DNA of 32,000 nt. It comes from Pyrodictium abyssi (GTDB lineage Archaea > Thermoproteota > Thermoprotei_A > Sulfolobales > Pyrodictiaceae). Shown one piece after another: positions 1-32,000 of this stretch; positions within the stretch are counted from its first letter, which is position 1, and every line of letters begins with the position of its first letter. The stretch covers positions 2,190,001 through 2,222,000 of the forward strand of contig NZ_AP028907.1 in assembly GCF_036323395.1 (NCBI RefSeq), in the 5' to 3' direction. The notes under the pieces were generated by a model. The model was not told the origin of the DNA and made no database searches. It saw only the letters and a program-made list of their open reading frames with translations. The position numbers were made by a program, and so were the translations under genes.

Positions 1-274
1 TCATGTGCTCTCTGCCTGCGTGGTGTATTGTAGCTGCTACGGCGAACTGGTGGCTGCTCCCGCTCTCGTGTAGTCGTTGCTCTAGTGCGCGGAGGGCTAT
101 GAGGGCCTGGAGTAGGGCGTAGACGGGCTCCCCCGGCTCTCTGGCCGCTGTCTCGCTGAGCGCGGCTGTGGCCGGCCGGGCTATCCTCGTGGTGGCGGGG
201 TGGCTGCTCCAGAGCCTATACGCGCCGGTGTCGCGTGTCGCAGCTATGGCGCCGTCTAGCAGTATGGGGTCCAT
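1..274 (-). CDS. partial CDS running off the left edge; possibly PIN-like
   Basis: The minus-strand frame with codon lower bounds 2,5,8... is open from 622 down to base 1. It has native-looking codon usage from an ATG at 274-272: MDPILLDGAIAATRDTGAYRLW...EPVYALLQALIALRALEQRL.... The N-terminal xLLDxxI and the later YALLxAL resemble the neighbouring PIN protein (VVVDASVL ... SYALLELANAL). It is absent from the ORF track because no stop lies inside the window. Confidence 0.3.
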   Translation of the reverse strand, partial: MDPILLDGAIAATRDTGAYRLWSSHPATTRIARPATAALSETAAREPGEPVYALLQALIALRALEQRLHESGSSHQFAVAATIHHAGREHM

Positions 275-622
275 GGACGGTATCGCGGTGTCGCACATAT
301 CCCTGGGGTATCGAGCTCCACCGCTATCCTCGGCTCGCCGCAGCCGCCACGGGGCCAGGCCTCCAGCGTCTCCTCGTCGATAAGGGGCCCCGGCCCAGTG
401 ACAGCGTTTATCCTCCTGGCTAGCTCCGCAACGCGGCAGCGGATGGGAGGCAGCCTGCCCGCTAGGCCGCTCTCGCAGCCGCTGGCCACGAGGTCCCGTG
501 CCAGCGTGGCGGCGTTGCGCCCCGGCCAGCTGCTGGGCCGGTGGCGGGGCGGTATAGCGGTTAGCGGCTCCACGGCCCGGGGCCCGGCGCGCCGGGACGT
601 CTACACCGCATACCCCCGGGCT

Positions 623-1063
623 CTACGGCGGCCCGTACTCAGAGACGTGCCTCGCCACGGGTTCTCGCCCTCTTAGCTGTCTTAGCAGCTTCTCGTCAGC
701 CGTATAGAAGACAGTGCCAAGCCTCCTAGCCAGCACGATGTAGTAGGCATCGTACACGGTGACCCCGTTGTCGATGGCATAGCCTAGAGCCTCCCTCGCG
801 AGCTCCCCGTCTACCTCCACGAACTCTACATCCATCTCGAGTAGGAGGCTGAAAGCCTCCCCAGCCTCCCCGGGTCCCATAACCCCTCTCACAACGTACT
901 TTCTCAGGGCGTTAGCGAGCTCCAGCAGCGCGTAGGATGGCGCGGCTACTGCAACCCTAGCGTCGAGGTGGTCGTTCAGGATAGCCTCTGCCTTGTCGCT
1001 GAACTCCTCCGGTACAAACCACTTGACGAGAACACTCGCGTCAACGACGACCCGCCGCGTCAT
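623..1063 (-). CDS. vapC: PIN-domain ribonuclease toxin VapC
   Basis: 146 aa. N-terminal VVVDASVLVKW supplies the first acidic PIN residue, followed by SYALLELANAL and C-terminal DAYYIVLARRLG..FYTADEKL. There is a 4-nt overlap with the upstream small antitoxin ORF. Confidence 0.85.
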   Translation of the reverse strand: MTRRVVVDASVLVKWFVPEEFSDKAEAILNDHLDARVAVAAPSYALLELANALRKYVVRGVMGPGEAGEAFSLLLEMDVEFVEVDGELAREALGYAIDNGVTVYDAYYIVLARRLGTVFYTADEKLLRQLRGREPVARHVSEYGPP

Positions 1064-1284
1064 CGCGTCTCCCGGTCCTCGCGTATAAGCTCCGCAGCAA
1101 CGTTGCCCTCGACTCTGCCTATACGGCTCCTAAGCCTGGCTAGCCTCTCACGTATCCTCCTAGCCTTCTCCTCCCGGACCCTCCTCTCGAGGAACCTCCT
1201 AACCTCCTCAGCATAGTCGATACCGAGCCTCTCAAGCTCCTCCCGGAGCCTACGGGGAACCCGGATAGAGATTACAGTGCTCAA
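1060..1284 (-). CDS. vapB: ribbon-helix-helix type VapB antitoxin
   Basis: VISIRVPRRLREELERLGIDYAEEVRRFLERRV has a beta-strand plus two helices RHH layout, followed by a charged helical tail. The longest ORF reaches 1347, but TTTATA (1331-1326, minus strand) lies inside that extension, so the TTG at 1284 is the more likely start. The stop overlaps the vapC start. Confidence 0.7.
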   Translation of the reverse strand: MSTVISIRVPRRLREELERLGIDYAEEVRRFLERRVREEKARRIRERLARLRSRIGRVEGNVAAELIREDRETR

Positions 1285-1405
1285 TAAACAGCCACCCGTA
1301 TACACAGATGCGTCCACAAAGACCATATAAAGACACAGCCGCTGCACCCTAGACCCTTACACAGCTAGCAGAAGAAAGCTGAGAGCTGCAAGGGCGTGGA
1401 CGTGG

Positions 1406-1423
1406 GGCTGCTCTACCCCAGGG
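1406..1423. repeat. 18-nt exact direct repeat, copy 1 (GGCTGCTCTACCCCAGGG)
   Basis: An identical 18-mer recurs at 1609-1626, 203 bp away. Both copies lie in a region with no ORF of 60 aa or more that contains short gene-fragment-like frames. Confidence 0.7.
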
Positions 1424-1608
1424 GCTATGCGCGCCATGTTCTCCGGGAGCTAGGCCTCTGCGGGGGAGACCTGCGGCAGGGCCCAGCTAGTGGGTAGGCT
1501 CAAGAGGCTCGTGGAGGAGGGCGTGGAGGCCGCCGAGGCGGCTGCAGCCCGGCTCGGGCTGCGCGTATAGCGTGTAGCCGAGGGTGATGGTTACTTACTC
1601 TTTATAGT

Positions 1609-1626
1609 GGCTGCTCTACCCCAGGG
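1609..1626. repeat. 18-nt exact direct repeat, copy 2
   Basis: Same 18-mer as 1406-1423. Confidence 0.7.
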
Positions 1627-2089
1627 CCGCGGCTAGGTGCCCCTTAGCGGGTGCTAGGACTATTAGGTTCCGGGTCCGGGTTGTGGGTTGTGCTCTGGAG
1701 CCTTGGACCATGCTGAGCTCCGGGAGGACGAGATGCTGGAGGTTATTGCTATACTTCTCGGGGCAATGAGAGAGTACTCGACGATGCTGGTGGTGACCCG
1801 CTGCTGTTGAAGGGGATTCCGAGGAAGATTAACCCGGAGCTAGTCTAGGCAAAACACGCCAGGTCAAGATAGGAAAAACCACGGCATCAATCACCCTCAC
1901 TCGAGCCATGGACAGAGGAGCCAAAAATACAGCCCTAGCAGAGCAATGCCCGAGGAACACTAGTACCGTCTTCCGTGTCGAGTCGAATGTCAAAAACGTT
2001 TATTTTCTTCATATGGTAAACTTGCGGAAATCATGGTATTCTGACGTAAATCCAAAAATACCTCTTTAGGTTTAGGAGGACCGCTAAGC

Positions 2090-2635
2090 CTAGTACTCAC
2101 TCGAGAGCAATACAGTTACAGTGAATCCCGTTCTCAAAGTATGATCCAGTTTAACCATTATACTATCTATCTCCTTAGGAAGTTTTGATGTATAAGCGGC
2201 AACCGTATAAACTTCTCCACACGCGTACTCATAAATATACGCTCCATCGGTTACAGTGCCCTTATCAATGTCCATTCCATTTACTTCATAGCCGCATATA
2301 CTGCCATTTTTGACTGCATTCTCTAAGCTTCTTACGTAGTTCAGTATCTCTTTAACATCAGTATATATAAATAGCATGTCGGGCTGCGGGTATTTATCTT
2401 GAAGTATGTCTTCACGATTTGACTTTGATCCAAGGTGCGTTATAGCTATCCTGAGCACTTCGACGAGCGGTTCTGGGCATGTATATTCTCCACTAGTCCA
2501 GCTGGATAGAAGGCCTAATGCTCTAGCAGCACCTATCGTTATATACCAGGTTGCGTTCCCTACGATGAGCTGTGTGTTCTCTTCATTAATTGGTTGTGCC
2601 TCTCGAAGAGCCTTATGTAGGCACTCCTCGGGCAA
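2090..2635 (-). CDS. hypothetical protein in a low-GC island, possibly 5-prime frameshifted
   Basis: 181-aa ORF with a TTG start in AT-rich DNA unlike its surroundings. The frame stays open upstream (GEATWAHAIFYR) without a start codon, and a second frame (from ATG 2742, MTYRILSSSHEINLSYSRAEAVILV) abuts it. This suggests one longer gene broken near 2680. I recognise no family. Confidence 0.45.
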   Translation of the reverse strand: MPEECLHKALREAQPINEENTQLIVGNATWYITIGAARALGLLSSWTSGEYTCPEPLVEVLRIAITHLGSKSNREDILQDKYPQPDMLFIYTDVKEILNYVRSLENAVKNGSICGYEVNGMDIDKGTVTDGAYIYEYACGEVYTVAAYTSKLPKEIDSIMVKLDHTLRTGFTVTVLLSSEY

Positions 2636-2845
2636 ACGATAAAATATTGCGTGTGCCCATGTAGCTTCACCAATATAACAGCCTCAGCGCGGGAGTAACT
2701 TAGATTTATTTCATGAGAAGAGGATAATATACGGTACGTCATCCGGCCAGTTTTTCGAGGATTAGCAATCGTCTTGGAGGCAGTTGTATAGCTTTTCACA
2801 GCTCGCCAATATTTCGAGCAGCTGGTAGGCATTATGTATCGTTCT

Positions 2846-2888
2846 GGCTAGCATGCCTTGGCGCTCATTCTGCTAGCAAATGCTAGCA
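2846..2888. repeat. cluster of GCTAGC-core palindromes
   Basis: GGCTAGCATGCC at 2846-2857 and TGCTAGCA twice (2871-2878 and 2881-2888, 10 bp apart). The cluster sits between the low-GC ORF and the vapC stop. Confidence 0.5.
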
Positions 2889-2955
2889 TTGCGAGATTCG
2901 TCATTACATATTGGACACTGGGTTACTGACTTGTTGTGATTCGCCTGGCTTGGGG

Positions 2956-3435
2956 CTAGATAATTCTCTCTAATTCTTTCTCCGGCACAGCTCTTAATAG
3001 TAGTGCTCTGGCTCCAATCCTGGATGCATGCATACTCATAGCCTCGTCGTCTGTGACTAGTATGGCGTTTCTCCTCCAGGCTAGGGCTATTATGTAGGCG
3101 TCGAAGCCCGAGCTCCCGGTCCTTATTGCTACCTCTAGTGCGTCTTCCCGGATCTCCTCCTCGAATACGATAGTGTAGTCTCTCGTGGATTTGAGGGACT
3201 CGACTATCTCTCTTGCCAGCTTCTCGCCCGCTAGCCTGGAGATTACGGCTCCCGTCTCGACTATAACGGGGTACGGTAGCAGAACCTCGTACTCCCTGTC
3301 TCTAAGCAGCCTTATGACCATTCTAGCCTTGCGGTGTGTCTCCAGCTCCCTGCGGTAGATGTTGCTGGGGAGCCAGCGGCCTGGCCTCAGTACGGACTTC
3401 ACGAGCACGCTACTATCTAGTACCACCTTTCCCAA
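2956..3435 (-). CDS. vapC: PIN-domain toxin VapC
   Basis: 159 aa with VVLDSSVLVKS at the N-terminus, VIVETGAVISRL, and GFDAYIIALAWRRNAILVTDDEAM. It overlaps the upstream antitoxin by 19 nt. Confidence 0.85.
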   Translation of the reverse strand: MGKVVLDSSVLVKSVLRPGRWLPSNIYRRELETHRKARMVIRLLRDREYEVLLPYPVIVETGAVISRLAGEKLAREIVESLKSTRDYTIVFEEEIREDALEVAIRTGSSGFDAYIIALAWRRNAILVTDDEAMSMHASRIGARALLLRAVPEKELERII

Positions 3436-3620
3436 CGCATGCGGGCCTCCCGGAGCACCTTGTCAACATCCTCTTTGGCCTCCACGCTGACTTTCTCTAT
3501 AAGTTCGGGAAATTCCTCGGGTAGGAGTTGTACTCTGAGTTCCTCGCCTTCCCTCAGCTCTAGGGGCTCGAGGGGCTTCAGCACGCCATTCTCGTAGCGG
3601 ACCCGGATTACCTTGGACAT
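3417..3620 (-). CDS. vapB: DUF104-family antitoxin (VapB-like)
   Basis: 67 aa starting MSKVIRVRYENGVLKPLEPLELREGEEL, the signature N-terminus of archaeal DUF104 antitoxins. It lies directly upstream of the PIN gene. Confidence 0.85.
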   Translation of the reverse strand: MSKVIRVRYENGVLKPLEPLELREGEELRVQLLPEEFPELIEKVSVEAKEDVDKVLREARMRWERWY

Positions 3621-3640
3621 GTACTCGTCCCTAGAGTTCT

Positions 3641-3694
3641 AGTGCTTGCTTAGCCCAATTAACCCCTGCCCTAGCAGGGCGTGTCCTAAGCACT
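3641..3694 (-). promoter_or_regulatory. nested inverted repeats upstream of vapB; candidate operator or promoter region
   Basis: AGTGCTTGCTTAG (3641-3653) pairs with CTAAGCACT (3686-3694). These enclose a perfect 6-bp hairpin CCCTGC-CCTA-GCAGGG (3664-3679) and an AT-rich TTAATT element (about 3655-3662), 20-75 nt upstream of the vapB start at 3620. Confidence 0.3.
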
Positions 3695-3784
3695 CTCTGC
3701 TCGGAGGCGGCTGATAATCGCTGCTACGGTGTGCCCTCGCTTAAGCGCCCCTATCTGGGTCTACTTGGCTTATCATGCCCCGGC

Positions 3785-5794
3785 CTATGCTGTTCGGTGG
3801 CCTATTGCTGCTGGTGCGCTTACTAGGCCTAGGTAGCCTCCGTGGACTGCGTAGCTGGAGAGTACTGCGGCGTAGTCGGCGTAGAATGGTAGTCGTTTGC
3901 GGTACTCGGTGGGGAGTTGTAGCTCTTCTGCGGTCTTGCGGTCTGTCCTCATGTATATCTTGGTGTTGGCTAGTGTGACGACGAGTGGGCTGAGGTCGCT
4001 CTCCCTGTGAGTGGATAGTAGCAGGGATATTCCGCGGCTCCTGCCTAGCCTTGCTAGGCGCTCTAGGGTTCTCCGGAGCATCTCTGCGTACTCGCCGCCG
4101 CCCCGTGGGAAGAAGAGGTGGGCTTCGTCGACGACTAGGAGTATCCGGCCGGGCCCGGTGCCTTTCTCTGCTGTTGATGCTAGGCTACGGAGGAGCTGGT
4201 AGCCTAGCAGCACTTTTACCGCTGTGGGGTCGCTCTCCGACCTTGTGGCCGCGTAGCCTAGGTCGAGCATGAGCGTATTCACGCCGAGGCTTTCCATGGC
4301 GTTGGCTAGCTCGTTGTAGTCTATCCCTGGTGCCGCCGTGTTTATCACCCCGGTGTTTGCGAGGACTCGTAGCCGGCGGAGCAGGTGCTGTAGCGTCGCC
4401 TCGGGCGCGTAGCGCTTAGCCTCCTGTATCTTGCGCTCTATGCAGTAGGCGAGCTTGGCGGGGTGTGGAATGCGGCAGCCCAGTGAGTCTACTAGCGCTG
4501 GGAGGGCTTCGCGGGCGCGCTCTGTCATGTAGGGGTCTATCTCCGATAGCTGCCTGGGATCTCTCAGCTCTATGCCCCGAGGCGCGATATACACGCTCAC
4601 TGTCTTCTCGCCGCCGCACTCCACGGTGTACCAGGCCTCGTAGACGTATGGGGCGCCGGTGTCGTGGACCACGGGGCCGTCTACGAGCCTGCATTCTCCC
4701 CCGGCGCGGCTGTACATGGCTCTGGCTATCCCGGCCAGGGTCTCGGCGTACCGTTTTGCCTCGCTCTGGGGGCTGCAGTTGTCGCCGGGGCAGGGTATGA
4801 CCACGAGGCCTCTTAGAGAGGGCCCCTTCACGGGCTCACCGGGCTCGGCCTCTACGCCGTATAGCCTGAGTATGCCCGCCCTCTTCGCGTCCACCAGGAC
4901 CCGGGGGATGTAGCCCGGGAAGAGCCCGGCTACGTAGTCCTGGTTAGCGTCGAGCACTACTATGTGGACGTCTCCTCCCTGGGTCCTTGAGACGCTGTAG
5001 AGGATGTTCTTTACGAGGCTCGTCTTACCGCTCCCCGTGGTCCCGGTCACGAGGATGTGCTTCACCATCACGCTCCAGGGGAGGGACACGGGCACCGGTG
5101 AGCCGGCTGCGAGGTACGGCCGGTCCATTATCGCTAGTGCTCCTAGCGTGACATCGCCCCGTGGGGCTATGAGCGCTGAGAGGACCGCGGGGTGCGGTAT
5201 CGCTACGGGGCTGCCCGGGTCTATGGGGAAGGATGGGGCTAGCTTCTCCGCCTCCGCGAGGATCCCGGCCAGCTCCTCTACGCTGCGTGCACGCGAGGCC
5301 TCCTCTAGCCCCTCCCGGCCCAGGTGGACTGCCAGCACGGGCCTAACATAGACCCGGATGCTGACAACGTTGCCCGCTACTGTTATCGGGCTGGGCCTGG
5401 CGAGCGGTATGCTCGTGAGAGGCTCCTGCGCACCGAGCACCCCCGGTATGCTGGAGCGCGTAGACTCGGCCACCTCGCCGAGGACCACGCTCGCCGTCTT
5501 TAGGTCTACTATGGCGTAGAAGTAGCCCGGCGAGAACACCTCAGGGTGGCTATGGGCTAGCCCTATCCAGGCCTCTGGCGCCAAATCCACGGGGACCAGG
5601 TCGGAGCCTATATCCCGGGACGCCGAGACGCGGCCTACGAGCCAGCCGTACTGCTGGAGCGTCTCGACCCCAAGCTCCGCCGCGAGGAGCCTTGCAAGCC
5701 TCTCCGCCGCCTCCACCATCTCCTCGTAGCGCTGGACTATGCGGCGGCGCTCGTTCACCAGCCTCTCGAAGCCCGCGCCCTCGCCGCCGGTCAC
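3785..5794 (-). CDS. HerA/DUF87-like (FtsK-HerA superfamily) P-loop ATPase
   Basis: 669 aa. Walker A is HILVTGTTGSGKTSLVKNIL and Walker B is RILLVVDEAHLFFP, followed by RLGRSRGISLLLSTHRESDL (HerA-type arginine/sensor region). There is a roughly 240-aa N-terminal domain before the P-loop. The GTG start overlaps the stop of the upstream ORF (GTGA, 5791-5794). Confidence 0.85.
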   Translation of the reverse strand: MTGGEGAGFERLVNERRRIVQRYEEMVEAAERLARLLAAELGVETLQQYGWLVGRVSASRDIGSDLVPVDLAPEAWIGLAHSHPEVFSPGYFYAIVDLKTASVVLGEVAESTRSSIPGVLGAQEPLTSIPLARPSPITVAGNVVSIRVYVRPVLAVHLGREGLEEASRARSVEELAGILAEAEKLAPSFPIDPGSPVAIPHPAVLSALIAPRGDVTLGALAIMDRPYLAAGSPVPVSLPWSVMVKHILVTGTTGSGKTSLVKNILYSVSRTQGGDVHIVVLDANQDYVAGLFPGYIPRVLVDAKRAGILRLYGVEAEPGEPVKGPSLRGLVVIPCPGDNCSPQSEAKRYAETLAGIARAMYSRAGGECRLVDGPVVHDTGAPYVYEAWYTVECGGEKTVSVYIAPRGIELRDPRQLSEIDPYMTERAREALPALVDSLGCRIPHPAKLAYCIERKIQEAKRYAPEATLQHLLRRLRVLANTGVINTAAPGIDYNELANAMESLGVNTLMLDLGYAATRSESDPTAVKVLLGYQLLRSLASTAEKGTGPGRILLVVDEAHLFFPRGGGEYAEMLRRTLERLARLGRSRGISLLLSTHRESDLSPLVVTLANTKIYMRTDRKTAEELQLPTEYRKRLPFYADYAAVLSSYAVHGGYLGLVSAPAAIGHRTA

Positions 5795-6231
5795 CCTGCA
5801 GCCCCCTGCTCGGCCATAGATAGGTGTGTCTCGTAGCTGAAGCCGACAGCGTGGCGTAGAGTGTTGTAGAGGAGCCTAGCACTATGTCTGGAGACTCTGC
5901 GCGCGGCATAGTCAGCCAGCCCTACCGGGATGGGGACCGGCGCGGCGTCGGGGTAGCCCATGAGCTCTACTATACCCGCCAGCAGCTCCAGGTCGGCGTC
6001 GAGCATAGCTCGGAACCTCAGCCTATCAAAGCCTACACCACCACTGCCGTCCACGGTGACGCCGCATCCCTTCACGGGGGCAGCCGGCATCTCTACCCGT
6101 AGGAGCACCCGGCCGTGGAGCGGCGACGGGACGTAGAGGTAGTAGCTCCTCTTGACCAGCACCTTCTGTGTAAACACTCTCCCGAAGCCCTGGAGCCCCA
6201 GCACATCAGCAACGCTGCGGCCGTCACGCAC
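5791..6231 (-). CDS. hypothetical 146-aa protein translationally coupled to the HerA-like gene
   Basis: ORF with a GTG start, native codon usage and a stop overlapping the HerA-like start. It sits 78 nt downstream of the NurA-like gene. I recognise no motif. Confidence 0.55.
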   Translation of the reverse strand: MRDGRSVADVLGLQGFGRVFTQKVLVKRSYYLYVPSPLHGRVLLRVEMPAAPVKGCGVTVDGSGGVGFDRLRFRAMLDADLELLAGIVELMGYPDAAPVPIPVGLADYAARRVSRHSARLLYNTLRHAVGFSYETHLSMAEQGAAG

Positions 6232-6309
6232 AGACGGCTGGTAGGCGTCCAGCCTGCTCCCGTGGCTGCCCCCGGGGCTTGTGAGTCCCCGTAGCGCTGG
6301 GCCCCATCC

Positions 6310-7209
6310 TCACCGTACTCGACCTCGGCAGGGTGGCTGCAGCGCTACGGGGACCTGGTAGCCGCCCACCCACCTCCGGGGCCCGTAGGCGCGGACAAGC
6401 ATCTCGACGAGCTGGACATCCCTCGAGGCATACAGCCCGCTTGCCTCCACCTTTCTCCTCCACTCTTTATCCGCCACTAGAGCCGAGGCGAGGAAGCGGC
6501 TCCTCTCGAGCCTCTTCACGACTCCTACTAGCCTTACGCCGTGCTGCAGCGCCTCCTCTATCAGCTTGCCCCGGTCGAGCACATTGACGAGGTAGCTTAG
6601 AGCATAGTAGGCCTTCAGCACAGTATAGGGCGAGAGGGCAGCGGGGCCGCCGCTCTGGGCTACCTGCACGAAGAGCCCCGGCGTGTTGAATACCGGGCCG
6701 TCTACGAGCACTAGGGAGCCGCCGGGGACCCAGCCTAGCAGCCATTCTAGCGCCCTATTCTCCAGCCACATCCTGTTCTCGTCGAGCATCGTCTGCCTAT
6801 TGAAGCCATTCCAGTAGTCTAGCTCGGCTATAACCCGGCAGTAGGCGGGCCTGCTTCCCCCGCTGCAGCCGGGTAGAAGCGAGGCGTAGACGCGCGGGTC
6901 AACTAGCGGCGAGTCGGCTACAAGGCCGCCGAACGACGCTGAGGCGGCGTAGCCTAGCCCTAGGCTGACCACGGGCTCCTGGCCTAGCTCGAGGCGGGGA
7001 AGGACACCGGTATCCGGGTAGGAGCCCACCAGTACTACACTGGATACGTGGGAGACGGCGACGCTGTAGACCCCTAGGAGGAGCGTTGTCGCTTCTAGCT
7101 GCTGGCTGCTGCCATCCAGCCCGTAGGCTTCTAGGCGGCCTGGCGGCTCGGGGAGCCGGGACCACACCACTCTGCCATGCGCCGCATCTTCGCGGTCCTC
7201 CTCCGTCAC
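6310..7209 (-). CDS. NurA-like nuclease
   Basis: 299 aa with LEAYGLDGSSQQLE (N-terminal DGS motif) and GGSLVLVDGPVFNTPG (second DG motif), followed by VRLVGVVKRLERS. The layout matches NurA-family nucleases. It is the first gene of the operon ending in the HerA-like ATPase. Confidence 0.6.
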   Translation of the reverse strand: MTEEDREDAAHGRVVWSRLPEPPGRLEAYGLDGSSQQLEATTLLLGVYSVAVSHVSSVVLVGSYPDTGVLPRLELGQEPVVSLGLGYAASASFGGLVADSPLVDPRVYASLLPGCSGGSRPAYCRVIAELDYWNGFNRQTMLDENRMWLENRALEWLLGWVPGGSLVLVDGPVFNTPGLFVQVAQSGGPAALSPYTVLKAYYALSYLVNVLDRGKLIEEALQHGVRLVGVVKRLERSRFLASALVADKEWRRKVEASGLYASRDVQLVEMLVRAYGPRRWVGGYQVPVALQPPCRGRVR

Positions 7210-7309
7210 GCCGGCGCCGCCTATGCTTGCTGGGCGTGGCTGGCTGGTAGAGGCTATGCGTAGCAGCTCGCCTGCGAGGCCCGCTATGTCCAGGAGTGTG
7301 GCAAGAGCT

Positions 7310-8287
7310 ATGACCGTGGTCTACTTCGTCCACAGCCTGACACAGTTCAGCCCAAGGCTCTGGCGCACACTAGGCCACCCATACGTGATGGTCTCCGCCG
7401 ACGACGCGGCCCGCGACCCCCAGAGAGCCGTCCAGCTCCTCAGAGGCCTCAACGTCATAGTGGACAGCGGCGGCTACCGGCTCATAAGCCGCGGGAGGCT
7501 GCCCAGCCCCGAGGAGGTCCTAGAGGTACAGCGGACGCTAGCCGACGAGGTGGGCGCAGAGCCCGTCGCGCTCGACACCCCGGTCCCCCACCCCCTAAGG
7601 GCGGGGGACGCCGACTTCCGCGCCGCAAACGAGGCCACGGCGAGAAACGCCCGGCTATGGGCCCGGGTATTCGGGGACCACTTCATCTACCCCCTCCACG
7701 CCCATACACCGGGCCAGCTCCGGGACGCCCTCCAGAGGCTCCGCCAAGCCGCCCCCACGGTCGAGGCCGTAGGGCTCGGAAGCCTAGCACCCCTCGCGCG
7801 CCACCGGCCAGCCCAGGCGCTGAGGCTAATAGCGTACGCGCGGAGCATGATAGACAAGCGCATCCACGTCTTCGGGGCCGGTAACAGCCTCCTCGCAGCA
7901 CTAGTGCTCCACAGGCTAGCAGACACGGCTGATACGAGTAGCCCGCTCCAGGACGCTCGCTACGGGCTAGCCCGGCACCCCAAGACACTAGCCATGACGC
8001 TCACAGCGCCCCGCCGCGCTCAGGGGAGACCGCGCGCAGAGCCACACGAGATAGCGGCGAAGTGCAGCTGCCCAGTCTGCAGGACCGAGCCAGAAGCTCT
8101 GGCAGAATGGGGCCGTAGAGGCCTCCTAGCCAGGACCGTTCACAACGCCTACCAGCTACTAGAAGTGCTAGAGGACCCCGAGAAGGCGGCAAAGCTGCTA
8201 GCGAGGCGGCCACAGCTAGCAGCTGCGCTGGCAGAGACCCGGCCTGGGAGAGGCTCCGTGGCTGCAGGGCTGCCCGGCAAGGCTTGA
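7310..8287 (+). CDS. tRNA-guanine transglycosylase (TGT) superfamily protein, short DpdA-like form
   Basis: Motifs are VIVDSGGYRLIS (TGT DSGG motif), HVFGAGNSLLAALVLHRLADTADTSSP (GxG...D.xD region), and CSCPVC followed about 22 aa later by VHNAYQLL (CxCxxC...H zinc site plus HN motif). There is no PUA or other C-terminal domain. The longest ORF starts at 7223 but would nearly abut the divergent NurA-like start, so ATG 7310 (MTVVYFVHS) is preferred. Confidence 0.7.
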   Translation: MTVVYFVHSLTQFSPRLWRTLGHPYVMVSADDAARDPQRAVQLLRGLNVIVDSGGYRLISRGRLPSPEEVLEVQRTLADEVGAEPVALDTPVPHPLRAGDADFRAANEATARNARLWARVFGDHFIYPLHAHTPGQLRDALQRLRQAAPTVEAVGLGSLAPLARHRPAQALRLIAYARSMIDKRIHVFGAGNSLLAALVLHRLADTADTSSPLQDARYGLARHPKTLAMTLTAPRRAQGRPRAEPHEIAAKCSCPVCRTEPEALAEWGRRGLLARTVHNAYQLLEVLEDPEKAAKLLARRPQLAAALAETRPGRGSVAAGLPGKA

Positions 8288-8739
8288 TAGTCTCCTCCCC
8301 GGCTTCCGTGGAGAGGGGCAGGCCTACTGTGCACGGGGAGCAGCTACGCTGCCTCGCCGGCGTGGCGTCGAGGTGGCGTCTCCGCTACCTGGTGGTCTTC
8401 GGGTCCCAGGCTAGGGGCTACGCGGGGCCTCACAGCGACTACGACGTGGCCGTCAAGGCCGGCAGGAGGCTAGCCTTCGTGGAGCGTGGCCTCCTCTACA
8501 CGGAGCTAGAGAGGTGTGTAGACGGGCGGCTCGACCTACTGTTCATAGACGACTGGGACCCCATAGCCGTGTGGGAGGCGCTAGCACACGGGAGGCTAGT
8601 CTACCACTGCGGGGCCCAGTGCCTCCGCGAATACTACGAGGACCTCGCCCGAGCCATAGACGAGGTAGCAGACCTAGAACCCATCCTGGTGCTCTTCCGG
8701 AGGGAGATGCAGCGTGCCCTCGCCGGGCCTAGTAGCTAG
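8284..8739 (+). CDS. mntA: minimal nucleotidyltransferase (MNT, MntA-like antitoxin)
   Basis: LRYLVVFGSQARGYAGPHSDYDVAV is the GSxxRG...DxD nucleotidyltransferase motif. The TTG start overlaps the TGT-like stop (TTGA), though a later GTG near 8329 is also possible. A HEPN partner follows. Confidence 0.8.
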   Translation: MIVSSPASVERGRPTVHGEQLRCLAGVASRWRLRYLVVFGSQARGYAGPHSDYDVAVKAGRRLAFVERGLLYTELERCVDGRLDLLFIDDWDPIAVWEALAHGRLVYHCGAQCLREYYEDLARAIDEVADLEPILVLFRREMQRALAGPSS

Positions 8740-9139
8740 GGTGACGCGGGCCCGGAGGAGCCTCGAGAGGCTTAGGAGGCTGGCCTCGATGCCCTGGGAG
8801 GAGTACAGCGTAGACGAGGACGCGCAGGCGCTAGCGGAGAGGCACCTCCACATACTCCTGGAGTCCATCCTCGACCTCGCAGCGTTCATCGCCGCCCGCC
8901 GCGGCCTGGCATGGAGCCCGACCTACCGCGGTGTAGTCGAGGCCCTCGTGGCCAGCGGCCTCGTGCCAGAGGAGCTAAGGAGCCTCGCCCTCTCAGCAGC
9001 CGGCATGAGGAACATACTGGTCCACGGCTACGCGGAGGTACGGCACGACATAATCTACGAAGTACTCCGACACGACCTAGACCGGCTAGAAAGACTCCTC
9101 GACACGCTGTGGAGGGAAGCAGAGAACCTAGACCCCTAG
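8714..9139 (+). CDS. hepT: HEPN-domain (DUF86, HepT-like) toxin
   Basis: 141 aa containing RNILVHGY (Rx4H HEPN RNase motif) in a helical protein. It overlaps the MNT gene by 26 nt. Confidence 0.85.
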   Translation: MPSPGLVARVTRARRSLERLRRLASMPWEEYSVDEDAQALAERHLHILLESILDLAAFIAARRGLAWSPTYRGVVEALVASGLVPEELRSLALSAAGMRNILVHGYAEVRHDIIYEVLRHDLDRLERLLDTLWREAENLDP

Positions 9140-9185
9140 CACCAACCACTCCGGCACCACATATACGCCTCCCCTAGGGCCGTGT

Positions 9186-9521
9186 ATGCCGGGGCGTTGG
9201 GCTGTGGCCTACGCTGGTGCTGCGGCTGCCGCGGCTGGGGCCTCGGCGTCTGCCCAGGCCAAGGCGTTCACCTACGGCTTCCTCGTAGTGGAGCCCAGCG
9301 AGTTTCTGAAGCTACTGGGCAGGAGCAAGGAGCCGGTGGTGGTTGTTGTCCGCCGGCGCGTCGGGATACTGAACCGGAGGGACGAGCTCGTCTACATAGC
9401 CGGGTACGGCGACTTCACGGTGCTTACCCGGTCCCCAGAGCCACTACCCCTACCCCCAGGGACCGAGGTCATAGAGGCCCGGAAGCTAGTGCTCCCGCCC
9501 GCAGTCCTGACAGCACTCTAG
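9186..9521 (+). CDS. hypothetical small protein with an Ala-rich signal-peptide-like N-terminus
   Basis: 111 aa starting MPGRWAVAYAGAAAAAAGASASAQA, followed by a mixed-composition domain with native codon usage. The alternative overlapping frame (9182..9556) is Arg/Pro/Gly-rich junk. Confidence 0.5.
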   Translation: MPGRWAVAYAGAAAAAAGASASAQAKAFTYGFLVVEPSEFLKLLGRSKEPVVVVVRRRVGILNRRDELVYIAGYGDFTVLTRSPEPLPLPPGTEVIEARKLVLPPAVLTAL

Positions 9522-9658
9522 CCCGGAGACTCGTCGTCCCAGCCGGGGTCAGTTAGACGCCCGCGGATATGCCTGGTCTCGCGTGCTGGGGGTGCTGCCT
9601 CTCTACATTGCCATGCAGTGTAGGGCCCCGTGGGCGCGCCGCCCTAGGCCATGGTCTG

Positions 9659-10255
9659 CTAGTCTCTGTGGTGGCGTGACATCTCTCTTAGTTTCTCGTG
9701 GAGCCTCTGCAGAGCCTCCTGGTGCTCTCTGGTCCACTTGCCCTGGCTCTCTAGCCTCGGCTTTACCTGCTCCTCGACTATCTCGGCTAGCTTGCCTAGG
9801 ATGGATGCGATGTCCCTTGCAGCCTCTCCGCGGTCTGGGTACTTGCTCAGCTCCCCGGAGGGGTCTGGGCCGTGGTACTGGTAGTCGTGGAGCTCGAGCG
9901 CTGTGCTGGTGAGGTGCGTGTAGTATGGCACCCCAGCGGCCTCCTCTACGAGCCTTGCTAGGGGCTTGAGCCGGCTGCTAGGCACCCGAGGTACCCCGAC
10001 CTCCTCTAGCCATTTCCTCTCCTTCTCGCCTAACATCTCTACTATCCTGTCCCTCTCTAGGGCTAGCAGCGCTGCTGTTAGCGCCCGCCACGCCTGGAAC
10101 GCCTTACCCGCAGCGTTCCTGGTGTAGCCCTCCTCGAGGAATCGTAGCGCTATCTGAGCTTCTAGGAGAGCTTCCAGTGCCCGGGCAGAGGCGTAGCCCA
10201 CTAGGTCTCGCCGGGGCTTGGGCAGGGGCTGCTCGAGTAGCGCTGCGGGGTTCAA
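9659..10255 (-). CDS. PaREP1-family (HEPN-related) protein
   Basis: 198-aa all-helical protein. LEEGYTRNAAGKAFQAWRALTAALLA and a later ALELHDYQYHG match the PaREP1 pattern (helical pair, then an aromatic/His segment) common in crenarchaeal accessory regions. Confidence 0.65.
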   Translation of the reverse strand: MNPAALLEQPLPKPRRDLVGYASARALEALLEAQIALRFLEEGYTRNAAGKAFQAWRALTAALLALERDRIVEMLGEKERKWLEEVGVPRVPSSRLKPLARLVEEAAGVPYYTHLTSTALELHDYQYHGPDPSGELSKYPDRGEAARDIASILGKLAEIVEEQVKPRLESQGKWTREHQEALQRLHEKLREMSRHHRD

Positions 10256-10274
10256 AGCCGCTGTACCCAGAGGG

Positions 10275-11306
10275 ATGGGTAGAGGGCTGCCTGGCTCCTA
10301 TAGTGTTGCCCCGCTAGAACACATGTACGTGGCGGTATCCAGGGGCTGGTTGTGGCGCTGTATTTATGTCTGGGCTAGTGTTTTGTCGCATTCTTTCCCG
10401 CCGGCTCCGCTGACGGGGGCTGCTGCCTTGGCCTTGGAGGCTGTGTTCTATGTCGCGCGGGTGGTGTTCCGGCCGCTGCGCCGGGTGGCGTTGACGGCGT
10501 GGAGCGGGGTGTACGCGGGCAGGGCTGTCTATGAGAGCCTCAACCGGGCCGGGATAGTGCTCGACCGGGGTGGATTGTTCCGGGTCTCCCCGGTCTACCC
10601 CCTGGGGTCCCGTGCCCCGGTGGGCGGGTTCCTGGCTCCAGGCGAGCGGTACTGGTTCCGGGCCGTGTTCTGGGGCGCTCCCGGCTCCGCTAGCGGGCAG
10701 CAGCTGGCTCGGGGCCTTATGGCGGGCCTTGGGCTGTGGACCCGGGAGCTTGTGGTGGAGGAGCTGAGCCTGGAGGAGAGGAGGGCCCGTCTGCCGGACC
10801 CCGGCGCGGGGGAGGGCGAGGCGGATGGCGAGCCGGTGGCGGCGCTGGTGCGGGTGCGGCACGGGCCCACATTCTACCGGTTCCACGGCGCTGTGGTCTC
10901 GTATCCTAGCCCCTGGAGGCTCGTGGCGAGCATCGCGCGGCGGCTGAGCCTGGCCACGGGGATCGACTACCGGCCACTGGCGCGCCGGCTGCAGCCGTGC
11001 CTAGAGCTGGCTGTGGACCGGACGAGGCGGGTGAGGATACGGCTCAGCCACGGTGCGGAGCCGCCGGTGTTCACCGGCGAGGCTCTCTACCACGCTGTGT
11101 GCCCCAGGGGCCTGGCCTCGGCGCTCCAGAGGCTCCTCGAGGCCGGCGTCTACACGGGTGCTGGGGCGAGCCCCGGCCTCGGCCTAGGCGAGATACACGC
11201 CGTGGACCTGGGGCCTCCGCGGCACCGGGCCCCGCCGGCCCTCGAGCCCTGGACCGAGGAGCAGGAGGAGCCCAGCGGCGCCGAAAAGGAGGCCCGGCCA
11301 GCATAG
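10275..11306 (+). CDS. Cas6/RAMP-like protein (orphan)
   Basis: A C-terminal glycine-rich loop (YTGAGASPGLGLGEIH) is preceded by strand-like segments (VRVRHGPTFYRF, VRIRLSHGAEPPVFTGEALYHAV). FRVSPVYPLG resembles the Cas6 xFxxSPL segment. The longest ORF (TTG 10218) overlaps the divergent PaREP1 gene, so ATG 10275 or 10323 is more plausible. That this is a CDS is likely; the family call is tentative. Confidence 0.45.
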   Translation: MGRGLPGSYSVAPLEHMYVAVSRGWLWRCIYVWASVLSHSFPPAPLTGAAALALEAVFYVARVVFRPLRRVALTAWSGVYAGRAVYESLNRAGIVLDRGGLFRVSPVYPLGSRAPVGGFLAPGERYWFRAVFWGAPGSASGQQLARGLMAGLGLWTRELVVEELSLEERRARLPDPGAGEGEADGEPVAALVRVRHGPTFYRFHGAVVSYPSPWRLVASIARRLSLATGIDYRPLARRLQPCLELAVDRTRRVRIRLSHGAEPPVFTGEALYHAVCPRGLASALQRLLEAGVYTGAGASPGLGLGEIHAVDLGPPRHRAPPALEPWTEEQEEPSGAEKEARPA

Positions 11307-11591
11307 GTATCTGCTTGGCCGGGGCTTGTTCTGGCGCTTTGGCGCAGGGTCTATCCCAGCCTGGTAGGCTTTGGGGCGCAGGCGTAGCTCCGCGTCCTGG
11401 ACACCAGGCTCTAGAGCGGCGCCATGGCCTGGGGCGGTGCTGCTAGGACCAGGGTCTCCGGCCCTCTCTCGGGCAGGCGGGCGAGCCTCAAGGGAGAAGC
11501 CGGGGGACACCCATATAGAGCACCCTGGCGGCACAGCATTTGATGGTACAGCTCCTTCCCGGTCCATCTCAGCTCGTGTAGTAGGGGCGGG

Positions 11592-11867
11592 GTGCTGCTG
11601 GTGACTGCTGTTGCCGTGCTAGACGCTTTGACCAGGGAGGCTAGGCTGTTGAGGGCTAAGCTAAGAGTCTACGATGCTAGGATACGCGAGCTAGAGGAGA
11701 AGCACAGAATGAGCTCTGACGAGTTCCTCGCCGGGTTCGAGAGAGGAGAGCTGGGGGACGACGAGGACTACTTCCTCTGGTGGAGCTACCTGAGGGCCAG
11801 GGCAACGATAGCTGAGAGGCTAAAGGAGCTTGAGAAGGAGATACGGAAGCTTCAGGGACTACGCTAG
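11592..11867 (+). CDS. small helical antitoxin-like protein upstream of the TumE-like gene
   Basis: 91 aa with ...SSDEFLAGFERGELGDDEDYFLWWSYLRARATIAERLKELE. Its 3-prime end overlaps the next ORF. It is similar in pattern to the 15347..15571 product. Confidence 0.6.
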   Translation: MLLVTAVAVLDALTREARLLRAKLRVYDARIRELEEKHRMSSDEFLAGFERGELGDDEDYFLWWSYLRARATIAERLKELEKEIRKLQGLR

Positions 11868-12228
11868 CTGGTTCCACGACGTTATCAGCTCGTTTGGAGA
11901 GGCCATTGTAGACTATAGCATATCCATCGAGGAGGTTACTCCCTCGGAGGGGCTCATCCGGGGAGTCATAGTGTTCCTCGACGGCTCTAGGCTCCGTTTC
12001 CTCGAGTACGTCTCTATCACCGGAGGCAACGCGGCCAGGCTCAAGTATAGGTATCACTACGAGGACCCGGATGGCAGGCTGGTCTTCCGCTACGATAATG
12101 CGCCGCACCACCCCGAGGTGGAGACGTTCCCGCACCACAAGCATCTGGGCGACGGCAGGGTAGTCGCATCCATTGCTCCCTCGATAAGGAGCGTCCTGGA
12201 GGAGATACTAGACCTCATACCGGTCTAG
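11830..12228 (+). CDS. TumE/DUF6516-like putative toxin
   Basis: 132 aa with LDGSRLRFLEY, YRYHY and FRYDNAPHHPEVETFPHHKH. This is the conserved xDNAPHH...FPHHKH signature I associate with the DUF6516/TumE family. Confidence 0.6.
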   Translation: MRRRYGSFRDYASWFHDVISSFGEAIVDYSISIEEVTPSEGLIRGVIVFLDGSRLRFLEYVSITGGNAARLKYRYHYEDPDGRLVFRYDNAPHHPEVETFPHHKHLGDGRVVASIAPSIRSVLEEILDLIPV

Positions 12229-12291
12229 CGCGGCGCTGGAGACACGGCACTGTGTATTGCCATCCGCGTTCTCTACGCCATGGAGCTGGGT

Positions 12292-13749
12292 TTAGTGTTG
12301 TGTTTCTTTCCGTAGTGGTAGTAGTGCTAGGAGGACTGCTGTGGAGACGGCTAGTGTCCAGAAGGGCGCGGGTAGGCCTAGTAGTAGCGGCTTGGCGAGT
12401 GCCTTCACCCCGTAGGCTATCGCTGCCGCGGTTGCTAGGGCGGCGCCGGAGGCCATCGAGGCGAGTGCTGCCTGCCAGCGGCCCCGTGCTAGCTCGGGCT
12501 TCGCCCACGCGAGGATGGTGGCGGGCGCGGTGGAGAGGAGTATGGCGGAGGACAGCACGGATAGCGCTACTATGAAGCCTATCCTGGCTAGTGCTAGGGC
12601 GCTAGCGGCGGCTATGAGCACTGCTACCACGGCTGCTCCGAGGAGTATCTCTGCTCGCTCGCTGGGCCTCCGGGCCCTCGGCGCGTAGAGGTCTCTTACG
12701 ACGCTGCTCGCCACGCTGAGCGCTATGGAGTCCGCTGTGGAGACGGCTGCCGCTACTATGCTGGTGAACACTATCGCCGAGAGCAGCGGCGGCGCGTGGG
12801 CTAGGAGTGTCGGCGTCACGGCGTCTCGGCGCTCTATGGGGGCTAGTAGGCCGGCTTCGCTGAGGCTCCGGGCAAGCAGCCCCGTGAGGGTGACTGCTAC
12901 TGTGTACGCGAGCCCGAACACGGCGAACCAGACCACCATGCCCCTGAGCGCCTTTGGGCTCCTGGGCATGAAGAGCCGCTGGACCGCCTGGGGGTTCGTG
13001 GCGGCGAAGAACATCCATGGTAGCGTGAAGCCCAGGAATACGCTGGGCTGCCAGAACTCGGTTAGGCCTAGCAGCCCCTTCTCGCCCAGCAGCCTGGTGG
13101 CGCCGTCGAAGCCGATGCTGCCGGCTACCCAGCCTGCTAGCCACGCTAGGAGGAGGGACGCCGAGGCTATCATCCATAGGCCCTGGAGGGCGTCGGTGAC
13201 GGCTACGCTCCATACACCGGCTACGAGCGTCCAGGCGATCATCACCGCCGCGCCGAGGGCCACGCCGTAGAGGTAGGCGGCGTCGCTGCCCGCTAGGCCC
13301 GCCACGGCCTCGGCTATGCCCTTGACCTGGGCGCTCATGTAGGGCACGAGGGCGTAGAGGTACACCACCGCTACGGCGGCTGCTAGCTTCTTGGAGCCGT
13401 AGAGGTCGCCGAGCATCTCGGCCGGGCTTATCCACCGCCTCTCCCGGGCCAGGGCCCATACCCTTGGGGCGAAGAGGGAGAGGAGGAGCATCGTGCCCAC
13501 GAAGTAGACGAGCTCGAAGCCCAGCGCCCCGGTGCCGGTCGAGTATGCGAACCCTACGAGCCCGACTATCATGAAGGCGCTGTACGTGGTAGCCGCGTAA
13601 GTCATCGCTGCCAGGAAGGTGCCTAGCCGGTAGCCCGCGACGTAGTAGTCCTGGCTACTCCTGACACCGGCCCGCCGCGCAGCCACGGCTAGCAGTGTGC
13701 CGACCAGCATGTAGAGCGCGAGCACGGCTAGGCCAAGGGACACCGCCAT
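12292..13749 (-). CDS. sodium:solute symporter (SSS) family transporter
   Basis: Polytopic membrane protein starting MAVSLGLAVLALYMLVG...SSQDYYVAGYRLGTFLAAMTYAATTYSAFMIVG (SSS N-terminal signature). The track ORF extends to 14091, but that extension is Arg/Gly-rich and overlaps the small upstream gene. ATG 13749 is chosen. Confidence 0.85.
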   Translation of the reverse strand: MAVSLGLAVLALYMLVGTLLAVAARRAGVRSSQDYYVAGYRLGTFLAAMTYAATTYSAFMIVGLVGFAYSTGTGALGFELVYFVGTMLLLSLFAPRVWALARERRWISPAEMLGDLYGSKKLAAAVAVVYLYALVPYMSAQVKGIAEAVAGLAGSDAAYLYGVALGAAVMIAWTLVAGVWSVAVTDALQGLWMIASASLLLAWLAGWVAGSIGFDGATRLLGEKGLLGLTEFWQPSVFLGFTLPWMFFAATNPQAVQRLFMPRSPKALRGMVVWFAVFGLAYTVAVTLTGLLARSLSEAGLLAPIERRDAVTPTLLAHAPPLLSAIVFTSIVAAAVSTADSIALSVASSVVRDLYAPRARRPSERAEILLGAAVVAVLIAAASALALARIGFIVALSVLSSAILLSTAPATILAWAKPELARGRWQAALASMASGAALATAAAIAYGVKALAKPLLLGLPAPFWTLAVSTAVLLALLPLRKETQH

Positions 13750-13781
13750 CCCGTCGGCCACCCCTCCCCTGCTCCCGGGGG

Positions 13782-13991
13782 CTACTGCGCGGGGGCCTCC
13801 CCCGCGGTGCGTGCTGCTAGCCTGGCAAGGGCGTAGGCCGAGTAGGCCGCCGCCACTGCTACCCAGTAGACGTAGAGGCTCCAGTCGCGCGCATCCCCTA
13901 GCACCGTGTAGGGCACCAGGTACATCGCTGCGAGGGCTGCTAGGCCAGCGGCGGCGTCGAGTAGCCAGCCCCCGGGCATGTCCCCATCCAC
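13782..13991 (-). CDS. small two-TM membrane protein accompanying the symporter
   Basis: 69 aa with two hydrophobic helices, ending 33 nt upstream of the symporter start. The arrangement resembles the small subunits often encoded ahead of SSS transporters. Confidence 0.5.
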   Translation of the reverse strand: MDGDMPGGWLLDAAAGLAALAAMYLVPYTVLGDARDWSLYVYWVAVAAAYSAYALARLAARTAGEAPAQ

Positions 13992-14139
13992 CGCGAACAG
14001 TTGTTCGGTAAACTAAACCCCTAAAAACTCGCCGGCGCCACCATCCACGAGGGCCCCAGGCAGGGGGAACCCTTAAGACCAAGGATGCCACCTCTACCTA
14101 GTGCCCTCGGTGCACAGCCACAAGCGCTAGGCTAGAACC

Positions 14140-15168
14140 ATGGGGGCCGGTAGTAGGGGCTCGCTGAGGCATAGGCTGCTAGGACTAGTCGCAGCCGAGC
14201 CCGGGCTCAGCGTATCGGAGATAGCCGCCAGGCTAGGCGCGTCCAAGAGCACGGTATCGGTGCTCGTCCGGAGGCTCGAGGCCGAGGGGCTCCTACGCCG
14301 GGTCCGCCGGGGCTCCATGGTCCTCGTCTACCCCGCCCAGGGGGCAGCCGGCGGCAGCAGCCCAGCCGGGGCGGAGGCTCGGCGGCTCCGGCTCGGCATA
14401 GTGAGGGCGGCCGAGTACCCCTTCATAGCCCACCTCGCCAAGGCGCTTAGGCACCGCGGCGTAGAGCTAGAGGTAGTGGTCTACGACAACGGGCTAGACG
14501 CGTCCTTCGACCTGGTATCGGGCAGGCTAGACCTGGCGCTCGCGCCGCTGCCAACCCAGGTCCTCTTCTACGCGCTCACGGGGCGGCTCCGCATAATAGG
14601 CGGCGGCGCCTACGGCGGAGCCTACGTCCTCGAGTCCCGGGCCGCCAGGGGCCACACCGCCTACACGACGCGCGCGTCCACGATGGAGCTCTGCCTCAAC
14701 ACCAGCGGCGTAGTGGACTACGCCGAGGCCGTGGTCTACGCCGGGGCCGGGCACGGTATAGAGGAGGCCCTGGCCAGGGGCCGGGCACGGTACGCTGCGC
14801 TCTGGGAGCCCTACGCCAGCCAGGCCCTCTCCAGGGGAGACGTCAGAGTAGTCGCGGCCTGCAGCGACCTAGGTGTGGAGAACTGCTGCACACTAGCAGC
14901 CAACCCCGACAGGCTAGGCCCGGAGCAGCGGAGCCTCATAGCCAGGCTGTACAGCGAAGCGCTCGCCGAGTACCAGCGGAGGCCAGACGCCATGCTAGAG
15001 TGGTACTCGGGCCTCACCGGTATACCCGTGGACACGCTACGCCGGGTACAGGCGAGCTACAGGATAGCCCACGAGGTGAACCCGGCCACGGCCGAGAGGA
15101 TCCTGGAGCGCGCGGGCATGAGGATGCCACGGCCAGCCCTCGTCAGGGAAGCAGTAGAGCAGCCATAA
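14140..15168 (+). CDS. winged-HTH transcriptional regulator fused to a type-2 periplasmic-binding-like sensor domain
   Basis: The N-terminus LRHRLLGLVAAEPGLSVSEIAARLGASKSTVSVLVRRLEAEGLLRR has a MarR/ArsR-like wHTH pattern. The C-terminal approximately 260 aa (LRLGIVRAAEYPFIAHL...GRLDLALAP) resembles NMT1/SsuA-type binding domains. It is divergent from the symporter operon. Confidence 0.65.
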   Translation: MGAGSRGSLRHRLLGLVAAEPGLSVSEIAARLGASKSTVSVLVRRLEAEGLLRRVRRGSMVLVYPAQGAAGGSSPAGAEARRLRLGIVRAAEYPFIAHLAKALRHRGVELEVVVYDNGLDASFDLVSGRLDLALAPLPTQVLFYALTGRLRIIGGGAYGGAYVLESRAARGHTAYTTRASTMELCLNTSGVVDYAEAVVYAGAGHGIEEALARGRARYAALWEPYASQALSRGDVRVVAACSDLGVENCCTLAANPDRLGPEQRSLIARLYSEALAEYQRRPDAMLEWYSGLTGIPVDTLRRVQASYRIAHEVNPATAERILERAGMRMPRPALVREAVEQP

Positions 15169-15346
15169 CAGCCCCCGGGCGCGTGATGCCAGGCACGGTG
15201 CTCCACCGGGCTATCCCCGTAGGAACGTGTTGGTGCTACACCCCAGGCCCTGGGTGGTTACAGTTAACAGTAAGCGGTACCCAGTATACCGTGGAAGCAG
15301 TGAATACCACGTCTTAGAGTAGCGAGGGCCACACCAGGGTCCAGCA

Positions 15347-15571
15347 TTGGCGAGAGTAGGTGCTGCCACGAAGCGGGCTACTATCCTACACCGTGTAGAG
15401 GCTGAGATAAAAGAAATTCTAAGACGCTACAATGTGGAGAGTCTCGAGGAACTCGACAAGATGATAGCTCTCGGCGAGATAGACGAGACAGACGCGCTCG
15501 ACGACCTTATACGGCTCGACCATCTGCTATGGCTTCGAGACCAGCTTCGGGGCAAGAGAAGCCGTTCCTAG
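15347..15571 (+). CDS. small helical antitoxin-like protein (solitary)
   Basis: 74 aa with ESLEELDKMIALGEIDETDALDDLIRLDHLLWLRDQL. It shows the same acidic GE(L/I)xD...W...L pattern as the 11592..11867 product. Confidence 0.5.
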   Translation: MARVGAATKRATILHRVEAEIKEILRRYNVESLEELDKMIALGEIDETDALDDLIRLDHLLWLRDQLRGKRSRS

Positions 15572-15600
15572 CCGGTCCAAGACTGCCAGGGGCCCGGGGA

Positions 15601-16081
15601 TTAGAGGGCACAGTCCCAGCCATCCCGGGGAGGGCTTCCTGTGAGCTTTCTGCGCACAAAGGCGAAGACCGTGTCGAGTAGCTCCAGGAGAGCATCGATC
15701 CGGTATCCACCTACGCCTTCGGGAGGAGTAAAGTCACATACATCATGGTCTCTACAGTGATGGAAATGATGCGGAAACGTGGAGACACGCTGCCGATGAG
15801 CTTCATGCGGGCTATTATCCCATCGATAGATACACCCATCGACGCCTCGACGGTCCAGTGTATCGCGTACCTTCCCTTCATCCTCTTGGAGAGCCAGACG
15901 TACATTGTACTTCCATCACGTAGCCTTATCTCTAGCCTCTCTGGCAGCGTTGTCTGACAGACTCCACCACATCGCCATAGCGTTCCCCGACTAGTCTTTC
16001 TAGCTTTACAAGCGCCTCTATTGCCGCGTATCCTGTATCGCTGCCCTCTGTGCCCGGGTTGTTAGACACTTCCTCCCCCAT
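15601..16081 (-). pseudogene. TumE/DUF6516-like gene with two frameshifts
   Basis: Three consecutive minus-strand frames read: MGEEVSNNPGTEGSDTGYAAIEALVKLERLVGERYGDVVESVRQ / TLPERLEIRLRDGSTMYVWLSKRMKGRYAIHW / LDRRGVDGCIYRWDNSPHEAHRQRVSTFPHHFHH...IDALLELLDTVFAFV, stop at 15601. The order of motifs (DGS, YxxHW, RWDNxPH, FPHHxH) matches the intact copy at 11830..12228. Track ORF 15711..15905 is the middle piece. Confidence 0.6.
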
Positions 16082-16117
16082 ACTCTGCGTTATTATCTAG
16101 CCGGTTTCGGCATAGCC

Positions 16118-16124
16118 TATATAA
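16118..16124 (-). promoter_or_regulatory. TATA-box-like element upstream of the decayed TumE-like gene
   Basis: TTATATA on the minus strand lies about 40 nt upstream of the ATG at 16081, a spacing compatible with an archaeal TATA/TSS/short leader. Confidence 0.35.
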
Positions 16125-16318
16125 GGCGTAGGACCTCTTGAGATTTGTAGCTGGAATTGGAGGTTTTCCTTACGCTCGGCTCCATGATTTGCCATATACA
16201 CGGTACTACTGGGGCTTGAGCCGTCGATAACCCTGTTATCGTAGTATTGAAAAGGGGACCTCTGGTGGGCCTGGTCCCCAGGGGTAGCAGGCTCTTTCAC
16301 GGGGGTGTATGATAGGCC

Positions 16319-17653
16319 TTGGCGTCTCGTAGCCTATACTTCCTAGTAGGCGTCGCAGTCATAGCGGTGCTCGTCGCCGCCTCCTACATGGCTGTACAGG
16401 ATAGGAGCGGGGCAAAGCCAGCAGAGGGACCAGCACCTGCAGCAGCCCCGGCAGCCACGGCTACAACCATGGAGCATGGAGAACACATGGAGGAGAGCAC
16501 CGAGCACACCGGCGCGGCAGCGCATACCGCTACGGCCACCGAGACCCGGCATGAATCCGGGCACATGGCCACAGAGGCCGAGACAGAGGCGGAGAAGGAG
16601 ACCACGACAGCCACCGCCCAGGCGGGCGGCGGGAAGAAGCTAGTGGTCTACGTCTACGAGGACTTCATGGCGTGGGGCGAGGACCCCGAGCTATTCGACA
16701 AGCTCGTGGAGAACTTCACCAGGGAGACCGGGATAGTGGTAGAGCTGCGCCGGTTCGACGGAGCCCGCAACATGGTGACCCAGGTTATAGCCGAGAGCCG
16801 CGCCGGGATGGAGACAGCCGACGTAGTGGTAGGCGTGGACCCGGTGCTCCTCGTTGAGCTGAAGAGCCACGGCCTAGTGGAGTGCTACGCCTCGCCGCTC
16901 GCCGCCCGGGAGCTCGTGGAGGCCCTCGACCCCGAGGGCTGCGCCACCCCCGTGGACTACGGGCTGATAGCGCTGGTCTACGACCCGGGCCGGCTGAACG
17001 AGACCGAGAAGGCCATGTTGAGCGACGGCGTCACACTGGACGAGCTTGTCGCGCTAGCGCCGCGGATAGTGGCCGAGGACCCGACGCAGAGCAGCACGGG
17101 GCTCAACTTCCTCCTCTACACGATAGCTGTCTCCGAGCTGGAGGACCGGGACTGGCGGGACCTATGGCGGGCCATGAGGGATAACGGCCTCATGGTGGCG
17201 CCGAGCTGGGGCGACGCCTACGACGAGTTCTTCCGAGAGGGCAGCCCCAGGGCCATAGTGGTCAGCTACGGCACTGACCCCGCCTATAGCGCCTGGTACA
17301 ACGCCCGAGAGGGCGGAGAGGAGAAGCCCAGCGTGGCCGCGACAGTGCTCACAGCCGGCGGCGAGAAGATAGGCTGGCTACAGGTGGAAGGCGCGGCTAT
17401 AATCAAGGGCGCCCCCATGGAGGAGGCCCGGAGGTTCATCGACTGGCTGCTGAGCCGCGAAGTCCAGGAGGAGATACCGACCAGCCAGTGGATGCTCCCA
17501 GCCAGCAGCGACGCAGGGCTGCCGAGCTTCTACCGCTACGCCCTAAGCGTGGACAGCGTTGATAAGCTCGGGAACACGCTGCTCCCTGGCAGCAGGGTCG
17601 CAGGGGAGCTGGAGAAGTGGCTCCGCGACTGGCTAGGCGTCATGACCGGCTGA
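16319..17653 (+). CDS. ABC transporter substrate-binding protein (thiamine/iron(III)-type family)
   Basis: 444 aa with a TTG start and an N-terminal TM anchor (LYFLVGVAVIAVLVAASYMAV), followed by a His/Glu/Thr/Ala-rich spacer. The mature domain (KKLVVYVYEDFMAWGE...ADVVVGVDPVLLVELKSHGL...SYGTDPAY) is typical of TbpA/FbpA-like binding proteins. Confidence 0.8.
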   Translation: MASRSLYFLVGVAVIAVLVAASYMAVQDRSGAKPAEGPAPAAAPAATATTMEHGEHMEESTEHTGAAAHTATATETRHESGHMATEAETEAEKETTTATAQAGGGKKLVVYVYEDFMAWGEDPELFDKLVENFTRETGIVVELRRFDGARNMVTQVIAESRAGMETADVVVGVDPVLLVELKSHGLVECYASPLAARELVEALDPEGCATPVDYGLIALVYDPGRLNETEKAMLSDGVTLDELVALAPRIVAEDPTQSSTGLNFLLYTIAVSELEDRDWRDLWRAMRDNGLMVAPSWGDAYDEFFREGSPRAIVVSYGTDPAYSAWYNAREGGEEKPSVAATVLTAGGEKIGWLQVEGAAIIKGAPMEEARRFIDWLLSREVQEEIPTSQWMLPASSDAGLPSFYRYALSVDSVDKLGNTLLPGSRVAGELEKWLRDWLGVMTG

Positions 17654-19212
17654 GGCTCCTAGGCGGCCTAGGCCGCGCACTGGAGGCGGCAGCGTGGCTC
17701 GTAGCGCTGCTCTACGCGCTCCCCCTCGCCCTCTCCCTGGCTCTTTTCTGGCCCCCCGGCGGGGCCCCGCCCTTCAGCCTCCCACGGGTCCTAGCCTGGA
17801 CGGCCGGCCAGGCAGCCGCGAGCGCGGCCATCGCCGTGGCCCTGGGCTGGCCCCTGGGCGTGCTCGCCGGGTTCTACAGGCTCCCCACAGCCCGCGCCGC
17901 CGTGGCGGCGAGCCTAGCGCCCTTCATGTCCCCGGTAGCCGCCGTGGCCGTGGGGCTCCGCGCGGTCTACGGCGAGGGGGGCGTGCTCTCCGAGGCCCTG
18001 CCGGGGCTCCGCGTGCTCGCCGAGGGCTGGACAGGGGTGCTGGCGCTGCACAGCTACTTCAACATAGGCCTGGCGGCGGCGATGACCGCCGCGGCCGCCG
18101 GCTCTACCGAGGCGAGCGTGGTCGAGCACGCAAGGCTCCTAGGGCTGCGGGGGCCCCGTCTATGGCTCCGGGTACTCCTGCCCCTCACCCGGCGCGCCGC
18201 GGTCTACGCCTGGGGCGTAGCCTTCCTCTACTCCTTCACGAGCGCCGCGCCGCTCCTCGTCAAGGGCGCCGCCTACCGCTACTACACGCTCGAGGCCTGG
18301 CTCTACACCCTGTACCGCGGGTTCCCGGGGCTCGTCGGGCTCGTCCCCCTGCTGGCCCTCGCCGAGCTGGCCCTGGCCGCGCTGGCGGCGTGGCTGCTGC
18401 TACGGGTCTCCCGTGGCCTCGTCTCGTCGCCGCTAGCCGCCCGGGGCGAGGCGGCGCTAGAGCTGCGCGGCGCCCGGAGACTCCTAGCCCTCGCCTATGT
18501 AGCTGTGCTGCTGGGCTACCTCTACGCGCCCATCGCGGGCCTAGCGCTCCAGGCGCTGGACGCGGACCCCGGGAGGCTCCTAGCCTACGCGGAGAGGGGC
18601 CCCGGGCTCGCCGGAGCCGTGGCTAACAGCCTCCTCTACGCAGCCGCCTCCACAGCGCTAGCCCTAGCCCTAGGGCTCACAGCCGCCGAGGGAGGCCTAG
18701 CCGTGGCCACGCTCTCGCTCATCGCCGTAGCTCCAGTAGCCTACGGCGTCGCCGCCAGCCTCGCCTACTACCGGCCCCTAGCAGGCCTCCTCGGCGGCGT
18801 CGCCGCCTCCAGGCTACTCATACTCCTAGCCCATACAGCCGCCGGGCTTCCCCTAGCCAGCCGGGTCATGGCCGAGGCTTGGGCCCGGCTCCAGCGCGAG
18901 GTCGGCGACACCATGCTCCTCCTCGGGCTCCGCGGAGCCCGGCTCCTCCGCCACCTATTAGCGGCGACCGCGCCCCACACGGTCCTCGCCGCCGGGCTAG
19001 CCACGGCAGCAAGCCTAGGAGAATTCGGCGCAAGCATAGTCGTCTCGATCCCCGACACCTGGAGCCTAACAGTCCTAGTCTACAACATGCTCGGCAGCGG
19101 CCGCCTCTTCCACGAAGCCTGCCTAGCAGCCCTCATCCTAGAAGCAATGAGCCTAGCAGCCATAGGCCTAGCCGCAACAACTGCCAAACACCTAACAAAA
19201 ACCAGAACATAG
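17617..19212 (+). CDS. ABC transporter permease, duplicated (two-module) ThiP/FbpB-like
   Basis: 531 aa and highly hydrophobic, with about 12 predicted helices in two similar halves. It overlaps the binding-protein gene by 37 nt. No ATPase gene follows. Confidence 0.8.
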   Translation: MAPRLARRHDRLRLLGGLGRALEAAAWLVALLYALPLALSLALFWPPGGAPPFSLPRVLAWTAGQAAASAAIAVALGWPLGVLAGFYRLPTARAAVAASLAPFMSPVAAVAVGLRAVYGEGGVLSEALPGLRVLAEGWTGVLALHSYFNIGLAAAMTAAAAGSTEASVVEHARLLGLRGPRLWLRVLLPLTRRAAVYAWGVAFLYSFTSAAPLLVKGAAYRYYTLEAWLYTLYRGFPGLVGLVPLLALAELALAALAAWLLLRVSRGLVSSPLAARGEAALELRGARRLLALAYVAVLLGYLYAPIAGLALQALDADPGRLLAYAERGPGLAGAVANSLLYAAASTALALALGLTAAEGGLAVATLSLIAVAPVAYGVAASLAYYRPLAGLLGGVAASRLLILLAHTAAGLPLASRVMAEAWARLQREVGDTMLLLGLRGARLLRHLLAATAPHTVLAAGLATAASLGEFGASIVVSIPDTWSLTVLVYNMLGSGRLFHEACLAALILEAMSLAAIGLAATTAKHLTKTRT

Positions 19213-19240
19213 CCATGATAGGGCGTTGACTCTTCGGAGC

Positions 19241-19275
19241 CGGAGGTCCCCCGGGTTTAAATCCCGGCGGGCCCG
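19241..19275 (+). other. tRNA 3-prime-half-like remnant
   Basis: CCGGG-TTTAAAT-CCCGG forms a perfect T-arm-like hairpin (19251-19267), followed by a 7-nt acceptor-like CGGGCCC plus G. No complementary 5-prime acceptor strand, D arm or anticodon arm can be folded upstream, so this is not a functional tRNA gene. Confidence 0.3.
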
Positions 19276-19386
19276 TTACACCTCACAGCTTAAGGTACGC
19301 CGGGTGCTGATGGCCTGCATCGTCTAGAAGGCCCTCGTATCCCGGCCTCGCTGGCACGTAGCTCGCAGAAACGGCTCTGACCTAAC

Positions 19387-19785
19387 CTACTCTGGCTCGA
19401 CCAGGGCTTCCTCTCCAGGAGCTTCTACAGCACAAGCCTTACTCATAGACTAGAGTAGAGGAGGCTGGAGAGTAACACCGTTAGCAAGAATCGCTGTGAG
19501 AGCCTCAACCATGGCTAGCCCTAAGCAGCCCGCTAGGCTTCCCTTCCAGGCCCAAGGTACACCGCGTCCACGCTGAGGAACTCCCCGAGGAACCCGCCTA
19601 GGCCCTCTGCAAGACCATCAACAAACCTCTTTCACGGTACTAGCGTGCCCGGCGATCCAGGGACTGTTGGAGTAGCACCGGAGCGCCGGTTGCCGTTCAT
19701 CATGGATGACGGCTAAGCCTCGCTTGCCGCCCTCTCCCTCAAACAGTACTAGGTTCAACCCCTCTAGGTTTAGTAGCGTCTGCAT
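19387..19785 (-). pseudogene. decayed gene of unknown family (multiple frame breaks)
   Basis: Minus-strand pieces in three frames read plausibly as protein: MQTLLNLEGLNLVLFEGEGGKRGLAVIHDERQPALRCYSNSPWIAGHASTVK / RFVDGLAEGLGGFLGEFLSVDAVYLGP / KGSLAGCLGLAMVEALTAILANGVTLQPPLL. None reaches 60 aa. Confidence 0.3.
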
Positions 19786-20297
19786 AGCCGCACACCCTTA
19801 ACCACCGCTCTCCTCCTTACCCTGCTCTGGAGTTCTTGCCTGCTCCCGGTATTTCAGTGAGCCTATGCAACTGCTCATCGTTTAGCCTCACGTAGCCTCT
19901 CTGCTCATGTTGATGCCAGGGTTGATACTGGGATGCTGCTGTGGCTATAGCCTGGTTGGAGGAGCGTGACCGCTGGAGGCTATTAGGCTCCGTATCCCGG
20001 TGGACGCTGTTAGGGAGTTGTTCGGCTATAGGGGGGTTAGCTTGTCTAGGAGTATTGACGGGTGCTGGACAAGTATTCAGAGAAAGTAACTAAGACCTAA
20101 AATATTTAGGATAAAGCTCTTTTAATGGTACTTGGCGTGAGGTCAGCCTTACATGCCTCATTCACGAGGTTGACAACAATTAGATAGTCGCATGCTAGTG
20201 ATCAGAACGCTAACCTAAGCACCAAACACTAACGGCAACAACGAAGATAGAGGTCCATACAGTAACAGTTACCGGGACACCCGCATCAACCCATACA

Positions 20298-20534
20298 GTG
20301 CCGAGAAACACCTACAACTACGAAATTCTAGAGTACTTCCCTATCGATGAAGGACGCTACGCTCTATACATGTTCGTGGACACCATGAATAACATGAGTG
20401 CCACCTACCAAATAACTATACAACAACGAGCCTACACCAGGGCAGGCCTAATCTTCCTGATGACTCTCGCTAAGATAAACGGGTCAGGAAGACCGCTGAA
20501 CTCAGCATTGTACGGGAGACTCAACTCGCCTTGA
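20298..20534 (+). CDS. hypothetical protein (low-GC island)
   Basis: 78-aa ORF with a GTG start and AT-rich composition. No motif recognised. Confidence 0.3.
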   Translation: MPRNTYNYEILEYFPIDEGRYALYMFVDTMNNMSATYQITIQQRAYTRAGLIFLMTLAKINGSGRPLNSALYGRLNSP

Positions 20535-20821
20535 AGCACTAAGACACCATGTACACCGACTACACCTAGTGTTCTTAGGCCTGTTATCCAGCTAGAGTCC
20601 TTGAAGGTCTAGCAAGTACGTAGTTGGCAGCCAACCCTATGGAGTCCTCAAGGCATCCTTGTTCGAAGCTGTAGCTGAGTAGGATATCGACGCGAGGAGT
20701 TCTAGAACTCTAGGGTCTTTGGGATTAGGCAAAGCACAACATACTGCCCCTCCCCCTTTAAGCTCTGCGGTAGGCTATTAGCCTGGAGAGCTACCTAAAG
20801 CAGTCTTGGAGGCGCTCTGTT

Positions 20822-21130
20822 TTGTGCTTCTGGACTCCAGAGATAACAGTTGTGAAAAGGGATGGTAGTAAGGAGCCCTTCATGTACGAGAAGGTCGTCG
20901 TGTCCTGTCTAAAAGCTGGCGCGACGCTGGATGCTGCCCGGAGAATCGCTACAAAGGTGCTTGCTAGGCTTATCTCTGAGAACCGGAAGGAGGTTACTGC
21001 AAAGGAACTCACCCGCTGGATACTAGAGCTGCTTCGCGAGGAGAATGAGGAGTGGTACCGTAACTGGATAGTCTTCGACAGAGCTGTCAAGAGGAGGAGG
21101 ACCGAGGAGGAGCTAAAGTCTCCCCAGTAG
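20822..21130 (+). CDS. ATP-cone domain protein
   Basis: ITVVKRDGSKEPFMYEKVVVSCLKAGATLDAARRIATKV...VTAKELTRWILELL is the ATP-cone pattern (V.KRDG..E.F...K......AG). The protein is about 100 aa and stand-alone. Confidence 0.7.
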   Translation: MCFWTPEITVVKRDGSKEPFMYEKVVVSCLKAGATLDAARRIATKVLARLISENRKEVTAKELTRWILELLREENEEWYRNWIVFDRAVKRRRTEEELKSPQ

Positions 21131-21371
21131 AGCCCATGTTTTTACTCTCCTCCCTCAACAATATCCGTAGGCAATCGATTATAGCCTCCCTGGACAAGGG
21201 CATGCCTATCCTAGACCCCCAACGGCCCTGAGGTATGAATGCTCTTACCGGAGCTTCATCGCAACGGATATCCATGGAGGAGAGTTGCTCCTCGACAACA
21301 TAGCATAGGGTCCGCCTTTTGGCTACTAGCTCTAGGCCAGCATTAGCATCTGTTCGTCTTCACCCATTCAA

Positions 21372-22208
21372 TTATATTAACCATGTCGTAGATCTTTTCT
21401 CGCAGTATTCTACTAGCAGGTCGAAGAGTCGCTTGTACCGCTCGGCTTCTCGCTGGAAGTAGAGGACGTTTTCCAGCCTGGCATTGGCCCTGTCTACGAG
21501 CCCTATTATCTTTGAGAGATAGCCGTCTGGAGCCGAGACGTCTATCACTAGTTCCTCGATATCATGCTCTAGTTCTACGCTGTTTAGCCTTATAAGCCCG
21601 TGTAGCAGCTCGTGGATGGCTAGGTCAAGTACGTGGCTCTCCCCATGGAGATCGTTGACGTAGACTGCGGTGACGGGGTTCTCATCGTCGAAGTAGAGCA
21701 TAGTCCCGAAGGACATGCCGGGCATGGGGTTGAAGCCGTAGACTACGTAGAGCTTCGTAAAGAACCGTTTAAACCCAAATACCTTCTCTATATAGCTGAT
21801 TATCTTGTCTTTCTTTCTCCGGTATAGATTGCTAACTCTTTCGCCTATATCAGCAAAGATTGCCCTAACTTCGCCCCATCTATGTATGCTGATGGCCTTT
21901 AACTCGTTTAGGATAATGTCGACTTCTCTGTCGGAGGTTGATGCTATTCCCGCCAGCTCTGTGAACAGCTTGTTCCACAAGTTGCTTCTCTCGATACAGT
22001 ATGATACGTGGAGTAGCGGCCCAAACAGCTGGCGTAGAGAACATGGGGTATCGACCGGACGGGCGAATATGGGATGTGAATCAAATCGTAAATAGAGGCG
22101 GCCAGGTACGCCTCCTTGCTGACGACGGGTATGAGCTCCATATTCCTGGTTCCTCTCTACTACACGCTGCCTCCGGCAACGTCCTTTGTTCTTATAAAAT
22201 GCTTTCAC
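21372..22208 (-). CDS. HExxH putative zinc metalloprotease-like protein (low-GC); N-terminus uncertain
   Basis: Contains KLYVVYGFNPMPGMSFGTMLYF...LDLAIHELLHGLIR (HExxH). The upstream part of the long ORF is Arg-rich, whereas a second frame from 22141 (MELIPVVSKEAYLAASIYDLIHIPYSPVRSIPHVLYA) looks more protein-like. The gene therefore either starts internally or carries a frameshift near 22035. Confidence 0.55.
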   Translation of the reverse strand: MKAFYKNKGRCRRQRVVERNQEYGAHTRRQQGGVPGRLYLRFDSHPIFARPVDTPCSLRQLFGPLLHVSYCIERSNLWNKLFTELAGIASTSDREVDIILNELKAISIHRWGEVRAIFADIGERVSNLYRRKKDKIISYIEKVFGFKRFFTKLYVVYGFNPMPGMSFGTMLYFDDENPVTAVYVNDLHGESHVLDLAIHELLHGLIRLNSVELEHDIEELVIDVSAPDGYLSKIIGLVDRANARLENVLYFQREAERYKRLFDLLVEYCEKRSTTWLI

Positions 22209-22309
22209 AGCGTACTAGTACCCCACCATGCGGTAGTGTAGTGCTAGGAAGCGTGCGGCGCCAGAGCCCCGGAGCTGGTTGCTGTGAATTGTGCTCGTTG
22301 GGGCTGGCT

Positions 22310-22757
22310 TTACGGGATTGTTCTTAGCCAGGGTATTCTCTTGAAGTCCTCGTCGAAGGTGAGGATAGCGTCTATGCCGTAGTGCCTGCATGTTGATGCT
22401 ATTACTGCGTCGCTTGGTGTCAGTTTGTAGTTCTCCATAATCTCTAGTAGTTGTCTGGGCTCGGCGTAGTCCTGTAGTATGGTTATCCCTAGCTGCTCTA
22501 TGACATCTATTAGTGTCCATAACTTATCCATTGCAAAGTCTAGCCCGTGTACTGTAATGTGCCTCTTTACCCTGTCTAGCCTCCTTAGTCCTAGACGCTC
22601 GAGTGCTAGCCTCCTTATGGATACATAACATTACCTCGTCGATAACACGGATGGAGGTTGCTAGGTCTCTGTGCTGCGTGAGGAGTTGCGCAGCTTTATC
22701 GGAGTACTCGCTTTCAAAGATATAGTAGACCAGCACATTCGAGTCAACAAACTTCAA
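22310..22757 (-). pseudogene. vapC: vapC (PIN) with one frameshift
   Basis: The N-terminal ORF (22524..22757) reads MKFVDSNVLVYYIF...RVIDEVM, then turns to junk. The other frame continues SIRRLALERLGLRRLDRVKRHITVHGLDFAMDKLWTL...LTPSDAVIASTCRHYGIDAILTFDEDFKRIPWL (22310..22531 ORF and upstream). The break is near 22615-22635. Confidence 0.75.
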
Positions 22758-22778
22758 ACCAAGCCACCGCCCCTGCTA

Positions 22779-22994
22779 CTAGAAGCTCTCAAGCTCCGCC
22801 TCAAGGAGCAGCTCGTCGAGCTCCTTCTTCGAAGCCCTGCCCATGAATCCCTTGTATCTCTCGACTATCCTTCTTCTTTCCTCGTCTGTAAGTATAATGG
22901 CTATTAGTATCTCTTCCCCTTCCTGTAGCTGTAGGGGCTCTAGTGGCTTAAGTACGCCCCCCTCATAGCGGGCACGTATAGTTTTCAGAGCCAT
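22779..22994 (-). CDS. vapB: DUF104-family antitoxin
   Basis: MALKTIRARYEGGVLKPLEPLQLQEGEEILI is the DUF104 signature. The gene is intact and lies upstream of the broken vapC. Confidence 0.85.
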   Translation of the reverse strand: MALKTIRARYEGGVLKPLEPLQLQEGEEILIAIILTDEERRRIVERYKGFMGRASKKELDELLLEAELESF

Positions 22995-23299
22995 GCGGGG
23001 TCCCTAAAGTAGTGTACTTACTGAAGTCCTTTTAGCTCTTTAGCTCTTCTATAGACGAGCCAGGCTACCCGGAGCACATGGGGGAAGCCTTATGATAGGC
23101 TTCTACTTTACGGCTCCGCGGGCGTTCTTTAAGACTGCGAGCTAGGGTGTCATGTTCAAGGCTTCTATGCACGATACCACACGGCCATCTAATGGTGCAT
23201 TAATGCTAGGCTTAACGTGTCTTGGCTTGCCGGGTGTAGTGGTATAAGTGGGGTTTAGCGTGTCTCTATTGGCTAGTGGGATGGACGAGTTTGAGTACT

Positions 23300-23790
23300 G
23301 CTGTGAGTATTCCTAGGAGGCTCTACGAGGAGGCGAAGAAGCAGAGCATAGACGTGGAGTCTCGGATTGTTGAGTTCCTGGCTAGGGGCTGAAGCCTAAT
23401 CCTAGGGGTGAGGCTGGTCTGCACCTCGAGCTTGTGGAGATGTATCTCCGGGAAGCACCTCGCTCTTCGAGAAGAGCTACTGTGCAGGCTAGCAAGAAGC
23501 TCTACAAGGTTACTGAGTGAGGAGGTAATCAGGGCTATGGCGGAGGCCCTGGGACTCCGGGGGTCGGAGAGGCCAGGAGAAGGAACGAGTGGACTCTAAG
23601 ACTGCTAGACTCCGCCGCTAGCACGCTCTCAGAAAGGATAGACAGGAGGATATACGACGGGGATCACGCCTACTTCCTACATGTGGAGGGTCTCCATGGA
23701 GCACGCCCGGGCGTAGAGCAGGTGAAGATGCGGGCAAATTACGTGGAAGAGTTCCCTGGAGATAGCCAGGAGAGTAGTATCCGGGAGAAG
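23300..23790 (+). pseudogene. PaREP1-family pseudogene
   Basis: The pieces read SIPRRLYEEAKKQSIDVESRIVEFLARG(TGA) / LKPNPRGEAGLHLELVEMYLREA...VQASKKLYKVTE(TGA) / EEVIRAMAEALGL / EWTLRLLDSAASTLSERIDRRIYDGDHAYFLHVEGLHGARPGVEQVKMRANYVEEF. This is the PaREP1 order of motifs (LYxxA..., hLEL...YLxEA, VQASxKLYK, FLHxEG), broken by in-frame stops and frame changes. Confidence 0.55.
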
Positions 23791-23821
23791 CTAGCCCCCG
23801 CAGGCTACGCCTACACACCCT

Positions 23822-24807
23822 TTGCTCCAAAAGGAGGGCGCCCAGCACCATGCCTTCGGGGCCTGCCTGTTGGCTGTGGAAGTGGTGGATACGCTGCCTT
23901 CCCTCCTCAGCGCCTGCAGGGCCGGGGCGTGCGGTGCTCGTAGGCTGCTGGAGGGCTATGTGGAGCCTAATAGAGGGGTTCTCGCCGGCTACATCGACGA
24001 GCACCTGGACGGCTCGGCGGAGAGGCTAGCGGAGAGGGTCCGGGGTGCGCTGTCCTGGTTCCCTGGTCTCCTAGCCCGTATAGCCGGGGGCGTGGCTCCG
24101 AGGATCGATGCGAGCGTGATAGCATCGAGGGTAGAGGAGGGTGTTTCTGCGCTTTCCCAGCTGCTCGGCGTAGACCCGGGCGGCGTGAGGCTGGTCTTTA
24201 TGGTGACTGGGTTTGACTCCGCGCTCTCGGCCTACGGTGGGACGATATACGTGGGCCTAGAGTGGTTCGTTGAGCCCAGCGCGCTGGGTCTACGGGAGGA
24301 TGATCCGCCTACCCCTGTGCTCTCCCGGCTGTCCCGCGACCCCACCGGCTTCATAGTGTCTAACGCGGTCCATGAGCTGGTCCACATCCTTACCCCGAGG
24401 GTCGCCGGGGATCCGCTTCTTGCGAGGCTCCTCGAGGAGGGCCGGGCCGTCAACATAGCGTGGCTGCTGACCGGGGCCTCGAAGGAAGCCGTGCCCCCTG
24501 GTGTACCACGGGCTCAGCGACTACGCCAAGTGCCTCACAAAAGATGCTCCATGCTCTGCACCGGCACGTAAGGGGGGCGATCTGAGGATACCGGGAGCGT
24601 GCTCTTCACGATACACGAAAGGGCCGGGTCTGCGGGCTAAGGCTCTCCGGCTACTACATGGGCCTCTACCTCGCCCAGCTGCTCCACGACTACTACAACG
24701 GCGGCCTAGCCCGGCTCGCCAAGCTAGACAACACAGCTGATCTAGAAGCACTACTCGTCAACGCATTCCCCGGAGGCGGCCAAGGCCACAGACATGCACA
24801 TGAGTAG
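23822..24807 (+). pseudogene. HExxH putative metalloprotease-like gene, C-terminal part out of frame
   Basis: Frame 2 gives ...VRLVFMVTGFDSALSAYGGTIYVGLEW...SNAVHELVHILTP...EEGRAVNIAWLLTG and stops at 24571. A protein-like continuation (SGYYMGLYLAQLLHDYYNGGLARLAKLDNTADLEALLVNAFPGG, stop 24807) lies in frame 1 from about 24586. The layout parallels the low-GC HExxH gene at 21372..22208. Confidence 0.5.
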
Positions 24808-24927
24808 CATATAGTATGGGAACCATTATATAGCTGTGGGCTAGGTGTACCAGGAGCTGGTGATCTCCCCTGCCGGAGCATGCTAGGAGACTATACCTAG
24901 TACACGGGAGATGCTGTAGAGCCCGGT

Positions 24928-25893
24928 ATGCTTGAGCCGTGCAGTTTCCCCGACGAAGGCGTGCTTCAGCGTTTCCTCGCAGCTAATCCTGATGTCCTCG
25001 GAGACGTCCTCGGTCTCCGCCTCGATGTTTGTGCCGCCGAGGTCTCTCTCCATGGAGGGTTGAGTGCTGACCTTGTATTCTTAGCGCGTGGTGACAGACC
25101 GGCCGTGATTGTTGTGGAAACGAAGCGTGCTGACGCTACCCGTCTGCGCCGCGAGGCTCTGGCTCAGCTCCTAGAGTAGATGGCTCAGATCGCAGAGGAT
25201 CCTGATGGGCCGGCTATGGCATGTCTTGGTAGGAATGCCGCCGAGCAGATAGTGGAGGAAGCCCAGAAAGCAGCGGAAGATGGCCGGATCCACGGCGTCA
25301 TTGTGGCGGAGAAGATGACAGACTACCTAAAGAACGCGCTAGCATATCTTAACGCTAGGCTTCAGGGTACTATGCTCTGGGGCGTAGAGGCTAGGCCTTA
25401 TTGCAGCCGTGGAGGCGGGGAGCCGGTCCTAACTGAGCTAGAGGCTATGGTATCTCCTGCTGATAAGAAGGACGGCACGTTGAAGGCAGTGAGGAGGAAA
25501 TGGAGCTATTCTGAGCTGCGCGAGGTATACGGGAGCATAGAGGACACAGCGCTGCGTGAGAGGCTCCTGGATCTCCTTGAATGAGCTCAGGAGAAGGGCC
25601 TACTGGAAACGTACCCAGCCACAGCGCCAAGATTCCGTATAGGAGGAGTTGTCTCAGTTAACCCCGGAGGAACACTCTACGTGAGGTTCGGGAAGAGCGC
25701 CGAGAAGATCCTGGCCAAGCCTCTGAGACAGCGGCTACTTGAGGGCCTCAAAGAGCTGGGTCTACTGGACACTGACATCACGGACGCAGATAGTCAACGA
25801 GACGGGAAAGGCACAAAGAGCATAGCCGAGCTGAGCGACGAAGAATACGAGAGGCTAAAGGAGCTTCTCGAGGAAACACTGCGGCAAGCGTAA
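24928..25893 (+). pseudogene. NucS-like PD-(D/E)xK nuclease-fold gene interrupted by two in-frame stops
   Basis: Three track ORFs (24928..25179, 25180..25584, 25681..25893) are all in the same frame. They are separated only by TAG (25177-25179) and TGA (25582-25584). The N-terminal part has SADLVFLARGDRPAVIVVETKR...ALAQLLE[TAG]MAQI, a D...ExK core followed by the QLxxY position. The second stop sits in LLDLLE[TGA]AQEKGLLE. Confidence 0.6.
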
Positions 25894-26238
25894 GCAAGAA
25901 TCCGCAGGAGTCCTCTGAATCCCGGCGGACCCGCCAAGCAATGTCTTCTCCTATTACATCCTATTACGTTAGATTGTACGAGAGTAATAATGGTTAGCTG
26001 TTCTCTAGCCTAGAAATTCAGTTCTTACTACCTCTTCCTTCAACTTAGTGGCTTCATTATACGCTATTGATATCACTATGGTCTGATTAGCTTCTCCCTC
26101 ACACCCGCTATGCCACATATTAGCTTGAGAAACTACATTGATGAAACTAAGCCATACTACTAAGTATCGGGGCTATATTTCTCTCCAGGTAATGCTAATT
26201 AGCTACATTACATAATGTGCTTCTACATTGTGAGTCCT

Positions 26239-26678
26239 TTATGTTCCTTTCACTGTTTTTAGCCAGGGGACTCTTCCAAAGTCTTCATCAAAGGTTGCTA
26301 TATTCTCTATACCGTAGGCTCTGCATGTAGCTGCTATCAAGGCATCATTTGGTAGTAATTTATACTTCGTCATATACTCTATCAAAGTATCGATACCTAT
26401 GCTAGTCGGTAAATGCTCGAAACATGTGAATAAGGGGTACACATCATGCCATAGTAGCTCTTTAACCTCATCTGTGTATTTGACTTATGTATTTTCTGAG
26501 CCTATACCTAGAAACATTAAGAGCCAGCCTTAAGTACCCGTAAACAACCTCGCTAACCACAACATCATTTATGTATCCTTTCCACTCGCCACGCTCAACC
26601 GCATCTATGAGTTTCTTAGCTTCCACACTACCGGCAAGATACTTGAGAAAGACGTTAGAGTCAAAAGAACACCCTCAT
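26239..26678 (-). pseudogene. vapC: vapC (PIN) with at least two frameshifts
   Basis: ATG 26678 gives MRVFF then TGA. Removing one T from the TTTT run (plus-strand AAAA 26663-26666) restores MRVFFDSNVFLKYLAGSVEAKKLIDAVERGEWKGYINDVVVSEVVYGYL.... A further frame change leads into the C-terminal ORF 26239..26442 (LLPNDALIAATCRAYGIENIATFDEDFGRVPWL). Confidence 0.7.
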
Positions 26679-26892
26679 TCTCAATCTCCTCGATAACCTT
26701 GTCGATGTCCTCGGGCTTCAAGTCAGGTTTCCTGCGGAGAAGGACGCCAAATACGTGAGAGGGTGCTCTACGGATAATGATCTCGATTTCTTCTCCCTCC
26801 CTGAGGTCTAGTTTCTCGAGAGGCTTTAGCACCCCTTTCTCATACCTCGCACGGATAACTCTAGACAACCTAGTTCTCACCTGCTTTCGCAT
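26605..26892 (-). CDS. vapB: DUF104-family antitoxin (C-terminally extended by read-through into the vapC remnant)
   Basis: VIRARYEKGVLKPLEKLDLREGEEIEIII is the DUF104 signature. At 95 aa the ORF is about 20 aa longer than its relatives and runs into the decayed vapC. Confidence 0.8.
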   Translation of the reverse strand: MRKQVRTRLSRVIRARYEKGVLKPLEKLDLREGEEIEIIIRRAPSHVFGVLLRRKPDLKPEDIDKVIEEIENEGVLLTLTSFSSILPVVWKLRNS

Positions 26893-27205
26893 TTTTTACC
26901 TATATAACCGGCTAGCCTCTGTCTCACTTCAAGAAACTTCTCCAGGTTATCTCTCATAAAAGTTTGACAAAGGACAAGCCTACCCCCGAGGTGGCTAGTT
27001 CTCCTTCACGGGTTCAGACCATCCTATATGGTGTGGCCATGTTTATTCCTTCTGCTTCATTCGGGTACTCCGGGGTTCTATGGACCCGGCAGGCCCGCCT
27101 GGTTCTCCTGATGAACTTGGGCTTCCTAGCGCTCATGTCTACGGCCTGAACTGTATGTAGTAATTATGTAGTACGTGTTAGACTCATACACCCTAGGTAG
27201 CCGTC

Positions 27206-27277
27206 TTAACAGTGGTGGTAGTGGTCTCTACGCTTGAAGGCTGCTATGATGACCCCGGTGTCTAGGAGTATGCTCAA
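27206..27277 (-). pseudogene. vapC: vapC remnant truncated after 23 codons
   Basis: TTG at 27277 overlaps the upstream antitoxin stop (TTGA). The frame reads LSILLDTGVIIAAFKRRDHYHHC, then stops. The rest of the PIN domain is absent and low-GC DNA follows. Confidence 0.5.
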
Positions 27278-27552
27278 CTGTAGAGTACCTCGTCGATTCT
27301 TGTGGAAGCGTCTTCGGGGCCTTCGAAGCTGTGCTCTTCTAGCAGCTTTTCGGCCTCCTTGGGGCTTAGTGGCTTCCAGCCGCCTTGGAGCTCTGCGATG
27401 ATCTCGTCTCTCTTTTTCGCGGCGAGTCTTAGGGCGGCTGCTAGTATGTCCTGTAGCCGGTAGCGCACCCCGGTCTCGAGCAGTATCCTGGCCTGTAGCT
27501 CTTCGAGGAGCTTCTTGGAGGCTGTATCCAGCTTTACGCTGGTCCCGGCCAC
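27274..27552 (-). CDS. vapB: ribbon-helix-helix VapB-like antitoxin
   Basis: 92 aa with TSVKLDTASKKLLEELQARILLETGVRYRLQDILAAAL (strand plus two helices) and an acidic C-terminal tail. It has a 4-nt overlap with the vapC remnant. Confidence 0.65.
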   Translation of the reverse strand: MAGTSVKLDTASKKLLEELQARILLETGVRYRLQDILAAALRLAAKKRDEIIAELQGGWKPLSPKEAEKLLEEHSFEGPEDASTRIDEVLYS

Positions 27553-28020
27553 TGCTCCACCCGGTAGAACACTCTACCCAGAGCCCCCGGGCTTTGGCCG
27601 GCGTGGCTGCTGTTGCGTCTATCATCAATACTGGTTATCGTGGTCTTGGTACCTATAAGGGCTCCCAGGGTCGGCGTGTAGTCCTTACGCCCCTCCATGA
27701 CTACTAGCGTGCTGCTACATGCTCCTAGATACTGAGCCCTCTTACAGGGCGCTACGTCTATAGAATACTGTTTCAACCCTAGTGCTTCATGATAGGCAGG
27801 GACTTAAGTAATGCCTGGTCCCCTAAGCGGGCTATCCTAGACAAGGTATCGGGGGTCTTTGTCGTTATTGCCCAAAATAGGGGGTCAACCCTGCTTTGTA
27901 TAGTGCGGGTCTTCGTGGCCAGAGGCCGGGGTCTGCGGATGTGTCCACGGGCCTCGGGGGCCTGCCGCCTATTGTAGTGTATACAGTTAACATTGTGGCT
28001 GGATGGCTAGCTAGCCTGGT

Positions 28021-28469
28021 TTAGCTGGTTACTAGGTTGCTTATGAGCGTATTGTAGTCTTCGTCGCTAAGTAGGTAGTAGGCTTCGACTCTGGCTTTTA
28101 GGGCGTTATACTTCATGGTCCTATCGTTGGTGACTAGGATTGCGTCGACGTGTTTGGCTGTTGCTATGTAGTATGCGTCTACTGCTCTGCACCCGGTGAA
28201 TAGGGCTATCTCCGCCGCCTTATCATGGATGGTTTCCTCTCCTACGACATCCACGAACTGGAGCGCCGTGTCTACTATCTCGAGAGCCTGTTCTGGCTTG
28301 ATCCTTCTCACGAGTACTGCTCGCAGCTCTACCTCGAAGAGGAAAGGCTCGTAGACGTAGAGGCCGAGGCTGGACAGCCTGTCGAGGGTGGCCCTAGCTC
28401 TCTCGTGTCTCTCTGGTCTCCCGAGGGTAGAGGAGGTAGTAGTCAGCGAATGACGCTAGTATCCACCAC
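28021..28469 (-). pseudogene. vapC: vapC (PIN) with two frameshifts
   Basis: GTG 28469 gives VVDTSVIR then a stop. A second frame gives ADYYLLYPRETRE. A third frame gives HERARATLDRLSSLGLYVYEPFLFEVELRAVLVRRIKPEQ...CRAVDAYYIATAKHVDAILVTNDRTM, which is track ORF 28021..28311 plus its open upstream extension. Confidence 0.7.
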
Positions 28470-28496
28470 GGCAGCCTGGATGGTTTCCCTCGGCAA

Positions 28497-28691
28497 TTAC
28501 CTCCTCTCCTCCACCAACTCCTCGACAACATCACGGTCTACCTTGAACCTGTATCTGCCTGCCTTCTCCCGGAACCCCATGAAGCTCCTCTTGACAACTA
28601 TGATCTCTAGCTCCTCTCCCTCTCTGAACTCAGCGTTGTCGAGAAGCCGCAGTATACTCCTCTCATACTTCACCCTAACCGTCCTAGACAA
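28497..28691 (-). CDS. vapB: DUF104-family antitoxin
   Basis: MSRTVRVKYERSILRLLDNAEFREGEELEIIV. The gene is intact and lies 27 nt upstream of the broken vapC. Confidence 0.8.
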   Translation of the reverse strand: MSRTVRVKYERSILRLLDNAEFREGEELEIIVVKRSFMGFREKAGRYRFKVDRDVVEELVEERR

Positions 28692-28730
28692 CCCGGCCTA
28701 TCCCACACATAGTGCTCTCCGTCAAGGCAG

Positions 28731-28937
28731 TCATAAGACTTTACCTTGAACGTAGCTATCGGTGCCATGATGCCGAGAAGGCTTAGGAAAGAGTAAAGAA
28801 ACATATGCCAAAATGCTTTCAATACTCGAGGTCGTAGCATCTACTACCCTGTCGTCCTCATCGATGCCGATAGCCTCCCTTACGGCCTTCGGAAGCATGG
28901 TGCACCCCCTTCCAACCCGGGGCCCTAGGGCTAACAT
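28731..28937 (-). CDS. possible AbrB/SpoVT-like antitoxin fragment
   Basis: MLPKAVREAIGIDEDDRVV resembles the (I/L)PKxxRExLGIxxGD strand-loop of AbrB-type antitoxins. Both flanks look non-native, so this is probably a remnant. Confidence 0.25.
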   Translation of the reverse strand: MLALGPRVGRGCTMLPKAVREAIGIDEDDRVVDATTSSIESILAYVSLLFPKPSRHHGTDSYVQGKVL

Positions 28938-29123
28938 GGCGCATCCAGGGCGGAAATCAGGCTAAGCAGTCGGCATAAACTGCAGCATCTCTGTGTACCT
29001 AGCCCCCTCTGCTGAGGACGTTACTGCACCCCCGGAATCCTCAGCCGATTATGGGCATGTCTACGATGGGCCTCAGAATGGTCTGCGAGGATACGGGCAT
29101 CATTCCCGGCACTGGGAGGGTTA

Positions 29124-29561
29124 TTGGGGTGTCTTGGTGGAGCTGCTGTTCTGGGCTCTGGGGCATTGGCTGGCGCAGCTGCTGTTGTGGATACTAGTGT
29201 GCTTCACGCGTACCTCGTGGAGGAGGATGTGCTCCACCCTGTGGCGGCTGGGCTGCTCGAGGCGCTGGAGGAGCCGGTGGCGCCGTCTATCGTGGTGCAT
29301 GAGCTTGTGTGGAGTCTGAGGCGGCGGCTCGGCCCTGGTGCTGCGGGGTCGCGGGTGGGCTGGCTGCTTGCTGGCGGGCTTCGGGTGGAGCCAGTGGTGC
29401 TCGGGGACGTCTGGTTCGCGTTGCGTGACCCCCGGCGCTACGAGGACCTGGTTGTGGTCGCTGTGGCCCGGAGGCTGGGGCTCCCGCTGGCTACGCTCGA
29501 CGAGGGTATGGCGAGGCTGGCATCCCGGTACGGCGTAGAGGTTCTATCCGCGCAGCGGTAG
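29124..29561 (+). CDS. vapC: PIN-domain toxin VapC
   Basis: AAAVVDTSVLHAYLVEED...SIVVHELVWSL...YEDLVVVAVARRLGLPLATLDEGM. The true start is probably the GTG just before VDTS rather than 29124. No convincing antitoxin ORF lies upstream. Confidence 0.7.
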   Translation: MGCLGGAAVLGSGALAGAAAVVDTSVLHAYLVEEDVLHPVAAGLLEALEEPVAPSIVVHELVWSLRRRLGPGAAGSRVGWLLAGGLRVEPVVLGDVWFALRDPRRYEDLVVVAVARRLGLPLATLDEGMARLASRYGVEVLSAQR

Positions 29562-29595
29562 GCGGTGGCCCTGGGCGCTGTGGAGGGGCACGTGT

Positions 29596-30237
29596 GTGGA
29601 GGTGGTGGGGCACCGTGCTAACACGGTGAGGTGGCTCCGCCGCCACCTCGCCTGCACCCGCAGCGTGGAGGTGGACGTGTACCTGCGCGGCGGCGTCCCC
29701 GTCGCGGGGCACCTTCTGCCCCGGGCGAGGCCGCTGCTCCTCCGGGAGAGGCTAGCCCGGCTCCTCGAGGGCCTACACTTCACCCCTAGCAGGCCGCTAC
29801 GAGAGCTGCTGGCCCATGTGCCGCCGGGGAGCATGGTTATGCTCGACCTCAAGGACCGGGTGCCCCCGCGGCTCCTCGCCGACTCCCTGGAGGGGGCTGG
29901 GGGCCTGGAGCTGGTGCTTGTCACGCGCTGGCACAGCGACGCCCGGGCGCTAGCCGAGGCGCTCCCCGGGGCGCGGGTGCTGCTGAGCATCGATAGCCGC
30001 CCAGCCGAGCCCCGCGTGCTGGTGGAGGCGGCGGGGGCGCACGGCGTCAGCGTCCGGGCCAGCTACGTTGACCGCGGGCTGGTCGAGGCCCTGCACCAGG
30101 GGGGCTACCTGGTTGCGGCGTGGACGGTGAACGAGCCCCGGGAGGCGCTCCGCCTAGCAGAGCTAGGCGTAGACATGATCGTGAGCGACGTACCCTGCGA
30201 GATAGCTAGGGCCCTATGGGCAGGGAGGAGCAGCTAG
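29596..30237 (+). CDS. glycerophosphodiester phosphodiesterase (GDPD) family protein
   Basis: VVGHRANT (GHRG-like), SVEVDVYL (ExD) and YLVAAWTVNEPREALRLAELGVDMIVSDVP (WTVN...GVDxIxTDxP) are GDPD hallmarks. Confidence 0.8.
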   Translation: MEVVGHRANTVRWLRRHLACTRSVEVDVYLRGGVPVAGHLLPRARPLLLRERLARLLEGLHFTPSRPLRELLAHVPPGSMVMLDLKDRVPPRLLADSLEGAGGLELVLVTRWHSDARALAEALPGARVLLSIDSRPAEPRVLVEAAGAHGVSVRASYVDRGLVEALHQGGYLVAAWTVNEPREALRLAELGVDMIVSDVPCEIARALWAGRSS

Positions 30238-30388
30238 GCGCGGCCCCCGGGTTGAATAGCCTGTTGCCGGCTTTGGGTCGGGAGCCGCCGGGCTCTATAG
30301 CGGCTGTGCCGGGCTTGTTGTAGCCGCAGCCTGGTATACCGTGTATAAAGTGGGTATGTTGTCTTCTCTTCCAGGGTGTGTACCGGGA

Positions 30389-30610
30389 ATGCAGGGTAGT
30401 GGTATAGTATTCCGGGTGAAGCTGTCAAGGAAGGGTGCTGTTTACCTGCCTCGTGACGTGCTTAGGCGTCTCGGCCTCCGTGAGGGCGACGAGCTGGTGC
30501 TCCGTCTCGAGGATGGGCGTATAGTGTTGATGCCGGTTTACGACCCTCTAGAGCTCGCCCTAAGGGGGCCAAAGTATGGCCGCGTAACGGTAGAGGAGCT
30601 AGAGGGGTAG
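30389..30610 (+). CDS. vapB: AbrB/SpoVT-type VapB antitoxin
   Basis: VFRVKLSRKGAVYLPRDVLRRLGLREGDELVLRLEDGRIVLMPV is the swapped-hairpin AbrB motif. The track ORF starts at 30341, but ATG 30389 (MQGSGIVF) is preferred. Confidence 0.8.
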   Translation: MQGSGIVFRVKLSRKGAVYLPRDVLRRLGLREGDELVLRLEDGRIVLMPVYDPLELALRGPKYGRVTVEELEG

Positions 30611-30612
30611 AC

Positions 30613-31058
30613 GTGGAGCACATACTGCTCGATACTAGCTATATACTGCCTACCTCGGCGTGGAGGTCGAGGGCGCCAGGCCAGCCCTTGAGAAGCTGAG
30701 AGTGCTCCGGGCGGAGGGCAGGATAGTACTCTACTACTCGGAGTTCTCGCTGCTCGAAGCGATAGCTAAGGCTGTAAAGCTTAACGTACCCCGGAGTGTC
30801 GTCGAGTACGGCGTTACAGCGATAACTGCTGGCTACAGGAAAGCCGGGCCCAGAGTCGAGGCGTGGCTCCTTGCAGCAGAGCTTCGCCGGGAGGGCCTCC
30901 GGGACCTCATAGACGCGCTGCTCTACGCTATGGCCTCTACTGGCAGGCTCCAGCTACTAACCAGGGATAGGCGGCTACTAGAATTACTAGAATTCCTCGA
31001 GGAACACGGATACCCTACCACTGTAGTGATGCGTGAGGAGCAGCTACTAGAGAGCTAG
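30613..31058 (+). pseudogene. vapC: vapC (PIN-like), apparently frameshifted after the N-terminal acidic motif
   Basis: GTG 30613 (3 nt after the vapB stop) reads VEHILLDTSYILPTSA and then runs out of frame. Track ORF 30660..31058 (VEVEGARPALEKL...LLTRDRRLLELL) is in another frame. A 1-nt indel near 30645-30660 would join them as ...DTSYILPxLGVEVEG.... If translation starts at 30660 instead, the product lacks the first catalytic Asp. Confidence 0.55.
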
Positions 31059-31101
31059 GTTATTAGCATGTGGCAATGCTGCAGTGTGGAGGAGGAAAGG
31101 G

Positions 31102-32000
31102 CTAGGTGATTATCTTCTCGAGTATGCCCTTCTCGGCTGCTTCGCGTAGCTCCCTGGCTATCCGGCGGCCCATGTACATCGGGTCCTCCCAGTAGAGGCT
31201 GGCGTAGGGCGTCTGGAGCCCGGTGTACACGTTGGTGCCGGCTACTATCCTGCCGCTGAACTCGAATATCTTGTACTCTAGGCTCTCGGTTACTATGCCC
31301 TCGAGGCTGTAGGGCCCGGCTGCGGGGTAGCCGGTGGCCCTCTCCACGGCCCTGGCGAAGCGCTCGCCGTAGTCTAGTACCCGGGCGAGGAGGCTTTCAC
31401 GCGCCACTATCGGCATGTTGGCTACCACGGTGTAGCTGGGCTCTAGGCCTAGCTCCTCCTGGAGCCGGGGCGGCACCCGGGCGAGCCCATCCACGTTGCT
31501 CTCTAGCCGGATGTCCATGCCGAGTAGCTCTACACGGCCGTGGACTAGGCTGTTGAAGTAGTGGCTGTAGAGCCGGACACCCACCACGTACTCCTGGAGG
31601 ACCAGGTCCCCGGGGCGGTAGCCCTGCTTCTCCAGCTCCGCGGCCACCTTCTCCACGTCGCGGGGGGCTGCTAGCCTGTAGCCGCGGCCACCCTTGGCGC
31701 CGGGGAGCTTGACTATCACCGGGACGCCTGCCTCGGCGGCCTCGCGGGGCGAGCTGAACCTCCTGGGCGTGTCTATCCCGGCGTCCTCTAGCAGGGAGAG
31801 CTTCCGGTCCCAGCTAGCCTCTATCTCAAGGAGGTACCGGTTGCCGAGAACCGGTAGCTCCAGGGAGAGGAGCGTCTCCACGCCCACGTACTCTATGAGG
31901 CTCGCGTGCGGCACGAGCACGGCGTTGGCCTCGCGGAGCTGCTCGACTACGCTGGGGGCTAGGAGGTCCCGCCAGGACTCGACCACTACTGCGCGGCTGT
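31102..32000 (-). CDS. purP: 5-formaminoimidazole-4-carboxamide ribonucleotide (FAICAR) synthetase PurP, N-terminus outside the window
   Basis: ATP-grasp protein with AVLVPHASLIEYVGVE, VIVKLPGAKGGRGY, LQEYVVGVRLYSHYFNS, ANMPIVARESLL and YKIFEFSGRIVAGTN, co-linear with archaeal PurP from about residue 90 onward. The frame stays open past the GTG at 31986 to the window edge. Confidence 0.85.
   Translation of the reverse strand, partial: SRAVVVESWRDLLAPSVVEQLREANAVLVPHASLIEYVGVETLLSLELPVLGNRYLLEIEASWDRKLSLLEDAGIDTPRRFSSPREAAEAGVPVIVKLPGAKGGRGYRLAAPRDVEKVAAELEKQGYRPGDLVLQEYVVGVRLYSHYFNSLVHGRVELLGMDIRLESNVDGLARVPPRLQEELGLEPSYTVVANMPIVARESLLARVLDYGERFARAVERATGYPAAGPYSLEGIVTESLEYKIFEFSGRIVAGTNVYTGLQTPYASLYWEDPMYMGRRIARELREAAEKGILEKIIT

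What the first reader, a model, noticed from the sequence alone, without database searches (positions are those of the whole stretch)
3785..9139. Stand-alone NurA-like / unknown / HerA-like operon divergently paired with a TGT(DpdA)-like enzyme and MNT-HEPN: candidate undescribed defence or modification module
Seen: a tightly packed minus-strand operon runs from a NurA-like nuclease (6310-7209) through a 146-aa unknown ORF (5791-6231) to a 669-aa HerA/DUF87 ATPase (3785-5794), with a GTGA overlap at the last junction. About 100 bp away, and divergent, lies a short TGT-superfamily gene (7310-8287) whose stop overlaps an MNT-HEPN pair. Established: housekeeping archaeal HerA-NurA normally sits with mre11-rad50. 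Extra HerA paralogs teamed with nuclease, Sir2 or DUF4297 effectors act as anti-phage systems. TGT-family DpdA enzymes insert 7-deazaguanines into DNA as the modification arm of Dpd islands. Inference: there is no mre11/rad50 here, and the locus is embedded among TA modules, so it looks like a modification-plus-degradation (restriction-like) module. The TGT-like enzyme would mark self nucleic acid, and the HerA-NurA motor-nuclease would attack unmarked DNA. I do not know of a described system with this gene set.
Basis: partly seen in the sequence, partly recalled or inferred. Interest (0 to 1): 0.8.

Follow-up and report, generated by a model that had tools for sequence, protein, structure and literature searches.

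The report
Decayed CRISPR-linked HerA–NurA–TGT gene module
This is a broken copy, in Pyrodictium abyssi, of a conserved three-gene set (a DNA motor, a nuclease and a base-swapping enzyme) that in related archaea usually sits inside CRISPR immune loci; the motor-nuclease pair is a known CRISPR companion, while the base-swapping partner appears to be undescribed.

Summary
The genes exist where stated, but the anatomy needs correcting. The "146-aa unknown ORF" is the C-terminal third of the NurA-like gene. A 40-bp inversion between 13-bp inverted repeats split the gene. Two short-repeat deletions also hit it, and one removed its start codon and the whole nurA/tgt promoter spacer. A 93%-identical metagenomic relative has an intact 523-aa gene. 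MNT-HepT is an unrelated toxin-antitoxin insertion.

HerA-like, long NurA-like and a 325-aa TGT-fold protein form a conserved trio in all nine other lineages examined, in three different gene orders. In six lineages the trio lies inside type I-A CRISPR-Cas loci. Once it forms a nurA-herA-tgt-cas6 operon. The window keeps only a solitary cas6.

CRISPR-associated HerA/NurA paralogues were already described in 2012–2019. No TGT partner is mentioned in the papers I read. The TGT-like protein keeps both catalytic aspartates and the zinc site of archaeosine TGT but lacks its tRNA-binding domains. In two relatives it is fused to a DpdC-like domain. It is therefore probably a DpdA-like DNA base exchanger.

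Verdict: a new variant of a known CRISPR accessory, present here as a decaying remnant.

The parts
3785..5794 (-). herA-like ATPase gene (669 aa), apparently intact
   Evidence: Pfam DUF87, FtsK_SpoIIIE and HerA_C. The best PADLOC model is PDLC01055 'HerA, Type III coevolved', E 1.7e-31. It is 100% identical to a Pyrodictium abyssi protein and 87% to P. delaneyi Pyrde_0302. dN/dS against P. delaneyi is 0.17. The GTG start overlaps the nurA stop (GTGA), and the two genes also abut in P. delaneyi (gene coordinates).
5791..7299 (-). nurA-like gene, long form, disrupted (probable pseudogene)
   Evidence: Relatives have a single gene of 485-547 aa. The repaired reading is 93% identical to the intact 523-aa P0204. 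Pfam NurA matches the N-terminal part at 29.8 bits and covers residues 89-481 of the 547-aa L004 orthologue. The motifs DGS, DENR..E, VDGP, KRSYYL and LAD..AR are conserved. dN/dS of the repaired gene is 0.16, so the damage is recent.
   Evidence: It is in the same frame as 6310-7209 and aligns to residues of about 380-523 of the intact orthologues.
6300..6339 (.). 40-bp inverted segment inside nurA that creates the in-frame TGA at 6310-6312
   Evidence: This stretch has no DNA similarity to L001 in the given orientation. Its reverse complement encodes GPILTVLDLGRVA, matching L001, P0204 and L012.
6287..6299 (.). inverted-repeat arm CAGCGCTACGGGG (as read on the minus strand)
   Evidence: In L012 this arm has one mismatch (CAGCACTACGGGG) and the segment is not inverted.
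6340..6352 (.). inverted-repeat arm CCCCGTAGCGCTG (as read on the minus strand)
7145..7155 (.). junction of a 51-bp in-frame deletion in nurA, between CTCCCCG(G/A)GCC direct repeats
   Evidence: Seventeen codons present in P0204, P0203 and P0202 are missing here.
7289..7299 (.). junction of a deletion of about 70 bp that removed the nurA TTG start and the divergent nurA/tgt promoter spacer
   Evidence: L012, L006 and L001 carry the spacer with GGAGATATAAGG about 30 nt upstream of the tgt ATG. The window joins ACACTCCTGGA directly to CATAGCG.
7310..8287 (+). TGT-fold (DpdA-like/ArcTGT-catalytic-domain-like) gene, 325 aa; the ORF is intact but its native promoter is deleted
   Evidence: Pfam TGT scores 25.9 bits, just under the cut-off of 26.3. 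The family profile hits ArcTGT 1iq8 at 2.7e-7, with D95, D249, C279, C281, C284 and H307 aligned to the family-invariant D52, D208, C252, C254, C257 and H278. The AlphaFold2 model has pLDDT 89, and Foldseek TM-scores to TGT and ArcTGT are 0.65-0.72. dN/dS is 0.22.
8284..8739 (+). MNT-type nucleotidyltransferase antitoxin; not part of the module
   Evidence: Pfam Polbeta and NTP_transf_2. NCBIfam MntA scores 49 bits against a cut-off of 60. It is absent from L001, L003, L004, L005 and L014, and frameshifted in L006.
8714..9139 (+). HepT toxin; not part of the module
   Evidence: Pfam HepT-like 1.1e-21. NCBIfam HepT_toxin scores 89 bits against a cut-off of 60.
10428..11306 (+). solitary cas6, the only other cas gene in the window
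   Evidence: Pfam CRISPR_Cas6 scores 29.2 bits against a cut-off of 25. It is 79% identical in amino acids to P. delaneyi cas6 but inverted relative to that locus. tblastn with ten other Cas proteins found nothing in the window. No CRISPR repeats were found.

Best explanation
The region is a decaying copy of a three-gene module that is an accessory of type I-A CRISPR-Cas loci in Pyrodictiaceae and related Desulfurococcales.

Shown here:
- herA-like, long nurA-like and tgt-like genes travel together as a unit.
- In most lineages they are embedded among cas genes and CRISPR arrays.
- In P. abyssi the cas cassette and array are missing from this site, and only cas6 remains.
- nurA is broken by an inversion and two deletions, and the shared promoter spacer is gone.

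Inferred from the characterised homologues: the HerA hexamer threads linear double-stranded DNA into a NurA nuclease, which resects or degrades it.

Inferred from fold, conserved catalytic residues, the absence of tRNA-binding domains and the DpdC-like fusions: the TGT-like enzyme exchanges guanine in DNA for a 7-deazaguanine base, most simply preQ0 from the host archaeosine pathway.

Proposed logic, which is speculative: the base mark tells the HerA-NurA machine, and the neighbouring csa1-cas1-cas2-cas4 spacer-acquisition machinery that it probably feeds with DNA fragments, which DNA is self. Invader DNA is then degraded and sampled, and host DNA is spared.
For: Trio conservation. Every locus with a full-length TGT-like gene and enough flanking DNA has herA and nurA directly adjacent:
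- L001/L002, L003, L004, L005, L009/L010, L012, L013, L014 and L015.
- Three different gene orders occur among them.

CRISPR embedding:
- L001 lies between csa5-cas7-cas5-cas3'-cas3'' and a 53-repeat array plus cas6.
- L003 lies between an array and cas1-csa1 plus another array.
- L005 lies next to cas4, csa3, csa5, cas7 and cas5.
- L009 has csa1-cas1-cas2-cas4 divergent from a tight nurA-herA-tgt-cas6 operon.
- L013 and L014 have csa1/cas1 on the same contig: directly next to tgt in L014, and about 3 kb beyond herA in L013.

PADLOC's best models are 'HerA/NurA, Type III coevolved'.

Literature:
- CRISPR-associated HerA/NurA paralogues are described in PMC3396285, PMC3973734 and PMC6546367.
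- PMC5587795 proposes that NurA-HerA supplies prespacer fragments in type I-A adaptation under Csa3a control. csa3 genes lie close to the pair in L005 and L007 and on the same locus in L008.

TGT-like enzyme:
- The catalytic aspartates and zinc ligands are invariant across the family.
- The TIM-barrel model is confident.
- The TGT-DUF6884 fusions hit the DpdC model. DUF6884 is YaaA-like (PMC11701544), and DpdC belongs to PF03883/YaaA (PMC12839542).

Decay in the window. Purifying selection before the damage.
Against: - No biochemical activity was tested. DNA rather than RNA as the substrate is an inference.
- The window protein does not match the NCBIfam or PADLOC DpdA models. Structurally it is as close to tRNA TGTs as to viral DpdA-like proteins.
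- L004 and L015 have no cas gene within the DNA available. The P. abyssi lineage (L012) keeps an intact trio with only cas6 nearby. Adjacency to cas genes is therefore not obligatory.
- HerA/NurA of the same subfamily occurs without tgt nearby (L007, L008).
- The sample is small, about ten lineages from a narrow clade.
- The NurA assignment rests on weak Pfam hits and motifs. The structure model was poor and found no NurA match.
Confidence: 0.5

Rival explanations
1. Autonomous restriction-modification-like system. The TGT-like enzyme marks host DNA with a 7-deazaguanine, and HerA-NurA destroys unmarked DNA. Its position in CRISPR loci only reflects clustering in defence islands.
For: - The trio is intact without adjacent cas genes in L004, L015 and L012.
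- The DpdA+DpdC-like fusion occurs exactly in those cas-free loci.
- In H. butylicus tgt is absent from the locus and nurA is broken. A BrxP/DndC-like PAPS reductase (2.9e-45) lies 1.6 kb away, which hints at swappable modification partners.
- In the window one deletion disabled the start of tgt and nurA together, as expected if a nuclease without its mark is harmful.
- There are precedents for HerA/FtsK translocases combined with a modification enzyme: DndFGH and the BRC system with TGT (PMC12839542).
Against: - In six of ten lineages the trio is flanked directly by cas genes or arrays, and in L009 it shares an operon with cas6.
- L008 has an intact nurA-herA of the same subfamily with no tgt on the 21.8-kb locus available.
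- HerA/NurA paralogues were previously reported as linked to, and co-evolving with, CRISPR-Cas (PMC3973734, PMC6546367).
Confidence: 0.27
2. Counter-modification helper. The TGT-like enzyme removes or swaps out 7-deazaguanines that viruses put into their DNA. This unmasks the DNA for Cascade/Cas3, for spacer capture, or for HerA-NurA degradation.
For: - Viruses of hyperthermophilic Thermoproteota (12 Ligamenvirales, 2 Bicaudaviridae) encode 7-deazaguanine pathway genes (PMC6884629).
- A Sulfolobales rod-shaped virus TGT-like protein is a structural match.
- Defence glycosylases that attack 7-deazaguanine DNA exist in bacteria (bioRxiv 10.1101/2025.10.29.685425).
- The location next to the adaptation genes fits this role.
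Against: - There is no direct evidence.
- Known TGT-family enzymes install deazaguanines rather than remove them (established knowledge of the family).
- The DpdC-like fusion suggests maturation of an installed base, not its removal.
Confidence: 0.1
3. RNA-directed enzyme. The TGT-like protein modifies a tRNA or the crRNA/repeat transcript, and it is only co-regulated with HerA-NurA.
For: - The best sequence match is the catalytic domain of tRNA ArcTGT.
- In L009 the gene lies next to cas6, the crRNA-processing enzyme.
Against: - It lacks the C-terminal tRNA-binding and PUA domains of ArcTGT (325 aa against 582 aa).
- It falls far below the TgtA equivalog cut-off.
- Its fusion partner is a DNA-binding YaaA/DpdC-like domain (PMC11701544).
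- Its constant partners are DNA enzymes.
Confidence: 0.08
4. Ordinary housekeeping HerA-NurA double-strand-break repair genes next to the organism's tRNA archaeosine TGT.
For: The family names are the same.
Against: - Scores are far below the equivalog cut-offs: HerA_Thermprot 29 against 800, helicase_HerA 41 against 970, TgtA 27 against 350.
- There is no mre11 or rad50 in the window.
- The distribution is narrow: 17 clusters at E<=1e-30 for the TGT-like family and about 22 close HerA relatives.
- nurA is broken here, whereas the canonical genes are reported as essential in Sulfolobus (background knowledge).
Confidence: 0.02

Closest known systems
CRISPR-associated HerA/NurA paralogues ('Cas HerA', 'Cas NurA'): Bernick 2012 (PMC3396285), Vestergaard 2014 (PMC3973734), Shah 2019 clusters 57/58 (PMC6546367)
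   Same: - It is an adjacent HerA-like and NurA-like pair, distinct from the mre11-rad50 pair.
- It is encoded within or next to cas cassettes and CRISPR arrays of Thermoproteota.
- The best PADLOC models for the window proteins are the ones built from these clusters.
- A role in adaptation has been proposed for the known pair too.
   Different: - In Pyrobaculum the pair is joined by csm6 (nurA-csm6-herA) and linked mainly to type III. Here the third partner is a TGT-fold enzyme and the neighbours are type I-A.
- NurA here is a long form of about 500-550 aa.
- The match to the published models is only partial (107 bits for HerA, 19-23 bits for NurA).
- No TGT partner is mentioned in those papers.
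Dpd system (DpdA/DpdB/DpdC modification plus DpdD-K restriction) of bacteria
   Same: - It has a TGT-superfamily enzyme with conserved catalytic aspartates and a zinc site.
- Two relatives have it fused to a YaaA/DpdC-like domain.
- It is combined with ATP-driven DNA-processing proteins.
   Different: - There is no DpdB (ParB-like ATPase) and there are no DpdD-K genes.
- The window protein does not reach the DpdA models.
- The presumed effector is HerA-NurA.
- The host is archaeal and the context is CRISPR.
BREX-related capture (BRC) system with HerA/FtsK, PglZ, DUF6079, STAND NTPase, DUF4007, GNAT and TGT (PMC12839542)
   Same: A HerA/FtsK-type translocase and a TGT-family enzyme co-occur in a predicted defence locus.
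   Different: - The window and the relatives have no PglZ, BrxC-like, STAND, DUF4007 or GNAT genes.
- NurA is the nuclease here.
- cas genes surround the trio.
Archaeosine tRNA-guanine transglycosylase (ArcTGT/TgtA, PDB 1iq8)
   Same: - It has a TIM-barrel catalytic domain.
- D95, D249 and the Cys3-His zinc site are all conserved.
- The Foldseek TM-score is 0.71.
   Different: - It is 325 aa against 582 aa and has none of the C-terminal tRNA-binding domains.
- It scores 26.8 bits against the equivalog cut-off of 350.
- Its distribution is narrow and patchy.
Canonical archaeal HerA-NurA end-resection complex (herA-mre11-rad50-nurA operon)
   Same: It pairs a HerA-family ATPase with a NurA-family nuclease whose genes overlap, so the expected mechanical principle is the same.
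   Different: - There is no mre11 or rad50.
- Scores are far below the equivalog cut-offs.
- HerA is about 170 aa longer, and NurA is a long form.

Membership tests
CRISPR-associated HerA/NurA accessory pair | Adjacent herA-like and nurA-like paralogues, distinct from the mre11-rad50-linked pair | tested here: met
   The genes overlap by GTGA. No mre11 or rad50 is present in 32 kb. The canonical HerA equivalogs score 29-41 bits against cut-offs of 800-970.
CRISPR-associated HerA/NurA accessory pair | Encoded within or next to cas cassettes or CRISPR arrays | tested here: inconclusive
   This is met in the orthologous loci L001/2, L003, L005, L009, L013 and L014, and for the tgt-less pairs in L007 and L008. 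In the window itself there is only a solitary cas6 about 2 kb away, no array and no other cas gene. L004 and L015 have none in the DNA available.
CRISPR-associated HerA/NurA accessory pair | Sequence membership in the published clusters (Shah 2019 clusters 57/58) | tested here: inconclusive
   PADLOC PDLC01055 matches HerA at 1.7e-31 but only in part. PDLC01056 matches NurA at 1e-4 to 9e-6. No direct comparison with Tagg_0815/0814 or PAE0128/0122 was possible.
Dpd 7-deazaguanine DNA modification/restriction system | A DpdA-family transglycosylase | tested here: not met
   The window protein has no hit to NCBIfam NF041059 DpdA at E<=0.1 and none to any PADLOC model. It belongs to the TGT superfamily only.
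Dpd 7-deazaguanine DNA modification/restriction system | DpdB (ParB-like ATPase) and DpdC (PF03883) partners | tested here: not met
   Neither is present in the window. A DpdC-like DUF6884 domain is fused to the TGT domain only in L004 and L015/P0017.
Dpd 7-deazaguanine DNA modification/restriction system | dPreQ0 or dADG present in genomic DNA | not testable with these tools
   This needs LC-MS/MS of DNA nucleosides.
tRNA archaeosine transglycosylase (TgtA) | Reaches the TgtA equivalog score and has the C-terminal tRNA-binding domains | tested here: not met
   TIGR00432 scores 26.8 bits against a cut-off of 350. The protein is 325 aa and aligns only to residues 89-323 of the 582-aa 1iq8.
TGT superfamily (catalytically competent) | Two catalytic aspartates and a Cys-x-Cys-x2-Cys...His zinc site on a TIM barrel | tested here: met
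   D52, D208, C252, C254, C257 and H278 are invariant in 18 sequences and align to ArcTGT D95, D249, C279, C281, C284 and H307. The model has pLDDT 89 and TM-scores of 0.65-0.72 to TGT structures.
NurA nuclease family | The NurA domain (PF09376) with its acidic catalytic motifs | tested here: inconclusive
   Pfam NurA is above its cut-off for the window N-terminal fragment (29.8 against 21) and for L004 (29.1). The DGS, DENR..E, VDGP and LAD motifs are conserved. However, the structure model was poor (pLDDT 59), and neither Foldseek nor a profile search of the PDB found NurA.
BREX-related capture (BRC) system | PglZ, DUF6079/BrxC-like, STAND NTPase and DUF4007 together with HerA/FtsK | tested here: not met
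   None of these domains occurs in the window or in the relatives' neighbourhoods.
Type VII MNT-HepT toxin-antitoxin (neighbour, not part of the module) | An adjacent MntA-like nucleotidyltransferase and a HepT RNase | tested here: met
   HepT scores 89 bits against a cut-off of 60. MntA scores 49 bits, below its cut-off of 60, but Pfam Polbeta scores 41.8 against 26.9. It is not conserved with the trio.

The most novel reading that the evidence does not exclude
A DpdA-like DNA guanine transglycosylase is a genuine CRISPR-Cas accessory in hyperthermophilic archaea. It would either write a 7-deazaguanine 'self' mark that steers the HerA-NurA fragment generator and Cas1-Cas2-Cas4-Csa1 away from host DNA, or erase viral deazaguanines so that protospacers can be captured and targeted. 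Either way, DNA base hypermodification would be coupled directly to adaptive immunity.
Probability: 0.25. Interest if true: 0.85.

Novelty: new variant of a known kind. Interest (0 to 1): 0.6.

Why it matters
How type I-A CRISPR systems obtain prespacers, and how they avoid sampling their own chromosome, remains unresolved. HerA-NurA has been proposed as the archaeal counterpart of RecBCD for this step. A base-exchange enzyme that travels with the CRISPR-linked HerA-NurA pair, sometimes fused to a DpdC-like domain, offers a concrete and testable candidate for a chemical self/non-self mark, or for a counter to viral DNA modification. It would also be a case of 7-deazaguanine DNA chemistry in the cellular genomes of Thermoproteota.

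There is a practical lesson for annotation too. The 'unknown 146-aa protein' is an artefact of a 40-bp inversion, and this copy of the locus is a pseudogenised remnant.

Tried and rejected
1. Structure of the long NurA. The AlphaFold2 model built from 7 sequences was poor (pLDDT 59). Foldseek against the PDB gave no hit with E<0.08. A profile search of PDB sequences found no NurA. The fold is therefore unconfirmed.
2. DpdA against tRNA-TGT by structure. Foldseek against the PDB and against viral models gave similar TM-scores for tRNA TGTs, ArcTGT and viral DpdA-like proteins, so this was not discriminating.
3. Viral relatives by sequence. tblastn against 50,697 phage and virus records, and the PHROGs library, gave nothing for the window TGT-like protein.
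4. Scans of species-representative genomes and of metagenome contigs with family patterns returned only one locus each. Contexts therefore came mostly from exact-protein look-ups.
5. A canonical herA-mre11-rad50-nurA operon, a canonical tgtA, or cas loci elsewhere in the P. abyssi genome could not be searched for. The look-up of the window HerA returned 'not on record', and PDB alignments gave too little canonical HerA sequence to seed a search.
6. CRISPR array in the window. Tandem-repeat and direct-repeat searches, and a search with the P. delaneyi repeat allowing 3 mismatches, all found none.
7. The idea that the in-frame stop reflects two compensating frameshifts was rejected. The other two frames show no similarity, and the inversion explains the stop exactly.
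8. The 354-aa ORF from 7223 was rejected as the TGT start. Its N-terminal extension is antisense nurA sequence, created by the deletion.
9. No tRNA or Rfam family was found in the window.

Full report
**Source and observation**

The window is from Pyrodictium abyssi. The HerA-like protein is 100% identical to a P. abyssi entry.
- The 669-aa minus-strand protein (3785-5794) carries DUF87, FtsK and HerA_C signatures and intact Walker motifs.
- ORF 6310-7209 matches Pfam NurA above its cut-off.
- The plus-strand gene from 7310 is a TGT-superfamily member.
- An MNT-HepT toxin-antitoxin pair follows it.

**The '146-aa unknown ORF' is a gene fragment**

ORF 5791-6231 is in the same frame as the NurA ORF, separated by a single TGA. 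In P. delaneyi, Pyrofollis japonicus and several metagenomic relatives one gene of 485-547 aa covers both pieces.

DNA alignment with P. delaneyi showed about 90 bp around the stop with no similarity. That stretch contains perfect 13-bp inverted repeats (6340-6352 and 6287-6299) around 40 bp. Reverse-complementing the 40 bp removes the stop and restores GPILTVLDLGRVA.

Its right repeat arm differs by one base. This fits a quasi-palindrome template-switch inversion that also perfected the palindrome.

The same comparison shows two further lesions in the window:
- A 51-bp in-frame deletion lies between 11-bp direct repeats at about 7145-7155.
- A deletion of about 70 bp lies between ACACTCCT(G/A)GA repeats, with its junction at 7289-7299. 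It removed the nurA TTG start and the whole divergent spacer, including the TATA-like box about 30 nt upstream of the tgt ATG.

The repaired nurA has dN/dS 0.16 against P. delaneyi, similar to herA (0.17), tgt (0.22) and flanking transporter genes. The damage is therefore recent. In this strain nurA is a probable pseudogene, and tgt has lost its native promoter.

**MNT-HepT is not part of the unit**

The pair is absent next to the trio in all the more distant relatives. In the 95%-identical contig L006 it is riddled with frameshifts. Unrelated HEPN/MNT pairs do occur near the trio in two other loci, as expected for defence islands of hyperthermophiles.

**The conserved unit is a trio, usually inside type I-A CRISPR-Cas loci**

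The TGT-like family is small. There are 18 proteins in the word-indexed search and 17 clusters at E<=1e-30 among 1.84 billion representatives. Every locus with a full-length member and enough flanking DNA has herA and nurA directly adjacent, in one of three arrangements:
- divergent: L001/2, L003, L004, L005, L012, L013, L014
- a co-directional nurA-herA-tgt operon: L009/L010
- convergent: L015

Contexts:
- In P. delaneyi the trio lies between csa5-cas7-cas5-(cas8a)-cas3'-cas3'' and a 53-repeat array plus cas6.
- In Pyrofollis it lies between an array and cas1-csa1 plus another array.
- In L005 it lies next to cas4, csa3, csa5, cas7 and cas5.
- In L009 csa1-cas1-cas2-cas4 is divergent from nurA-herA-tgt-cas6, with gaps of 7-49 bp.
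- L013 and L014 have csa1/cas1 on the same contig: directly next to tgt in L014, and about 3 kb beyond herA in L013.

L004 and L015 lie among housekeeping genes.

The P. abyssi lineage (window, L006, L012) retains only cas6, inverted relative to P. delaneyi. It has no array and no other cas gene in 32 kb.

HerA/NurA of the same subfamily also occurs in type I-A loci without tgt nearby:
- In Hyperthermus butylicus, nurA is again broken at the same 'AIGP' region, and a BrxP/DndC-like PAPS reductase lies 1.6 kb away.
- In a MAG (L008), nurA is intact.

**What the proteins are**

HerA. The best defence-library model is 'HerA, Type III coevolved' (1.7e-31). The canonical HerA equivalogs are missed by a wide margin.

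NurA. Evidence is limited to Pfam hits and conserved acidic motifs. The structure prediction was poor and uninformative.

TGT-like.
- The AlphaFold2 model is confident (pLDDT 89) and is a TGT TIM barrel with TM-scores of 0.65-0.72.
- The family profile aligns to P. horikoshii ArcTGT. D95, D249, C279, C281, C284 and H307 are matched by the invariant D52, D208, C252, C254, C257 and H278.
- The protein has only the catalytic domain. It is far below the TgtA, Tgt and DpdA equivalog cut-offs.
- Its nearest non-family relatives are unclassified 350-395-aa proteins made only of an ArcTGT-like catalytic domain.
- In L004 and L015/P0017 it is fused to DUF6884, which hits the PADLOC DpdC model. DUF6884 is a YaaA-like DNA-binding, base-flipping fold (PMC11701544), and DpdC belongs to the YaaA family PF03883 (PMC12839542).

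These features, together with its constant DNA-enzyme partners, make a DNA substrate (DpdA-like activity) more likely than tRNA. This was not tested.

**Comparison with what is known**

CRISPR-associated HerA/NurA paralogues were reported in three places:
- in Pyrobaculum, as nurA-csm6-herA (PMC3396285)
- catalogued as 'Cas HerA/Cas NurA, Types I+III-specific' (PMC3973734)
- as type III co-evolving clusters (PMC6546367)

None of these mentions a transglycosylase, and full-text searches found no description of a CRISPR-linked TGT. Csa3a-controlled NurA-HerA has been proposed to supply fragments for type I-A adaptation (PMC5587795). A different HerA/FtsK+TGT combination, the BRC system with PglZ and other components, was described in 2026 (PMC12839542). 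Its signature genes are absent here. The Dpd system shares the enzymatic logic but not the components.

**Mechanism and verdict**

The best-supported reading has three layers:
- Shown: the trio is a conserved, mostly CRISPR-embedded module, and the window copy is decaying.
- Inferred: HerA-NurA is an ATP-driven DNA degradation or resection machine, and the TGT-like enzyme is a DNA guanine/7-deazaguanine exchanger.
- Speculative: the mark discriminates self from invader DNA for degradation and for spacer sampling.

The cas-free loci with DpdA+DpdC-like fusions favour it, as does the loss of nuclease integrity wherever tgt is lost or silenced. The tight cas embedding and one intact tgt-less locus count against it.

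I rate this a new variant of a known kind. It is of moderate to high interest as a lead, but the window itself holds a defective copy.

Noticed in passing
window 6287-6352: There is a 40-bp inversion between 13-bp inverted repeats. The arms are perfect in the window, but one arm has a mismatch in the un-inverted relative L012. This is the signature of a quasi-palindrome template-switch mutation. Whether both orientations coexist in the culture is unknown.
   Followed up: yes
window ~7145-7155 and 7289-7299: Two deletions (51 bp and about 70 bp) each lie between 11-bp imperfect direct repeats. Together with the inversion, all three lesions in one gene sit at short repeats. The larger deletion removes the promoters of both divergent genes at once.
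   Followed up: yes
L007 (Hyperthermus butylicus) 4754-9924: The nurA of the same subfamily is also split (355 + 152 aa, by a frameshift) at the same 'AIGP' region, and there is no tgt. A 660-aa PAPS-reductase protein that hits BrxP (2.9e-45), SspD and DndC lies 1.6 kb upstream, beside csa3 fragments. It may be an alternative DNA-modification partner, or a coincidence.
   Followed up: partly
L004 9995-11440 and L015 2246-3673: These are TGT-DUF6884 fusions, and the C-terminal domain hits PADLOC DpdC and PDC-M57A. They occur only in the two loci with no cas genes in the DNA available, flanked by housekeeping genes (CysRS, ThiF, TruD, PTH2).
   Followed up: partly
window 10428-11306: A solitary cas6 is 79% identical to P. 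delaneyi cas6 but inverted. The 53-repeat CRISPR array and the type I-A cassette that flank the trio in P. delaneyi are absent here. In their place are MNT-HepT, PaREP1, an SSF transporter, MarR and PIN/AF2212 toxin-antitoxin modules.
   Followed up: yes
L006 ~1100-1950 (= window 8284-9139): The MNT-HepT pair is intact in the window but carries several frameshifts in the 95%-identical metagenomic contig. This is the opposite pattern to nurA, which is broken in the window and intact in the close relative L012.
   Followed up: partly
L013 11282-12029; L009 14399-15160: Other HEPN/nucleotidyltransferase pairs, from different Pfam families and in a different order, lie beside or near the trio in unrelated genomes.
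   Followed up: no
L001 11075-14800; L003 5150-6068 and 12875-13931: The CRISPR repeats of P. delaneyi and Pyrofollis japonicus share the core CTTACAATTCTCTTTTGAGTT. It has no match in the window, even with 3 mismatches allowed.
   Followed up: yes
L008 7112-8277: Two small ORFs (174 and 215 aa) with no Pfam or PADLOC hits occupy the position upstream of nurA where tgt sits in other loci.
   Followed up: partly
window 2001-3000, 20001-23000, 26001-27000: These stretches have low G+C (0.42-0.51 against about 0.65 elsewhere). The ORFs tested there (2090-2635, 2560-2832, 21372-22208) have no Pfam hits. They may be inserted foreign DNA.
   Followed up: no

Follow-up and report, generated by a model that had tools for sequence, protein, structure and literature searches.

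A TGT-fold protein partnered with HerA-NurA in CRISPR-Cas loci of Pyrodictium-like archaea

In the CRISPR-Cas loci of Pyrodictium-like archaea, a gene for a small TGT-like protein is the conserved third gene of a HerA helicase-NurA nuclease module. The copy that we started from lies in a stretch of 32,000 nucleotides from Pyrodictium abyssi (NZ_AP028907.1, positions 2,190,001 to 2,222,000), hereafter called the window. Our preferred reading, to which we give a probability of about 0.5, is that the protein is an archaeal DpdA-like DNA-guanine transglycosylase, working in a module whose other two components are Cas-type HerA and NurA. That its substrate would be DNA we infer from the gene context, from a DUF6884 fusion and from the relatives of the protein. 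The herA-nurA partnership and the CRISPR-Cas setting, both missed by the first-pass annotation of this DNA, are the most informative facts about the gene. Catalogues of CRISPR-linked HerA-NurA pairs go back to 2012 and leave their function unexplained; an enzyme that is strictly inherited along with them, and whose chemistry can be predicted, offers a testable handle on what they do. Modification of DNA with 7-deazaguanines is an established fact for bacteria and phages, and we found no report of it from archaeal cells in the searchable literature.

Gene, fold and active site

The open reading frame 7223..8287 (+) of 354 codons, in which the first-pass annotation had recognised a TGT fold, is real, and all of the motifs listed for it were found where they were implied. 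Its first 29 codons (7223..7309, +) are probably spurious. In the family alignment, homologues begin at the position of M30, that is, at ATG 7310. In the AlphaFold model, residues 1-28 have a pLDDT below 50, and the TGT fold becomes confident from residue ~30. The 5' extension lies antisense to the conserved 5' part of the nurA coding sequence and is unconserved as a protein: its plus-strand reading departs from the P. delaneyi sequence, whereas the minus-strand one (TLLDIAGLAGELLRIAS...) matches that sequence nearly throughout. Taken together, these observations indicate that ATG 7310 is probably the true start, so that the coding sequence of the TGT-like (DpdA-like) transglycosylase runs from 7310 to 8287 (+) and the protein has ~325 residues. 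Thus, of the size of 326-354 aa given earlier, the shortness of the protein holds and the length of 354 aa does not. The gene is under purifying selection, with a dN/dS of 0.22 against P. delaneyi. The pI is ~10 and the net charge +11 to +22 over ~320 aa; the density of charge is roughly double that of TgtA from the same lineage.

The likeness to TGTs is a matter of homology and not of chance, as follows from sequence and structure searches alike. A phmmer search of the PDB with the single protein matched the ArcTGT of P. horikoshii (1iq8) at 7e-5, the family profile matched the same structure at 4.8e-7, and the AlphaFold model (pLDDT 84) matched TGT structures in Foldseek at E~1e-10 with a TM of 0.59. 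The first Foldseek list from the PDB was saturated by Z. mobilis TGT entries and therefore gives no structural ranking of DpdA against ArcTGT. The Pfam TGT model PF01702 is borderline, scoring 25.9-26.3 bits at a cut-off of 26.3, with 26.3 for the span 7310..8287. In the numbering of the 354-aa frame, which we keep throughout, the protein carries DSGG at residues 81-84 (nt 7463-7474, +), LDTP at 117-120, HVFGAGN at 215-221 (nt 7865-7885, +), DTADTSS at 234-240 (nt 7922-7942, +), CSCPVC at 281-286 (nt 8063-8080, +) and ARTVHN at 303-308 (nt 8129-8146, +). In the alignment with 1iq8, D81, D118 and D237 fall on D95, D130 and D249 of ArcTGT, and C281/C283/C286/H307 fall on its zinc ligands C279/C281/C284/H307. 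Both catalytic aspartates, for which the first-pass annotation had proposed an alignment, are therefore kept, together with the base-binding Asp and the zinc site, and none of these positions varies in the family alignment of 17 sequences. Overall, with its TIM-barrel TGT fold, catalytic Asp pair, base-binding Asp and CxCxxC...H zinc site, the protein belongs to the TGT superfamily.

The TGT-like protein is not the housekeeping archaeosine enzyme. Against TIGR00432, the ArcTGT equivalog model with a cut-off of 350, it scores 26.4-26.8 bits, compared with 510 bits for a true crenarchaeal TgtA (P0150). Moreover, a canonical TgtA of 529 aa (P0301) is encoded separately in Pyrofollis japonicus, on the same 2,005,174-bp chromosome contig as the family member P0008; the canonical TgtA proteins of the Pyrodictiaceae have 520-530 aa and the domains PF01702 and PF17884. 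The earlier claim of a catalytic-domain-only protein was borne out as well, since the protein has no PUA, C1/C2 or DUF5591 domain. When its profile is aligned with that of crenarchaeal TgtA (~520 residues), the match extends only over TgtA residues 84-346. Before VDSGG there are 47 residues here against ~85 in TgtA, so that ~38 N-terminal residues are missing, and the protein ends ~45 residues past the HN motif; the N-terminal beta lid and all of the C-terminal tRNA-binding domains are absent. ArcTGT/TgtA (1iq8) remains the best sequence match among solved structures, its catalytic, base-binding and zinc residues aligning one-to-one, and preQ0 is a plausible shared substrate. The differences are that ArcTGT is a housekeeping enzyme of ~520-580 aa with the lid and the C-terminal domains, while the TGT-like gene stands in a defence context and encodes ~325 aa without them. 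Public names given to proteins of the clade include 'tRNA-guanine(15) transglycosylase' (P0002), 'queuine/archaeosine tRNA-ribosyltransferase' and even 'muconolactone delta-isomerase', and these names are misleading.

Relatives of the TGT-like protein

The first-pass annotation had placed the protein closer to DpdA-type transglycosylases than to archaeal tRNA enzymes. Its separation from ArcTGT stands, also because canonical TgtA was the most distant of the groups compared with the cellular clade in profile-profile comparison; a place inside DpdA does not. The window protein matched neither the PADLOC DpdA models PDLC02807-10 nor NCBIfam NF041059 (cut-off 200), its relatives reach at most 67 bits against curated DpdA models, and in the PDB search the solved Salmonella DpdA (7UI4) was beyond the reach of the family profile. 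Instead, sequence comparison places the protein in a small separate clade of the TGT superfamily, whose bootstrap of 61/100 in a simple NJ tree built without reference DpdA1-4 sequences is modest support. In hhalign, the profile of the cellular clade scores 473 against a viral subclade, 328 against an archaeal clade of ~370-aa proteins termed c0, 242 against a DpdA-like cluster termed c2 and 154 against crenarchaeal TgtA.

Several features are nevertheless shared with DpdA. The hallmarks of 7UI4 are the missing N-terminal beta lid, a base read by His181 and Asp130 and the catalytic pair Asp95/Asp256 (PMC10164549). In the TGT-like protein, H159 aligns with DpdA His181 (H201 in chain numbering), D81, D118 and D237 are kept and the lid region is absent. 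Three features of 7UI4 that ArcTGT and bTGT lack are thus seen here: a His at the H181 position, an Arg three residues before the zinc-binding His and the lack of a lid. We had considered His159 as a marker of DNA- versus tRNA-acting enzymes and dropped it, as c2, the most DpdA-like cluster, has Gln there. Like DpdA of bacterial Dpd islands and phages (PMC10164549, PMC6884629), the protein consists of a TGT catalytic domain alone, in which the Asp pair, the zinc site and the base-binding Asp are kept; its gene stands in a defence-island setting, and some of its relatives are fused to a DpdC-like domain. Unlike dpdA, the TGT-like gene is found in archaeal hyperthermophiles, with HerA-NurA as partners, no dpdB or dpdD-K and no adjacent preQ0 genes. 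Neither dpdB nor que genes were detected in the window or in the sister loci; for the window, a Pfam scan of ORFs of at least 100 aa agreed with the earlier statement that folE, queC, queD and queE are missing. With no preQ0 genes nearby, the base must come from the archaeosine pathway. HerA-NurA might take the place of the ATPase and nuclease functions of Dpd.

The sister subclade is located on virus-like contigs, where its neighbours include a DUF5591 (ArcS-domain) gene in L020, a Q_salvage gene in L018 and a portal protein with a packaging ATPase in L016/17. One protein from Bathyarchaeota (P0021) had at first been taken for a HerA-linked cellular member. Its 'HerA' turned out to be an FtsK/terminase-like ATPase beside a portal-like protein, the 417-aa protein upstream did not match the NurA profile, and P0021 was moved to the viral group. 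No match to the window protein or to the viral relative P0029 was found by tblastn in 50,697 phage records, nor did scans of IMG/VR with the family and c0 alignments return any. A c0-type TGT is encoded on haloarchaeal plasmids in the company of QueE and QueD, nucleases, a BREX-type ATPase and a protein with an EVE domain. The clade and these plasmid islands point to Pyrodictium delaneyi, Pyrofollis japonicus and Haloarcula sinaiiensis for direct DNA analysis. Three relatives (P0016, P0018 and P0019) carry a C-terminal DUF6884 fusion (Pfam 7.8e-21) with CxxxK and LSAxxG motifs and weak matches to PADLOC DpdC at 1e-5. DUF6884 has been described as a YaaA-like DNA-binding, base-flipping domain (PMC11701544), and DpdC itself is DUF328/PF03883 (PMC12839542). 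When a model of the TGT-DUF6884 fusion (pLDDT 87) was compared with the PDB in Foldseek, matches to the TGT domain predominated and nothing was returned on the DUF6884 domain.

HerA-NurA partnership and proposed function

The herA-nurA pair adjoins the TGT-like gene in every cellular locus examined with flanking sequence (L001/2, L003, L004/5, L006/7, L008/9, L012, L013, L014/15). Across these linked loci the identity of the TGT-like proteins goes down to 38%, and the identities of HerA and NurA fall in step. In five lineages (L001, L003, L004, L006, L013) the trio is found between type I-A cas genes, beside CRISPR arrays. It also occurs away from recognisable cas genes, next to PTH2/TruD in L008 and next to pelota and PRPP synthase in L014. 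The spacer between the divergent nurA and TGT-like genes measures 65-68 bp, and its motifs are conserved in L001, L003, L006, L011 and L013. Pattern scans of genomes and of metagenomes returned one locus each (L012 and L013) and missed known carriers such as P. delaneyi, so that they say nothing on distribution. Having adjacent, CRISPR-linked herA and nurA genes, the trio is a Cas-associated HerA-NurA accessory module.

Cas-linked HerA-NurA is an established accessory pair, for which a role in adaptation has been proposed and which in Thermoproteales has csm6 as a third gene (PMC3396285, PMC3973734, PMC6546367). The nurA-csm6-herA arrangement shares with ours the type of the pair, the type I-A/III cas loci and the tight attachment of a third gene; there, however, this gene encodes the CARF protein Csm6, and here a TGT-fold enzyme. 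A transglycosylase partner of Cas HerA-NurA is mentioned neither in these three papers nor in other searchable literature. A HerA/FtsK translocase is also combined with a TGT-family protein in BRC (BREX-related capture), a predicted defence system whose TGT is proposed to put a 7-deazaguanine mark on self DNA with neither DpdB nor DpdC (PMC12839542). Unlike our trio, with NurA as its nuclease, BRC is a seven-component PglZ/BrxC-like system in which the TGT is optional, and no PglZ, DUF6079/BrxC-like, STAND NTPase, DUF4007 or GNAT gene was detected in the window or the sister loci.

According to the reading that we prefer, the enzyme would swap guanine in DNA, and not in tRNA, for a 7-deazaguanine base, most likely preQ0, which the host already makes for archaeosine. 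The chemistry would be the standard TGT double displacement, in which D237 attacks as the nucleophile, so that sugar and enzyme are covalently linked in the intermediate, and D81 serves as the general acid/base; D118, S82 and H159 would read the base, and Y85 would stack on it. In this way, the transglycosylase would write a self mark on host DNA. HerA may give ATP-driven DNA handling, as does the ParB-like ATPase DpdB in bacterial Dpd, and HerA-NurA would degrade unmarked invading DNA. The module is placed where the interference genes of type I-A meet the adaptation genes. Where the DUF6884 domain (YaaA/DpdC-like, base-flipping) is fused, as in one subclade, it would process the inserted base further. 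It is tempting to go further and suppose that one and the same enzyme writes a chromosomal 7-deazaguanine self mark and, because it reacts with unmarked G sites only, flags invaders for HerA-NurA, the products of which feed type I-A adaptation; we think this unlikely. If true, it would mean cellular 7-deazaguanine DNA modification in hyperthermophilic Thermoproteota and a mechanistic role for the CRISPR-linked HerA-NurA pair.

In favour of a DNA-writing enzyme we count the intact and invariant active and zinc sites, the separation from the tRNA enzyme, the linkage to herA-nurA and the type I-A setting, the DUF6884 fusion, the nearest relatives, the features shared with 7UI4, the high positive charge and the published precedent of BRC. 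Against it count the lack of matches to the curated DpdA models and to 7UI4, the absence of dpdB and of preQ0 genes nearby, the modest support of the clade, a His159 position that does not tell the enzyme classes apart and the damage to the module in the window. A location among cas genes would, moreover, suit an accessory function in CRISPR immunity just as well. Such an accessory enzyme would attack, together with HerA-NurA, invader nucleic acid or its modifications and would not mark self. For example, it might engage 7-deazaguanine viral DNA or unmodified G sites and leave a covalent or abasic lesion as an entry point for HerA-NurA, and the degradation fragments would feed Cas1/Cas2/Cas4 adaptation. 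We regard this role as rather improbable. It agrees with the five lineages in which the trio separates I-A interference from adaptation modules or arrays, often convergent with cas1, and with the accessory standing of the HerA-NurA pair itself. Glycosylases against 7-deazaguanine DNA are, moreover, a known defence class (bioRxiv 10.1101/2025.10.29.685425), and modifications of this kind do confront the hosts, given that TGT-like proteins are encoded by crenarchaeal rudiviruses (PMC6884629). Yet the loci free of recognisable cas genes argue against it, and a DpdC-like fusion is better suited to writing than to attacking. Insertion of 7-deazaguanine by TGT enzymes is essentially irreversible, which makes removal of a viral base unlikely.

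The protein might also be a second RNA-guanine transglycosylase, a minimal ArcTGT paralogue for another tRNA position, crRNA or other RNA. ArcTGT is the only solved structure reached by the family profile, the biochemically ancestral TGTs all act on RNA, the gene adjoins CRISPR arrays and cas6, and the public annotation of P0002 points the same way. We nevertheless find an RNA substrate hard to credit, as every tRNA-binding domain is absent, Pyrofollis japonicus has its canonical TgtA in the same genome, the invariable partners are DNA enzymes, the domain found fused is DNA-binding (PMC11701544) and the closest relatives are viral or lie in defence islands. A nucleic acid need not be the substrate at all if the protein resembled Cap10 of type IV CBASS, in which the TGT fold has been repurposed for protein-linked 7-deazaguanine in defence (bioRxiv 10.1101/2025.04.06.647259); it would then handle a nucleobase-protein conjugate, for instance in the deazaguanylation of HerA or NurA. 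Cap10 shares with it a TGT fold recruited to immunity, with the base-reading residues and the catalytic Asp conserved. Among 100 broad relatives (alignment A2), 15 match the PADLOC 'TGT' model PDLC00913, and the A2 profile reaches 9ntn, a chain deposited as Cap10, at 38.8 bits. The window protein, however, matches no PADLOC TGT model, and no QueC-like Cap9 or CD-NTase gene is present in any locus examined. Cap10 itself is without the zinc site that never varies in our family alignment, and the surface that would face a nucleic acid has in Cap10 been reshaped for binding CdnD (bioRxiv 10.1101/2025.04.06.647259). Overall, a Cap10-like activity seems to us highly implausible.

The module in the Pyrodictium abyssi window

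The herA gene of the window is intact (3785..5794, -; 669 aa) and overlaps the end of nurA by 4 nt. Its product has the Pfam domains DUF87/HerA_C, matches PADLOC PDLC01055 (HerA, 'Type III coevolved') at 1.7e-31, is 87% identical to P. delaneyi HerA and falls far under the cut-off of models for the HerA of DSB repair. The Cas-type nurA (5791..7299, -; Pfam NurA 5.4e-7, PADLOC NurA 'Type III coevolved' 1.2e-4) is disrupted. Its start codon is missing, and it is divided by an in-frame TGA (6310-6312) into the ORFs 6310..7209 and 5791..6231. Read in one frame through the stop, it is 72% identical to the NurA of P. delaneyi (524 aa) over residues 5-520 of the latter. We looked near the TGA for a frameshift that would compensate for it; none of the other frames resembles the P. 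delaneyi sequence, and the stop therefore stands as read. At 7283..7299 lies the junction of a 70-bp deletion between direct repeats of ~11 bp (TCyAGGAGTGT), recognised when the window was aligned both with P. delaneyi and with L011, a metagenome contig of 97% identity in which the spacer is intact. The deletion has taken the nurA/TGT intergenic region with its conserved GATATAAGG and GGTA(n)TACC elements, as well as the TTG start and the first 4 codons of nurA. With the nurA start and the shared promoter region deleted and a premature TGA in place, the module in this window is probably non-functional or impaired.

It follows that in this genome the TGT-like gene might be a decaying remnant without current function, whatever the family does elsewhere, and we give this nearly an even chance. 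Besides the two lesions just described, it is favoured by the loss of surroundings: in P. delaneyi the trio is flanked by I-A cas genes and a CRISPR array, both of which are missing here, and cas6 (10428..11306, +; Pfam CRISPR_Cas6, 78.6% identity to P. delaneyi Cas6) is the only cas gene left in the window. Neither a CRISPR array nor a copy of the P. delaneyi repeat was found in the window, and a search of it against Rfam gave no match. On the other side, herA and the TGT-like ORF are both unbroken, an error of assembly could account for the deletion or for the TGA, and comparison with the L011 copy gives a dN/dS of 0.33 from 11 non-synonymous and 12 synonymous changes, too few to decide.

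Directly downstream, the TGT-like stop codon overlaps the start of a toxin-antitoxin pair at 8284..9139 (+). The pair consists of an MNT gene (8284-8739, +; Pfam Polbeta 1.3e-10) and a HepT gene (8714-9139, +; Pfam HepT-like 1.1e-21), and it is defence-island context and not part of the module. A HEPN/NTP_transf_2 pair is located in the same place in L004.

The HerA-NurA and CRISPR neighbourhood

Gene context is the main result on the TGT-like gene (7223..8287, forward strand). In all cellular members of its family for which flanking DNA was looked up, the gene has as its neighbour an operon of herA (~670 aa) and nurA (~490-540 aa), mostly in divergent orientation with a 65-68-bp spacer between them. 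The loci examined for this linkage were those of Pyrodictium delaneyi (L001/2) and Pyrofollis (L003), L004/5, L006/7, L013, L008/9, a Desulfurococcales MAG (L012) and L014/15, where herA-nurA still adjoins a TGT-like gene of only 38% identity. Across loci, HerA and NurA identities drop in parallel with TGT identity, a pattern that inheritance as one unit would produce. In five lineages, the trio is located between type I-A interference genes (csa5, cas7, cas5, cas8a, cas3', cas3'') and cas1/csa1/cas2/cas4 or a CRISPR array; in P. delaneyi, a 54-repeat array comes straight after the TGT-like gene, with cas6 beyond it.

HerA and NurA of the window matched the PADLOC 'Type III coevolved' models (1.7e-31 and 1.2e-4, respectively). 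They are thus of the CRISPR-linked kind, and the HerA-NurA of double-strand break repair was ruled out as the identity of this pair. CRISPR-linked HerA-NurA are already known, with csm6 as the third gene in Thermoproteales (PMC3396285, PMC3973734, PMC6546367); a transglycosylase partner is mentioned neither in these papers nor in the other literature we searched. We conclude that a clade of the TGT superfamily was recruited as the third gene of a Cas-type HerA-NurA module.

The TGT-like protein and its relatives

The full ORF encodes 354 aa and carries all the motifs named in the first-pass annotation: DSGG (aa 81-84), LDTP (117-120), HVFGAGN (215-221), DTADTSS (234-240), CSCPVC (281-286) and ARTVHN (303-308). 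The size proposed there, 326-354 aa, has to be corrected to ~325 aa, since homologues start at the position of M30 (ATG 7310), residues 1-28 have pLDDT <50, and the codons before M30 are antisense to the well-conserved 5' coding region of nurA. TGT kinship is weak by sequence: PF01702 stayed just under its gathering score (25.9 versus 26.3 bits), TIGR00432 gave 26.4 bits against a cut-off of 350, and the sole PDB match in a phmmer search was Pyrococcus horikoshii ArcTGT 1iq8 (7e-5). However, it is clear from the predicted structure, as the AlphaFold2 model (17 sequences; pLDDT 84.1, pTM 0.83) matched TGT structures in Foldseek (E~1e-10, TM~0.59). In the 1iq8 alignment, D81, D118 and D237 correspond to ArcTGT D95, D130 and D249, while C281/C283/C286/H307 are the Zn ligands; all are invariant across the family, so the catalytic aspartates, flagged for checking, proved to be kept. 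Comparison with P. delaneyi gave a dN/dS of 0.22, indicating purifying selection. The family is strongly basic (pI ~10), its proteins of ~320 aa having a net charge of +11 to +22.

The window protein is not the housekeeping ArcTGT. A crenarchaeal TgtA query retrieved canonical 520-530-aa TgtA (TGT plus DUF5591) in Pyrodictium abyssi, Hyperthermus butylicus, Pyrolobus fumarii and Pyrofollis japonicus; in Pyrofollis, TgtA (P0301) and the family member P0008 were each found on a 2,005,174-bp contig. In a profile alignment, the window family covers TgtA residues 84-346 only, which bears out the proposed lack of archaeal C-terminal domains; unlike TgtA, the window protein has neither the lid region at the N-terminus (~38 residues) nor any of the C-terminal half.

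A word-indexed search returned only 16 close relatives (53-97% identity, most of 306-347 aa) from P. delaneyi, P. japonicus and hot-environment metagenomes, while searching 1.84 billion cluster representatives exhaustively with a profile gave 378 proteins at E<1e-3, 17 of them at E<1e-30. In a BLAST network cut at 150 bits, the window protein belonged to a 31-member cluster standing apart from four other groups: c0 (96 representatives, ~371 aa, ArcTGT-like, with the N-terminal lid), c2 (17 representatives, ~303 aa, the best DpdA-model scores of the clusters), c4 (true ArcTGT) and several small clusters. A curated cut-off was exceeded in c4 alone (TIGR00432, 510 bits for P0150); c0 reached 80-92 bits on the ArcTGT model, and c2 reached 51-67 bits on the DpdA model against a cut-off of 200. 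Among solved structures, the family profile reached none except 1iq8, and the profile of a broader set gave 208 bits for 1iq8, 92 for Salmonella DpdA 7UI4 and 38.8 for a chain that was deposited as Cap10. Profile-profile scores of the cellular clade were 473 for its viral sister, 328 for c0, 242 for c2, 235 for c3, 218 for c5 and 154 for crenarchaeal TgtA; by this lowest score, canonical ArcTGT stands furthest away among the compared groups. In a simple NJ tree leaving out reference DpdA1-4 sequences, the 31-member cluster formed one clade in 61/100 bootstraps, a rough placement. The earlier preference for a DpdA-type protein over ArcTGT therefore holds in part: the protein is apart from ArcTGT and DpdA-like in architecture and kinship, but lies outside curated DpdA, and neither the DpdA nor the TGT models of PADLOC match it.

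Public names within the family (P0002, P0004, P0011) are inconsistent and probably wrong: UniRef has 'tRNA-guanine(15) transglycosylase', while JGI has 'queuine/archaeosine tRNA-ribosyltransferase' and 'muconolactone delta-isomerase'. The c0 proteins (among P0031-P0166, e.g., P0040 and P0303) make up a large clade, as yet uncharacterised, with 96 representatives at the 50% identity level, which keeps the lid, misses the C-terminal domains and scores far under the TgtA cut-off. Proteins from Heimdall/Gerdarchaeota MAGs belong here, and no c0 proteins were found in IMG/VR.

Clues to a putative DNA substrate

Three relatives (P0016, P0018, P0019), whose genes also adjoin herA-nurA, carry a C-terminal DUF6884 fusion (Pfam, 7.8e-21) with intact CxxxK and LSAxxG motifs, a PADLOC PDC-M57A match and weak DpdC matches. 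DUF6884 has been described as a YaaA-like, DNA-binding, base-flipping domain (PMC11701544), and DpdC (DUF328/PF03883), of the YaaA family, converts dPreQ0 to dADG in DNA (PMC12839542). The sister subclade of the cellular clade comes from virus-like contigs: P0024 adjoins a DUF5591 (ArcS-domain) gene, P0029 is on a phage-like contig also carrying a Q_salvage gene, and P0021 is flanked by a portal-like protein and an FtsK/terminase-like ATPase. In viruses, TGT homologues in this kind of neighbourhood are the DpdA enzymes, which place 7-deazaguanines into virus DNA (PMC6884629), and the best matches in a BFVD structural search were phage and rudivirus 'queuine tRNA-ribosyltransferases'. Unlike ArcTGT and bTGT, the family shares with the solved DpdA an Arg that comes three positions ahead of the Zn-binding His and the lack of an N-terminal lid. 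A His at the DpdA His181 position is likewise common to DpdA and the family and not to ArcTGT or bTGT (PMC10164549); it was dropped as a diagnostic, as c2 has Gln. From these clues, together with the basic charge, the invariant Zn site and the haloarchaeal plasmid islands described below, we infer DNA as the putative substrate.

Fold, catalytic and Zn residues, gene linkage, domain fusion and purifying selection are documented, and from there on we infer a base and a self/non-self logic. By TGT double displacement, a DNA guanine would be replaced by a 7-deazaguanine, likely preQ0 from the host archaeosine pathway; as the first-pass annotation stated, preQ0 genes are absent from the window (no queC, queD, queE or folE among scanned ORFs of at least 100 aa). 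HerA may provide ATP-dependent DNA handling, the part played in bacterial Dpd by the DpdB ATPase, which DpdA needs (PMC10164549), and unmarked DNA would be destroyed by HerA-NurA. A published prediction on the seven-gene BRC system likewise couples HerA/FtsK to TGT for self-marking (PMC12839542). Against self-marking stands a CRISPR accessory role, in which the type I-A surroundings would go with action on invader DNA. An RNA substrate is a further rival, to be weighed between the kinship with 1iq8 and the DUF6884 fusions. Protein conjugation resembling that of Cap10 is the third; however, Cap10 lost its Zn site together with nucleic-acid binding (bioRxiv 10.1101/2025.04.06.647259), whereas the site is invariant in the family.

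Related islands were seen elsewhere. Two virus-like contigs, L020 (TGT-like and stand-alone DUF5591 genes, 9399-10004 with 10001-10939) and L018 (TGT-like and Q_salvage (PF10343) genes, 5279-6220 with 8001-8993), hold candidate 7-deazaguanine DNA modification pathways, probably of archaeal viruses. The sole plasmid matches were c0-type TGTs of haloarchaea. They belong to a conserved block of wHTH, TGT (344 aa), hypothetical and BREX-ATPase genes, which resembles a Dpd-like island for DNA modification in archaea. On Haloarcula sinaiiensis pHsi139 (L021; block 6335-14827), its neighbours are QueE, QueD, an EVE domain protein and a PD-(D/E)XK nuclease; on a Halomicrobium salinisoli plasmid (L022; block 4744-12827), a restriction endonuclease and a 1159-aa TGT fusion lie alongside.

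State of the locus in Pyrodictium abyssi

Alignment with P. delaneyi (L001:9940-10030) and a 97%-identical metagenome contig (L011:1-100), whose spacer is intact, revealed a 70-bp deletion at the 7283-7299 junction, between ~11-bp direct repeats TCyAGGAGTGT. It removed the nurA TTG start, the first four codons and the entire divergent spacer. In L001, L003, L006, L011 and L013, two conserved elements recur in the spacers, GGTA(n)TACC and GATATAAGG, the latter ~30 nt upstream of the ATG; we read them as putative divergent promoters. Moreover, an in-frame TGA (6310-6312, reverse strand) in a poorly conserved linker splits nurA into ORFs 6310..7209 and 5791..6231, and no alternative frame around it restores similarity; possible explanations are pseudogenisation, a split that is tolerated, and an error in sequencing. 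Neither I-A cas genes nor a CRISPR array, nor a copy of the P. delaneyi repeat, were found in the 32-kb window, where an orphan cas6 (10428-11306) is the only cas gene. Given these losses, the module is probably impaired in this genome, assembly errors aside; herA and the TGT-like ORF are both intact.

The start of an MNT-HepT toxin-antitoxin pair (8284-9139) overlaps the TGT-like stop, and L004 has a HEPN/NTP_transf_2 pair at the matching position. Toxin-type genes are unusually dense in the window, with four PIN-domain ORFs, a TumE toxin and a PaREP1 family protein (623-1063, 2956-3435, 29124-29561, 30660-31058, 11830-12228, 9659-10255), and the region looks like a defence/TA island. Low-GC patches (0.42-0.51 versus ~0.65 elsewhere) at 2001-3000, 20001-23000 and 26001-27000 contain few ORFs, almost no Pfam matches and no Rfam families or tRNA. 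An ATP-cone domain ORF (20822-21130) and a PurP-type (DUF1246/DUF1297) gene (31102-31986) are ordinary housekeeping genes flanking the island.
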